NCBI GenBank assembly: GCA_003427395.1
Contig: BFEA01000016.1
Coordinates: 2,492,313-2,556,312 of the forward strand
Source of the DNA: Chara braunii
Lineage: Eukaryota; Plantae; Charophyceae
Direction of reading: 5' to 3'
DNA length: 64,000 bases
In this document: positions 1 through 64,000 of the stretch, piece after piece
Numbering within the stretch: the first letter of the stretch is position 1
Layout of the letters: every line of letters starts with the position of its first letter
Notes under the pieces: generated by a model
Seen by the model: the letters and a program-made list of their open reading frames with translations, nothing else
What the model was told of the DNA's origin: nothing
The model's database searches: none
Position numbers and translations under genes: made by a program

Positions 1-1439
1 TCCAGAAATGACATGACCCAGATAGACCACAGAGGGAACCCCAAAGGAGGATTTCTCCCTGTTGATCTTATATTGGTTATTACGTAAGGCCTGGAGAACC
101 AGAGCCAGATGCTGCGCATGCTCCTGGGTAGATAGACTGAATACCAAGATATCATCCAAGTAGACAACTACAAATCTGTCCAGGTAAGGCCTGAGTATGC
201 GATGCATCTCTGTCTGGAAGGTACCTGGGGCATTGCAAAAACCGAATCGCATAACCAGATACTCATAAGTGCCATACCTGGTCTTGAAGGTTGTCTTATG
301 GACATCGCCTTCAGCCATCTCAATCAGGTGGTAGCCAAATTTGAGATCGATCTTACTGAAAATGGTACAGCCCTGCACCATATACAAGATATCATCAATA
401 CGAGGAAGAGGCTCTGTAGACCTCGATAGTCCACGCACATCCTGAACTCACCATTCCCCTTTGGAACAAAGAGAACAGGTGCCCCAAACTCAAATGTGTT
501 GGGCCTGATCCAACCCTTGCTGGTTAGGGTCTCCAACTGTTTCCCGAGCTCATCAAGTTCAACAAGTGACAACTTGTAGACTCGGCCCTTGGGAGGGACC
601 GAACCAGGCAGAATCTCAATCTTATGTTTGGTCTACCTATGGACAAGTCCAGTAGGTTCCTCCATAAGATATGAGAATTGGTCAATGACCTGCAGAATCT
701 GAGAGGGACACGGAGCAGTCTCCACCTCAGTCTGTTTGACATAAGCCACAAACAAACGGGTGTGGTCAGTCTGGCGCGAAAGTCGCAGAAATCTGCGAGC
801 ACTCATGCAGTAACAGCTACTGGCTGGATGGTACTCATCTGCAAGTAAACAAGGGCGATAGACCCCATGCCGGTCAAGTAGCTCAACCCTAGGGATCCGC
901 CAGTCGATCCTAGGATTGGTGGCACCAAGCCACTGCATAGAGAAGACAAGGTCAAAAGGGACATTAGGGAACACATAGAAATTCAGTTGATGCCTGATTT
1001 CTTCCTGCTTATCAAAGGTCATAGGTAGGCCCTTGACAGCAGTAGTGATCCTGACTATGAAAGAGTCTCCAACGCGAACCTCTATAGGCTGTCGCAATTT
1101 CACAAATCTCTGATCCAAGTGCAACTTACTGACTGCCTTGGGAGATATGAAGTTGTGAGTGGCACCACAGTCCAAGAGCCCTTTGATCTTGGTTCCCAGG
1201 ATAGAGGGTCAAAGTAGGATGAGTTCTGACCAACGGTTCTTCCTTTCCTGCAAAGACATGAAAAAATCAATCAGGCACTGAGCATCATCATCCTCCCACG
1301 TCTCATCCAACTCAGAGTCTTCATAAGTGAAAGACCCTGAAGATGCAACTCCAGAAATAAAAGATTCACCTTCATCAGAAAGCGAATCAGCACTGGTGGA
1401 AGGAGCTGTTGCTTTCACCTCTCTCTGCTCTAGTTTTTT
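1..1439 (-). pseudogene. pol: Pol (aspartic protease plus N-terminal RT) of Gypsy element
   Basis: ORFs 1209..1418 and 633..1175 share a frame (DCGATHNF). RT motifs lie in 324..572, and YLDD is near position 150-165. Confidence 0.9.
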
Positions 1440-2987
1440 AAACTAGAACTGCCTGTGGACCTGCGAGGCATGTTGGGACAATCTTTCAAGAAGTGGTCCC
1501 CTTCGCACCTCAGGCAGACACCCTTGTCCTTTCTCTTCCTCCATACCCCCACCTGGATCCTTAGTGCATGCTTGGGGAAGGTGGAAGGATCAAGGGGGTC
1601 AGCTGGCCAGTGGACGTCACGTGGTAGGGGTACTCTCTGGGCACTAGGGGAAGAGGCACATCCCTTACCTTTCCCCTTGCTGCTGGTTGGTGCTTTCTGG
1701 GTTGGGGCCTTGCCCTTAGTTAAGCCCATCAAAGCATCAGTCAGGGCAAGAACAATAGAATCTGCAGCAAATGATGAGGCAGTCCCGGGTGGAGGAGTCC
1801 CACCCTGGGATACTGTATCACTATCTGAACCTGAAGCTGCAACAGCAAACAGGGCACCCTTCCTCCTTCTTCGCCCCTTTGAGTAGGGTCCCTTCCTTCC
1901 TTCAGAAGGTGCTTCCTAGACATGGAGTTTGGACTCTAAGTCCAGGGCTGCTCTACCAAAGGACCGCCAGTCCTTGTGGCCCTGAGAGAACAAGGCTAGC
2001 TGGAAATTGCTAAGGCGCTGCCCTGAGGAAATGAATGAGCAGATCCTGCTCACTCATCTCCAACCCAGGAGTCGATGTGAGACTCTCAAAGGTGGAGTAT
2101 AGTTTGGACAAGGAGCCATCAATTTTCTTTTGGCCCAGACGCAGAATTTTGTCTGCTGCTTTTCTGGTCAGCTCCTTGTCTGCAAACCGGTCCTGCAGTG
2201 CCTGCACAAATCCAGCCACCCCCAGCCTCTGCGCCCAATTAGACATTTCCATCCCCTGCTTGCTGGAGCTAGAGGTGCACCATTCCAGTGTTGTCCTCTC
2301 CAAGCGAGCCACGATGGTACTCACCTTCACATCCTCATCACACTTGAACCCACTCAGGTCGGTTCGTTGTGCAGTTACCCAATCTGCAACATCCACCTTA
2401 GGGTCCTCACCAGAGAATATAGGTGGAGGGGTCAACTTGGGCCGCTGCATGTCAAAAGGAGTTGAGGGATGTGAGGCGGTTGTTGATTTGGGTATAGAGG
2501 GAGGAGATGTGTGTCTGGATTGTGGGGGTGATGAGGGTCTTCCTTGTGAAGGTCCAGGAGATGGAGGAACCGTCAGAGTGGTGAGGATCTTTAAATAAGT
2601 AAAGATCTGATCCAGTTTGGAGGAGATGTCATCCAACTTCTTTGAAAAAGTTGAGTGACTGCTCTCTAGACTGGTAATCCTGTCGTCCCAGTTAGTAAAA
2701 TAAGAACAGTGAAGATCATCCTGCAGGAGGATGAATTCAGCCATATCCTTATTGTACTGACTGGAACTACCACTTGTCCCGATCTTCTCTATATCTGCAA
2801 TCAACAACTTTCTCCTTGCCTCCTTTTGAGCTGCTTTTTCTTTCTTCTTCAGCTCAGCCTTTAGGGACTCAACTGCCTGGGCCTACTGGCAGAGTTTCTC
2901 CTCCTGGGCCCGCAATTCAGCCTCTAAAGGGTCAAGAGGAATCTGAGGCTTCACATCAGAAGCCTCTCCCTTCTCAGCATCTGCCAT
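1430..2987 (-). pseudogene. gag: Gag of Gypsy element, interrupted by stops and frameshifts
   Basis: ATG at 2987 is in frame with ORF 2010..2807 (PPIFSG...VADW, capsid-like). ORF 1430..1732 carries the CX2CX4HX4C knuckle. Confidence 0.85.
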
Positions 2988-5782
2988 TTTAATTTACCCC
3001 ACAATTCAAATAAAATAAAAATAAACAAATAAACAAAAGATAGACAGGAGGTAACAGGAATTGGATTTCCTCTACAGTACTCGTCCAATTACTGTCACCT
3101 GACTGAAGAGAAAAAGTTGGTTAATCTAAGCAAGTGAGTGCTCAGTCTCTGCAGACCGCTTGAGGGTCAGGGTCAGTTTAGAGTAGACTCAGCAAAAATC
3201 ATTTTCACGATTTTCCAATCCCTGCCCTGGCACAACAATTGCATGCGATAAATGCAAATCCTGGACGAATTACTTCCAGGATGCAGTCTTGGACTGATTA
3301 GTAGAGATTATAAGTTAGACAGAATGACTAATTAGGAATAGGCAGGTGTCCACTGATAACCATAATGCAGAGATTTACAGGAAATCCTATTTTTAGACCT
3401 ACCCTGAAGATTTCAAAACTGTATGACCCTGTATGCCATACCCAGGGTATGGCGAATTACAGCTTTCACTGTAATTCGGAACATCAAATTTGACTGTGCG
3501 ATTTCAGACACTGACTGTATACTGAATTGCGATTTACCATGGACTGACATAATTGAATTCTGATGGACAAAATTGAAGTTATGATTAACCCTAGGCTAGC
3601 CAAGCTTCAACTATGGACCCTGAACTCATCAATTCACTACACAGGATGAATCGCAATACTGTAAGGCAGTCACAGATGAAATTTGAGTCAGAAAGGAGGT
3701 CAAACAGGGTTAGTAGAAGTCAAAGATGATAGGTAGAGGAAATTGGCTATGGCTGTCCCACAATTTGAATTTCGATTTTCAGCTGTCAACTCGCTAACAG
3801 ACCATATTTCGCTAATCTAGAAATAGCCCCAGAGTCGCCACACTGAGTAGAGTAAGGAACACACTTACTTCGAGATCAACTTTGAAGAAGATAAGTGAAA
3901 CTCAGGCTATGGCTGACTGGTCAACCTCATCTCGCCAGTTTCAGCTCTTGATGATTCTCAGTGTTCCCACGTACCAAACTTCCTGAAACTTTGTGATCCA
4001 GCAGATTACCCTGAGGCGCTTCAACCCAACTGACAGATTCACTGAATTTGAACTCCCAGGTGCAGATAACTAACAAACTTTGTGCAGCGCCACATCACCC
4101 TGTACAACACTGCTTGGAAATTGGGGATCCTGACCCAATTCCAAAATCGCAACCTCCCGGGATCACTTCCTTGCCAATCGCCAGTGTTTGGAAGAATCGC
4201 CAGGCTAAAAATAGCCTCTCAGAGCCTCCCAGGTCTCTGAGCATCAATCACCACTCACTGTTGCACAACCCTAGGCAGGAGAGTGTCACCCTCTGTCCAA
4301 TTCTTCTCGCCACACACTCACCACCACCACCCTTACCGATAACAACCCTGAAGATGATGAATCGCCATGAAACCCAACTCCGGTATCTCACCGGATGATG
4401 ATGGTTGCTCCAACTCATCAATCACTCCAGAGTCTGGATCCAATCGCTCCGATACCAATTGTTATGATTCAGGTTGTTTGTTGTCAGAAGACCAACACTC
4501 ACTCCCATAGACTTCCATGTATGCCCATACATACGCATAAGGAAGGGGAGAGGATAGAAGTATCACACCGCACAGGGAGAGATAAACACAACGGAAGACT
4601 TGACCATGCGATACGACAAGATACATCGAAAGTCCAATTCACTCCACTCAATCCTCACAACCAGTCATAAAGAAAAGCTGAGTAGATCGCATCCAGGAAA
4701 CAATTAAACGATGATAGTCCAAACCTAGTATCACACCGTTTATTAAACTCGGAGTCTCGAATTGTCAGGATAACCTCAGAACTACAGTGCGTTGCTCAGG
4801 AGTGCGCAGCGCTTCACTCCCCAACCCTGAGTAACCACTTGTAACACCCCCAAGTACTGCCTCCAGAGGACAGCTCCACCCTGAAACAGGCTCTGAGGCC
4901 AAGCGCCACTCAGAGGGTGAAGAAGAAGACCAGCGCCACAGTATCTGATGATGACGAAGTGTCGAAAGACTTCCCAGGTGGAAGTCTGCAGCAGCGCCAC
5001 CACTCCTGACAAGATGACCTCTGAGGAAGAAGCTGCAGCTATGGCTGCAGCGCCACAACCCTGTGACCCCACTCCGGAGGAGGGTCCCGCAGGGCACCAA
5101 CTTCCCTCGCCTCCAGCAGACCTCGATAACCCAGACCTCTGACAGCCCCGCGTGCTGACAGAGTACAGCGCAGGTCCCAGCTATGGCCGGCGCTCCAAAG
5201 ATCTGGCTATGTCTGTCTCCCACAACGCTGAGCCGTCACCACCTCCAGTTCACGCACAGCGCAGCAGCGATGTACTCGGTACCAACTGCCAAAAGCCCTG
5301 AATCGATGTGCCTAACCTATCTATAGACTATCTAGCCTAGACTCGACCTAGACCAGACTGACTGACCGACCGGTACCGATTCTGTTTCGGCCTCTAGGGC
5401 CTCTCCTAACCCGGCTATAGGCTATAGGACCGTCTATTAGCTTAGGCCCATAGGGCCTGTCTGTCCTAGGGGTAGCCCGGGTCTGCTATTCACAGTTAGG
5501 GTAGCTGTAGGAAATTCAGTTAGTACGGGCCTGTATTTTCCCGAATTTACAGATATGTCCCTCACGAATTTTCCTTACAAACAGGTCACTCGGTTAGCCC
5601 TCAGCCAAACAAAATTACGAATCTGTCCTACCTATGGCACAGCCTCGACAGAGAGAGGCTACAGGCGACCAGAAAACAGCAAGTCATTGCACATTGCTGT
5701 CCACATCACACTTGGCACACACATGCACCTTTGCTACTATTGGCAAGCTCGGCACTCCCACCTGGCTGCCAATTTTTTTTGG

Positions 5783-5784
<2 letters not shown>

Positions 5785-5834
<50 letters not shown>
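5785..5834. repeat. (GA)n microsatellite
   Basis: Perfect GA run seen directly. Confidence 0.98.
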
Positions 5835-5837
<3 letters not shown>

Positions 5838-6652
5838 CCTTTTGTAAAACATCGTTTCTGTTTTTTTTTTTTTTTCGGAACGCCCAAAGGGGGGCATTTT
5901 TGCGGTGATGTTGGCCTCTCCTTTTAACATCAAATAACATGTTACCTTCCAGGTTGGCAAATGATGAGAAGACTAAAGCTACTATTGTCAACAACAATGG
6001 TGAGCGATTGCTGAAACCGCTCCCTGGAACTGCAAGGGTGTATCTGACTGGACCTGAGGCCAGGCTCATTTTAAACAGCTGTTGAACAAATCATAGGCAT
6101 CATGGGTGTACCTGAGCGGAGCCCTGCCTTCTATGCAGTGGCATCGAAGGATCACTGAAACAAGAGATTGTTTTTCATGGCCTGAGAAAAGTCACCTAAT
6201 TTTCTGCTGGCTGACACGCTGAAGTTAGTCTCCTCCTAGATCATGGCCCACCGTATTTATTTTGGCCCTTGAGACAGATTCTGCACGCCACGTCAGTGAG
6301 TTTCACCGAGGCACAGATTTGATGGAGAAGATCGTGAAATCAATTGTCCAGGATGCCACCTTGGATTAGTGTTGTGCTGCCGTAGGACCAAAGCTGCCTT
6401 GTCATTCTTACTGGGCTGCCATCATTTTGGCATCCTGTCAAGCATTTTCAGTACTAAATAAAAAGTGGTTATACCCAGTCGATGTGGCTGAATGGTACAC
6501 ACATGTAACTGCTAGTGAGAAGAAGATGAGTTCGAATCATATTGATGGAATTAGATGAACACAATAATCTTAGGGGCCACCCTCTGCCCCATCCCCACGA
6601 ACAAAAGGGAGTTACACTCCCTTTGTAGGGAGCTGAAGAGATCTCATCCCTC

Positions 6653-8120
6653 CTTTTTTTTTTCTGTTTTTTTTATTGAAGAACCTCTTGTTGGGGGAAT
6701 CGTCACTTGAAGTGGTGATAAGAGCATCCTCTTCAAGTGGTTCCCCGGTTGGAGGGCTCCATCTATTAGTGGGAGAAGCAGTTGCTTGAAATGGGTTCCA
6801 GTGTCCCAGTGTTGTACAATGTATAGTATACAAATTGAAGTTGTTGCTGAAGCACATGTCACTATGGTCACTGCGAGGACCAAGGCACCGCCTTTGTATA
6901 TGACTGCCCAGGCTGTGCCTTTTTCCCCTTCTGCCCTGCCTATCTGGCCTACTCTCGGTCATTCCTGGCCGGCAATCGAAGTCGGAGGTCGAGACAACAG
7001 GGGTAGAAGGGTTGGTCCTGTGGCGGGGCGGGGGAAGGGGAGGGGGGTTGGGGGTCGCGGTGGGTGACTGTGAAGGTGCCTGTGGAGAAGGAAGGGGCAG
7101 GGGCAGGCCTGGCGGAGGAGGGGTGGGCGGGTGCTGAAGGGGGTTGCGATCAGGGATGAGGTGGTTGGGGGTTTGGGCACAGTGGGCTGGTGGGATGAGA
7201 ACGGAGTTCGTTGGTCAGTGTTCCAAATGAAAGTGGTGTCTTGGCAGTCTTTCCCACTGTCTCTGTTGTCAGCCGGGGCTGCCACTTAAGAGTGCGGGCA
7301 TTGTCCAGAGTGCATAGTCTCCCATTGCTGTCAGTCCATGTTGTTGTGAAGATATCAAACATGTCTCGTTTTCTGGACTCGTCAGGTTCTTTCCGTAGCA
7401 TGGTTTGCATCTCTCTCTAGGCCTCCTGTGTATTGGCTGTGATAGTGCCAACGATTGTTGCCCGTGCCTGCATAAAGCCAAAGTCACGTTGCTTCCTTAC
7501 GTAAGTGCAGTGCATCCTCCAGGCTGCCATTAGCACTGTTAGTCTGGAGTATGTCAACAGATTGATCATAAAGGGACCAGTCTGTCCCTCCCTCTGGGAA
7601 CCCTCCTAGAATGAGGGTATAGACGTCCCAGGGGAGGTGTATCCCCATGAGATACTGTCAGGCAGCATCCCACCAACTCCAGAGTTGGGTCGCCATCGAG
7701 CAATAATCTAGTAGACAGTGCTCCAAGGTGGCCCTTCTCCACGGTGTGGAGTGGGCGCACTATGTGCAGAGCGGGGAGAGCTGTCCTTATGCTTCGAGGT
7801 CAGTTCTTGTTGTTAGCCAGTCCGGAGTGGGTAGGTATCTGTGTATGATCTGCCCTTGCAATGCTCTGTGGTTGGTTGGTTTGATGGTCGAGAAAGAGGT
7901 CCATCTGAGGCGTCAGAAGTCCCGCTTCTCCAGAGGGGAGTCTCTTTCCAGTGGTGGTGATTTGTTGTGTCACCTGTACAAGTTTCTGGGCTGCCCTGTA
8001 TCCTTTCATCACAGTATACTGCATGGGGCCATTGTCTGAGCCTCTTCCCATGTCCATTTCCATTCGGATCAAAGGGCAGGTCGCTGAGGGGGCTAGATGG
8101 TTCGTAGAGATAAAAAGCCG
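6653..8120 (-). mobile_element. 5'-truncated LINE 3' end (ORF2 C-terminus, 3' UTR, A-rich tail)
   Basis: Minus translation LQGQIIHRYLPTPDWL...LCT*C matches LQ*QIDHRCLPTNDWL...WCKSC of the LINE at ~52.6 kb. AATAAA plus A-tail appears as the plus-strand T-run at 6653-6675. Confidence 0.8.
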
Positions 8121-8143
8121 TCTTTTGTGTCCCCCACTACTTC

Positions 8144-8290
8144 CTTTTTTTTTTATTTTTTTATTAAGGCCAGAATAGATCTATTAGGTAAGGTGTTAGG
8201 AGCATCCTCTCCTATTACACCTAGGATTGGCTGCTCCATCTATTAGTGGGGAGCTGCAGCTGCTGGAAACCAGGTCCAGCGTCCCTCATA
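8144..8290 (-). mobile_element. Second related LINE/SINE 3' tail
   Basis: Shares CCACTAATAGATGGAGC and GAGGATGCTC motifs and an AATAAA/A-tail with the tail at 6653-6800. Confidence 0.55.
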
Positions 8291-11100
8291 ATTACAGAAA
8301 TAAAACAGCATGAGTTCAAAAGTAGAAGCCTGCCTCTTCATCCCATTCTGAGCCGCCGGATCCAATATATCATACTAGCAGTTCTGACTTATGTACCAAG
8401 CATCAATCCAAAACAGAAAATTGGAAATTTGGAATTACAATCACCATGTAACGACTTTTGCAGGCTGGAAATTGTACATCGCTGGGAGAGGAATGCGCTG
8501 CTCGCGCCCGATCAACGCAGCAGGCTTGCGAGGTCAACGGCGAGACTGACTGCCATAGCCATTAGGCTGGTGGTTGGACCGACGTGTTGTAGGTGACGTC
8601 CCATGTCACATACACGTGGAGGAGCGTAGGGTAGGCGGCGGATGAAGGGAAAGGACACGTCAGACAAAATTCATTGTTCTTAGGTGTGCAACTCGCGCAG
8701 CCATAGCTACAAAGCGGATTGTCATTCTCTTTTGTGGAGGATAGTCATGCAAATCGCGCAACAATAGCTATTAGGCAGATTTCCAATGTGTATTGACAAT
8801 CTCTTCTGTGGAGGATAGTCATGCAACTCGTGCAATCATAGCTACAAGGCGTGTAGTAAACAACTGAAGTGACACGATTGTACGCTCATTTTTGTGGGAG
8901 TTTCTAGGGATATTCCAAACATCTAGCGCAGTCCACCGTGTCACAGTGGCTCACGTGGAAGAGCATATTTATTTCTATGTAGGATTATGGGATTCTCTAG
9001 AGATATTCCACAAATTTTGTTCTTATTGTCTTATCACACTGCTGTCTAGTAAGAGGAAGATTAGACGGCAGCGTGGCATTATGATACAGCAGGGAGGGAT
9101 GAGGTGAGGAGGGTTCGGAGGGAGAATAGGTTGAGTCAGAGGGAGAGACAATTGCATGCGGTGATAGGTGAAAGGAGGAGCAATCGTGGCGAACAACTGG
9201 AGAAGACCTACGAAGTTTTGTCAAAGGAGGTCAAACTGAGCTTTCACAGTGAAGTGCTTCCAGCTCTACCTTTCTCACCCTACCCATTTTCTTGTCACTT
9301 TCCCAATACTCTGCCTCCTCACCCCCACCAGCCTTGTCCAACAATTTTTATAACGAAGGTTTAAATTAATTTTGGATTTTTCTTTGTTGAACCGGGTAAT
9401 TTCAACACGAGAAATAATGACTAGGATACTACGTCATCAGCGTGTTCATAAGCAGGTGGAATCCATGCTGGTCTTTCGTGGAGCAATGCATCATTTAGCA
9501 ACAAAACAATTGCATACACCAGTGAAAGCGATGGAAAACCAGCTTTTGGAATCAACTTCTTATGTATTCTCAGATGATGAAGTTCTAACAGAGGAAGAGA
9601 AACAACAACAGAAATGTCGCTCTCTCACATTGACGGATCGGTGGGTAGCCTCGTCTGGGGGGAGAGGGGACAATCATAGTATTCGATGCTCTCCACTAAC
9701 CTCTCTCCTGGCCTCCAATGTGGGTCAAGGAAGTGTGGCAGGGTTGGGATTGGCTAGAAGGATGATGCTCAATTCTCTTTTCACGGAAGAAACGGCCAAG
9801 TTACATCTTCCTTACCTGGCGACAGGGGTTAATGGGGTAAGTGGGAGGGAGCTTTCACTGACTTCAGCCTGAGCAGGGGGACAAGAACTTCAGGCATTAC
9901 CACAATCAGAATTACAAGTCAGCAACGGAAATGTGCCTCATCAATCTGCAGACACAAATGTCAGTGTGATGAGCACTCTTGTCGAGGAACAGGGAGTTCA
10001 GAGTTTACAGTCTCAAGATGGTGCAAATGTCTCAGGTCAGTCACAGAGATAATTAAAGGAAAAATCACAGGTGGGAGGGGATGACGGGGAATTTTCTCCT
10101 CTACAGAGTACCGTAATAAGGGGTGGGANNNNNNNNNNNNNNNNNNNNNNNNNNNNNNNNNNNNNNNNNNNNNNNNNNNNNNNNNNNNNNNNNNNNNNNN
10201 NNNNNNNNNNNNNNNNNNNNNNNAGAGAGAGGAGATTGCAGAAAGGAGGGAGGAAGTCGTGGGCAGGGAAACAGAAAGGGAGACGGCTCAACCGTTGATA
10301 TCCACATGGCTACAAAAGGCCAAAGGTCCGTTCCAAGCAAGAGCACTTGAAGTTAAAAGATCTGGCCCTCAGGCTCAGCCCCTGCTCCTTCCTCTCGCTA
10401 ATATTCCGACTGCCCGTGCATTTTTCCTCTCTAAATTTATCAGTCCCTCAGAAAGCAAAGTTGATGATGATGGGGGGGAAAAATCAATCATCAAAACGTA
10501 CCCGACCCAGAAAGTTGCAGAGAGAGATTTTATTTATCAATCGCATGCAAACAACTGGGTCTTTCACGATGATGCGGCGTACAAATCCACGAATGAAAAA
10601 ATAAAATGGATTTGTAAACGCCTCACGTATTTGAAAGGCAGTCAAGAGGCAGTTAATGAAGATTTTCTAATTCAACCAATCTCTTCGACTACCTTCACGG
10701 TTCAAAGTGTACATATTATGGACAAAAAAATGATGGATGGAAAAAGTTGTGCTGTGATAGATCAGAGGTCCGTATATATCCATGGTCTCCCCAAAAACAG
10801 GGGCCTAACGAAAGACGTAGACAGATGATGAAAGAACATTATTGGGTAGAATTCCGCCACATCCCGATAGAAATTCAGGCAGCCTTTTATATGATTTTGG
10901 GGAGGTTCATGATATAGTTGATTTCATTGATCCGCTTCCAAAGTATGTAGCCAAAAGGGATGATTATCTGATGTTGGCTCTTAATCATCCTTCCAATGTG
11001 CCTTTCAACATAGATGATGTGATCCCTTACCTAATAGGGGGAAGAGAAGATCACATACACACATCCCACAAGTTGCGTCCCTGGTGCTTTCGCTGCAAAG

Positions 11101-12585
11101 CATAGTTGCGGCGCACCTCGGTGCGCGGATTTGCGCACGAATTGCGCACCACGCGCAGCGCACCAAAGCACAGCGCACTTGAAAAATTAGGTCCAAAAAA
11201 AAAAAAAAAAAAGTAAGGTTTCATAATTTCTTAGGGCCCCCAACTCGGCAAAAATGTTAAACTCACCACGCAAGCTCGCAAACCAGCCGCGCCCATGGCC
11301 CAAACTTTTCTTTTGGGTAAGGGCTGCCGAAATTTTAATTTCCGCAGGCCCTTCCCCCAAAAGTTTCAAAATAGCGAGGCACAAAATAGGGATCATTCCA
11401 ACTTTTGTTTTAGGCGGGGTATGAAAGTTGTCCTTCCCGCTGCCTTCTGCAAATCCCACACAGTAGTGGGGTAAGTTCGCAAGAAGGGGTAGTCGCCTAC
11501 TAACGACCTACCCCGCGAAATTTCGCAGAATTCACAAAATACATGTTCCATCGCCAACCGACCACCAATATATGCTGAAGATTGGCGTTCAGGTCCCCAT
11601 GTCGGCAGTTATGGGTCAGGATGAAGATGCCCGTGACTCTCTCGTTTTTTTGTTTTTGTTTTCTTACGAATACTTCAAGTGGGGATGCACAAAAGACATA
11701 GCATATGGCGGTGTATGGTTCCATGTTTTCGNNNNNNNNNNNNNNNNNNNNNNNNNNNNNNNNNNNNNNNNNNNNNNNNNNNNNNNNNNNNNNNNNNNNN
11801 NNNNNNNNNNNNNNNNNNNNNNNNNNNNNNNNNNNNNNNNNNNNNNNNNNNNNNNNNNNNNNNNNNNNNNNNNNNNNNNNNNNNNNNNNNNNNNNNNNNN
11901 NNNNNNNNNNNNNNNNNNNNNNNNNNNNNNNNNNNNNNNNNNNNNNNNNNNNNNNNNNNNNNNNNNNNNNNNNNNNNNNNNNNNNNNNNNNNNNNNNNNN
12001 NNNNNNNNNNNNNNNNNNNNNNNNNNNNNNNNNNNNNNNNNNNNNNNNNNNNNNNNNNNNNNNNNNNNNNNNNNNNNNNNNNNNNNNNNNNNNNNNNNNN
12101 NNNNNNNNNNNNNNNNNNNNNNNNNNNNNNNNNNNNNNNNNNNNNNNNNNNNNNNNNNNNNNNNNNNNNNNNNNNNNNNNNNNNNNNNNNNNNNNNNNNN
12201 NNNNNNNNNNNNNNNNNNNNNNNNNNNNNNNNNNNNNNNNNNNNNNNNNNNNNNNNNNNNNNNNNNNNNNNNNNNNNNNNNNNNNNNNNNNNNNNNNNNN
12301 NNNNNNNNNNNNNNNNNNNNNNNNNNNNNNNNNNNNNNNNNNNNNNNNNNNNNNNNNNNNNNNNNNNNNNNNNNNNNNNNNNNNNNNNNNNNNNNNNNNN
12401 NNNNNNNNNNNNNNNNNNNNNNNNNNNNNNNNNNNNNNNNNNNNNNNNNNNNNNNNNNNCAGGGCGCAACTCCCTCAGCGCGCGCACCTCACTAGGTACT
12501 GCGCACAGTGCGCACGCTGTCGTTCCAGCGCACAGCGCAGTGCACCGCCCCGCCCCGCACTGCGCACTGGTGCGCCGCAACTATG
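11101..12585. mobile_element. Non-autonomous hAT-type DNA transposon (interior partly N-gap)
   Basis: 17-bp TIRs CATAGTTGCGGCGCACC / GGTGCGCCGCAACTATG. Perfect 8-bp TSD CTGCAAAG (11093-11100, 12586-12593). Many subterminal GCGCA motifs. Confidence 0.9.
11732..12459. other. Assembly gap (others at ~10129-10223, 14054-14123, 28790-28933)
   Basis: N runs. Confidence 0.99.
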
Positions 12586-13145
12586 CTGCAAAGCCTATGG
12601 GCATCTCTTTCTAGATTCCTTCTGCGCACATAACCCCTCTCGCAAACAGAGAGCGACAGGGAGGTTGATCAGGGACCCGTTCAAGGCTAACCTGTGGAGA
12701 ACTATTGACACGGTGTGAAGAAACCCGGGGAGGGAACCGTCTGCCCGCCGCGAAAGCCAAGGACAGCGGCGTCTGTCACCCGCCGTGCCCACTTCGAAGG
12801 TCTTCGACGGCAGAACAGGGAGTGGGTGTTGAATCTCGCGTTCTCCCCCACTATGAAGTGGGGTTAAGTGCCCTTCCCACAACACAGCGAATTGAGAAAA
12901 ATAATTGCCAACATAAAACATTCAGTTTCATTCCACCGTTATCAGAACATAGAAACATGCTGGAATTTCTGCCTTAAATCAAATATATCGACTTTGCAGG
13001 CAGATTAGGAATCGAGGCTAGGAGCATCCCTTAACGCTTCACTTTCGTTTCTCTGTTATCCCCCTTAGTTTGATGTTGCTTGTGTTGTTGCCCTGTTCCT
13101 AAATTGTTTCTTTTCGGACAAGTATAAGGGAAATATAATAAATGC

Positions 13146-14808
13146 GTAAATGAAAATAATAAAATAAAATAATATCGAACCAGTCAATTGAGGTTGATAA
13201 AGTAAGGGAACTGTGTCAGCCGATGAATTTGAACTTTCACCGTTTGTCAAATCGCTAAACAGGGATCGACCTTAATCACGTCAGCAGGTCCGTCTCTTGA
13301 AAGTGTACTCAGATCCGCCAACTGTTCCAATGTCACGCTCTCGCAAAACCGTTCAGTGGGCTCGTCAATCGACAAACATGTCCTTCTCTGGTTCCATCTG
13401 CCCGATCAGGAGGCAAAGATCGATCCACCTGGGACTTGATTTCAAGCGCACCAACGAACCAATCCATAGACTCGATTTCAGACAGGGCTGGCGTGTCAAT
13501 GTACAAGCTTGATCCCAAGTAAGCCGGCGTGTTGATCCACATACTCTGTTCCTCCAGATAATCTAAGGAGAGTTAATAACCAGTCAGTCCGCTGACTCAA
13601 TTCCAAGCGGTCCAATCAAGAGTAGCAGCGTCGACCCAATGGTTGTGTTCTAGGTAATCAAGGGGGAGTGAATAGACAGTCTGTCCGTTGGCTCAGTTCC
13701 AAGCGGTCCAATCAAGAGTAAGCAGGGTCCAAGCGGCAGACTCAGTTTCAAATGTCCAATCAAGAGTAATCAGCGTCGATCCATTGGCTGTGTTCCAGGT
13801 AATCAACGAAAGTGAATAGACAGTCTGTTCGCTGGCTCAGTTCCTAGCGGTCCAATCAAGAGTAAGCAGCGGCCAAGCGGCGGACTCAGTTTCGAATGCC
13901 CAATTAAGAGTATTCAGCGTCAATCCATTGGTCGTGTTGCAGGTAATCAAGGGGGAGCGAATAGACAGTCTGTCCGCTGGCTCAGTTCCAAGCGGTCCAA
14001 TCAAGAGTAAGCAGGGTCCAAGCGGCAGACTCAGTTTCGAATGTCCAATCAAGNNNNNNNNNNNNNNNNNNNNNNNNNNNNNNNNNNNNNNNNNNNNNNN
14101 NNNNNNNNNNNNNNNNNNNNNNNTGGCTGTGTTCCAGGTAATCAAGGGGGAGTGAATAGACAGTCTGTCCGCTGGCTCAGTTCCAAGCGGTCCAATCAAG
14201 AGTAAGCAGGGTCCAAGCAGCAGACTCGGTTTCGAATGTCCAATCAAGAGTAATCGGCGTCAATCCATTGGCTGTGTTTCAGGTAATCAACGCGAATGAA
14301 TAGACAGTCTGTCCGCTGGCTCAGTTCCGTTAAAAATAAATAAATGAAACAGATACGACACACCGTCTCACTTTTCGCTGGGCCCTCTCACTCCAACACT
14401 CTCACTTTATTACTAGTCATCTTCTCTATCGCTCTCACACGCTTGTTCCCCTCTTCCTTTCACTCACACACTCACTCTCTCACTCACTCACTCTCTCCGT
14501 CCGCAGTCTCTCTCTCTCTCCCTGCACACTCTCTCTCTCTCACTGCGCACTCTCCCTCTCTCTCACTGTGCAGCCTCTCTCTCTCCCAGTGCGCAGTCTG
14601 TACACTCTCATCTCACGCTTCATGACGGCCAGGCTCACGCTCACCCCTTTGATTAGTAGGTGTGTGTCTTTCACCAGATGGAAAAGCAAAGATGAATCTT
14701 CAGTTGGAACATGAAAAGTCTCACCGTGAATCTCTGCGCCTTTAGAGGGTTGTGACAGCGTGTGCACTCACCAATCACGAGTGTGAATGGATCTCCTAAA
14801 AAAACTTG

Positions 14809-14862
<54 letters not shown>

Positions 14863-16149
14863 TATTGTGCCAGCGTGCCAGTTCTCTTTCCCTTGTAGTT
14901 GTCGTGCCAGCAGCGGCACCTTTCGATAGAGCACCGAGCCCAACGGACACGGTCGCTGCGTTCATTGTCGTTGCCTGCCCGTGCGTTGCGGTCCCTCTGG
15001 TCACCTCCGTCCCCGAATGTCCCTGAATCCTTCCTCTAGCCCAGCTATATTCCACTCTCACGGCCTCATCTGTCTCCTACTGTCCGCTGCCGCTGGTCCA
15101 GCCCTCCGGACTTATTAGCACCTTGGCTCAAAAAGTGCTAGGATCGCTAATACCAGTGGCCTCAAGCCCGCAACAACTGTTGGGCCTGCCTTGGAACCAA
15201 GGTTTTTTTTTTGGCTTGGTAATCCAGGAGAGATTGCCCTGCACCAGTACCCGTGTCATGTTCGTTGAGCCGCAATAATCCCTGGCGCAGAAGTTCAACC
15301 AACGACTGTTCCACCGTGGCCAGGCCGTCATGGAGTAACAAAATAAACATATTGAACCGGGGTGGGCCGCGGCAGCACCAGATCAGACCATCCACCGTAC
15401 CAAGCAGCGCGTGCATTGTACCAATTTCGTACCCGCGATCGTGAGAATCTGACCCGGCCGCCGAAATTCGAAAACCAGTCCCGACGACCCGACCGTTGAC
15501 GTAACCAAAGTCCGCGTCATGGTAGTGTTGGGACAAACACCGCTCGATAATCAAGTGTCCACCCGAGTTCCGTACGACAATCAGCACGCCATGGGAACTT
15601 AAAAAAACACGGGTGCCGCACAGTCAATAATTCCCGAGTTATAACAAGGATAAAATTCTAGTAAAACCCGGTAAAATTAGGGGAGGGTTAATAATTAAAT
15701 AAAATCCTCTTTAAATTGGCGCGGAGTAGTAATTAGGCAAATCATGGTTAAGATTGATGAGGGCGGAATCGGACAAAACTTGTTCAATAATAAAATAATC
15801 ACTTGTTTAAATTTCATCATTAAATTAGATAAAATTTTTGGTTTTTTTCTTTGTAAACTGGTCAGCATGAAAAGGACCACGCGAAGGCCTACTAGCTCAT
15901 TCACGTTCCGTGGCTGACCAATTCGAAGACAACCTCAGAACAGATGAAAAAAATAGGCGTCAGGCGCAGTAGACACGGCCGTCCAAGTCACGAAATTTAG
16001 GGGTTAGTACCAGCGGTCGACATAGAGGTTTTCAGAGTTAGTATTAGGACCCAAAATTTTTCCCGACAGCTCTGATGAAAGTGTCGTTCAATTCTTCCTT
16101 ACGCATTTAACCCAAGGCTCAATCCTTGGTTTTTCGGGTGGCCGACTGG
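13146..16149 (+). mobile_element. Dispersed repeat, probable non-autonomous Helitron, copy 1 (5' end unresolved)
   Basis: Collinear with 43970-46956. Similarity stops exactly at ...CCAAGGctcaatCCTTGG...CTGG|T in both copies. Confidence 0.6.
13590..14330. repeat. ~145-bp tandem repeat built from three ~48-bp subunits (contains N-gap)
   Basis: GCTCAGTTCC recurs at 13691, 13835 and 13980. The subunits share AATCAAG. Confidence 0.92.
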
Positions 16150-16163
16150 TTTGCGGCCACCTG

Positions 16164-16536
16164 GCAGACTAGGATTTTAATCACGCAGCGGGTGCTACTA
16201 ACACGTTCCCTTCATGCGACTTGAGCCTGCCCGTGTTATTCACAGTGGTCCCACTGCAGCGCGCCTTGTTAGTAGTGCGCTGCCGGCGAGCTCACACAGA
16301 ATGCTAGGCTAAATGTTCTGTCACCTCACGGATTAGGAGATCAAGGACTTATAAACTAATCGCTTTCGAGTGAAAGTTTTTCCCTGCCGAAGGGCTTGAT
16401 GAAGCCGCTTACCGCCGGTTCTAAAACCCTATATAGCAAGGTTTGGGTTACTTCTCGGCGAAGGTCTGTTCTGTCTCCCTCCCCATACATATGACTACAC
16501 AGATAAGGGCCCACACTTTAGCAAATCACGAACTCA
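16164..16536 (-). repeat. Inverted copy of the 3' internal segment (34973-35345) of the adjacent Gypsy element
   Basis: Reverse-complement match over ~373 bp with scattered substitutions. Confidence 0.93.
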
Positions 16537-17593
16537 GTTGCTGATAGTAAAAGGAAATATGACGAATTCGTATTTGGGATAGTTGGCAAAGTATCAAGGT
16601 TAGCTGAGTTAGCCTCGTGCCCTGTACTGGTAGACTGAGTCAGAGGCTGTCTGTGGTGGGAACTTTCGCCGTTCTGCTCCTATGCCCGGTGAAACAACTA
16701 TGACTTTTATTCATAAAGAAGAAAAGAAAAAAAAAACCTGCATGACTTTCTCTCTTGTAAGAATGACTAGAGACGGGGGCAACTGATGAGGTGGAAGAGA
16801 GAGAGGGAAGCACATGGTGGATAGTAAAGTTTTCTGCAAATGGTGAGTTCCCTGCACGAAAGAGAATGAACTAGTGAAGGGATAATGAGGTGGGTTATGC
16901 TGCATCACCTTGAAAGCAAAAGAAAGGAGGGAATACTCAGCACTCGTGCAAGATGAGACTCCTACAAAATACACCGAACATTACCCAAATCTAGTCAAGT
17001 GAGCAGTGTAACGTGATGCTGTTAAGTGGGCGGCGAATCAGTTAGTGTATAATCAGTTGTTTGATTAAGCATTCCGTCGGAACTCTCAAGTGCCAGGTTC
17101 TAAACTTCTAGTCAGTGAACAGCAATGACATCCAGCAGTTCGTTGTCCATTGTTTAGTAGCTCATCACCCTGCAGGTTTCAAGCAAAACAGTCGGCCCTC
17201 AGATCAGTGCTTAGATCAATATTCGAAACAATACTCTGGACCGTACTCAGAATGGTGCTCAGGCCAATGCTCAGCAATGTTCGGCCCTCAATCAACAATT
17301 AATCTTTCTTTCTTTTCTTTTATTGTATAATTTTTCATCAACCAGTCAACTATCAGACAGCGCTCCGGAAACGGGACTCAGGCAACTAGTCTTAGACAAT
17401 TCGACTCGGTTTCAGACAAATCAAGCTCAGACTGGACTTGAACAACCCTCCACAGACACAGGTGGAAGTCTGACGGGCTGACAAATGTCTCAGCGAGCTC
17501 AAGCTATCTCTCAATTTGAATGATGGCAGGCAAAACCAGTTACACTTGATTTTCAATTTCTGCATACTTAGGTTCAAACACGGCGACGAAAAC

Positions 17594-17839
17594 ATGAAAG
17601 GTAGTGAAGTGCTAACTGTTAAGTGCAGCTCTGTCAGAGATAAGGAGGAGGGATGGGAAAAAGAAGCATACAAAGACATGGAACTACATAGAAAAGTTCA
17701 ACTTGAGCATGCAATTCAGATGGTGAAAGGTGAAGTGTACATTGAGTACGTGATATATTTCTACGGACTCGACGGTGAAATACACAGTATCGGTTCTTCG
17801 CTAGAAAGGGTGGAACAGGCCAGAGCAAAATTCGCTTGA
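17594..17839 (+). CDS. LTR-encoded unknown protein, family X member 1 (81 aa)
   Basis: ATG-to-stop and open in both LTRs (36419..36664). Aligns with X2, X3 and X4. Confidence 0.7.
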   Translation: MKGSEVLTVKCSSVRDKEEGWEKEAYKDMELHRKVQLEHAIQMVKGEVYIEYVIYFYGLDGEIHSIGSSLERVEQARAKFA

Positions 17840-18591
17840 GCTAGTAGTATTCAAACAACCATTTCCAGAGCTCTACCAACATCTAAACAGAAGCTATTTG
17901 CAGTTTCTCCTGCGGTACGAAGACACGAGGATTCACGGTTCAATGTATCAGACTGTGTCCAGTGTATCCGACGACATTCAGTGGATATCAAGAGCGGTAT
18001 TCAGTACCCAGAACTGTACTCTGAACGGCATTCAGAGCAGTTCTCAGGACAGTACCTGGGACGGTACCCGAGACTGTACTCTGAACTGCACCTAGAACTG
18101 TACTCAGAGCAGTTCTCGGNANANTACTTGGAACAACACTCAAAACAAGTACTTTGAACGGTGCTCAAAGTAGCGTTTAATTTGTGGATTCAGTCACTGC
18201 TCAGTCTGGGTTTAATCAGCGAACAGCCAATTCTAACGATGTCAGTCATTCATTAGCAAGTAATCTGTTTCTGGAATAGTAAGCAGCCAGCCTCCGGAGC
18301 AATAAGCAATCAATTTTCAAGACAGCAACGTCAGTTTCCTGATCAGCCGCTACTAAACTTTCGGGTCAGCAATCACTCAGTCTCATAGTCTGCATAAGGA
18401 GACAGCAGTCAGCCATCAGTCCTTAGCAATCAGTCATTGACAATCGGTCATCAGCAATCAGTTAGTAACCGGTTAGCAACTATTCAGCGGCCAACCCAAC
18501 AATTTACCCAATAGCCCTTTCATGCTCAAATCACCCAAAAGTCACCCGTCTCGAGTCCAGTAAGCTGATGTAGGGAGAATTCGGTGAGGAT

Positions 18592-18903
18592 ATGGAGGGC
18601 AGCAACACAATTAGAGTCTCCTGCTCTCTGTATCAGGGCACTGCAGAGACATGGAGGGAGAGTGCAGTTGAGGAATACAATCAGCAGACTACTATGACGA
18701 TGGAACATGCACTGGCCCTCGTGAGGGATCATACTAGAATCGAGTACACATACTACTTGCACGATAAGAACGGCAAACTAAGGGATCATACTAGAATCGA
18801 GTACACATACTATTTGCACGATAAGAACGGCAAACTATGTGCTCCCATAACTTTTGTGGGTACTATTGAGGAAGCAAGGAGCACTGTTGGCAGCCACCAG
18901 TGA
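18592..18903 (+). CDS. LTR-encoded unknown protein, family X member 2
   Basis: ATG-to-stop and open in both LTRs. The 5' copy has an in-frame 57-bp duplication. Gapless alignment with X1 apart from that duplication. Confidence 0.7.
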   Translation: MEGSNTIRVSCSLYQGTAETWRESAVEEYNQQTTMTMEHALALVRDHTRIEYTYYLHDKNGKLRDHTRIEYTYYLHDKNGKLCAPITFVGTIEEARSTVGSHQ

Positions 18904-19028
18904 GCGTTCTGTCTTTGAACAAGAACAACTCGCCTATCCAGACGTTCAGTAATCAATTCAGCAACCAGTTTAGTATTCAGACCAGCGATCAGGTCACAGA
19001 AAGTCAGCAAACAGGAGACACCACACCC

Positions 19029-19610
19029 ATGAGTGCGGTCCAATCATTCCTGGTTAGCGAGGCAGTGCTGACCAATCTCAATCAGATTCCATGCAAAGAG
19101 GCATTCCGCTATCAGTATGCTAGCGTCATTGGTTTCAGACAAGGAGATCTGTCAATCTTCGTTGTCCTGACCAGTTTCGCTAATGGCACTATCTATGATC
19201 TGAGGCTGTATTCAAAGAAGGGCAAGGAGGCTCATGAGCATTTTGATCCGGTCTGGATCTCGACCAACAAATACCTCGAACGGAAGGAGAGGGAGCTCAA
19301 TGAGAGTGGTGCTACACTGATCCGCAGTTTTGCGCCGATGCTTTATACTGACTATCCTAGGCCTCCAGTCCCTTCTCTCCTCACAGATGGCACAACTTGG
19401 CTGGATCTGATTGGCTTGGCGAAGAGGTATATCTCTCCTGCAGTGATCGACGTTGAGGCATTGACCGAGCCCACCGAGTGTCCTTACCTCAGACGAGGGG
19501 TCTTTTCTGTGGACGGACTGCCTACTTTGTGGGAGGAGTTTTGCTCCATGGTCAACTTTCGTGTCATGTACCTCGGATGGTCATGCTCAGAGCTTGCAGG
19601 CTTCAAGTGA
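19029..19610 (+). CDS. LTR-encoded unknown protein, family Y member 1 (193 aa)
   Basis: Intact from ATG 19029 in the 5' LTR. Collinear with Y2 (F.YQY...VVLT.F..G.IYD.R.Y.KKG...PP.P...WL..I). Confidence 0.72.
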   Translation: MSAVQSFLVSEAVLTNLNQIPCKEAFRYQYASVIGFRQGDLSIFVVLTSFANGTIYDLRLYSKKGKEAHEHFDPVWISTNKYLERKERELNESGATLIRSFAPMLYTDYPRPPVPSLLTDGTTWLDLIGLAKRYISPAVIDVEALTEPTECPYLRRGVFSVDGLPTLWEEFCSMVNFRVMYLGWSCSELAGFK

Positions 19611-20166
19611 CTCTTTGTCACGAGGCCTCAATCTCAGATTGTACGTGGGCGTGGATCACGGCACCAGAGACGAACAGTGAAAAGAGAGACCGAGAGAGAC
19701 TGACCAGAGGGATGAGTGAGGACTCTTGAGAGGTGCTGACCATGCTTGTCTATGTGTACTTTCTGAGATTATTATGAGTTCTCATTCATCCTTCATACAT
19801 TTGATCTTGACTTTGCTCGGGTCAGTCTGTCTTGTCTCTTGTATTGTTCTTGTTTTGATGATTGCATTTGTGGACAATTCTGTCACAGTTTTCAAAATCA
19901 GATTGACATATTTGATGTATGCATAGCACCTCATAATTTTTATGTTTATTTATTTGCATGAAGTTCAACTGTTCTGAATCAAAATAAAAGATTCATAAGA
20001 CCGGGGTCCGGCGAAGGGTCTCGCTCGAAGCCGGACGCACACAACAGGAAGGGATTTGCATTATTTAATCTATTTATTTATTGCAATCAGATACAAAATT
20101 ATGCGTAACAACCTGTTGGTTTTCCGGTCGCCCGATGTGGCTCGACTGGAAAAAGTGCGACAAAAA

Positions 20167-20184
20167 TGGCGCCGTTGCCGGGGA
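20167..20184 (+). promoter_or_regulatory. Primer-binding site, tRNA-Asp type
   Basis: TGGCGCCGTTGCCGGGGA, 4 nt after the LTR-terminal CA. This is the PBS known from Athila-like plant Gypsy elements. Confidence 0.88.
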
Positions 20185-20499
20185 CATGAAAATATTTTCG
20201 TGTCCGGAACGAGCCTGGGTCATCATCATCTTTGAGTTTTGATTAGGGTGTGAGAATTGTTGACAACATTGTGAGCTTTCTATTGATCTTATTATTCTGA
20301 TTGAGTCTCGATTCTCCTGAAAGTCACGGCTGCTAACTGTGTCTTATTTCTTTCTTGTGTGAGGTACCACACTGGACTGGAGAAGGAGACTGATATATTG
20401 ACTGGAGAAGGTTTGAATTCAGGTATGCCTCATGAGCCTATGATGTCTTGTGAACACTTAGAATGGAAAGGAAGAATCGAGAGTACGGGGAATTTATTA

Positions 20500-20890
20500 A
20501 GAATGCTAACTTCTGATGCATTGAGAAAACTTTCGAAAGTAACTGCTTAAGGGATATTCCCTTATCAGTATGAGCATTGCTGGGTCTACCGTTCAGGCAA
20601 TTCGGCCATCAGCGTAGTGCTGACTCACTTCTTGGAGGGAGATATTTATGATATTCGTCCCTATGTCAAGAAGGGAGACTGTGATGACGGTGAGACCTTC
20701 AACTGGCTATGAGAAATTGCAATTCAGTCTCTATATGATGAGAAGACATAATTAATTAAACAGGATAAGAAAGTGGAATGGGGTTTAATGTCAGTGACAT
20801 ATGAGACTGTTCTAACTCCTCCCATACCTGACAGCTATTATGATGAGACTAACTGGCTGCCGATAATCAACATGGTATTGACAAAGGGAA
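20500..20890 (+). pseudogene. Family Y member 2 (three in-frame stops)
   Basis: Manual read-through gives GIFPYQYEHCWVYRSGNSAISVVLTHFLEGDIYDIRPYVKKG...TPPIPDSYYDETNWLPII. Confidence 0.8.
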
Positions 20891-20899
20891 AAAAAAACG

Positions 20900-21320
20900 G
20901 TGGTCATGAGAAGTAGAGAGATTTCAGCAGCAGAAATCAGACAGAGGAGGCTGAAATTCGGTAGAGGTTCAAGCCCAAGTCAGGAGGAAATTGAGCGTCT
21001 CCTAAAGTCACTGAACACTCTAAGTAAGAAAGGGGTGTTCTCATTTGAGGTTGTCAGATATGAGATGGTCGAGAGCGGACGGGAGCAGGAACGATTATAT
21101 GTACTGACATTCTGTTTCACAGATCTGGATGTGTATGATGTGAGAATCTATGCAGTATACGGGAAATGCTGGAGGTTTGCTGAAGAGGTAGTATTGAAAG
21201 AGAAAGAGAGGCTAAAGAAAGAGAACAAAAGTTTCACTGGTATGTCATGATAAAGTCCCTCCTTTATCTGATATTAATCTATCTAAAGACAACTGGTATG
21301 TCATGATAAAGTTTGCATGG
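20900..21320 (+). pseudogene. Family Y member 3 (frameshifted C-terminus)
   Basis: GVFSFEVVRYE...YVLTFCFTDLDVYDVRIY, then in a shifted frame PPLSDINLSKDNWYVMI. Confidence 0.7.
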
Positions 21321-21750
21321 AAAGTGAAGAGAGCTCAAGAAGAGTACTCTCAGTAGCCAGGGTGACTACTGTGAGGGGTAAACTCTATGAGGTGATAGGG
21401 TGTGATAATCCTTTTGTGATCCTGAGATATGAGACTTGTGAGAGGGGGACCATAATATTTCACATCCCAGTGGTCAAATTCCTGAGTACAGGCAGCGTGG
21501 ACGTAAGGATTTATGTACCGACAGTTCTAGAAAAGGAAGACGATTGTCTGAAGTATCAGACATGTGCTTATATTAATCTCATACGAATCAAGGAGTGACT
21601 TGAAAAGTTAAAGAGAAAGGTAACCTGGAGGAAAGAAGTAAGACAATTTGAGAGGCTTCCTGAATTCTCAATTACTAAGGGATTTGAAGGCAGGAGAGAC
21701 TGGATGCCTCTATTGGAGGCTATTGCTGAGATCGGTAGAGCAAGAGAAAA
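21317..21750 (+). pseudogene. Family Y member 4 (one in-frame TGA)
   Basis: FVILRYE...VVKFLSTGSVDVRIY. Read-through gives LEKLKRKVTW...DWMPLL, compared with Y2 LIKQDKKVEW...NWLPII. Confidence 0.65.
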
Positions 21751-21867
21751 AAACTCCACTGTGATGATAAAATCCCTACTTTTGAGTACCTTTGAACACA
21801 GATTCGAGATCCCTGATTATGTCCAACATGAGATCTACCTTTCAGATGTTGCTTATTATGATTAGCA

Positions 21868-22158
21868 ATGCCCAGTTTGACTGAACAGCTGACACTAAGA
21901 GTTGTGTTGGAAGGTAGAGTAGTGAACGTAGAGGGGACTCTTCGGATCTCTGACAGAAATCTTTCTACCCTGGATGAGTTTGGGTTTTTACAGCCTTTCT
22001 TAGATCGCATGAGAGATTCTGCTTTGAGAATTATCACGGACCAGACTGAGATAAGCTATCTGTTAAAGGTGGTGAAAGTGAGAAATACTGAGAGAGTATC
22101 ATATCACACTTTTCAGGAACGGGTCTTTCTTGCAAGAAGGATCAACAGTGGGCTGTAA
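21868..22158 (+). CDS. Unknown protein, family X member 3 (96 aa)
   Basis: Intact ATG-TAA; SALRIITDQTEISY...ERVFLARR. Confidence 0.7.
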   Translation: MPSLTEQLTLRVVLEGRVVNVEGTLRISDRNLSTLDEFGFLQPFLDRMRDSALRIITDQTEISYLLKVVKVRNTERVSYHTFQERVFLARRINSGL

Positions 22159-22161
22159 ACG

Positions 22162-22428
22162 ATGCAATTTGATTATGAGATTATAGACCTGACTCGATAT
22201 TTTATGATTCGGGGTACTATAAAGGGATATGATAGAAGACTGAGTAGGGATGATGAGAGAGAGTTGATTGAAAATTACATCGGAAGGCTGAGAAGGATTG
22301 CATTACCCTTGATCACTACCCAATCCATTATTGCTTATACCCTATATGTACAGAACTCTCAAGGGGTAGAGCAGACAAGAGAAGACAGAAACGAGCATGT
22401 ATCTCTTGCGAGAAGAGTGAGAGATTAA
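22162..22428 (+). CDS. Unknown protein, family X member 4 (88 aa)
   Basis: Intact ATG-TAA, 3 nt after X3; IALPLITTQSIIAY...EHVSLARR. Confidence 0.7.
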   Translation: MQFDYEIIDLTRYFMIRGTIKGYDRRLSRDDERELIENYIGRLRRIALPLITTQSIIAYTLYVQNSQGVEQTREDRNEHVSLARRVRD

Positions 22429-22487
22429 AGTGCAGAGAAGAAAAGGATAAGAGTGATAGAAAGAGAAGAGAATATCCGAGAAAGATC

Positions 22488-24100
22488 TATGGTCAAGATG
22501 GCAGGACGAGGAAGACCGAGTACATCAGAGGGGACCAATGAAGAGGCTTTGGTTGGAGTTATACGGGCATTGGTCGAGAGGGTTGAAAAGGGGGTCAGAC
22601 ATTGCAAGAGCAAAGAGGCAAGATGAAAGAATTCCCTGTTTCAGAGGACCCAAGGTTAATGACTTCTTGGACGAGTATGAACTATTTGGACTAAGTTATG
22701 GCTGGACAGACAAGCAACGACTTAAGCACCTCCTATCTTACTGTGATACTGACTCAAGACTGACAGTTCAAGAATTGATGGAAGGGGCTACTACCTGGGA
22801 AGAGATCAAAGAGAGACTGAAAAAAGAGTTCGAGAAAGATTCAGTTTCAACCACAACTAAGGATTTACTCAATATCAGAAGAGCTAAATATGACACTTTC
22901 AATGTTTTTCTTCAGACTTTCATCCGAACAGCAAGAAGAATTCCATATTTGGATGAAGCTCAGAGATGTCATATATTTTTGATAAATTTTACTGACACTG
23001 AAAGGCAGGCGGTTCTTAATCAAGCTTAGCACTATCCTCTTAGATGGGATGAAATGATTGCAATTATAAGAACTTTACCTACTGTCTCTTATAATAAATG
23101 GTCACTAGATCAGATCAGTACTTTGGCCAAGGATTGTGAAACTGAGAATGGAATAAATAGAGGAAGCAACCTGACTGCTGAGAACATTCTTCAAAAAGTG
23201 ATGGCAAACTTTATGCCTTCAAGGCCTGCAACGCATGCTGTGGATGACAGAGGGAAGAAAAAGGCGGAAAGTGAGGACGATGAAGACGATGATGATGACA
23301 ACGAAAATTATAGTAAGAAGGGGGATTTATCCAGACCCAAAAGGAATGGGAAGAATGGTGATAGAGGAAGTAGAGAGAAAAGAAAATATGATGAGCGTCC
23401 TAAGAGGAGTTTTACTTGCTACTATTGTGGCGAAGGGGGTCATACTACCACTTATTGCAAGTCTTTTAAGGAGGATGTAAGGAGTGGGGTGACAAAGAAA
23501 GATGCAATGGGCCATGTCTGTGATAGTTCATGGAATAAGTTGGATCCCAGACATCCGGGAGGTATGAGGCTTCTTGCTCTTAAACATGATGAAAAAATGA
23601 AGATTAAGAAGAAGAGAAAGACCAATATGAATGTTCATTTCCTCATTGGGGACTTGCCTAATGAGCTAGTACAAAGAGCAAGTGACTCTTATACCATGAT
23701 TGAGTTGTCTCTGCAGTCCTTAACACTGACAGAGTGTGAGCCTAGCGAGACATCTACAAGTGAGTCTCCATTGGGAGGGAATCCTACCTCTCAGAATCTA
23801 TCTGAATTAGTAGAGTCCTCTCCCAATGAAATGGCTCATCTCCTAGCTAACATGATGTCGTTCCATGGTGATCTACCCTCAGAACTTATCATGGAACCCA
23901 GTGTCAGGGTTGATGAAGTCAGGAACCACCAAACCCGTATGACACCTCAAATGATAGAAGAAAAAAAAAAAAAAAGGCTGATGAGTCACTTATTAACATC
24001 CTTGATGACCCTGAACAGGAACGCCCGCAAGAAAAGAATGAGCAGGGAAGAAAGAGAAAATTTATTCTCAAGAGTGATTTGGATGACGGGACTGTGATTT
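22488..24100 (+). pseudogene. gag: Gag of giant Gypsy element
   Basis: IPCFRG..VNDFLDEYE capsid-like start; knuckle CYYCGEGGHTTTYC; frameshift and stop present. Confidence 0.88.
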
Positions 24101-24302
24101 CTGATGTAATTACTAAAATGCTAGAAGAAACGGAAGTGACACTGTCTTTCAAGGAAGCCATGACGCTAACGCCCAAACTGAGAGAAGAGTTGAAAAAGTT
24201 AATTGAGAAGAAGAAATTGGAAGTTAACTATTTGGGGTCAGTCTTTCCCAACCAAGTGAATAGATCACTACCATGTTGTAAAATAAGATTTGCAACCATG
24301 GG

Positions 24303-24662
24303 TTGTGGGCACCTTACAATTCGTATAATCAAGTGAAGATTCTAGCCCTAGTAGATTCTGGGGCAGAGATGATACTTCTTTCACGAAGAACGATGGAAGC
24401 ATGTAATTTATCTATTGATAGACATGCACAAAATGTACTGAGTAATATTGCAGGAGAGTTGTTCGTGGCTGAATTTATTGATAATTTGTCTATCAGGGTT
24501 GGGACAATGTCTGAAGAGTTATTGGGTTTTGTAGTGCCGGATCTGAATCATGACTGTATTTTGAGAACTTCATTCTTGCATAGGATGGAGGCAGTCCAAT
24601 TTTTCAGTCATGAGGGGTCATCTTGGATCAGTCTACAGGATCCCGAGACTGCTCAAGAGTAG
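24303..24662 (+). pseudogene. pol: Aspartic protease domain
   Basis: ALVDSGAE catalytic motif. Confidence 0.88.
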
Positions 24663-25177
24663 ACCTTTATGGTCGGTTTGAAAAATGATTTCAAGCATCA
24701 ACTATCTGCTAATTGAATCAGGAGGGAGGAGTCTGCTGAAAGGATTATAAGACTAAAGGAGGAAGGAAAACGAGAAGCAAAAGAAGAGATTTCAGTGGGA
24801 ATCAATCAGGTTTCGAAAATGACAAAAGCCCTTGGTAAACTCGAGGATGAGGACGGGCAAATTGAAGCCTTCAAGAAAGTTGTAGAGACTGCTAAGGGAG
24901 GAAAGATGGAATTGAGATTTGCATCGACTCACCCTTTTTTAGGAAAATAGTCACTGGGTCAAAAAAAAAATACAAGCCCAAGGGGGTAAATAAAAACTCA
25001 GTGGCAGTCCTACTAGAGAAAGATTATGATGAAGCATTGAAAAAGGAGAGAAAAATTATAAGAGCATTGAGGAAATCAACAAAACTTGAGAATAGGGTCA
25101 CCAAAGAGAGGTTTGACACAATGAAGACAGACTCGGATCAGTTTATCCTGCCTAGAGAGAAATAATATATCTTCAGG

Positions 25178-26600
25178 ATGTGTCAGGAACTCTCTGGTGC
25201 TTTCTCCTTTAATGATGAAGAGAGAGGGCGATTGGACGTGGACATGATCAAGATGGCCAAGATTTGGACAGTTGATCATGTTCCATGGAATGATAGGCCA
25301 ACCAAGTATGCACTGAAGGAAGAGGCAGAAGTCGTAAAATATTATGACAAAAAGATTGCATCTAATGTTGCTGAACCTGTTGATGGACCGTATGTTAACC
25401 ACTGGTTTTGTTTTCGAAAACCAGGGGGCGGGCTAAGATGGATACAGAATCTTCAGAAGCTCAATTCTATGACGGTACGTGATGCAGGTAGTCTTCCTAA
25501 TGTTGACCTCCTCGCTGAATCATTTGCTGGTCGATGTATTTATTCTCTAGTTGACCTGTATTCTGGCTATGATCAGTTCTCTATTGATCTCACTAGCTGG
25601 CCAATGATTGTCATGCACACGCCAAGGGAACTTGTTCAGATGTGTATGGTACCTCAGGGCTGGACTAACGAAGTGGCAGTGGTTCAAAGGGATATGATCA
25701 AAGTCATGCAGGATATTTCTCTTGAGATAGTCAGTCCCTACATTGATAATAACCCTGTAAAAGTACCCCTGGTAAGAGATGAGACTTTGGTCGCAGGGGG
25801 AGTCAGAAAGTTTGTCTGGGAACATGCTGAAGGAGTAAAGATGGTCCTAGAGAGACTTCAGAAGTATAATTTGACTGTCAGTGGACCAAAGTCCCTTCTC
25901 TTCCAACCAGAAGTGATAATCTTGGGCTTCAGATGCTTCATCAAGGGTGGGAGTCCAGATCCCAAGAAGATAGACAAAATCTTGAACTGGCCTCTGCCTC
26001 TCAAACGAGTAACAGACGTCAGGAGTTTCTTGGGAGTCTGTGGATTCTGGAGGATTTTTATTCCTCATTTTGTTGCCCTTGCAAAGCCTCTGAGGGAAAT
26101 GGTAAGGCAAGGTTCTAACTTAGCATGGAATGATAAAAGACAAGCCGCAGCAGAAACATTGCAAGAAAAACTAAGAGATGGTGGAGTAGTGCTGAGAGTA
26201 CCATATTATGATGATGAGGAGACAAGACCTTTCATCATTGAGGCGGATGGAGGACCAGTTGTTGTGGGTGGAGTGCTTATTTAGAAGGATGAAAATGGGA
26301 GAGAAAGACCTATGAGATTTGAGAGCACAACCTTCAATTCTACAGAGAGAAGCTACACCCAATTCAGGAAAGGGTTACTGTCAATCATCCATAGCCTCGG
26401 GTGCTTCAGGCACTACGTTTTAGGAAGGAGATTCATCCTGAGGACTGATGCATCTGCTGTGATAGGTGCCATTAAAAAGCACCAACAAGTAGATCCAACA
26501 GTCAGCAGATGGATCGCCTTCATCTGGATATATAATTTTAAGCTGGAAAAGATCCCCACTGAGAAAAACAGAGCTGATGGCTTAAGCCGGATTGAGTGGC
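25178..26600 (+). pseudogene. pol: Reverse transcriptase and RNase H
   Basis: DLYSGYDQ, PQGWTN, degenerate YIDN(N), VRSFLG; RNase H motifs IEADG, FILRTD and NRADGLSR. Confidence 0.92.
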
Positions 26601-26839
26601 GAGAAGAAGAAGAAGAAGATGTGAATGAAACAATTGAAGAATCTGCCTATGTTGATAATTTCCTTAATGAAAAAGATGATGAGGATTATGAAGTGTCATG
26701 CTCCTACAAGTGGAGTCTGTGGCTAGAAGAGAGAGACAGCTGAGGAGAAATTCCGAGCGCATACGTTTATGAGTCGATTCCAGGAAAAGAAGAAGAATAT
26801 GAACCAAACGACTGGTATGCTAAAGTCAATGCAGCAGCA

Positions 26840-28230
26840 GTGGCTGCTCATGAAATTTGGGAAAGTTCAGGTTCAAAGGAAGAAGAAGAGAGTCAAAAGA
26901 AGGAAGAAGATATATTTTTCTTCTATGAAGAATATGATGAAAATTATCAAGAGATTGGCAAGAAGATGGAAAAAGAGCAGCTAAAAAAATATTATTGTAA
27001 AAATTCAAGAAAAAAATTCAGACTAAAAAGAGGACATATCTTTGTGGATGGTAAGGGAGGCCTACCTCCACTAAGAGTGGTCTGTGGTAAAGAGAGACAG
27101 TTAGAGATAATTGTTGCCCTACACGAGGGGGTTGTTGGTGGTCATAGGGCTGCTGAGGCAACTTACTCCAAGACTGTCAAACTCTACTTTTGGCCTGGCA
27201 TAAGAGACATGATTTTCAGATATTGTAAATCATGTGTCTTATGTCAGAAGAGGTCTACCACAAGGATGATTGAGCCTCTATTCCCTACAATCCTGGTAGA
27301 GCCAGGTAGCAGAGTACATCTGGATCTCATCATTATGCCTCCAGACAAAGGTGGGATCAGATACATACTAAACATGAGAGATAATTTATCTTGATAAGTT
27401 GAGGCAAAAACTCTGAAAAGGAAACGGCCGAGCAAGTGGCTGATTGGATAGAGGAAGTCTACCTCAGGTATCCTTTTATCAGAGAATTTGTCTCAGACAG
27501 AGGATCAAAGTTTCGAAACGAGGTTGTCAGAAGAGTTACATTCAGATTGGGTGTCAGGATTCGTTATGTGACTACTTACCATCCTCAAGCGAATGCGCCT
27601 GTTGAAAGAGGTCACAGAACCCTGAAGGATTCATTGGCTAAGTGGTGTGAAGAGGATCTCAGCAATTGGACAAAGGCATTAAGAGTTGTTGTATATGCTG
27701 ACAACATTACAGTCAAGAGAACTACTGGATATGCGTCATTTACTCTGTGGTATGGCCGATATACTACATTGCCAATTGAAAGTATTGTTAAGACATAGTC
27801 AAGTCAAGAAAGTGACAAAGAATATTCTATTTCAGAGTTTCTTCAGATCCGGGTGAAGCAAATATCAGAAGTTGATCAGGCAGTGATGAATGCTGCAGAA
27901 AGAATGACATCCAGCAGGCTATCAGATCAAGAAAAATTGAACAAAAAAAAATATATAAGAAAAGAGAAATTGAAGATTGGATAAGTTGTCCTTCTATTTC
28001 ACAATTCCCTTAAGACGCAATGGACTAAAAGATTGGAGCCCAGATGGCTTGGTCCCTACAAAATCACAGGGGAAGCAGAGGGCAAAGTTTATGAGATTTC
28101 AGAGATTGATGGATCCAGAGTTTACGACATGGTGTCAGGATCAACACTTCGTAAGTTTATTTTCAGAGATCCTGACTTGATCCCTACAGTGACTTCAAAG
28201 AGAGGAAAGAGAAGTCAGTCACCCAAGTAA
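26840..28230 (+). pseudogene. pol: Integrase (HHCC, DDE core, GPY/F)
   Basis: LHEG...GH...CKSCVLCQ; VHLDL; SDRGSKF; YHPQANAPVER; PRWLGPYKI. Confidence 0.92.
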
Positions 28231-30434
28231 GAAAACAGTCATAGAGGACTAAGAGAAAGAGTACAGTGAGATGCTGAGACGGCAAGACTCGGTTTCAGTG
28301 GAATCAGATCATTCATGCATAGTCAATTCAGCATTTCGGATTCAGCATTTCAGATTCAACATTTCAATTTCAGAGCTTCGATTTCGTCATTTCAGTTTCG
28401 GTTATTGAATTCCAGTTTTCAGTTTCAACATCTCGGCTTTAATATCTCAGTTTTCAGCAAGCCTTTTTATTCAGTATTTCAGCAAAACGACTAAATCAGG
28501 TCTTTTGATGCAGTGCTACAGTCGTTCCAAAAGTGTCAAGTCCCTGAGAGTGGGGAGATAACTGTAAAATCAGTTTCTTAAGTATTGACAGAGTGTCAAA
28601 GATTTGAGAAGCTCATGGCTGTGGCACATCAAAAGATATGATCAGTATTATCCTAAGATAAAGAGAAGAGCATGGTGGGCATGAGGAAGTTCAGTTCTGT
28701 CTGACTAAGAGTTATCAGCAGAAGGACTTCGAGTCTCTGAGTAAAATGTCCATCAAAGAGATTCAGATGAAAGCAGGTATAAAGAAGTTNNNNNNNNNNN
28801 NNNNNNNNNNNNNNNNNNNNNNNNNNNNNNNNNNNNNNNNNNNNNNNNNNNNNNNNNNNNNNNNNNNNNNNNNNNNNNNNNNNNNNNNNNNNNNNNNNNN
28901 NNNNNNNNNNNNNNNNNNNNNNNNNNNNNNNNNNGAAAAAAAAAAAAAAAAAAAAAAAGGGACCTCTCTGGGGCCAGCACTACGCATCCTTCTTGAGACT
29001 GAAGGGAGGTCTCTTGTAAGTGCTTGCTGCTGGTTATCATGTTGCTGTTCAAGTGTCTCTTGAGACTGACGGGACATCTCTTGAGAAATGTTTTTCCTGT
29101 TATGCGGGTATGGGCAGTCTGCTTGTGGGGAATTGTATGCTTGTCCGACTGCCTGTGCTTGGTATTATCTTCACTAACCTCAGATGTTGTTGATTGTCGG
29201 GGCCGGCCAGAGCTTTACCGCAGTAGGTTGCAATCTGGTGGGGTCAGCAGGTCCCCGACGCGAGTGTTGAATTCCGTAGTTTGACTGAGGCTAAGGCTCC
29301 GGGGGCCTGGCCCGTGAGGTTGGAAGGGGTCAGCTGGAACCCTACCGCAGTAAGAGGATGCAATCCAGTAAGGTTAGCCAGAGCCTTGAGTTGTAGTTAG
29401 ACCGGGTCCTACACTCGAAAATCTAGGCGGGGCAGCCAACGCCCTTGGCCAAAAACTGGTAGGTGAGCCGGTCCCTGACCGCAGTGGTCAAATCCGGGTT
29501 CGGGACAGTTTGGCTGACGGGACGTCTGCTGTCATAGGGTGGCCAGACCCATTATAGTCTGGGCGTCCTGGTGAGAGTGCCAAAGGGTTGTCATACTCGA
29601 GTAGTGGGTATGCTGGTCCTGACCTGGAGGTAGGTCAAAAGGGCTGTCAAGACAAATGGTCTGACTAGTCTTGACCTGAGGCGGGCCGAATGAGATATGT
29701 GAGACTGACGAGACGTCTGACGTTCCTGACCAGTGGTGGGTCGAAACCAAAATAATCAATAAATCCTGGGTATGAAGGGTTGTTATGTATAAATTATTTA
29801 TTATTATTTATTATTTTATTTATGGGTTTTATTTTGTTTACTTGTTACCTGGCTGATAACTGTTGTGGAGTCTGCTTGCTGGGGCATAGTTTGGTGTTTG
29901 TGAGACTTGCTGTTTTGGAGGTATACAAAGCCTCATTTGAAGTTCCCCAGACGAGAGAAAATGAAAAAGGGTTTGATATCCCTTTCCTATGTCTGAGAAG
30001 TTAAGGAGATGCCTCACTTAGACCAGAGAAAGAAGACGGGGTTTGGTATCCCCTGAGTCACTTGAGGAGTTGAGAAGATAACTCTCTCAGGCCAGAGAAC
30101 AGAAAAGAGGGTTTGGTATGCCCTATCCCCAGCATGGCGGACTGAACAAGTGTCCCAAGTGTTGATACCAGACTGACAATGTGTTCGATTTTCATCCAGG
30201 ATGATAGTTAGGGTAACTTTTCTCTGATATGAAGTTCAGACAGAGAACAAACCCCAGAAAGGCAAGAGATCGGAGCCAACAAGAAACATAATCCTTCTTA
30301 AATTTATTTGGTGGTCGACAAGCGGCCTGGTTCACGAGGAACCTGCATCCCCGGCCTTAAGGAAGCCAAACTCTCAGACCTTGGACGCTATGAGCTAGAC
30401 TGTGAACTGAAAATTTTATGGGCAATAATCAGAC

Positions 30435-30908
30435 TCAGAAAGCTGAGAAGAAATCACGCTTATATAAGACATAAAAGATGACCATGAGTTCTAGCTGGAA
30501 AAGAAAGAGAAGGAAGAAGATGCTCAAGAGAATGCAGTGATTAGGGTGATGAGATGACGAGACAGTGCATGGGATAGAGGAAGGTGGAACTGGCACTATG
30601 GCCTTGCTTACGACGGGGGTGGAAGAAGCTCTAGGGATGTAAGAAGGTGAAGAGGCGCTAGGTGTACCGTAGCGCGCGTCAAATTTTTTACGGAGGAACT
30701 CCATCCTATCTGGAGATGGAGTCCTCTCGTACCACCCTGCTAGCGAATAGCGGGGGTATGACCTTGGGCGACCGTAGCCTCGTGGCTCCTCTTCTTCCTC
30801 CTCCTCTTCTGAACTATAAGAGCGTCGTGCCCTAACTGGCGGCTCCTCCTTAGCCTTCCCTGTCCTACCTCCTCTTCCTCTACCCTGTCCACGACGAGCC
30901 TCAGGCAT
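30435..30908 (-). CDS. Antisense ORF in the Gypsy 3' region; RG-rich N-terminus and C-terminal hydrophobic helix
   Basis: Intact ATG-to-TGA, 157 aa; terminal ILLSIFFLLFLFQLELMVIFYVLY. Confidence 0.5.
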   Translation of the reverse strand: MPEARRGQGRGRGGRTGKAKEEPPVRARRSYSSEEEEEEEEPRGYGRPRSYPRYSLAGWYERTPSPDRMEFLRKKFDARYGTPSASSPSYIPRASSTPVVSKAIVPVPPSSIPCTVSSSHHPNHCILLSIFFLLFLFQLELMVIFYVLYKRDFFSAF

Positions 30909-31821
30909 GGTGAAAGTTAGGGTAGCAGTGAGAAGGAAAGATAAGAGACGAGCGAGGTGATATTAATAGTTATAATTAGGGGAGCCCTATATGAGGGAAA
31001 ATAATGGCAAAGGAAAGAAGAAAATAACTATGTTGAGTACAAGAGTCAATGCAGAAGAAATATGGCTGGCGCAGAAAAGGAAGACGAGTGCTGAGAGAAA
31101 GAGAGCGAGCACTATAAAAAGGAAATGAGCAAACAAGCGCTAGGGAATAAGCGCTAAAGGAACTTAGAAAATAAGTTGGCGTAGTCTTACGTGCCTTGAC
31201 ATGGATCACGGCAAGAATGAAGGAAAACGTAAGAGGACGTTGTTGCTTTATACTTGCTGAGCAGCTCGTCCTGACCCAGTGGGGATGCTGGGTGGGGGTT
31301 TGGTATTATGTCGGAGGGCGCAATGTCCCGACCCTCCTCTGTGTACTGGATCCTTGCTCAGTACCAGTCCCACATCTCGACTTGTTGTTTTCCAGGCGCA
31401 GTTCGTGCTGTGGATGGATCTGATACCAGGACTGTTCTCGGGGCGGACCTGTCCCAGTGGCATAGCCCTCAACAAAAGGGGGTGCGCCTCAGGGCTTCCA
31501 TTGGTCCACGCAGGCTCGGCGCCCTGCTGTACAGAAGAGCACTACCGGCCTGTGGTCGTCGTAGCCGCCGGGCTCGCCCTGGGACGCGAAGGTGAAGGGA
31601 CTGACACAGTCTTTTCTACTGCGCGCCGAGTGACCTTCTGTTGAGTTATGGGTTAGGTGCACTAGGCGGAAGTCACTGTTAAAAGAGAAAAGAAAAGAAA
31701 GGAAGAAAAGAAAAACATAATAAAACATCGATTATGAATTTGTTTTAGTTCGGGGGAAATCCAGTGGCTTTGGTCCACTGTGACTTTACGTTTTCTTTTT
31801 TTTATTCTTGTTTCACGGCTA

Positions 31822-31824
<3 letters not shown>

Positions 31825-31884
<60 letters not shown>
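31825..31884. repeat. (TTA)20 microsatellite flanked by a 17-bp direct repeat
   Basis: TTGTTTCACGGCTATCA at 31808-31824 and 31885-31901. Confidence 0.95.
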
Positions 31885-31886
<2 letters not shown>

Positions 31887-34800
31887 GTTTCACGGCTATC
31901 ACCCCTGAGGAGGGTCATAAGCCCCCTCCTTGCCATCGGACGTGGGCACCCGACAGAGGTAGATCTACAGTCCTGTTTTAAAGTGAAAAGTGCGTCGTCG
32001 CAGTCGTGTTATGGGATCGCCGATTGCTCTATGTAAGTCGGTTCAGCGGGATTAGTGATTAGTAGTAAATTGAGTGCCATCCTGCAGGTGACTATTGAGT
32101 TTCAGACTCAGATGACTTTAGGAGGAATAAAATTTAACTTTAGATTATTCGTGCCTCCGAAAAGACTTTGTTAAGACTCCTTGTTTGGTACACAGGGAAA
32201 CACGGCCTCTCTGGACTCTATACAAGAGGACCTCCCGTGGATCTCTCAGCAGGTTTATTGAGGCTATCGCGCTGGGAGAAGGGATAGTGGCAGGGCGTTG
32301 AAGTTATCGGCTTTTGGTAGACTGCGCTCTAATAACCTGTACTTCTCAAGTGCAGCGCGAAAGCTGAAGTGTTTAGTTCTTGTACTGGCTATTACAGAGG
32401 ACTGTGGCTATGGCGTTGCATGGGTATAAACCTGGCTAGTGGTACCACCAGGCCCGTTGGAAGTCCGTGTCCGGGGAAGGGCCCTGGATTACCGTCATAC
32501 TCAACTATGACGGTGGAGATGAGTTGGTTCTGAAGATCAACGTGGAGGGAGCAAGAGAGGGAGAGATGCGGACTAACCCGAAGTTGCAGGACGCGATCTC
32601 GGTGGTGAGAGACCGAGCAGAGAGACGTTCTAGACGGGACGAAGTGATGACAAGGCTACGGATAACGGTGGCCTATCACGAGACTGAGACCTCGATGGAT
32701 ACAGCGGACTTGGAACAGGTCCACCAGGACAGAGACTCGGGAGGAGAAAGTGAGATGAGTGATGCGGATCGGGAGACGGATCTCAGGTCCTGGAACAGAC
32801 CAGGTAAGATCCAGAGGCATCACCGAGCCGCAGACCTGGTGGAAGGGGGACCCGAGGCCAGCTCTCGACAACTGACGTCGAGGGGCCGCGGGACGGAAGA
32901 GAAGCAGAGCAAGGGGAAAAGATAGGTCTGAGAAGACGCGCGAACGAGGGAAAAACGGGACTGAACCCGAAACGGAGAGACTAAGGCAAGGGCAGATGAG
33001 GGCACACGCATGACAGGTGGCGTGACCGGAAAAGTGAGAAGGGGGTCCACACAGAGAGAGAAAAAAAAAAAGAAGGTCAACGATAGAGAGAGGGACTAGA
33101 GCTGAGCGCACGTGGAGGGAGATGCTGACGTCAATCGGACTGCGATACATGACAAGCTACAGATAGTGGACATGTGGGCGAGTAAGTGTGAGCGAGCAAG
33201 GTGATTGAGTTGAGAGGTAGTTATGTGCGCGCACAGGCTGCACGTAGCAAAGCCAGAGGCCATGCGAGAAGATGGTGAGGTCATCGCGACCAACTGACAA
33301 TGTTGTATTGCCATGAAGGATGAGAGGGTGAGCTGATTTTTTTTGAGTGCAAGGGTGCTACACTCGATGTAAGAGGGTAGCGTTGGAGGTAACTCCTCTT
33401 CTCGTCTACTTTGGTCTGTGCCCTGATTGGAGAACTTTCATCTCAGAGCCTTTTGCTTGTCACCGCCAGCCTCCTGCTGATCAAAGAAGACAAGGGCACC
33501 GCGCGCAATCTGCAAAGGTAAAACGTGGCCGAAATAACGGTGCGCTGATCACTGTCTGCATGCTGGACAGAGAAGGGAGACATGCGAGAGGATGTGCTCT
33601 CACGTGAGTGCGTGACGCGCATGAGTAAAGAGAGACGGTTTGTATGAAAAAGTTTGTGTGCGAGTTCACTACTGACGTCAACACCTTTTCGCAACATGAA
33701 TCTTGATTCAACTTCAACGTGACATTCATCTGCTCTTCGCTTCTTGAAGTTCGAATAGTTGAGAGGGAACGTACAGGCTGCTCACTGTTACGAAGGGGGG
33801 GGGGGAAAGGCCATATCAAGTTTCGTTCTGAAGGATGAGAGGGATGAGCATTGGTTGTTGATTAGCGAGCTCGGTGATCAGTGCTGGCCTGATGAGATCT
33901 GACATTTGATAGGCTGAGGGCGTGAGCTCGATCTTTACACGCAAAGGCCAGTCATCTTCGATGGGAGTAATTGTGGCGAGACTGAAAGGACCAAACTGAG
34001 TGACAGCTAAGTATGCTTGAGTGTCAATAAGTCACACTGTTTAAGCAAATAGCTAGTTGACGATCATGATCTCTTGAACCTCAATAAAACCCTAGTTGTT
34101 GCTCTCGTGCGAAATCTTGATACGACTTATCTTCATTTTTGGTTCCGATTTCTTTAAGTCTCGCTCTTAGCGGAAGTATTCTCTTTCCTGGTTAATCACG
34201 CGACTCAGGTACTTGCCCTGCGATGACCCTGCCTGAAGGACTTCTGATCTACTTCTCGTAATTGCTCAGACTAAGTCAGTTGATGAATAAGAGAAAGTTA
34301 GCCCTGAGGAAAGTCGCCTATCTGCTGGCTAAGTATCTACTCCATGACGACTTGTAGTCAACTTCAATTTAGTTTATTTACCTGTATAATGGGCAATGGG
34401 CAAATGATCAAGAAAACGAGTGCACTTGTGGGGTTGAGGCAGTTCATGTCATGCAAACACTCAGTGGGACAGTCAACTGAGCTTGGGTAGGCCAATTCCC
34501 CTGTGAATCAGACTTCAAGTAATAAGTAAGTATGAAATAAAATCCTATAAATTGCTATGATATATTGAGACAATTTAGAGGGAAGCTTGAAGACGGAGGG
34601 CTTCATATCTGCGAGGCAAGTAATTGTGTGACTTCGTTATATTCCTGGGCGACAGTGTCTGAAGTCTCCTTGGGTGTGACCTATTGATAGTAGCTTTTGG
34701 AAGTATTCTGGGATAAGTTTTATAACCTGCTCGATGCTAAGCAGTATTCCCAGATGACTCGGGCTCGGACATCGCTCGAGTTTAGTTACAAAGGGAACTG

Positions 34801-35373
34801 TGTAGAGTCTGAGCGTAATTCGTTGTTGCGATACCCGTGCGAGAGAGGTTTTCGCTGGCATTGCTTCTGCATCTCCCTACATACTTAATGGATTGTATGA
34901 CGATTGTCAGAGTCTATTGCACAAGTAATCATTACTAGCTAAAGCTAGATCATGCGTGGAACGAGGGCTAATTGAGTTCGTGATTTGCTAAAGTGCGGGC
35001 CCTTATCTGTGTACTCATATGTATAGGGAGGGAGACAAAACAGACCTTCGCCGAGAAGTAACCCAAACCTTGCTATATAGGGTCTTAGAACCAGCGGTAA
35101 GCGGCTTCATCAAGCCCTTCGGCAGGGAAAAGCTTTCACTCGAAAGCAATTAGTTTATAAGTCCTTGATCTCCTAATTCGTGAGGTGACAGAACATTTAG
35201 CCCAGCATTCTGTGTGAGCTCGCCGGCAGCGCACTACTAACGAGGCGCGCTGTAGTGGGACGACTATGAATAACAAGGGCAGGCTCAAGTCGCATGAATG
35301 GAACGTGTTAGTAGCACCCGCTGCGTGATTAGAATCCTAGTCTGCACACAGGCAAGTTTGGGTAAAAACACCT

Positions 35374-38300
35374 TGCTGATAGTAGAAGGAAATATGACGA
35401 ATTCGTATTTGGGATAGTTGGCATAGTATCAAGGTTAGCTGAGTTACCCTCGTGCCCTGTACTGGTAGACTGAGTCAGAGGCTGTCTGTGGCGGGAACTT
35501 TCGCCGTTCTGCTCCTATGCCCGGTGAAACAACTATGACCTTTATTCATAAAAAAGAAGAAAAAAAGAACCTGCATGACTTTCTCTCTTGTAAGAATGAC
35601 TAGAGACGGGGGCAACTGATGAGGGGGAAGAGAGAGAGGGAAGCACATGGTGGATAGTAAAGTTTTCTGCAGATAGTGAGTTCCATGCACAAAAGAGAAT
35701 GAACTAGTGAAGGGATAATGAGGGGGGCTATGCTGCATCACTTTGAAAGCAAAAGAAAGGAGGGAATATTCAACATTTGTGCAAGATGAGACTCCTGCAA
35801 AATACACCGAACATTACCCGAATCTAGTCAAGTGAGCAGTGTAAGGTGATGCTATTAAGTGGGCGGCGAATCAGTTAGTGTATAATCAGATGTTTGATCA
35901 AGCATTCCGTCGGAACTCTCGAGTGCCAGGTTCTAGTCAGTGAACAGCAATGACATCCAGCAGTCCATTGTCCATTGTTTAGTAGCTCTTCACCCTGCAG
36001 GTTTTAAGCAAAACAGTCGGCCCTCAGATCAGTGCTTAGATCAATACTTGGAACAGTACTCTGGACCGTACTCAGAATGGTGCTCAGGCCAATACTCAGC
36101 AATGTTCGGCCCTCAATCAACAATTAATCTTTCTTTCTTTTCTTTTATTGTATAATATTTCATCAACCAGTCAACAATCAGACAGTGCCCCGGAAACGGG
36201 ACTCAGGCAACTAGTCTTAGACAATTCGACTCAGTTTCTGACAAATCAAGCTCAGATTGGACTTGAACAACACTCCACAGACACAAGTGGAAGTCTGACG
36301 GGCTGACAAATGTCTCAGCGAGCTCAAGCTATCTCTGAATTTGAATGATGACAGGCAAAATCAGTTACACTTGATTTTCAAGTTCTGCATACTTAGGTTC
36401 AAACATGGCGAGGAAAACATGAAAGGTAGTGAAGTGCTAACTGTAAAGTGCAGCTCTATCAGAGACAAGGAGGAGGGATGGGAAGAAGAAGCACACAAAG
36501 ACATGGAACTACATAGAAAAGTTCAACGTGAGCATGCAATTCAGATGGTGAAAGGTGAAGTGTACATTGAGTACGTGATCTATTTCTACGGACTCAACGG
36601 TGAAAAACACAGTATCGGTTCTTCGCTAGAAAGGGTAGAGCAGGCCAGAGCAAAACTCGCTTGAGCTAGTAGTATTCAAACTACCATTTCCAGAGCTCTA
36701 CCAGCATCTAAACAGCAGCTATTTGCAGTTTCTCCTGCGGTACGAAGACACGAGGATTCACGGTTCAGTGTATCAGTATCGGACGACATTCGGTGGATAT
36801 CAAGAGCGGTATTCAGTCCCCAGAACTGTACTATGAACGGCATTCAGAGCAGTTCTCAGGACAGTACCTGGGACGGTACCCGAGACTGTACTCTGAACTG
36901 CACCTAGAACTGTACTCAGAGCAGTTCTCGGGAAAATACTTGGAACAACACTCAAAACAAGTACTTTGAACGGTGCTCAAAGTAGCGTTTAATTTGTGGA
37001 TTCAGTCACTGCTCAGTCTGGGTTTAATCAGCAAACAGCCAATTCTAACGTTGACAGTCATTCATTAACAAGTAATCGGTTTCAGGAATAGTAAGCAGCC
37101 AGCCTCCGGAGCAATAAGCAATCAATTTTCAAGACAGCAACGTCAGTTTCCAGATCAGCCGCTACTAAACTTTCGGGTCAGCAATCATTCAGCCTCCTAG
37201 TCTGCATAAAGAGACAACAGTCAGCCATCAGTCCTTAGCAATCAGTCATTGACAATCGGTCATCAGCAATCAGTTAGTAACCAGTTAGCAACTATTCAGC
37301 GACCAACCCAGCAATTTACCCAATAACCCTTTCATGCTCAAATCACCCAAGAGTCACCCGTCTCGAGTCGAGTGAGCTGATGTAGGGAGAATTCGTTAAG
37401 GATATGGAGGGCAGCAACACAGTTAGAGTCTCCTGCTCTCTGTATCAGGGCACTGCAGAGACCTGGAGGGATAGTGCAGTTGAGGAATACAATCAGCAGA
37501 CTACTATGATGATGGAACATGCACTGACCCTCGTGAGGGATCATACTAGAATCGAGTACACATACTACTTGCACGATAAGAACGACAAACTATGTGCCAC
37601 CATAACTTCTGTGGGTATTATTAAGGAAGCAAGGACGACTGTTGGCAGCCACCAGTGAGCGTTTTGTCTTTGAACAAGAACAACTCGCCTATCCAGACGT
37701 TCAGTAATCAATTTAGTATTCAGATCAGCGATCAGGTCGCAGAAAGTCAGCAAACAACAGACACCACACCCATGAGTGCGGTCCAATCATTCCTGGTCAG
37801 CGAGGCAGTGCTGGCCAATCTCAATCAGATTCCATGCAAAGAGGCATTTCGCTATCAGTATGCTAGCGCCATTGGTTTCAGACAAGGAGATCTGTCAATC
37901 TTCGTTGTCCTGACCAGTTTCGCTGATGGCACTATCCCTAATCTGAGCTCGTATCTGAAAAAAAAGCAAGGAGGCTCATGAGCATTTTGATCCGGTCTGG
38001 ATCTCGGCCACCAAATACCTCGAGAGGAAGGAGAAGGAGCTCGATGAGAGTGGTGCTACGCTGATCCGCAGTTTTGGGCCGATGCTTTATACTGACTATC
38101 CTAGGCCTCCTGTCCCTTCTCTCCTCACAGATGGCACAACTTGGCTGGATATGATTGGCTTGGCGAAGAGGTATATCTCTCCGGCAGTGATCGACGTTGA
38201 GGCATTGACCGAACCCACCGAGTATCCTTACCTCAGACGAGGGGTCTTTTCTGTGGACGGACTGCCTACTTTGTGGGAGGAGTTTTGCTCCATGGTCAAC

Positions 38301-38916
38301 TTCCGTGTCATGTACCTCGGATGATCATGCTCAGAGCTTGCAGGCTTCAGGTGGCTCTTTGTCACGAGGCCTCAATCTCAGATTGTACGTGGGCGTGGGT
38401 CACGGCACCAGAGACGAACAGTGAAAAGAGAGACCGAGAGAGACTGACCAGAGGGATGAGTGAAGACTCTTGAGAGGTGCTGACCATGGTTGTCTATGTG
38501 TACTTTCTGAGATTATTATGAGTTCTCATTCATCCTTCATACACTTGATCTTGCCTTTGTTCGGGTAAGTATGTCTTGTCTCTTGTATTGTTCTTGTCTT
38601 GATGATTGCATTTGTGGGTAATTCGGTCACAGTTCTCAAAATCAGATTGACATATTTGATGTATACATAGCACCTCATAATTTTTATGATTATTTATTTG
38701 CATGAAGTTCAGCTGTTCCAAATCAAAATAAAAGATTCCTAATACCGGGGTCCGGCGAAGACCATAATTGAAGGGTCTCGCTCGAAGCCGGACGCACACA
38801 ACAGGAAGGGATTTGCATTATTTAATCTATTTATTTATTGCAATCAGATACAAAATCCTGAGTGACAGCTTGTTGGCTTTCCGGTCGCCCGATGTGGCTC
38901 GACTGGAAAAAGTGCG
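35374..38916 (+). repeat. 3' LTR (terminal CA missing or altered)
   Basis: Direct repeat of 16539-20162. X1 and X2 are open; Y1 is frameshifted and has a stop. Preceded by a weak PPT-like AAGTTTGGG. Confidence 0.92.
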
Positions 38917-38919
38917 GAC

Positions 38920-41900
38920 GTTCTCTCAGGCATCATGGAAAACGGGCGTGGTGCAGTCCGTTCTGGCGCTTGAAGCCGTGACTGATGTGCGACTGGAATG
39001 ACGTTGGTAAATAGCTTGTCTGCTAACGGCCTAGAATCAGCGAAGATCTCATCGGTCAAAGGTACCGATTTCCCTCGTTCGGGATCAATAAGAATCGTGT
39101 CTGTGATAGACACTTTTGTGGCACCGGTGATACATAGGGGCTCATCTCGTGTTCGCTTAGATGCTTCTCGTACGGAACATCGCATACGCTGACTAAGCTC
39201 TAGCCTCAAGGGCGCTGTTGTATCAGTAACTCCCTTGAGGCCTCGTTTTCGTGATGATAGCACTCTTCATTTTTCTTTCTCTCCTTCTCGATCCACAATA
39301 ACTATATCAGGGTCAACTCTCTTCTTTGAAGAAAGAGCCCATAATGATTTGGTAGAGATGACGCGGATGGACACTATAGGCGTCTTGCTTCTTGATGGTA
39401 AGAAAATCCCGACACACCGACTATTTACCGTCGCCTTTACCTCGTCCTCGTCCAACGACGTTCGTCTAACCTCCAAGTCCTCCTCCTTTGAAGGAAATAC
39501 GAGTTCATCCCTCAGATTGTCGGTTCTCTTGACGTACTGTCGGTCCTCAAGTCCCACTACGCCATAGTCTATTGCCTTGTGAATATCGGGGCAATCTTTC
39601 CCCATATGGTCATCTGAACAGCAATAGACGCATGTGTTACGAGGAGAAAAAAATTCATCCTCTACACCTCTATGTCCCCCGTGTCCACGTGATACCCGAA
39701 TATCCTGAGGACACGGACCAGGCTTACGTTGTCCTCCGGCATCATCACGATGGTCCCGATGAACATCTCTCCGCTCGTACCGCTCGTGAGAATTGTCGTG
39801 TCGGTCGCATGGCCATACCTATCTAGACTCTTAGGATAATCCTCTGCATCCCGGAGGTCTTCAGGACCTCGATCATATCTCGGGTTGTGAGGGTAGATCT
39901 CCACCCGACCATGTCGTCGATACTCCTTGTCCCTATCTCTCGTATAGTCTCTAGGATACGCAACCTGTCGATATCGATCCTCGTCCTGGTACCTAGGGGA
40001 ATCATCGCGACGTATATGATATTGTTGCTCCTTCGCTCGATAATCGGCTAGTGTCCGAGGGTTTCTATCCTCCACGTCTCTCCACGATTCTGAGTCTCGA
40101 TTATCCCACCTCGGCGAGTACGCTGAACCAGTCCTAACCCGATCGAACCTCAATGAGTTTGACGGTCCGTTCCTCGCCTGATAACCGATAGTCTCTGTTT
40201 TCTCTTCTATCCTGGCGACCTATCGCGCCAAGCCCTTGATAATCTCTCTTAGATCCGAATTGTCTATGATGTTTGTTCGTCGCTCTCTAGGTTCATCAAG
40301 GAGGTATCGGTGGTCTGTTAAAGGCTTATCATCAAAATTTGGGCACCTCTCCCCACCAGAAGAACGAGAAGCCGACCGCAGGCTCTCCCTGCGGCGCAAT
40401 CCAGTCCAGACTAGGTCCTTATACTCGTCACTGTCGGGCCTTATGGCCAACCTAAGGACTGTCGCAAACTCGAGTCGATCGTCCGGAAGGTCTCTTAGAA
40501 TCCCTTTTTGTTTTTCCGTCGATAACCGACTGATGAAAATGGTGCACATGTCAACCTCAGATAACTTCCCCTTTGCCACCAGAACATCCGACATCTTTTC
40601 AAACCTCCTCCCGAATGCCAGAACACTCTCATCCTCTTCTTGACTCAGCTTCTCCACGTCTTTGATAGAGTACCTAATATCATCGTGTTTGAAGAGTTGA
40701 TATAAATTTTCCTTGTAAGTCTTCCAGGGTCGGTCCCTCGGTCTCACACTCTTTACCTCCTTGCCAAAGCTCGGGTCGGAGTTGAATAGGAAGTTGTCGA
40801 TAATCTCATCCTTTGTCCATCAACTATGATACGTGTGTCGCTCCCGCTTCTCTAAGTAATCTGAAATTTCATATCCTCTGAAGATGGGAGGTCTGGTATC
40901 AAGCTCTGAAGATTAACGCGATATAATATATTTATCTCGCTTCTCATAGGGTAGAGTATAAGACTCCCAAGTCTCCGGATCGAAGAAGCATCGAGGCTGA
41001 CTGTCATATCTGTCTTTGTCTCTATCGCATCCCTTCTCTCTCTCGTACCGATCTTACCAATTATCTCTGCGATGATTATCTCTCATCTCCTTATACCTCT
41101 GATTAGGCGATAGTGGGGGACACTCCCCCCCTGGGTCCATCAAGACTGGCTCCATCCTACTCCTCTCTCGCACAACAGCCACTGACTGGGTCGGACTAAT
41201 AGCCTGAGATTTGTCAGCCACCTCCGACTTCCCATCATCGTTCAAACTCTCACAAGTCAGTGGAGTCTGTCTAAAGCGTTCCTTAAGCTCGAGAAGAGTT
41301 CGACCGGGTGAGGGGTGATACTCACCGTATCTACCTGAACTTCCATGGTGTCGGATTCCATATTTAGTGTAAGTGGCTCCTTTGGAGCCCGGACCTAATG
41401 AATAAGCTCGGGTAGGACCGTCTAACAATACTCAGAGCTATAAGTTCGTATTTCACACTTAACGCACATTAAACTAGCTAGAATCACTCATCCAGCCCGG
41501 ACCTATGATGAACTACTCCCTCATTTCTCCAACCTACTGGATCTGTCGGCACAGTCCGAGATGTCCCTCCATCTATCACAGCGAGATAAAGTCTTGACCT
41601 GATGTAAGAGTCGTAAAAAAAAGCTAGCAGTCCGGACCTCTTTGATTTCTCTCCCTACTTAAACTTAATCTCTAGTGGGGGATATATCAAGTAATCTCAG
41701 TCCGGATCCTAACCCGGACCTAATGATTTGGCCGGACTAAAGCGCTTATAATTGTATTGGGTGAGCGGGATGGGGAACTCCTCTGACTACTGACTATCGT
41801 ATGAGAGAAGGGCGGCTAAGAATAGTCCGAAATAGGCAAGCGAGAGAACATTAAGAGACATTGGTAAAGAGAAGTATAGAAAGGACTAGGAAAGAGGCAT

Positions 41901-42000
41901 CAAGGTGGTCTAACTGGGACCTTCCGCTGACCGACCGAGCCCTTGCAGATCGGAGTCACGCCGAAGCCGTGGCTAGCCAGTGCTAAACAAAGTCTAGACT
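38920..42000 (-). mobile_element. gag: Fragment of another Gypsy element (gag plus leader)
   Basis: PPIFRGYEISDYLEK... and ORF 40220..40747 are capsid-like; knuckle CVYCCSDDHMGKDC near 39590-39635. No pol is present. Confidence 0.75.
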
Positions 42001-42002
42001 GA

Positions 42003-45000
42003 TCTAAGAAGAAAGGGGTGTTGAAATCCCGGTTTAAATAGAGGTTACATGCCTTTAAAAAAAAAAAATGTTCAAGTAGAAGGCATGTGCTCTATTTGAG
42101 GGAAATTCAAAGTTTCCTCCAATCTGGATGTTGTAAAAACAATGATTTATTAACCGATCCGAAATACAAAACGAATTTTAATTGATTTTATTTTTAATTT
42201 TTAGTTTTAAATTTGATACTTCCATGGATTTAAGGGAATTTTCTATTTAAATTTTTAATTTATTTGTTATGTTTTAATCTTTTTCGTGAGTTTAGTATGT
42301 CGGTTTTGCACGGGGAAGATCTCAAAATTTTGAAAATTTTCTTCCGTACAAAATCACGTTCGGCGCGTGCCATCGAAATCCACTTAAATTTTCAGTTATA
42401 AAACAAAATAGTGTTTTAATTTAAAGATTTTAATTTATTAAATTGCAGTTAAATTGTTATATCCGAGTTTTACGCCGCCGGTTTCACCCGCAGAGGGTCT
42501 CAAAACTTTGGGACAAGCAAAACGCCCAACTTTGTTTTGGATATCTGTCGGCCAAAGTCGCTCGGTTCTGAAGTTAAAATTTAAGGAAGCGAAACTGAAT
42601 GTTTTATGTTCGCAATTATTTTTCTCAATTCACTGTGTTGTGGGAAGGGCACTTGAGATTCAGCACCCACTCCCTGTTCTGCCGTCGAAGACCTCCGAAG
42701 CGGGCGCGGCGGGTGACAGACGCCGCTGTCCCTGGCTTCCGCAGCGGGCCGACGGTTCCCTCCCTGGGTTTCCTCACAACTTTCGCGCCGTTGCCGGGGA
42801 GGGGACTGCACCCCCAAGGCCTCGGCCTTCCCCAATCAAACGGGGGTGCGCTGGCTAATCAGCCAGTGACTAATTAGCTTTAAAAAAAAATGTTGATTAG
42901 TTGATTTTTCTTTATTTTTGTTTATTTTTGTAATTCGTTTTTTCCCGATATCTTCTGATCCGGGTGTTTTTGCGTGGACCACCCCTGGATCAAAGTTGAT
43001 CCTCTTGCCGAGACAAAATTTTGAGGACCAGCGTCGGCGAAAACTAACGGCTAGATTTTTAGATATATTATTTTATTTATTTATTTTAAAAATAATTCAA
43101 AAATTTGTTGCTTTTTTTTTTGCCTTAATTAAATTTCCGGAAACTGGGGCTGAATTTTGGATTGCTCACCGATAGGAAAGTTGTTCGATTTTTTTTTCCC
43201 GACATTTGAGACTCAGCTCGGGAAAAACGGACAACGCATGCAAGCGGTACGCGGTTCAACAACGCCTATTAATAGAAATTAAATTGATAAATTATGAACT
43301 TTTTTATTAATTTATTTTAATATTAAAAAGACTAAATTAAAATTTCTAATCTGATAAGTTTTTTGTTTGATGCGCAAAGATTGAATGTGTAAAGTTTTTG
43401 CGGTCGAAAAGGGGTCGGTAGTCCGCGTGCGGGCGCGCACAAATACCAAACCTTAGTAAATCAAAACCCCAGTTGGGAAAATTGATATAAGATAAAAACT
43501 TCGGGTATTTTTTATTTTAACTCTACAAACGGCCGGCATTCGCCGACGGGAGCCGAGACCAAAGTTGGCGGGAAAATTGGTTTGAAAATTTTGAGACCTT
43601 CGGTGCTCAAAACAGTGCATGGAAACTTAAGTTACGAATTTTTATTGATTTATTTTAATTTTGACTAAGAAAAAATATTTTATCTTTTATTTATTTTACT
43701 GCAAATTGGGGCAGAAATTGCGGACGCTTACCGGGAGCAAATTCGATCAGCGAAATTTTCTCGAAATATCAAGATTTGTTTTTGGGAGAAACCGACATCG
43801 GCTGCAACCGGTATGCGCCCATTAGTCCTTGTTAAATTGAATTAAATTGCCGAATTTTATATTTGTCTGTTTTATTTTTTATTATTACTAAAAATTATTA
43901 ATAAAAAAAATCTGATCCATTGGAAAGTTTCGTTATACACCCAAGTATAATTGTGTCAAGTTTAAATAGGTAAATGAAGATAATAAAATAAAATAATGTC
44001 GAATCAGTCAATTGAGGTTGATACAGTTAGGGAATTGTGCCAACCGATGAATTTGAACTTTCACCATTTGTCAAATCGCTCAAAAGGGCTTGACCTTAAT
44101 CCCGTCAACAATTCCTCTTGAAAGTGTACTCAGATCCGCCAACAGTTTCAATGTCACGCTCTCGCAGAACCGTTCAGTGGGCTCGTCAATCGACAAACAT
44201 GTCCCTCTCTGGTTCCATCTGCTCGATCAGGAGGCAAAGATCGATCCACCTGGGACTTGATTTCAAGCGCAGCAGAGAACCAATCCACGGACTCGATTTC
44301 AAATAGGGCAGGCGTGTCAATGTACAAGCTTGATCCCGAGTAAGCCGGCGTGTTGATCCACATACTCTGTCCCTCCAGATAATCTAGGGAGAGTTAATAA
44401 CTAGTCAGTCCGCTGACTCAGTTCCAAGCGGTCCAATCAAGAGTAAGCAGCATCGACCCAATGGTTGTGTTCTAGGTAATCAAGGGGGAGTGAATAGACA
44501 TTCTCTCCGCTGGCTGAGTTCCAAGCGGTCCAATCAAGAGTAAGCAGGGCCCAAGCGGCAGACTTAATTTCGAATGTCCAATCAAGAGTAATCAGCGTCG
44601 ACCCATTGGCTGTGTTCCAGGTAATCAACGGGAGTGAATAGACAGTCTGTCCGCTGGCTCAGTTCCTAGCGGTCCAATCAAGAGTAAGCAGCGGCCAAGC
44701 GGCAAACTCAGTTTCGAATGCCCAATCAAGAGTATTCAGCGTCAATCCATTGGATGTGTTCCAGGTAATCAAGGGGGAGTGAATAGACAGTCTGTCTGCT
44801 GGCTCAGTTCCAATCGGTCGAATCAAGAGTAAGCAGGGTCCAAGTGGCAAACTCCGTTTCGAGTGTCCAATCAAGAGTAATCAGCGTCGATCCATTGGCT
44901 ATGTTCCAGGTAATCAAGGGGGAATGAATAGACAGTCTGTCCGCTGGCTCAGTTCCAAGCGGTCCAATCAAGAGCAAGCAGGGTCCAAGCGGCATACTCA

Positions 45001-45639
45001 GTTTCGAATGTCCAATCAAGAGTAATCAGCATCGATCCATTGACCGTGTTTCAGGTAATCAACGGGAGTGAATAGTCAGCCTGTTCGCTGGCTCAGTTCC
45101 GCTTAAAATAAATAAATGAAACAGATGCGACGGACCCTCTCACTTTTCGTTAGGCCCTCTCACTCCAACACTCTCACTTTATTACTAGCCCTCTTCTCTC
45201 TCGCTCTCACACTTGTGTCCCCCTCTTCCTCTTACTCACACACTCACTCTCTCACTCTCTCACTCTCTCACTCACTCACTCTCTCACTCACTCACTCACT
45301 CACTCACTCACTCACTCACTCACTCTCTCCGCCCGCAGTCTCTCTCTCTCTCTCTCCCTGTACAATCTCTCTCTCTCACTGCGCACTCTCCCTCACTCTC
45401 ACTGCACAGCCGCTCTCTCTCCCACTGCGCAATCTGTGCACTCTAATCTCACACTTCAAGACGGTTTGGCTCACGCTCACCCCTTTGATTAGTAGTTGTG
45501 TGTCTTTCACCAGATGGAGAAGCAAAGCTGAATCTTCAGTTGGAATGTGGAAAGTCTCATCGTGAATCTCTATGCCTTCAGAGGGCTGTGACAGCACGCG
45601 CTCACCAATCACGAGTGTGAATGGATCTCCTACAAGAAC

Positions 45640-45688
<49 letters not shown>

Positions 45689-46956
45689 CATTATTATTGT
45701 TTTTATTGTGCCAACGTGCCAGTTCTCTTTCCCTTGTAGTTGTCATGCCAGCAGCGGCACCTTTCGATAGAGCACCGAGCCCAACGGACACGTTCGCTGC
45801 GTTCATTGTCGTTGCCCGCCCGTGCGCTGCGGTCCCTCTGGTCGTCTCCGTCCCCGAATGTCCCTGAATCCTTTCTCTAGCCCAGCTATATTCCACTCTC
45901 ACGGCCTCATCTGTCCCCAACAGTCCGCTGCCGCTGGTCCAGCCCTCCGGACTTATTAGCACCTTGGCTCAAGCCCGCAGCAACCGTTGGGCCTGCCCTG
46001 GTACCCAGGTTTTTTTTTTGGCTTGGTAGACCAAGAGAGATTGCCCTGCACCAGTACCCGTGTCATGTCCTATGAGCCGCAGCAAATACCCGGCACAGAA
46101 GTTCAACCAACGACCGTTTCACTGTGGCCAGGTCGGCATGAAGTAACAAAATAAACATATCAAACCGGGGTGGGCCGCGGCAGCACTAGATCAGATCATC
46201 CACCGTGCCAAGCAGCGCTGCATTGTACCAATTTCGTACCCACAATCGTGACAATCTGACCTGGCCGCCGAAATTCGAAAATCAGTCCCAGTGACCCGAC
46301 CGTTGACAAACCAAAGTCCGCGTCATGGTAGTGTTGGGACAAACACCGCTCGATAATCAAGTGTCCACCTGAGTTCCGTACGACAATCAGCACGTCACGG
46401 GAACTCAACAAATCACGGGTGCCACACAGTCAATAATTCCTGAGTTATAACAAGGACAAAATTCTAGTAAAACCCGGTAAAATTAGGGGAGGGTTAATAA
46501 TTAAATAAAATCCTCTTTAAATCGGCGCGGATTAATAATTAGGTAAATCATGGTTAAGATTGATGAGGGCGGAATCGGACAAAACTTGTTCAATAATAAA
46601 ATAATCACTTGTTTTTAATTTCATCATTAAATTAGATAATTTTTTTGGCTCCTTTCTTTCTCAACCGGTCAGCGTGCAAAGGACCACGCGAAGGTCTACT
46701 CGCTCATCCACGTTCCGTGGCTGACCAATTCGAAGACAGTCTCAGAACAGATGAAAAAAGTACGCGCCAGGCGCGGTAGACACGGTCGTCCAAGTCACCA
46801 AATTTAGGGGTTAGTACCAGCGGTCAACACAGGGGTTTTCAGAGTTAGTATTAGGACCCCTTATTTTTCCCGACAGCTCTGATGAAAGTGCCGGTTGATA
46901 ATTCCTTACGCATTTAACCCAAGGCTCAATCCTTGGTTTTTCGGGTGGCCGACTGG
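42003..46956 (+). mobile_element. Dispersed repeat, probable non-autonomous Helitron, copy 2
   Basis: Candidate A|TC 5' end at the switch to AT-rich sequence (tentative); 3' hairpin and CTGG|T; 3 kb shared with copy 1. Confidence 0.6.
44413..45100. repeat. ~145-bp tandem repeat (about 4.5 units)
   Basis: Same unit as 13590-14330. Confidence 0.92.
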
Positions 46957-49900
46957 TCTACAACCGCCCGACACCGGAGCATGAGGGGTGGGTGTATGTG
47001 GAAGGATCAGGCAAGGGAAAGGGACCCAGAGGATGGACATGGGAATGCCAAGGTGAGCCAAATTGGAAGTCTAGACCTCCACAAGGATGGATTCCTCCGG
47101 CCTCCTCGCCTCCACTTCCTTAACACCCACATCGTCAGGAAACACACGTAGAAGATAGTCCAGAGAAAGATGGGGGAATGGTTTCTGGCCCACGTCCTGA
47201 CCTAGGTGTGCAGGAAGCTAATTTTAATGCACCTGGACCTTCACATGCAGTGGAAAAATCAGGGAGCATTCCTAGTAGTGGTTCGCTTGGTCCGGATCCC
47301 AAGAACTACATGCAACCTCTTCCACCCAATGAAAGGGAAGGGGTGGAGGGCTTAGCTATTCCAAAGGAGGTTAATTCAGGCATAAGTCAACAGTTGGAAT
47401 CACAAGAGCAAGAGGGGGGTACTTCCACAGTCACTCCCCACACCAATGAAGAGGAAGAGTTGGCAATGGTGATGTCGGATACTGCAATCGCTCAGAACGT
47501 AATCAAAGACTATAGCAATGAAGAATTGGGACAGGTAGGACAGGTAGGAAACGATGATGCTAGGGTGAGGGTACGAAATGCAGGCCCCGAAGTAAAAGAG
47601 GATGCTATAAATGAAGTCATGATAATTACGGAAGAAGGGTTGGTAATGGAATCCCCTCCCGCACAGTTAGATAAAGAAAGTATGACCATGGGGGAGGATA
47701 ATCAGAAAGAAGTGGATCTCTAAGAGGATCTCAACCTTCACAATCATGAGAGTTTGGGGCGGGAGGTGGTTCCATATCAGTTGTTGCAGATAGGAAGTAT
47801 GTTGTAGCCTCAGGACATCGAGCAGCAGCAGTCCCTACTATCGCAACAGTTCCGACAGCAGATGCAGAATAGGCATGCGCAGCAGAGAGCCAAGCAGCAG
47901 CAAGATCTCTCAGAGGATCTCAACCCTCAAGGCATCAAACAACAGCAGTCTCGACAGGCGCAGCAACACCAACTCCAAACGCAGTATAGACCTGCGCAAC
48001 ACACAGCTAAGTAGTAGCAACAACAACAAGATCAACGGTTGTTACAACAAGGAGGTGGGGAAGTCCAGCAGGATTTGATGGTGGTTCAACAACAACAGCC
48101 GGCACAGTCACAAGAACATCATCAGCAAATACATCAATTGCCACAAGGGCTGATACAGTGGAATTTGCTTACGCTGTGCTTTAGTCTCCTTTCCCACGCC
48201 TGTTTCACAAGAAGCAGGCAAAAGACAGTAACTGAGAAATGTTTTAGAACGAGGTCAAACAGTCAAATCACAAGCACTGAAGGGTAACATGGTTGTCCCG
48301 GTACGAAAACAGAGCGGGAAATGGGAAATAGGGCTATCCCCAACAGGGCAAGATCAGTACGGGGGAATAACTCTGAGAAGTTGGACAATATATGTGGAGT
48401 ATCAGAGTGTAAATGACCGGACTTTCAAAAGAGACTTACATGACTTTCTATCTAAACATTATGATCCTGGACCTCAAGCGACCCTTACGGAGGTAGGTGA
48501 TAAGGCACAAATGACCAAAAGGGACATTTTTGCCCGCTTCGAGGATCAGAAAGAGGCGGGCCTCAAATGGTTTTCCCACTTGCAGTGTCTCAAGATCAAG
48601 GCTAATTCAGTCTGGTCGGTGGTAGATGTTGTATCCTTTTGTTGCTCAATCTTATGAAGAGGATTTTTTTTTTCCTCTTCAGACTTTGAGAATGGTAGTC
48701 GGATCCGGTTATAAATCAAAGGGAGAAGTGGGGTGAGTAGTTCTATTTCAGGTGGCTATGGAGGTTTTACAAGCATTCTATGAGAAGAATCTCGCATGGC
48801 ACCGAGTCACTCAGATAGCGGATTTGGATATAAGGTCCCTGAATGTGAATGGGCTTGCCACGGCAGCTGGGGAGAAAATGACATCACTGATAGAACAGTT
48901 AAAAGGAGTAGGGGAACGTACGTGGCCGGATCTTATTTGCATCCAAGTACGTGGCCGGATCTTATTTGCATCCAAGAAACTCACTTCACGGAGTCTCGCA
49001 TTCATACGAGAGCACACAATTTAGTTTGGCCGCATACTAAATTTTATTCTCCGGCCAGTGTAGTGGGTCGGGAGGGGTGACCATTTGGATTCCACCGGAT
49101 TCAAAGGCGGAAATCATTCAATGGACAGTAGATAAAAGTCAAGGCAGGTGGGTTTCGACATTGATTATGCTGGAATTAGAAGTTATTTGTGTGATTAACG
49201 TATATAGCCCTAATGACGTCCAGGAGAGGGTGTGTTTTTTTCAAAAAATCAGAACTCAAATCCCGGACGGAATTCCCGTCATCATGGCGGAAGATTTTAA
49301 TGCGGCCCCGGATAGGTGGATGGATCGCTAGAAAATACCATCTCCCTGTCCAACATATGTCGAAGTGAATGAAATAATAATAAACTCACTATGCGAAGGG
49401 GAACATTTATTTGATACATACCGAAGAATCTTTCCGAAGAAACGTCTATTTACATGTATTCGTAATAGCGGATTGCCACTTCAATCTCGCTCTATAATAA
49501 ATTTGATTCTTATGTCTGAGGATTTAGATAGGGCCCTACTATGGGCTGCTATCTTTCCCCAAAGTCCGTGGCTAGACGCGGATCACAAAATGTGTGTAGC
49601 CCTTTTGAATCTTAGGAAGAAACCGGATCAAGGGAAATATTTTTATAAATTAAATACATCATTGCTAACACAATGTCAGTTTAAGCAATATATAAGCGAT
49701 GTTTGGGAATTTTGGCATACCACTAAAAATAGACATGATTCGTATGAGGAGTGGTTTAATAATGGTCTTGCATTTATCGCTAAAAAGTGCAATGAATTTT
49801 TGAAACTTCAGGCTGAGAACAAATATTTACAGGAAATGAATATTCAAGAACAAATTTTTAATTATGAATTGGCAAATCAATCTCACACTTTACCTCACCC

Positions 49901-52900
49901 AGTCGATATTCAGGATCTTAATAATCAATTGTTATCCTTTGCACAACATCGTTGGCAATGACACTTAATTAGAAGCAAACTAGCAAAGTTTGTGACAGAG
50001 GGTCAAATGAATGTTTCATTTTTTGCATTAGCTCGATCACGCTCACAATGTTCTTTTATCGAAGGACTTATTAACCCAGTTGGATCTGATCCCTGTTTGT
50101 CCTCCTCCTCTCCAGGTAGTCTTAAAATCGCTTATGATTTTTACAAAAATATTTTCTCCTCCTCTAAGAATCCGGAAATGAGAGGGAAAAATAACACTGC
50201 GATAACAAATTTCCTGCAACCTATGACGCAGACTCTTTCTTAGGAACAGATCAATTTTCTTGAGCATCCCTTAATCCTGGATGAAATATGGATAGCGCTT
50301 TTACAGATGGATGAGGACGAAACGCCAGGTGTATTCGAACTTCCTAAAGAGTTTTGGGAAACCATGTGGCCATTATTTACATCAGACCTGATGCAGTTCT
50401 ATGATTCAATACAAGATTTAGGTCTGATGGAATAATTGGTGGGACAAGGTATTCTTACTCTCTTACATAAAAAGGGAGATAAAATAAATATAAGAAATTA
50501 TAGGTCAGTTACCTTGCTTTCTGTTGTATATAAAATGTTACCTAAGACCCTGGCCAATCGTTTGATTTCAGTTATAGCTGACATTATTCACCCTTGGCAA
50601 ACTGGATTTATTAATGGTAGGCATATTCAGGATAACATTATGCTTATCAATGAAATTGTTAAATTATGTCGACAATCTAAACAAAATGTAGTCTTTATTT
50701 TTATTGATTTTGAAAAAGCTTATGACCACGTAGATTATTTTTTTTTTTTAGGTTTGTGTTTTTTTTTTTTAGGTTTGCCTAGTAAAAATGAATTTTGGTC
50801 TCAATTTGCGTAAATGGGTTTGTAACCTTCATACTAATGTCACGATTAGAACCCAGATACATGGTCTTGTCTCTCCAGAAATCAAGCTACAAAGGTCTGT
50901 TAGGCAAGGGGACCTCTTGGCTCCATTCCTTTTTTTTTAATTATTATGGAAGCACAAGGAGCCAACCTTAGGGCTAACCTTAATTTACAGCATCTGCGGA
51001 TTTTTGGTATTCCAGAGGAGGTCATTCCAGTTTGCTCCATGTTTGCAGATGATCTCACGGTCATGGTGGATGCAACAAAGGACAATATGGCAGAGATTCA
51101 AGCCTTGATGGATAAATTTTCGCAAGTCTCGGAGATGGTGGTCAATTGGGGTAACAAAACTCAAGGTTGGTGGATTCATTCCACTGGGGATCGTCCTCCT
51201 GAACATCCTAGAGTGAGATGGTTGCCACTAGAAGCCCCAATTCGCATCCTTGGTATTTCCCTCACGACAGTTGGGAAACATACGACTCATGATGAATGGG
51301 TGTCTAAACCGGCGATTGACAAAGTGCGCCAATTGAAGAACAAACATACTTGCATATTTGGGAGAGCACTCATCATCAATAATGTTATTTTGGCTTCTAT
51401 ATGGTATAAATCGGCTCAGTGGGCCATGAGTAATGCACTCACCAAAACCCTACAGAGACAGGTTACAGCGTTTTTATAGAGGGGAAATCATGAGCAGGAT
51501 AAGGTAATCCCTAGAGTGGTTTGGCGATACTTGATTCAACCCAAAGCTATGGGGGTTCTAGGGATTCTTGATCCTTATCTTCAGTAGCAACCCCTTGCTT
51601 TACAACGGATAAAGAAACTTATTTTATCTATTGATAAACCTTGGCAGGTCATGGCGCTCGAACAGATTCGTAGACTAGCTCCGGTCTCAAGTGAGGACAT
51701 TCATCCGCTCTCATGGGTTGAGGATCGCTTTTGGACTATCCCCAAGGCAAAGGTAGGGGGAAATAGAGGGGGAGAAAGGGAGGGAGTGAGGAGTGATATG
51801 GTCTTAGATATTATGTGGGTAACCCTGCTGAAAATATGAAGACGCCTACCATTACCTAATAGACCATTTACAACCAGATACGAGGAAATTCTTCGGCAAC
51901 CACTCTTTGGTAATAGATGGATCACAGATCTAAACGGATGTATTTTCAACAGTTTTTCCCCACCATGGTGTCAGTAGGTAAAAAAAGGGGTTACGCGTAT
52001 CAAGGACATATGGGATTCAAGTAAGAAAGACTGGGAAACAGGGGAACAGTTGAGGCAAGCCCTTTGATACACTCATCATCTTAATACAAGTTTGGATCAG
52101 ATAATTTTTTCTATACCCCTGACTTGGGTATCAATCCTTAAGAAAAGGCCCAGGATTAAGGATGGTGATTGGGTGGTAGGGGTCAAGACCAATGGACAAA
52201 GGGTAATAGGACAGGTGGTTCATATGACCCAGCCAGGAGCTCTAGTGAACACGTATAAAACAAATAGAGAATTTTTCTTGATCCATTATCCTTCAGATCC
52301 AGTTTGTCTATTCTCATTGTCCCATCTCTATCGAATCAGGGTCCTCTTTATTTCCTTAATCAAGGGGTGGAGAGTTTTTCATGCGGAAATACCCATCCCA
52401 GAGCTTCCTCTTGATCCCGCAGAGTGGGTTTGGCAGACTACCAAGAAAGGAAAACCCAGATCATTACAATCCCTATCGGTAAAAGCGGTCTATCATCTTC
52501 TGAGGCCAAGAGTGGGCATTTCATCAATTGTTTGGGAAAGATGGGCTAGGCACTTTAATCTTGACCTCAACTCGATCAAAAATATATATTTTTTAAACAA
52601 AATTAGACAACGACCAGCTAAATTGTCATCGCTCCAATGACAAATTGATCATCGTTGTCTGCCTACTAATGATTGGCTCATAGACCACTCTTCATTGGAA
52701 CAAAAGGGTTTTGCCCTACCTTGGTGCAAATCATGTGTATCATACTTTCCCAGCAAAAAATGTCGGGAAACTATTGAACACATTTTTATGCAATGTCCTG
52801 GTTTGGTTTTATTATGGAGGAGATGGGATTATGTTTGGAGGGAACTTACTGGTTTGGTCTGGCCTTGGGACTGGAAGGTCATTCTTGTAGGTCATTGGGT

Positions 52901-53155
52901 TCTACAAGATATCATACTGATTGCTTTTTAATCTTTTTTTTTTTTAATTGGTAGGAAAGCAATCGTTTGGGTCCTATGGTATAAACGATGTGTCCTTGAG
53001 AAGGAAAATGTAGCACTAGGGGACACTAAAATTTATGAATATATTGTTCAATTTATACAAACAGAAATCAGAGCTTATTGGGATGAGCTGCGCTCTAAAT
53101 TATATAAATTACAAAGGAAAAAGGACATTCAACTCTTAATTCAAGAATTTGCATT
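46957..53155 (+). mobile_element. Decayed L1/Tx1-like LINE (ORF1 C-terminal part plus ORF2)
   Basis: APE endonuclease SLNVNGL, DLICIQE, DFNA, ADH; RT IDFEKAYD, RQG, FADD; C-terminal CKSC...ETIEHIFMQC. Confidence 0.92.
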
Positions 53156-53159
53156 GGAT

Positions 53160-56100
53160 TGGCTGGGGGGTGCAGGAGAGAGGAGTCTGGGAGAGGTGAC
53201 GTGGCCAGGGGGAGAAGGGTCGGAGGTGTGACCAGCAAGGATAGATGCCAAAGTATTGTTGCATGTCTTTGAGAAGGGAGGATCTGCAGTTGCCTCCATA
53301 GGTGACCAATGTGTGTCAGTGTTTGTGTCTCTGCTCCTGCAGTCAACGTCTCTGATCTCTCAGCAGTCACCAAGATCGGTCGGCGTGCCGAGATCATCAG
53401 TTCCTTAGTGCTCTTCATCTGTGATAGAGGCAATGTGGTACCTTCCTTCCCCAGTCCTCTCCAACCCCATACTTCCAAATCGAGCTTCCTTTTGGCTAAC
53501 GGAATATCTGAAAGAGATATGGCTTGATGTTTGTCTTCCTCATCCGATTTCCTTCACCTTGATTTGTTGTAGGTGAGAGCCGAGCGACGGCCTACTTGAT
53601 AACAGTCGGTGGTCCCTGAAGATTTGTATCTCTGCTTCTAAGTCAGAGTCTTCATCCGTCGGTTCATATCGGGAAAGGAGCCTCGATGAGGGGAGTCTGT
53701 CCCACCTTTCAAAGTCTCATGATCCGTCTTCTGAGTAGGAGATCAGTTTCCAGTACGTAGTGTCTCTATCCGGAGGTTCGGTGATGTACCAAGTGCCTGG
53801 GGGATCCACTGCTCCCGGGGACAACCGATCCTTCCAAGCGTGTGGGATCGCCCTGATGAGTTCCTCCAACTTATACTCCACATTTTGCAGATTTTCTAGT
53901 TTGAGCCTCAGGTCCTCTTTATATATCCAGTCTGATGTCATCGTGTCCCAAATGTTGCCGACTCGAAGGACTCCTTTGCCAATCCATTTTTCACCAAACG
54001 CCCCCGCTTCTTTGTTAGCTCTGAAGCTTTGACCTTGATGATCTACCACGTGCGGGTTGTCGAACAGCGGTTGACTAAGGACCTCCGTCTTAGTAACAGG
54101 CGCTAACCACTCAGTTGGTTTGACCTTTTTCCATGCCTTAATTATGTCTACCCAGAATCTAGAGCGGAACTTCTTACCCAGGTAGGATTCCAGCTGGAGG
54201 CATACCCATACATCTTCCTCACGGGCCAACCCCCATTCAGTGGCCAAAATGTGCTCTGCCATCTGTACCCAGTGCTCTGAACCATCGCTGTTTGCTGCCC
54301 TGATGATCCAGTTTGCTAGCAGGATGCAGTTCCTCCGTTGTGGGTCGCTGATGCCCAGCCCTCCTTCCTCCCTTGGTTGAGATATCAATTCCCGGACTAC
54401 CTTCGAGATAAAGCCTTGATCCACATCCCCTCTTGGTTTCCAGATGAATCTGGTCACCATTCTTCTTGGCTGCGCTACCAAAGAAGGGTTGAGCAGACGA
54501 ACATAGCCCACATAATTTAATAGCGAGAGAAGGGAGGTGTTTACCACCATTGGTCTACCAAAGATTGATAGGTAAGGTGTTGACCCCCAAGCCTTGATCC
54601 TTGCCACCATTCGGTTTTGGAGGATTTCCTCCTGAACATCTGGGCAGGTTTCGAGCGCAACCATTACCCCCAGGAATCTCTCCACTTCCCCTGCACTGAT
54701 GCGGCGCATCCCCTAGTCCACCTCTAGCTCAAGCTCGTGCGGCAGAAAATACACAGATTTACGCCAATTCACTGCGGCTTCTGAGAACAACGAGTATTCA
54801 TCCAACAGGACTTTTAAAGCTTCAAGGGCCTTGACGAAGTTCTCACAGATAGCAAACAGGTCGTTTGCGTGGGCCTTTGCCTTATAAGTTGATTGTTTCA
54901 GAGCTAGGCCTATTATTTCTGGCCTGCTTCGAATGTTACACATAATGACCTCGAGTTGAATGACGAAAAGCAAGGGGGCCAGTGGGCAACCCTGCCGAAG
55001 GGATCGAGATAAGGGGAAGGGGTCGGACAAGAGACCGTTAATCAGTATTGAGGTCGTGGAGTGGGTATACAGAGCTACCACCCAGCTGCAAAAATTATAT
55101 CCGAAACCCATCTTGCGCAGGGTTGTGAGCACAAAGCTCCAATTCACTCTGTCATACGCTTTTTCAAGATCTAATAGCAAAACTGAGAGCGGTCTGTCTC
55201 CCCTTTCAACGATCTCGAGAGTCTGAATGGCTGTTACTATATTCTCAAAGATCAAACGCCCCTGCACGAAGGCTGCTTGGTCTTTGCCTACTAACCCAGG
55301 GAGATACCTCGACAGTCTTCTGGGTTTTTGCTAAGATTTTGTATGATACGTTTAACCTCGAGATAGTACATCAATTTCTGATGTCCTCCCTTGACCCTTT
55401 CTTGTACAACAGTGTGATCACTTCGAAGCACATGTTATCCGTGAGTTTTCCTCCGATCAGGACGTTATTATAGATTTACAACAAAGAATTTTTTATGTCC
55501 GGCCAGGCTTCTTCGAAGAACTCCGAGGGAAGGCTATCACAACCCGGAGCCTTTTCTTTTGCCATTGCCTTAATTACCGCTTTGACTTTCGTGTCTATGA
55601 GAGGCCGATCCAGATCTAACTGGGCAGTGTGTGGCAGGTTTACGTTCACTACTTCCCATAGGTCCATCAGGCTTTGCTGTCCCGTAGCTAATTCACTGGG
55701 ATTGCGCCTATGTCACAGAAATACAGTTCGACATAGTTACACATTTCCCGTGTTGAAACTGTTATGGGAGCGTTCTCATCGAACGGGTGGGATCATAATG
55801 TTTTCATTTCTTTATGTGCGAAGCGGGGGAGGATCTTCTGGAACGTGTGCTTAGTTATCCGATATCCTGTCTCTATACACTTAACTGTCAGTATCTCCTT
55901 CCATCGTTCGGATTTAGTTTCCTGAATCTCATCCCATACCTCCATCCTTTCTGCTCTAACCACTCCCCACCAATATGCATCGATCGACCTATGTAGCAGA
56001 TTCACTATCCTGCTCGCTGCGTCTTCCACTCCCTTCTTAGCTCGGGCCTCCTCTTTATTATTGCGTAAGGCTAGGATCTTGGAGATAATGTTAAGCATAT

Positions 56101-59100
56101 TCGAAATGAATCTGAGGCAGGCGTCCCACCAGGTACTCAGATCGGGGAAGAGGTGTTTCCTCTGCCTCAATTTCTCCAGTCGGGAATGTACCCATTTCCT
56201 TATCCCTGGTTCCTTTAATGTATCCGTAATCAGTCTGAAGATCCTTTTCCCTCTGACGGGTCTCTCTCCCCACAGGAACTGAACGACCACTGGGTTATGG
56301 TTTGAGATCGGATGGGGTTGTGTGGATACATCTATGGTTCCACTCCAGATGGATTTACTTGTTAGGAAATAGTCTAATCTACGTGGGTTTACCCTCCTGC
56401 CCGCTTGCAGTTGGGAGGAAAACCACGTATAGCCTGGGTCTGTACTATCGGTAAGTCTGTATGGATCCAACAGATCCAGGTCTATCACTATATCCAACAG
56501 TGCATCGAAATCTTTCCTCGCTTTACCGATTGCAAAGACAGGATTGGAGTTATCGATTGCCATATCCCAATCACCGAAAATAAGAATATCTTCCACATCA
56601 GGGAGGCTGTCCATTAATAGTTCAAAAAATTATCTTCGCTCCGTTCTATTTGTTGGGGCGTAGATCGTAGCCATTGCCCACTCCCTGTCAGCAGATCGAA
56701 GCTTGATCCAGGCCCAACGACCTTGTTGGTCGAAGTCATGGTCAAGTATCTCGACATCTAAGTTACGGTGTAATAAGATAGTCACACCTCCCCGTGATTC
56801 CACAGTCGGTGCCCATACCAAAGGTTCATCCCACCACGCTCCTAGCATCGTAATCTTTTCCTGGTCCAACTTTGTCTTTTGCATACATAGGATCGAGATT
56901 CGATTGTCACGCATCTAGGTGTTAATCCTTAACCTTTTCCCTTGTCCACTAGAGTCGCAGAGTCCTCGGATGTTCCAGGTCGAGATTTTAACTGGGAGCA
57001 TGGTCGTTTCCAGATCCCGACCGAGCTTCGATGCGGAGAGACGGAATAGAAGAGCCACGTGATGCCTGCATGGCTTGGGATCCCATGTCCCAACGTTGCG
57101 TCAGAAATGATTGAAAAAAAGGGAGAGTGCAAGGATCGCGCCTTCGGGATCTTCTGGGACAATGTCCCCAGACATGTAGCATCGCAATCACCTAGTAGGG
57201 TCACCTTTGACAACTCAGGGTAGTCCAGGTAGGAGAGTCATTCCATGGGAAATAGGCTCAAACCCTGATTGACTAATCTTGATAGTGCTTCCTGGGTAAT
57301 CCTGACATTTAAGATGGGGATGAACAGTTTTGCTTTAACCTCTGGGCGTTCCATGAAAAATTGGGGGGTGGGGATATCGGGTACATTTCTAATCATCACA
57401 TCACTGCCATATAGTCTACATGTGATATTCAAAATTTCCAACGGCATAGGAGGTGAGGCAATTGGTTGAGAGGGGAGGAGAGTTACCCCTTGACTCGTCG
57501 ACCATGCCAGTGTGAATGTACCTTCCACTGTAGCCATAAACAATAGTGAAAGCAAATGCTTCTCCCACCCCCGTTCGCCCCCTTTCGATGTGGCCTGCCT
57601 TCAATTCCACTTCATGTTTCCTGGGGCCTGCTTTATCTGGTCCTGTCTTGCGACCGACGCTGAAGAGTGTTCCCCTTTCATCTCTTCTTCGATACGATAC
57701 TCTCACATATCTTCATTGAGCCTCCTTCTCTGCTTTGTTGGTGTTATTTCCCGCCTGCGTGCGTCCTTCGAGCCTGATGGGGCTTGTGACTTCGATGTGC
57801 TTGCTCTCGTATCGCCCTGGTCCCTTGATCTGGACTATGTTGCTTCATCTGTGATTCCTCCTTGAGCTCTTAACTGGGTTCCTTCTTCTACTCGAGTTGG
57901 GTGGGCCGGGGAGAAAATTGGATTGTCCCTCGCCACCATCCCGTCACGAGGTGCAATGCCTTGTCGGCCTCTGCCTCCAGGCGGGCCCAACTTTCCTTAA
58001 TAACTTGGTTGTTTGGTTGGTCTCCCCCTTTTATTTAAGTTACTTGATGATAACTTGACGATGTTCCTCGAGCGTTCTTGGTTCTCCGAGTGCCTTCTGC
58101 TTCCGCTTCCATGGGAGTCAACTGGTCGACTTCTTCCTATTGATCTGGACGGGCTTTGGTTCCGGCTCAATGTTGGGGTTGCTTGGGGAAATCCTTGGAG
58201 ATGACCTCAACGGATAAGCGCTATTGAGAGATGGTGTTCCGCTTGAGTTTTGGCTTGGGGTAGGGCTTGGGTCTCGTCTACGCCTTTGACTGGGCAGTCG
58301 TCCGCCAGATGGTAGTATCGCCTACACCGACTGCATCATGGCGTTTGAGCGTTTGCCACTTTCAACTCGATTAGCTTCCCTTGAAATATCGTGAAGGATA
58401 CCCTCCTTCAGTCTTGGTAAGGCTTCGATTGCTATGTCGATGCGTATATTGATAAGCTGCGAAGTCTTTGCATCTCGTTTTGATGGGTACACCTTGATGA
58501 CCTTGCTGATTGACAGCTCCGCTGCTGATTCCAAATAGCAATAGGCATCAATTGGGACGTCCAGGATTATGATCCAAAAGTAATCATTGGCCGCTTCTTT
58601 CCTTAAGTCCTAAATCTCCTTCTTAGTCAGCCACGGTTTGAAGGCGATGTTATACCACCTCCCACGAAGCGCCACTCTGATCTCTCCTTCTTGGATCATC
58701 CATCCACCACCCTTGTGTCCTTGGCGATGTATGAGAGGACGTTGCTTGATTCTACGCAGACGCGACCACGTGTGATTGACGGGTCGAAACGTTCTTCCCC
58801 CATCCAACTGTCTTCGTATGCTCGCACCACTTCTTCATTGACTTTCTTAGATAAATTCTCAGAACCTTCTTGGAAGATTACCGTCACGGTTCGCTCCTTG
58901 AGCCATTTGACTTTGATCTCGTCGAGAGACGGATTCAAAGTGAAATGAGTTTTAGTTCCTTCCTCTGCCAGTTCGTCAATGTCCCATCCAGCCGGGAGAA
59001 TGCCGATGTCGAAGCACTTCGGTAACATGTCCCTCACCCGTTCTTCCTCGGCCCAGTAATTTGTCTGGGCTTGAGGGGGGGAGCGATTTTGTGGTTTCGC

Positions 59101-59450
59101 CCCTTCGTCCTCTGCCATCTTTGCAGGCGGAGAACATGCTTTGTCGTCCGCTCCTACCATCCCGACGTCTCCCACGTGAGGTTGTGGGATAGCAGCATCT
59201 TCGTCAACTTCTATGGTGGCAGTAGCTTTTGGCTATGGCACTATTCTCTCCAAGGAGGCGTGCCTCTATCCGCTTCGACAGTCTGGATCTGGGCCCGAAG
59301 GCTACTTACTTTCGTCCTGGTATGAACTTGAATAATCTCGGTACTCTCGATGGTCCCGACGGGTCTCGATGTTCTCGGTGGGAGGATGGGGCTAGCCTAC
59401 CGAAGCTACAAGGTCAGACATGGCTGACTCCTTTGTGGTTCGTGTGAACC
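53160..59450 (-). mobile_element. Decayed L1/Tx1-like LINE, near full length, 3' end truncated
   Basis: ORF1 knuckle CSRCRRYYHLADDC (~58300); APE TWNIRG, TIYAP, GDWD, RLDYF; RT LDLEKAYD, RQGCPLAP. Confidence 0.92.
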
Positions 59451-59631
59451 TTCGCCGTGCTAACCACGGTGGTTAGGCGACGGCGGCTACACCGGTCAGT
59501 GCGAACTGGCGGCCATGAGCGCTGCATGCGCCGCGAACCAGTGCCCCCCCAGTGCCCCCCCGACACCCATGCAGTTTCGTTTTCTACTCGGAACTATTTG
59601 CTTTTCCCGCCTCCCATTCTTGGGAACTGAA

Positions 59632-59663
<32 letters not shown>

Positions 59664-59772
59664 ACACCACTTCATAATATAAATCCATCGCAATTTCTTT
59701 GCCATAGGATTCTCCTGCATCAGTGGTCGGACCATGTCCCGCAGATGTCCTCTAGGTGTTTGTGGGACACAG

Positions 59773-62700
59773 TTTTTTTTTTTTTTTTTTTTCCCCAAAA
59801 TCGGGCCCTGTGCCCAAGGCTCAAGATTTAGCAAATTGGTGCCCGAGGCCGGGGTCCTCACAGTCTATCCGGAAAAGGAAAGTCACATCTGGGAGCCTTA
59901 CCCAGTTTCGCTTTTTAGGAGACCCTTCTCGGGACCCGGGACCCTGCCACAGTCCATTCACTACTGACCAACTTCACATATACCTTCAACAACTAAGAAA
60001 GAGCTCTTAACTCAAGCGACTTCCTCCCTTTCCACTCTCAAAGACTATAGCTCCAACTTAGCTTGATCATACCCTCGAAGTTCTCAATCTTAGGTACTCT
60101 ATCTTCTATCTTTCCCAAACCTAACAAACTTTGTACCCAGTACAACCATCCATCCTTCCGACTTATCCAAACTGTCAGAATTATAAAATCTAACTATCCT
60201 AGTCGTCTACAGGTGGACGAACCTAATACGGTTCTATTGTAAGCCACTTCCATCGTGTAATAGCCAGGGGGTTAGCTTGAGCTTGCCGTCCGCGGTGAAT
60301 GAGGCCAGCCTCTCTTCTTTGGCCCAGGTATTTCTGAACCAGATAACACCCTTTGTTGGGTGCTGCTTGGTACGCTGCCAATCAACAAGAATGGTTATTC
60401 TCGGCATAGTGAGAACTTTGTGAGTTTGTTCCGAGAAAGAAGGGGGCTCCTTTCTGAACAGAGTGCTGTTTCCAGCATTCCAGAAAACTTCCATAACCAC
60501 TCCTCTGCACACTAAGGCTATATAGCCCCAACCACTTCCCAAATCCCGATCCTCAGAACAGGACCCATGAATTATCCACTCATGTGTCCATTGGAAGGCC
60601 CCTCCTGATAAATCGTTCCAGTGCTTAATCCACCAGTTCCACAGTTGACTTGACAGCGGGCAATACAGCCACAGGTGATTACTTGTCTCCCAGCCCCAGT
60701 TGCACCTGGAGCACCTCTCTTCCACCTCCATCCCTCTAGACTTCAGCCAAGAAGCAGACGCGGTTATTAACATTGATTGGCTCCATATTATGCTCGCTTG
60801 CTTTTGAGATGGAATGTTTTTTAGAGCTTTCCAAAATTTATGCATATTCATGTTCCGCAGTTGAAAGCCCTGCTCCTTCCGCAGTCTCTTCCCTGCTACC
60901 GTCAGCGCTTGGGCTTTCCTCGAAGACTGCAGGAGTCTAACTCTGAATTTTGTTTTGTATAGCGGGGCCGGGGAAAAGGCCCCCGCAGACTCCATATCTA
61001 GCCAACCGCTGAGTAGCGGTTCTACCTGAAGTCTTTCTGGGGTATGAGAGATTAGTAGCGCTCCGGTAGACTCCGCGCCACAGTGCCAAACCCTCACTTC
61101 CTTCAAGTCATCCATGACCAGTAACACTTTCTGTCCACAACATTTCAGCTTCTTATAAATACCATCGCCACACTGTTCTCTCTACGACTCCACTTTTGTT
61201 CCCTGGTCAAGCTCAGGACCTAAAATCTTCAAAACGCCTTGAGCATTATCCGGGTCTTCTCACCAGGTGCCTGGGGGTTTTCCGCCTGGGTTGTGCAGGA
61301 GGTTGAACCAGTATTCATGCACTGCCTGTTGTATTTTGTTAATATTTTTTGTTAAGTTCTGTAAATATGGCAACTTTCGTCGCATATCCTGCAGGCCCCG
61401 CCACTCTTTCCTCTGGGTGTCCCACATATCTCTAACTTGTATTACTCCTTTCTCGGCCCAGGATTTTCCAAACGAACCTCTGCTCCCGTCTGCTAGGAAG
61501 ACTAACCCATTATCCTGTTTCAAAAATCCGTTTTCGAACAGGATCTGATTTAGCATTTCCTGTTCAGTAGAGGGGAGCTTCTTTGTTGTAGGCTGGACTT
61601 TATTCCATGCAGAAAGTATGTTCTTCCAAACTTTTGACTTTCGTCTCCTTTTTGCAAAGGAGGGGATGAACATACAGGTCCAAACATGTGCCGGGTTGGA
61701 GAAATTTCACTCTTTACCCAGAATGTACTCTACCAGCCTAACCCACTGTTTGTCCCGGTTCCCAAATACTGCAGAGATGACCCATTTCCCTAGTAATCCC
61801 AGGTTCTGTTATACAGGGTCAAGAATTCCTAAGCCTCCCTGATCTCTCGGGGCGGCTATTAAATCCCAAGCCGCTTTCACCAGGTATCCTTGATCTTCCG
61901 CTGCTGCTGGTTTCCACAGGTAGCGCGTCGCCGCTCTCCTGATACTGGAGTAAGCTTCTCCTCCCAACAAATGGATCGAAAGTGGGAACCATAGTAGGGA
62001 GAAGGTTGCTGAGGTCAGGACCAAGGCTCTCCCATAAAGGAAGAGTTTGTGATTCTTGTTCCATCCTGCAATTCTTGAAAGCACCCTTTCTACCAGTATT
62101 GAATCCTGCATAACCGCACAGTCTGACAGAGATACTTGCACACCCAGAAAACGGTCAGCCGAGTTAATTGGTATTTGTCTCAGTCCCCAGTCTACACATA
62201 ACACCCTTGGGGGGGGGAGAAAGAATACCAATTTATCCCAATTTATTGAAGCCTCCGACAACTCGCAGTATTTATCTAATAGCCCTCTAAGTTCTGATAG
62301 TGCTCCTGGTGAGTTTTCACAGGCTATTGTTCAGTCATCTGGTATCGCACCGCCCTTCCATTGTGTATACGGGGACGTCCTAAGACCTGTTATTAAATTA
62401 CTCGCTCTAATATTTTCAAGTAGGACCTCTAACTGTATGACAAACAGAAGGGTGGCTAGCGGGCACCCCTGGCGTAGAGATCTAGTAAGGGGGAAGTCTG
62501 TCGACACTCTGCCATTTATTGCAACAACTGATCGTGCATGAAAGTAGCTTGCTTGGACCACGTTTCCAAACGCGTCCCCAAAGCCCATTTTTTTTAGGGT
62601 TGTGGAGACGAAGCTCCATCCTACCTTATCATATGCTTTTTCCATGTCGAGTAGGAGTATTGCCATGTCTCTCTTCTCCTTTCCTATAATCTCTAGGGCT

Positions 62701-63720
62701 TGCACCGTGACCATTATATTTTCGAAGATAGACCTTCCTTTCGCAAAGGCCCCTTGTTCCCACCTAATCAGTTCAGGTAGCAGTTTCGCCAAACGGTTGG
62801 CCATTGTTTTTGCTAGTAGCTTATAGATCATGTTTAATAGGGAAATTGGTCTCCAATTCCGGACTTGCCTCTTGTCGCCCTTCTTATAGAGGAGCGAAAT
62901 CATTACTTTTGTAAAATTTGGCGGGAGGGATCCCGTCTCCAGTGCTTTGTTATAAACCTCGCATAGGAAAGGGGCGAAAGAAGCCCAACATGACAGGTAT
63001 AGTTCTATAGGGAGTCCATCGGGGCCTGGGCACTTACCCATCGCCATTTGTTTCGCTGCTTGACCAATTTCCTTATGAGTTATGAGCGCATCTAGCTCTT
63101 CTTTGGCAAACACAGAGATCCTTTTTTGCAGGGGGGCCCAGAAGTCTGAGAACTCAGACAGATTCAGGGTTGGGGGGTCAAAGGGGCGTCTTGTGGACAC
63201 AATGTCCCTGAAATACTCCAAGGCATAGGAACATATATCCGCAGTGTCTGTTGCAACTGGGGCGTCGATGGCAAAGGGGTGCAGAAACTCTCTGACTAGT
63301 GGTTTAGAGTGTCGCTGTATCAATGATCTAAAAGTTAACTTGGTCATTTTATCATATCCTACAATACCTCTAATTCTCAGTTTTTCCTGCCATTCACACT
63401 GGATCTGAATCTCTAGCTGTTCCACTTGGGAGAGCAGGTCGCTTCTTTTGTCCGACCAGAACAAGTCTGCAAACGGATTTGTTGCCATTTTAGATTTTGC
63501 TTCTTTTATGGTCTTAATTAAAGATTTTTCTTTCCAAGACCTGGCTGCTGCTTTCATGCGTGAGAATTCCATGAGTGCAGACCGGACTATTGTTATTCCT
63601 ATTTCTGCCCAGTCATTTGGATTATCGAAGAGGTCTCTTGCACCTTGCCAAGACTGCATTTGGCAATTCACCCAGTTTATCAGCCCTTCGTCTCTCAGGA
63701 TTTGGACATTAAACCACCAG
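59773..63720 (-). mobile_element. 5'-truncated L1/Tx1-like LINE (RT, C-terminal zinc finger, 3' UTR, poly(A))
   Basis: ORF 62331..63671 has PGPDG, NWRPISL, DMEKAYD, RQGCPLA. ORF 60234..61127 has CSRC...ETSNHLWLYC. T20 run at 59773-59792. Confidence 0.92.
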
Positions 63721-63934
63721 TACCTCGCTCAGCTATGGGCCGTGGGCAATCCCGTATACGCGCCGCAGCCCGAGGGGGGTCGTTCAAGGGAAGGCCCGGT
63801 TGCTGCGCGAAGGCCGGGCTCCGCTTCCCTAGGAACGACACACTTGAGGGGGGAAAAAAAAAAAAAAAAAAGGAAAAAAAAAAAGCAAATACACAAACTA
63901 AAAAAAAAAATGAACGGACAAAAAGTTGAAGTCA

Positions 63935-63942
63935 CGCGCGCG

Positions 63943-63990
<48 letters not shown>
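63935..63990. repeat. Compound (CG)n(AG)n microsatellite
   Basis: Seen directly. Confidence 0.95.
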
Positions 63991-63995
<5 letters not shown>

Positions 63996-64000
63996 GCGAG

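What the first reader, a model, noticed from the sequence alone, without database searches (positions are those of the whole stretch)
16539..22428. Giant Gypsy element carries an eight-gene cassette of two novel paralogous small-protein families in its LTR and leader
Seen: between the LTR start and gag, all on the sense strand, the order is X1, X2, Y1 (inside the LTR), PBS, Y2, Y3, Y4, X3, X4, gag. The paralogues are strongly diverged but keep column-wise motifs, which implies old duplications maintained by protein-level selection. Known: single extra ORFs occur in Ogre/Tat/Athila elements, but I do not recognise LTR-embedded multi-paralogue arrays or either family. Inference: an element-encoded accessory system, such as anti-silencing, transactivation or nucleic-acid chaperoning.
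Basis: partly seen in the sequence, partly recalled or inferred. Interest (0 to 1): 0.9.

Follow-up and report, generated by a model that had tools for sequence, protein, structure and literature searches.

The report
Algal retrotransposon with eight accessory genes
A large, repeated jumping-gene family, likely of the stonewort alga Chara, carries at least eight small extra genes from two protein families with no known relatives, which likely help it get past the host's silencing in the way that accessory genes serve complex retroviruses.

Summary
Largely confirmed. A decayed Ty3/Gypsy copy (LTRs 95% alike) has eight sense ORFs of 81-193 aa: X1, X2, Y1 in the LTR, and Y2, Y3, Y4, X3, X4 between the PBS and gag. 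Y is a real family. Its profile finds seven outside members: three Chara braunii gene models and four intact unnamed ORFs. Y1, Y2 and Y3 each have their own closer counterpart. X1/X2 and X3/X4 are firm pairs, but the link between the pairs is weak and X has no outside relative. Reads show the leader genes are as repeated as gag-pol. No Pfam, PDB or clear fold match; Y only loosely resembles acetyltransferases. Corrections: (1) the LTR genes lie upstream of a poly(A)-like signal, so there are likely two clusters at opposite ends of the RNA; (2) the LTR likely starts well before 16539 and may reach 10 kb; (3) X1 is subfamily-limited; (4) a ninth ORF (Z) lies after pol. Expression and function are not shown. 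Best guess: trans-acting counter-silencing proteins made from spliced RNAs. New variant of a known kind.

The parts
16164..16539 (-). Inverted copy of 34970-35345, joined to the 5' LTR remnant; likely a rearranged piece of the element's own 5' LTR
   Evidence: 358 of 376 identical, the same divergence as the LTR pair
16539..20162 (+). 5' LTR (preserved part), ends in CA
   Evidence: Direct repeat of 35374-38916, 172 differences in 3530 columns. Other copies continue with ACA and then PBS or unrelated flank (loose ends)
17594..17839 (+). ORF X1, 81 aa, in the LTR; limited to a subfamily at DNA level
   Evidence: Depth bin over its 3' LTR copy is 274/596, against 3,300-13,000 and more over X2-Y1
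18592..18903 (+). ORF X2 in the LTR (57-nt tandem duplication in this copy)
   Evidence: model pLDDT 72, beta-alpha-beta-beta-alpha (made from the 3' LTR copy)
19029..19610 (+). ORF Y1, 193 aa, in the LTR
   Evidence: 120/141 identical to part of GBG80537.1, 82/122 to GBG69355.1
19983..19988 (+). AATAAA after a T-rich tract; likely poly(A) signal
   Evidence: Only AATAAA in this LTR copy; 43% T in 19720-19982; function inferred
20167..20184 (+). Primer-binding site (tRNA-Asp type, recalled)
   Evidence: Sequence; no tRNA gene in the window to test it
20421..20428 (+). Candidate major splice donor overlapping the Y2 start codon
   Evidence: Rank 3 of 645 GT sites under a crude recalled matrix; no spliced read seen
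20425..20916 (+). ORF Y2, three in-frame stops in this copy
   Evidence: 48/126 identical to intact P0007
20906..21250 (+). ORF Y3, 114 aa, overlaps the Y2 stop by 11 nt
   Evidence: 62/105 identical to intact P0006, 52/80 to part of GBG64722.1
21317..21865 (+). ORF Y4, one in-frame stop; most divergent Y
21868..22158 (+). ORF X3, 96 aa, starts 2 nt after the Y4 stop
22162..22428 (+). ORF X4, 88 aa, starts 3 nt after the X3 stop
22489..28230 (+). gag-protease-RT-RNase H-integrase, broken by many stops and frameshifts
   Evidence: Pfam Retrotrans_gag, Asp_protease_2, RVT_1, RT_RNaseH, Integrase_H2C2, rve, and a weak DUF4100 hit; breaks listed
28546..28562 (+). Polypurine-tract-like run followed by TGT at 28563; candidate true start of the 3' LTR
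   Evidence: no such tract directly before 35374; inference
32410..32925 (+). ORF Z, about 170 codons with one stop; likely ninth accessory gene, not detectably X or Y
   Evidence: 114/161 identical to the N-terminus of GBG80537.1, whose gene model joins it to Y1
35374..38916 (+). 3' LTR (part matching the 5' copy); X1 and X2 copies open, Y1 copy with a frameshift and a stop; last 3 nt missing

Best explanation
This is a decayed copy of a highly repeated Ty3/Gypsy family, likely of Chara, that carries at least eight small accessory genes of two duplicated families, which are likely made from spliced sub-genomic RNAs and likely act in trans to counter host silencing of the element. Shown: the ORFs, their order, Y paralogy with outside members, the X pairs, and repeat depth of the leader genes close to that of gag-pol. 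Inferred: Y2-Y3-Y4-X3-X4 sit in the 5' leader of the genomic RNA, while X1-X2-Y1 (and Z) lie in or near U3, at its 3' end, and use the LTR poly(A) signal. Inferred: gag follows 2.3 kb with 57 ATG triplets, so scanning cannot reach it; a donor at 20423, just past the PBS, would join the RNA's 5' end to sites in front of the later ORFs, as in complex retroviruses. Inferred, weakest: the products are soluble alpha/beta interaction domains, and the duplication and divergence reflect an arms race with host chromatin or small-RNA silencing. Odds: real selected genes about 0.9; splicing as the main expression route about 0.45; counter-silencing as the main role about 0.4.
For: Y profile: 8 hits at E<=0.001 among 1.84 billion representatives. 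Seven are full-domain (E 4e-37 to 1e-13); the eighth is an unrelated mTERF repeat. Y1, Y2 and Y3 each have a closer outside counterpart (38-85% identity); the Y1 and Y3 groups have starred support. Only 4 stops in 1001 codons although paralogues are 26-36% identical; neutral drift to those identities gave 1.5-3.7 stops per aligned stretch, and substitutions were more conservative than the neutral mean in 7 of 7 pairs. Summed contig depth median 5,278 over the leader genes against 6,584 over gag-pol. The coding X1 bin stands above its non-coding flanks (274/596 against 38-124/93-285). 84% of the PBS-to-gag stretch is coding. No transmembrane stretch (highest 19-residue hydropathy 1.31). In Arabidopsis, accessory TE proteins were predicted to have more host contacts than core enzymes (PMC13547354, passages).
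Against: No transcript evidence. Two RNA runs gave 35 and 57 reads; a third gave 2586 reads, equal on both strands and tracking DNA depth (Spearman 0.79 and 0.94), as DNA carry-over would. No spliced joint was listed. Acceptors before the ORFs score no better than gag-pol background. LTR-to-LTR changes in X1, X2 and Y1 are 17 synonymous and 33 not (P=0.19 against neutral), and 9 of 29 listed copy-specific differences are synonymous; this is expected after insertion but gives no dN/dS support. The conservative-substitution excess reached 5% or less in only 3 of 7 pairs, and outside ORFs are open by how they were called. X has no outside relative. Nothing here tests counter-silencing itself.
Confidence: 0.42

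Rival explanations
1. The genes are real, but the leader is read as a polycistronic RNA by stop-restart translation, and X or Y proteins regulate the element's own RNA (translation, export, packaging), as caulimovirus TAV or retroviral Rev do.
For: Stops and starts are coupled: Y2/Y3 overlap by 11 nt, Y4-X3 gap 2 nt, X3-X4 gap 3 nt. Gag is the sixth ORF after the PBS. Y3, X3 and X4 are basic (pI 8.1-9.5). Cap-binding or C-terminal domains of bunyavirus-type L proteins recur among weak Y fold matches (Z 4.3-4.9). Polycistronic mRNAs are reported in green algae (PMC7896298, search listing only).
Against: No ATG depletion in the upstream ORFs, so plain leaky scanning is unlikely. Fold matches are below the level that means anything. 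Half of the proteins are acidic.
Confidence: 0.27
2. Y is a diverged GNAT-type acetyltransferase (or a catalytically dead derivative) that the element captured and multiplied, acting on histones or host defence proteins.
For: The Y1 model has a beta-alpha-beta-beta-beta-alpha-beta core. 29 of 50 VIA rows carry acetyl-/acyltransferase, GNAT or GCN5 titles, including HAT1 (Z 4.9, rmsd 3.8, 87 aligned). Foldseek's best PDB rows are also acetyltransferases (E 0.03-0.08).
Against: Best Z is 5.7 and belongs to a curli regulator (rmsd 3.3, 84 aligned); the tool rates Z under 8 as a common arrangement. The model has mean pLDDT 55. No GNAT family in Pfam or NCBIfam for any of 9 members. The acetyl-CoA loop motif (recalled as Q/RxxGxG/A) is not seen in the alignment.
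Confidence: 0.13
3. The proteins help the element or its particles move between cells or nuclei (plasmodesmata, giant multinucleate cells), in place of an envelope gene.
For: The element has no env-like ORF. Such roles have been proposed for plant extra ORFs (PMC7264820, main text read).
Against: No transmembrane stretch and no similarity to viral movement proteins in the viral fold search. Eight paralogues fit host-target diversification better.
Confidence: 0.1
4. The ORFs are passengers: captured or duplicated DNA that the family carries without benefit.
For: No expression shown; LTR-to-LTR changes look neutral; X1 is limited to a subfamily.
Against: Open frames at 26-36% paralogue identity, shared invariant columns across 9 members, intact outside orthologues, and no cellular source gene among 1.84 billion representatives.
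Confidence: 0.08

Closest known systems
Extra ORFs (eORF/aORF) of plant non-chromovirus Ty3/Gypsy elements: Athila, Tat, Ogre, Retand (PMC6317226 passages and supplementary file 3; PMC7264820 main text)
   Same: Large Gypsy element with long LTRs and extra sense ORFs before gag and after pol; tRNA-Asp-type PBS as in most Athila (PBS identity recalled); extra proteins of unknown function.
   Different: Ogre is described with 1-2 extra ORFs (PMC6431247 passage), and the survey counted only ORFs of at least 250 codons, so 81-193-aa genes would be missed. Here there are eight or nine small ORFs in two paralogous families, three of them inside the LTR. No aRH, plant mobile, Transposase_28 or Athila ORF1 domain was detected.
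Accessory genes of complex retroviruses (HIV nef, MMTV sag, foamy virus tas/bet in or next to U3; recalled) and foamy-like fish endogenous retroviruses enlarged by accessory ORFs (PMC6431247 passage)
   Same: Many small non-structural genes, some in the LTR upstream of the poly(A) signal; a strong splice-donor-like site just after the PBS.
   Different: A Gypsy retrotransposon without env; five genes lie before gag; no sequence or fold similarity found; splicing not shown.
Giant Burro Gypsy elements of planarians (PMC6431247 passages)
   Same: More than 20 kb in total, with extra coding capacity thought to act on the host.
   Different: Burro packs recognisable domains into one polyprotein; this element has separate small ORFs with no recognisable domain.
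VANC anti-silencing proteins of VANDAL/MuDR DNA transposons (PMC13547354 passages)
   Same: Functional analogy only: transposon-encoded, lineage-specific accessory proteins that counter silencing.
   Different: DNA transposons and a MAIN-like fold; no similarity to X or Y was detected, and no such activity is shown here.

Membership tests
Ty3/Gypsy LTR retrotransposon | gag, protease, RT, RNase H, integrase in that order | tested here: met
   Pfam hits in order along 22538-28227
Ty3/Gypsy LTR retrotransposon | Two direct LTRs with a PBS after the first | tested here: met
   95.1% identical repeats; PBS 4 nt after the terminal CA
Ty3/Gypsy LTR retrotransposon | PPT directly before the 3' LTR and a target-site duplication | tested here: inconclusive
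   No PPT before 35374 and no TSD; a PPT-like run lies at 28546; both ends of this copy look damaged
Chromovirus | Chromodomain at the integrase C-terminus | tested here: not met
   No chromodomain hit in the integrase C-terminal frames 27799-28227
Tat/Ogre/Retand | Additional aRH domain in the polyprotein | tested here: not met
   Only RT_RNaseH was found; an acidic linker separates it from the integrase zinc finger
Athila | tRNA-Asp PBS (72% of Athila, PMC6317226 file 3) | tested here: inconclusive
   PBS matches the tRNA-Asp type from memory only; no tRNA gene in the window
Athila | Athila ORF1 (PF03078) or env-like transmembrane ORF | tested here: not met
   No such Pfam hit in the ORFs scanned, and no transmembrane stretch in X1-X4, Y1-Y4 or Z
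Athila / Phygy / Selgy lineages | Placement in the RT-RH-INT phylogeny | not testable with these tools
   Reference domain sequences were not among the supplements held; metagenome RT hits were only 26-30% identical
GNAT acetyltransferases (for Y) | GNAT fold | tested here: inconclusive
   Best GNAT row Z 5.5, rmsd 5.0, 92 aligned, on a pLDDT-55 model
GNAT acetyltransferases (for Y) | Acetyl-CoA-binding loop motif (recalled Q/RxxGxG/A) | tested here: not met
   The loop after the third strand varies in length and sequence among 9 members; judged by eye
PC4/Sub1-like ssDNA-binding domain (for Y) | PC4 profile or fold match | tested here: inconclusive
   Motif likeness was recalled; no Pfam hit and no PC4 row among the listed fold matches
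Complex-retrovirus-type accessory genes | Expression from spliced sub-genomic RNAs | tested here: inconclusive
   Too few true RNA reads, no joints listed; donor strong but acceptors at background

The most novel reading that the evidence does not exclude
A charophyte Gypsy lineage has independently evolved a complex-retrovirus-like genome: LTRs of about 10 kb (from 28563), longer than the 6.5 kb cited for Ogre, and at least nine accessory genes in two spliced clusters, with Y a captured and multiplied acetyltransferase-like effector that keeps the element's chromatin open.
Probability: 0.15. Interest if true: 0.88.

Novelty: new variant of a known kind. Interest (0 to 1): 0.66.

Why it matters
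LTR retrotransposons are thought to need only gag and pol, and the role of their extra ORFs is an open question (PMC7264820). A successful, highly repeated family that keeps eight or nine small genes, duplicated into two families with no known relatives and placed on both sides of gag-pol, suggests a retrotransposon with the gene content of a complex virus. It supplies two new small protein families that can be tested for counter-silencing or RNA-regulating activity in a close algal relative of land plants. It also shows that surveys with a 250-codon cut-off would miss such genes, and that some Chara gene models labelled 'reverse transcriptase domain' are likely chimeras containing them.

Tried and rejected
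No whole genome was held, so genomic copies could not be collected. Word-based homologue searches found nothing for Y1 (83 candidates) or for the X alignment at similar or longer lengths (111 and 5852 candidates). No significant Pfam, NCBIfam, PHROGs or PDB-sequence hit for X or Y (X was scanned only against Pfam and PDB). ESM Atlas: no usable hit for Y1; the second search never got through. Fold searches: X best Z 5.5, nothing standing out; Y best viral match E 0.0017 to an unnamed 81-aa protein. X and Y profiles do not match each other (P 0.85), and Z does not match X (z 1.2 or less). The window's six frames hold no further X or Y copies outside the leader and the two LTRs. JGI metagenomes gave no Y1 locus and only distant RT loci, not used. 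No RNA holder was listed. A Y1-X2 complex prediction gave no answer. Splice acceptors before each ORF looked convincing by eye but scored at background, and ATG depletion was absent. A Y2-Y3 fusion broken at an A-run was considered; no indel was listed there among 12 of 13 shown, so it was dropped. The Chara genome paper is not held; I recall that it mentions unusually large Gypsy families, unchecked, and it or its supplements may already describe this family. Seven paper searches listed no description of these ORFs, judged from titles and abstract starts.
Full report
1. What is in the sequence. The stretch is the 5' part of a decayed Ty3/Gypsy element. 16539-20162 is repeated at 35374-38916 with 172 differences in 3530 aligned columns (K2P 0.051). 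A primer-binding site follows at 20167-20184. Gag, protease, RT, RNase H and integrase lie in Gypsy order from 22489 to 28230, broken by many stops and frameshifts. Y2 has three in-frame stops and Y4 one. X2 has a 57-nt tandem duplication only in the 5' LTR. The Y1 copy in the 3' LTR has a frameshift and a stop. Seven ATG-started ORFs of at least 80 aa on the sense strand compare with two on the other strand and a mean of 0.66 (maximum 4) in 300 resamples. 84% of the stretch from the PBS to gag is coding.

2. Are they two families? Y: yes. Pairwise shuffle z-scores are 23.1 (Y1-Y2), 9.7 (Y2-Y3), 9.2 (Y2-Y4) and 7.2 (Y1-Y3), but only 2.9 for Y3-Y4 and -0.5 for Y1-Y4. A profile of the four, run on 1.84 billion representatives, gave 8 hits at E<=0.001. 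One is an unrelated mTERF repeat. Three are Chara braunii gene models and four are unnamed intact ORFs of 121-161 aa on short ENA contigs, one with a second cluster member. Nine members align over about 130 residues with invariant F, D, R, Y and L columns, and most keep a proline-rich stretch and a late tryptophan. Y1 is 85% and 67% identical to two Chara models, Y3 59% to P0006 and 65% to a third model, Y2 38% to P0007. In the tree the Y1 and Y3 groups are starred and Y4 is a long branch. The duplications are therefore older than the split between copies. X: X1-X2 (z 17.4) and X3-X4 (z 13.4) are firm. The cross pairs are weak (z 0.3-3.2); the profile-profile score of 17.0 beats all 150 shuffles but has a probability of 2.4%. 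I put one X family at about 0.7. No outside X was found, by weaker searches than the one that found Y. X and Y do not match each other.

3. Selection. Between the two LTRs the three ORFs show 17 synonymous and 33 non-synonymous changes, not different from neutral (P=0.19), and 9 of 29 listed differences from the reads are synonymous (the tool showed 40 of 1743 rows, 29 of them in these ORFs). That is what a dead copy should show and neither supports nor refutes earlier selection. The evidence for selection is depth of divergence with open frames: 4 stops in 1001 codons among paralogues 26-36% identical. Neutral simulation to such identities gave 1.5-3.7 stops per aligned stretch even without indels. 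Substitutions were more conservative than the neutral mean in 7 of 7 pairs, but only 3 reached 5% or less. Outside ORFs are open by how they were called, and local alignment favours conservative pairs, so this is good but not formal evidence.

4. The family. Contigs of DNA runs laid at 82% give summed depth with median 5,278 over the leader genes and 6,584 over gag-pol, while single listed contigs have depth 4-24. The tool warns that this is no copy number, but it shows the leader genes travel with gag-pol in a highly repeated family. X2, Y1 and the LTR end are equally deep. 33148-37335, which includes X1, has depth 20-600, with X1's bin above its flanks. So X1 belongs to a subfamily or has diverged beyond 82% in most copies. 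The host is likely Chara braunii or a close relative, from the named homologues.

5. Corrections to the anatomy. (a) The only AATAAA in the LTR is at 19983, after a 43% T tract that follows Y1 and 180 nt before the LTR end. X1, X2 and Y1 are then likely in U3, which puts them at the 3' end of the genomic RNA and the other five at its 5' end. (b) 16539 is likely not the LTR start. The 376 nt to its left are an inverted copy of 34970-35345, which lies 28 nt before the second LTR copy. They are 95.2% identical, like the LTR pair, whereas listed contigs from other copies differ there by roughly 10-16%. There is no polypurine tract before 35374 and no target-site duplication, but a purine run followed by TGT stands at 28546-28565, just after pol. 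The LTR is thus likely at least 3.9 kb, and may start at 28563 (10.4 kb). An assembly gap at 28790-28934 and possible misassembly keep this open; I give the 10-kb reading about 0.4. (c) A further sense ORF, Z (32410-32925), is 114/161 identical to the start of GBG80537.1, whose model joins it to Y1, so the family likely has nine accessory genes.

6. Expression. Not shown. Three oligo-dT RNA runs (6-13% of each read) gave 35, 57 and 2586 reads on 18200-28780. The large set is equal on both strands (305 against 291 summed) and follows DNA depth (Spearman 0.79, and 0.94 on the second stretch), as carried-over DNA or diffuse transcription would. No spliced joint was listed. From the anatomy: gag follows 57 ATG triplets, and the ORFs are not ATG-depleted, so simple scanning fails. 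A donor-like site ranks 3 of 645 and overlaps the Y2 start codon, 255 nt after the PBS, where retroviruses have their major donor (recalled). Acceptors score at background with my crude, recalled matrix. The stop-start gaps of -11, 2 and 3 nt point instead to stop-restart translation. I give splicing about 0.45, stop-restart 0.35, internal promoters 0.2.

7. Structure and function. No Pfam, NCBIfam, PHROGs or PDB sequence match. No transmembrane stretch, so not env-like. Models from 4-5 sequences give X2 a beta-alpha-beta-beta-alpha fold (pLDDT 72) and Y1 an N-terminal beta-alpha-beta-beta-beta-alpha-beta domain (mean pLDDT 55). X has no fold match that stands out (best Z 5.5). For Y, 29 of 50 rows are titled acetyl-/acyltransferases, but the best Z is 5.7, to a curli regulator, and the CoA-binding loop is not conserved. 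This is a lead only. I commit to soluble trans-acting proteins that counter host silencing, because lineage-specific, duplicated, fast-diverging small accessory proteins of mobile elements and viruses often do so (general knowledge; VANC example in PMC13547354, passages). No result here tests it.

8. Comparison and novelty. Extra ORFs are known in Athila, Tat, Ogre and Retand, mostly after pol and of unknown function (PMC7264820, parts 1-2 of 3 read, the whole main text; PMC6317226, passages and supplementary file 3). That survey counted ORFs of at least 250 codons and gives sizes up to about 24 kb and LTRs up to about 5 kb; Ogre is cited with 1-2 extra ORFs and LTRs up to 6.5 kb (PMC6431247, passages). 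Rice Retrosat2 has LTRs over 3 kb and one orphan ORF (PMC3485330, abstract). The element fails the aRH test for Tat/Ogre and the chromodomain test for chromoviruses; its lineage could not be placed. Unchecked notes of this scan report single genes inside Gypsy LTRs of fungi and a moss, which makes the LTR position itself less unusual. What I found described nowhere in the seven searches named under Tried and rejected is an array of eight or nine small genes in two paralogous families on both sides of gag-pol. The Chara genome paper could not be read and may mention the family.

9. Verdict. Real feature; new variant of a known kind (retrotransposon accessory ORFs), with one firmly new protein family and a second probable one. 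Interest 0.66: unusual gene content and testable, but no expression, no function and an uncertain element boundary.

Noticed in passing
window 32410-32925 (+): ORF Z: conserved sense ORF after pol, 71% identical to the start of Chara model GBG80537.1, no Pfam hit; likely a ninth accessory gene.
   Followed up: partly
window 30438-30962 (-): Antisense ORF of 175 codons with an Arg/Gly-rich start and a Glu run, no Pfam hit; may be an antisense extra ORF of the same element.
   Followed up: partly
window 16164-16539 and 34970-35345: 376-nt inverted copy with the same 5% divergence as the LTR pair; suggests an inversion plus deletion at the 5' LTR, or a misassembly.
   Followed up: partly
window 33148-37335: About 4 kb with summed contig depth 20-600, between parts with depth in the thousands: a subfamily-specific segment that includes X1.
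   Followed up: partly
window 21229-21320: Y3 ends early relative to outside member P0006 (which runs on for about 45 aa); the same short end appears in GBG64722.1, and a 20-nt repeat 56 nt apart flanks the stop.
   Followed up: partly
window 38847-40819 (-): A different Gypsy gag (weak Ty3_capsid hit) and following frames end at the 3' LTR, which lacks its last 3 nt.
   Followed up: no
window 13139-16150 and 43963-46957: 3-kb direct repeat pair (86-93% alike) with arrays of a 144-nt unit; does not start with TG; type not determined.
   Followed up: no
window 47100-64000 and 1-2900: Several decayed LINE-like reading frames on both strands (judged by eye from translations), and a Gypsy gag-protease-RT fragment on the minus strand at the window start.
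   Followed up: no
P0003, P0005, P0009 (GBG80537.1, GBG69355.1, GBG64722.1): Public Chara gene models join Y pieces to RT pieces; likely chimeric predictions across nested elements rather than true fusions.
   Followed up: partly

Follow-up and report, generated by a model that had tools for sequence, protein, structure and literature searches.

A decayed Ty3/gypsy retrotransposon of Chara braunii carries four short open reading frames, X1 to X4, that are very probably real coding genes and that probably belong to a single family. The copy lies in a window of 64,000 nucleotides, the whole stretch of DNA analysed, and combines the X genes with a second four-member paralogue family, Y, to form an eight-gene accessory set, three genes residing within the LTR and five packed ahead of gag (Table 1). 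We give an even chance to the fuller reading, namely that the X ORFs constitute one accessory gene family of old duplication whose products are small, soluble binding proteins that regulate or shield the element, and we hold the more specific proposal of a regulatory or anti-silencing adaptor role tentatively, at somewhat under even.

Table 1. Features of the retrotransposon copy and its accessory ORFs, in window coordinates
Feature	Position	Strand	Remarks
376-nt piece	16164..16539	-	inverted relative to 34970-35345 (just before 3' LTR); 95% complementary
5' LTR, 3.6 kb aligned part	16538..20159	+	with X1, X2, Y1; pairs with 35373-38916
X1, 81 aa	17594..17839	+	in LTR; open; pI 5.6
Degenerate 12-nt tandem array	18011..18105	+	7.9 copies; between X1 and X2
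14-nt tandem array	18411-18462		3.7 copies; after 12-nt array
X2, 103 aa	18592..18903	+	in LTR; open; in-frame 57-nt tandem duplication (3' LTR copy 84 aa)
Y1, 193 aa	19029..19610	+	in LTR; open (3' LTR copy broken); motif F...D-x-R-x-Y
Primer-binding site	20167..20184	+	TGGCGCCGTTGCCGGGGA; after 5' LTR; read from sequence
Y2, Y3, Y4	20425..21865	+	Y2 from 20425, Y3 20906-21250, Y4 21317-21865; decayed Y paralogues in leader
X3, 96 aa	21868..22158	+	open; ATG 2 nt past Y4 stop; pI 9.5
X4, 88 aa	22162..22428	+	open; ATG 3 nt past X3 stop; pI 8.1
gag-PR-RT-RH-INT, broken	22489..28230	+	Pfam order; 10 in-frame stops and ~5 frame breaks in 1898 codons
3' LTR	35373..38916	+	with X1', X2', broken Y1'
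X1'	36419-36664		3' LTR copy of X1, open
X2', 84 aa	37404-37658		3' LTR copy of X2, open

Pfam matches at 22460-28227 follow the Ty3/gypsy domain order gag-PR-RT-RH-INT, and the RT is closest to Chara braunii proteins (75% identity to P0001). This RT-bearing Ty3/gypsy copy is dead and decayed; its two LTRs are 95.2% identical over 3527 aligned sites. The LTR start is rearranged in one of the two LTR copies, and no clear target-site duplication was seen by eye in the flanks. Purine tracts are numerous, none of them assignable as the PPT, and the primer-binding site is one that we take to be of the tRNA-Asp type, as in Athila elements. The leader members of the Y family have a relative at the N-terminus of P0066, and PDB and Pfam searches returned no support for a PC4-like reading of Y.

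All four X frames are stop-free, as the original prediction had claimed, and counting X1' and X2' in the 3' LTR there are six stop-free X copies beside a disrupted gag-pol. The quoted sequence motifs are likewise present, with 10 residues from A to I-x-Y in all four proteins and 23, 23, 24 and 23 residues between Y and AR in X1 through X4. The same prediction set these open frames beside the disrupted gag-pol while cautioning that short ORFs survive more easily by chance. Openness in the present copy is not supported as a mark of retained function: across the broken gag-pol, 40-49% of windows as long as an X ORF are themselves free of breaks, and between the LTRs X1/X1' and X2/X2' together show 18 non-synonymous and 7 synonymous differences (pN 0.050, pS 0.053; pN/pS ~0.9), so that the LTR copies of X1 and X2 have drifted neutrally since insertion. 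The probability that six X ORFs escape new stops is ~0.25 when calibrated on LTR divergence and 0.05-0.09 when calibrated on how often stops occur in gag-pol and Y, falling to 0.014-0.04 with frameshifts counted too, for a set picked post hoc for being open; openness therefore lies only marginally beyond chance and is weak evidence.

The case for X as genes rests on the deep divergence of paralogues whose frames have stayed open, rather than on survival in this copy. X1 and X2' share 26% amino-acid identity, gap-free across 77 codons, with nucleotide identities of 0.47, 0.55 and 0.22 at codon positions 1, 2 and 3; the corresponding values for block 1 of X3 and X4 are 0.43, 0.53 and 0.37. Neutral divergence simulated to equal nucleotide identity seldom kept both frames open, doing so in 4 runs per 1000 in one case and 1 per 1000 in the other. 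Because the third positions of X1 and X2 are saturated and the frames are open, these ORFs most probably represent real genes with a long history of selection.

Kinship within the family was examined by shuffling, and the proposed closer pairs were recovered: X1/X2 reach z 15.6-16.9 (four comparisons, 0 of 1000 shuffles each time) and X3/X4 reach z 13.3 (0 of 1000). The 8 cross-pair comparisons yield only z 0.4-4.0, with 5 to 323 of 1000 shuffles reaching the score, so that four-way homology is not established by the X sequences alone. The link between the pairs is supported by a bridging protein and by fold predictions. Relatives are found in other Chara elements: a search of 1.84 billion representatives gave three matches, two of them gene models of Chara braunii, and the relatives of X1 are the N-termini of two such models, P0118 and P0119. 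Residues 1-83 of P0119, a protein found by a profile containing X3 and X4 and hence not a fully independent bridge, score z 20 against X1, z 17 against X2', z 7.8 against X4 (0 of 3000 shuffles) and z 2.4 against X3, with none of 5 control ORF pieces above z 1.0. The profile match to X3/X4 moved from E 0.019 to E 5.7e-4 once two homologues were added, and the hhalign probability between pair profiles rose from 2% to 30% with homologues. Invariant residues in the 7-row X alignment are M1 and Y52 only.

The original prediction made the common origin of the two pairs depend on their not having different folds, and the AlphaFold models of X1 and X4, compared by element order, helix length and common fold matches, have the same topology. 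X1 is modelled as strand-helix-strand-strand-helix (pLDDT 82.2, from an alignment that included X3 and X4) and X4 as strand-strand-helix-strand-strand-helix (pLDDT 81.7, from an alignment of X3 and X4 only); the elements of the X4 model follow one another as in X1, with a helix of equal length and one added N-terminal strand, and an unbroken 22-residue helix occurs in both. The X proteins are thus predicted to share one alpha/beta fold, built on this helix and on a sheet of three or four strands. Of the top 50 fold matches, 17 are common to X1 and X4, mostly over the same chain ranges, an overlap that unrelated small alpha/beta proteins may show as well. The best fold matches reach only Z 5.7-5.8, the tool's mark for more than a common arrangement being 8, and Foldseek gave no X match at E<=0.001. 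A complex prediction for X3 and X4, run without alignments, scored 0.00, which is evidence neither way. Type II KH domains carry a GxxG loop between two helices. X4 aligns with 9jkp_B 212-300 (Z 5.7, rmsd 2.8, 75 aligned) and with 3gku_A (Z 5.0, rmsd 2.7, 63 aligned), both tied with unrelated chains, and the matched ranges are presumably KH domains. A type II KH assignment by the GxxG loop was rejected: the helix is unbroken in both models, and G-x-x-G is confined to X1, X1' and P0119, where it falls in the strand-strand turn.

Searches of wider collections yielded no named family for X, with no Pfam match above noise, one PHROGs match only (E 0.093) and one chance match to the PDB by sequence (E 0.017). 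The Atlas held no usable match for X1 or X4, a result that shows neither novelty nor absence. A word-index search at 44-181 aa recovered 0 of 298 candidates, and among the 7993 sequences scored in a longer-length search only P0118 and P0119 emerged, both already in the query. Two further candidates were discarded, P0117 as a repeat-driven false match and L001 as a chance match of 18 residues. A metagenome scan with X4 found nothing, and the same scan with the RT found 5 loci whose identity of 26-30% is too low for use. Literature searches listed no description of accessory ORFs in Ty3 elements of Chara, although supplements of the Chara genome paper may describe the family.

In a single DNA run, 27,851 contigs align to 18130-28300, and the depths over the X3/X4 bins (7893 and 6251) fall inside the gag-pol range of 2408-13990; X3 and X4 are part of a repeat family. 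Depth in that run drops to 32 at 18130-18469, and the LTR portion with X1 may accordingly be confined to a subfamily. Three RNA runs placed 1550, 34 and 27 reads on the element, mostly 90-95% alike or less and mostly from other copies; in these runs depth was flat on both mates, and neither transcript ends nor a clear splice signal could be made out.

How the accessory genes might be expressed and act can be sketched from this arrangement. The genomic RNA has a long leader, from which X3 and X4 would be translated along with Y2-Y4, either by termination-reinitiation or by leaky scanning, the stop-to-start gaps at the X junctions being 2-3 nt; X1, X2 and Y1 might come from transcripts that begin within the LTR or the 3' region. 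The 58 ATGs between the primer-binding site and gag count against this scheme, which does not account for how gag is reached. The I-x-Y-x-x-Y strand, rich in aromatic residues, could together with the terminal Ala-Arg offer a binding surface to nucleic acid or to a host protein, and divergence among the paralogues may distribute specificity over more targets, much as in arms races between hosts and parasites. The acidity of X1 and X2 (pI 5.6-6.1) sits badly with binding to nucleic acid. The broadest version of the proposal, that an algal Ty3/gypsy lineage grew a virus-like accessory kit of eight genes by internal duplication, the five ahead of gag being read polycistronically, with X as counter-silencing or RNA-handling factors in the manner of VANC or retroviral accessory proteins, is a conceivable but doubtful extension.

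Several other accounts of the X ORFs deserve weighing. That they are regulatory upstream ORFs or chance frames without protein function is scarcely credible: they are short, their Atlas recognition values are low (1790 and 1553) and no named family claims them, yet the codon-position pattern and the simulations largely refute the idea, and confident folds from very shallow alignments and conserved relatives in other elements also argue against it. Nor is it at all likely that the genes in this copy are open through being kept, or domesticated, by the host; the 533 X codons contain 0 breaks against 22 in 2729 codons of gag-pol and Y (Fisher p 0.019; stops only, p 0.092), but the open set was selected afterwards, the near-equal pN and pS with 18 non-synonymous changes and the 57-nt duplication in X2 speak against constraint, and the RNA reads come mostly from other copies. 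It is very improbable that X is what remains of a PD-(D/E)XK nuclease fold, or one half of it, with Y perhaps supplying the rest in trans. Weak fold matches to Rai1/DXO, Exo5, AddAB, Cas4-like, UL24 and cap-snatching endonucleases do recur, the best partial one at Z 5.7 (rmsd 3.3, 65 aligned), but unrelated folds score equally, Foldseek offers no significant match, and the family has neither an acidic residue nor a lysine in common.

Two alternatives that accept X as real genes carry more weight. X1/X2 and X3/X4 could be two unrelated families that reached the same small alpha/beta fold by convergence, which we consider quite unlikely: the weak cross-pair z scores and hhalign probabilities would suit it, as would the commonness of the fold (646 and 907 of 48,161 chains at Z>=2), but A, I-x-Y and AR lie in gap-free register, the P0119 bridge and the matching element order and helix length of both models point to kinship, and the pairs share one element in which the Y family is likewise split between LTR and leader. 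It is also unlikely, if less so, that X proteins serve in particles or in transport, as small structural subunits assembled together with Gag or as helpers that move particles or RNA within or between cells, in which case X3 and X4 would be expected in a fixed ratio to Gag. Their position directly upstream of gag, with gaps of 3 nt between X3 and X4 and 60 nt from the X4 stop to the gag ATG, favours this account, as does the cell-to-cell transfer reported to be mediated by small ORFs before gag in fly elements (10.1101/2025.03.14.642691); X1 and X2, however, sit in the LTR away from gag, no capsid-like or movement-protein match was prominent in the fold searches, and a membrane segment is lacking. 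No transmembrane helix was found in any of the six X ORFs (top 19-residue Kyte-Doolittle mean 0.63-1.22), the X1 and X4 models are globular, and the X proteins are predicted to be soluble and, for that reason, not env- or sORF2-like. We retain a single family of accessory genes as the preferred reading.

Among known systems, plant Ty3/gypsy elements with extra ORFs offer the nearest likeness: Ogre, Retrosat2 (ORF0), Athila, Grande (gene23) and Retand have LTRs longer than 3 kb and lineage-specific ORFs outside gag-pol, some before gag, but these number one or two and lie mostly between pol and the 3' LTR, in contrast to the eight from two families found here (PMC7264820, PMC3485330, PMC6431247). 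The Drosophila MDG1 group has two short ORFs (~70-110 aa), sORF1 and sORF2, that adjoin gag upstream and are carried on unspliced RNA, and a small ORF ahead of gag can yield a nuclear protein; sORF2 is, however, a membrane protein and sORF1 a predicted helix-turn-helix, whereas X comprises four paralogues predicted to be soluble and alpha/beta (10.1101/2025.03.14.642691). VANC, the anti-silencing protein of the VANDAL elements, resembles X in being a fast-diverging accessory protein of a transposon with short tandem arrays in its non-coding DNA, the 12- and 14-nt arrays in the LTR being the parallel here, but VANC is a DUF1985/DUF287 protein of DNA transposons (PMC5735166). No Pfam match to DUF1985 or DUF287 was obtained at E<=1 in the six X ORFs. 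CERV of C. elegans Cer1 is likewise a novel protein beyond gag-pol with an RNA-handling model, but it is described as one protein from a spliced mRNA (PMC10309623), and no search indicated homology to X. More generally, accessory TE proteins are reported to show faster evolution and more predicted host contacts (PMC13547354). Extra ORFs are common in plant LTR retrotransposons, described elements have one or two, and for nearly all of these ORFs no function is known; the X paralogues, being small, soluble and well-folding, in a very abundant repeat of a close relative of land plants, would offer a tractable test of retrotransposon counter-defence. If the reading is true, expanded families, LTR-borne genes and a five-cistron leader widen the coding and translation range of retrotransposons. 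The element is a variant of the accessory-ORF retrotransposons, and its eight-gene, two-family set and the placement of these genes differ from those described.

The element belongs to the Ty3/gypsy group: a decayed LTR retrotransposon of ~22.7 kb with gag, protease, RT, RNase H and integrase domains in Ty3 order (Pfam). Its RT is closest, among 116 matches, to a Chara braunii protein (75% identity), and the top 63 entries of the match list all come from this species, which makes a stonewort alga the likely host. In one DNA run 27,851 contigs matched 18130-28300, most at 90-95% identity, and from these matches the element is a large repeat family. A 376-nt piece stands in opposite orientation at its two ends; therefore one of the two LTRs is rearranged, and the full LTR may be longer than 4 kb. 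On its 5' side the element adjoins a different repeat, which contains a 145-nt tandem array and has a second copy in the window; the match between the two ends at ~16150, the element start. Between pol and the 3' LTR lies an open antisense ORF of 157 aa without a match in Pfam. Its N-terminus has a basic stretch rich in Arg and Gly as well as an acidic run, and it is placed like the extra ORFs that Grande and Retand carry in antisense. The long 3' region also has broken-up reading frames on both strands, among them an ORF of 119 aa, which point to another gene in decay or to a nested element.

Features of the element and its surroundings (positions within the window)
Feature	Position	Remark
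5' repeat (LTR)	16538-20159	95.2% identical to 3' repeat
3' repeat (LTR)	35373-38916	pair differs at 168/3527 aligned sites
376-nt inverted piece	16164-16539 vs 34970-35345 (LTR start)	
Primer-binding site (PBS)	20167-20184	just after 5' LTR
Y members	19029-19610, 20425-21865, 37772-38351	~160-190 aa
21-nt exact direct repeat	21236-21312	flanks Y3-Y4 boundary
Ty3-order domains	22460-28227	
Antisense ORF, 157 aa	30435-30908	minus strand
Broken-up frames	31900-34500	119-aa ORF at 32566-32925
5' flank repeat	13139-16150	copy of 43963-46957

The gene order is LTR[X1, X2, Y1], PBS, Y2, Y3, Y4, X3, X4, gag, such that two of the small X frames lie within the LTR and two immediately upstream of gag, with stop-to-start gaps of 2 nt (Y4 to X3), 3 nt (X3 to X4) and 60 nt (X4 to gag). 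The stretch from LTR end to gag start holds 58 ATGs. The second accessory family comprises Y1, whose 193-aa frame is open in the 5' LTR, and three leader members that have decayed; its alignment has four invariant columns, F...D-x-R-x-Y, and pairwise shuffle z scores of 0.8-18.6, at least 3.8 in five of the six pairs. A relative is the N-terminus of the Chara braunii gene model P0066, Pfam and PDB gave no match, and the strand pattern may resemble that of PC4. Y3 ends short where the 21-nt repeat flanks its boundary with Y4, which suggests a local rearrangement.

All six X frames, counting the 3'-LTR copies X1' and X2', are present without stops, and alignment bears out both the predicted motif spacings and the closer pairing of X1 with X2 (z 15.6-16.9) and X3 with X4 (13.3; 0/1000 shuffles for both pairs). 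These observations are confirmed, and their interpretation is supported in part. Direct cross-pair similarity is weak (z 0.4-4.0 over eight comparisons), and profile-profile comparison of the pairs gave E 0.019 (probability 2%). A HMMER search of 1.84 billion representatives returned three matches, one of which (P0117) was rejected as a repeat artefact; the others, P0118 and P0119, are Chara braunii gene models with X-related N-termini. Residues 1-83 of P0119 reach z 20 to X1, 17 to X2', 7.8 to X4 and 2.4 to X3, against at most 1.0 in five control pieces, although P0119 came from a search profile that included X3 and X4, which makes this bridge in part a selected one. Including the two homologues improved the profile comparison to E 5.7e-4 (probability 30%). 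The folds predicted by AlphaFold are alike: X1 (E6-14, H21-43, E49-57, E63-72, H73-80; pLDDT 82.2), modeled from an alignment that contained X3 and X4, and X4 (E2-10, E13-21, H29-50, E55-64, E70-80, H82-87; pLDDT 81.7), modeled from X3 and X4 only, have 17 of their 50 top entries in common among 48,161 chains (a raw overlap), mostly over the same chain ranges, offset by the extra X4 strand. X1-X4 are thus likely to be one family; the rival reading, two convergent families, would fit the weak direct similarity and must be weighed against the bridge and the folds.

X1 and X2' are identical at 47%, 55% and 22% of codon positions 1, 2 and 3 (77 gap-free codons), third positions being saturated, yet frame, start and motif spacing are kept; X3 and X4 are identical at 43%, 53% and 37% (60 codons). 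In neutral simulations to equal identity, both frames were open in 4/1000 (X1/X2') and 1/1000 (X3/X4). Saturated third positions and the rarity of open simulated frames therefore show that protein-level selection acted long during the family's replicative history, a record that speaks against the rival of non-coding uORFs. Contig depth over X3 and X4 is within the gag-pol range, and they are therefore a regular part of the repeat family. Depth is 32 in the spacer before X2 (18130-18469) vs ~1800-17000 across the rest of 18130-28300; this LTR spacer is fast-evolving or limited to a subfamily, and X1, which lies upstream of the contig-matched stretch, may therefore be confined to a subfamily. 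In the present copy, the chance that all six frames escape new stops is ~0.25 at 2.5% divergence per LTR. If the rate is taken instead from the damage in the rest of the copy, where 1898 gag-pol codons contain 10 stops and ~5 frame breaks and 831 Y codons contain 5 stops and 2 frame breaks, the chance is 0.05-0.09 when stops alone are counted and 0.014-0.04 when frameshifts are included; the open set was picked after the fact, and 40-49% of X-sized gag-pol windows lack breaks. Between the two LTRs, X1 and X2 together show 18 non-synonymous and 7 synonymous changes (pN 0.050, pS 0.053), X2 gained a 57-nt duplication, and this element copy drifts neutrally, which counts against the rival of domestication by the host. 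Because of neutral drift, post hoc choice and break-free gag-pol windows, openness reads as mostly luck and short length and is a weak sign, with pN close to pS and probabilities from 0.014 to 0.25; the original prediction, which set it against gag-pol decay, itself allowed for chance survival of short ORFs.

The X proteins matched no named family (Pfam, PHROG, PDB by sequence, Atlas) and had no Foldseek match at E<=0.001. The best fold Z of 5.7-5.8 is spread over PD-(D/E)XK nuclease parts, KH-like domains, transporter C-terminal domains and others, and the predicted fold is a common scaffold. No catalytic or KH motif is conserved in the alignment, and the proteins, of which X1 and X2 are acidic and X3 and X4 basic, have no membrane segment. 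Less likely rivals are a particle or transport component, against which the missing membrane segment counts, and part of a split nuclease, which the weak nuclease fold matches would suit and the missing catalytic motif would not. We favor small soluble adaptors that would bind the element's nucleic acid or host proteins and may regulate the element or blunt silencing, because the X proteins were kept, repeatedly duplicated and fast diverging, because they carry no enzyme or membrane signature, and because there are precedents: fast-evolving, contact-rich accessory TE proteins (PMC13547354), VANC (PMC5735166) and the nuclear sORF1 upstream of gag (10.1101/2025.03.14.642691). Leader members of X and Y could be made by reinitiation on genomic RNA, and LTR members from separate transcripts. 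RNA reads on the family (1550 of 16.7 million in one run, 34 and 27 in two others) are flat over the element, with balanced mates, and come mostly from other copies, which makes them indistinguishable from DNA carry-over; the three runs gave no evidence for X gene expression as such. Per read examined, one run had ~25-45x more family reads (18130-28300) than the two others of the same study, reflecting either tissue-specific derepression or DNA carry-over.

Extra ORFs are well known in plant LTR elements, where they usually lie between pol and the 3' LTR, with origin unknown and function mostly unknown (PMC7264820). On the features tested, X falls outside the sORF2/env-like group (no membrane segment), KH (motif not conserved), PD-(D/E)XK (catalytic residues not conserved) and VANC (no DUF1985 or DUF287 match). 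The literature searched, with many subscription papers outside its coverage, gave no account of this Chara-type arrangement. Ogre has LTRs of 1.9-6.5 kb and one or two extra ORFs (PMC6431247), Retrosat2 a single ORF0 (PMC3485330) and CERV one spliced accessory protein (PMC10309623); the Chara element is unusual in its eight small genes, in two families grown by internal paralogue expansion, and in combining genes inside the LTR with a five-cistron leader.
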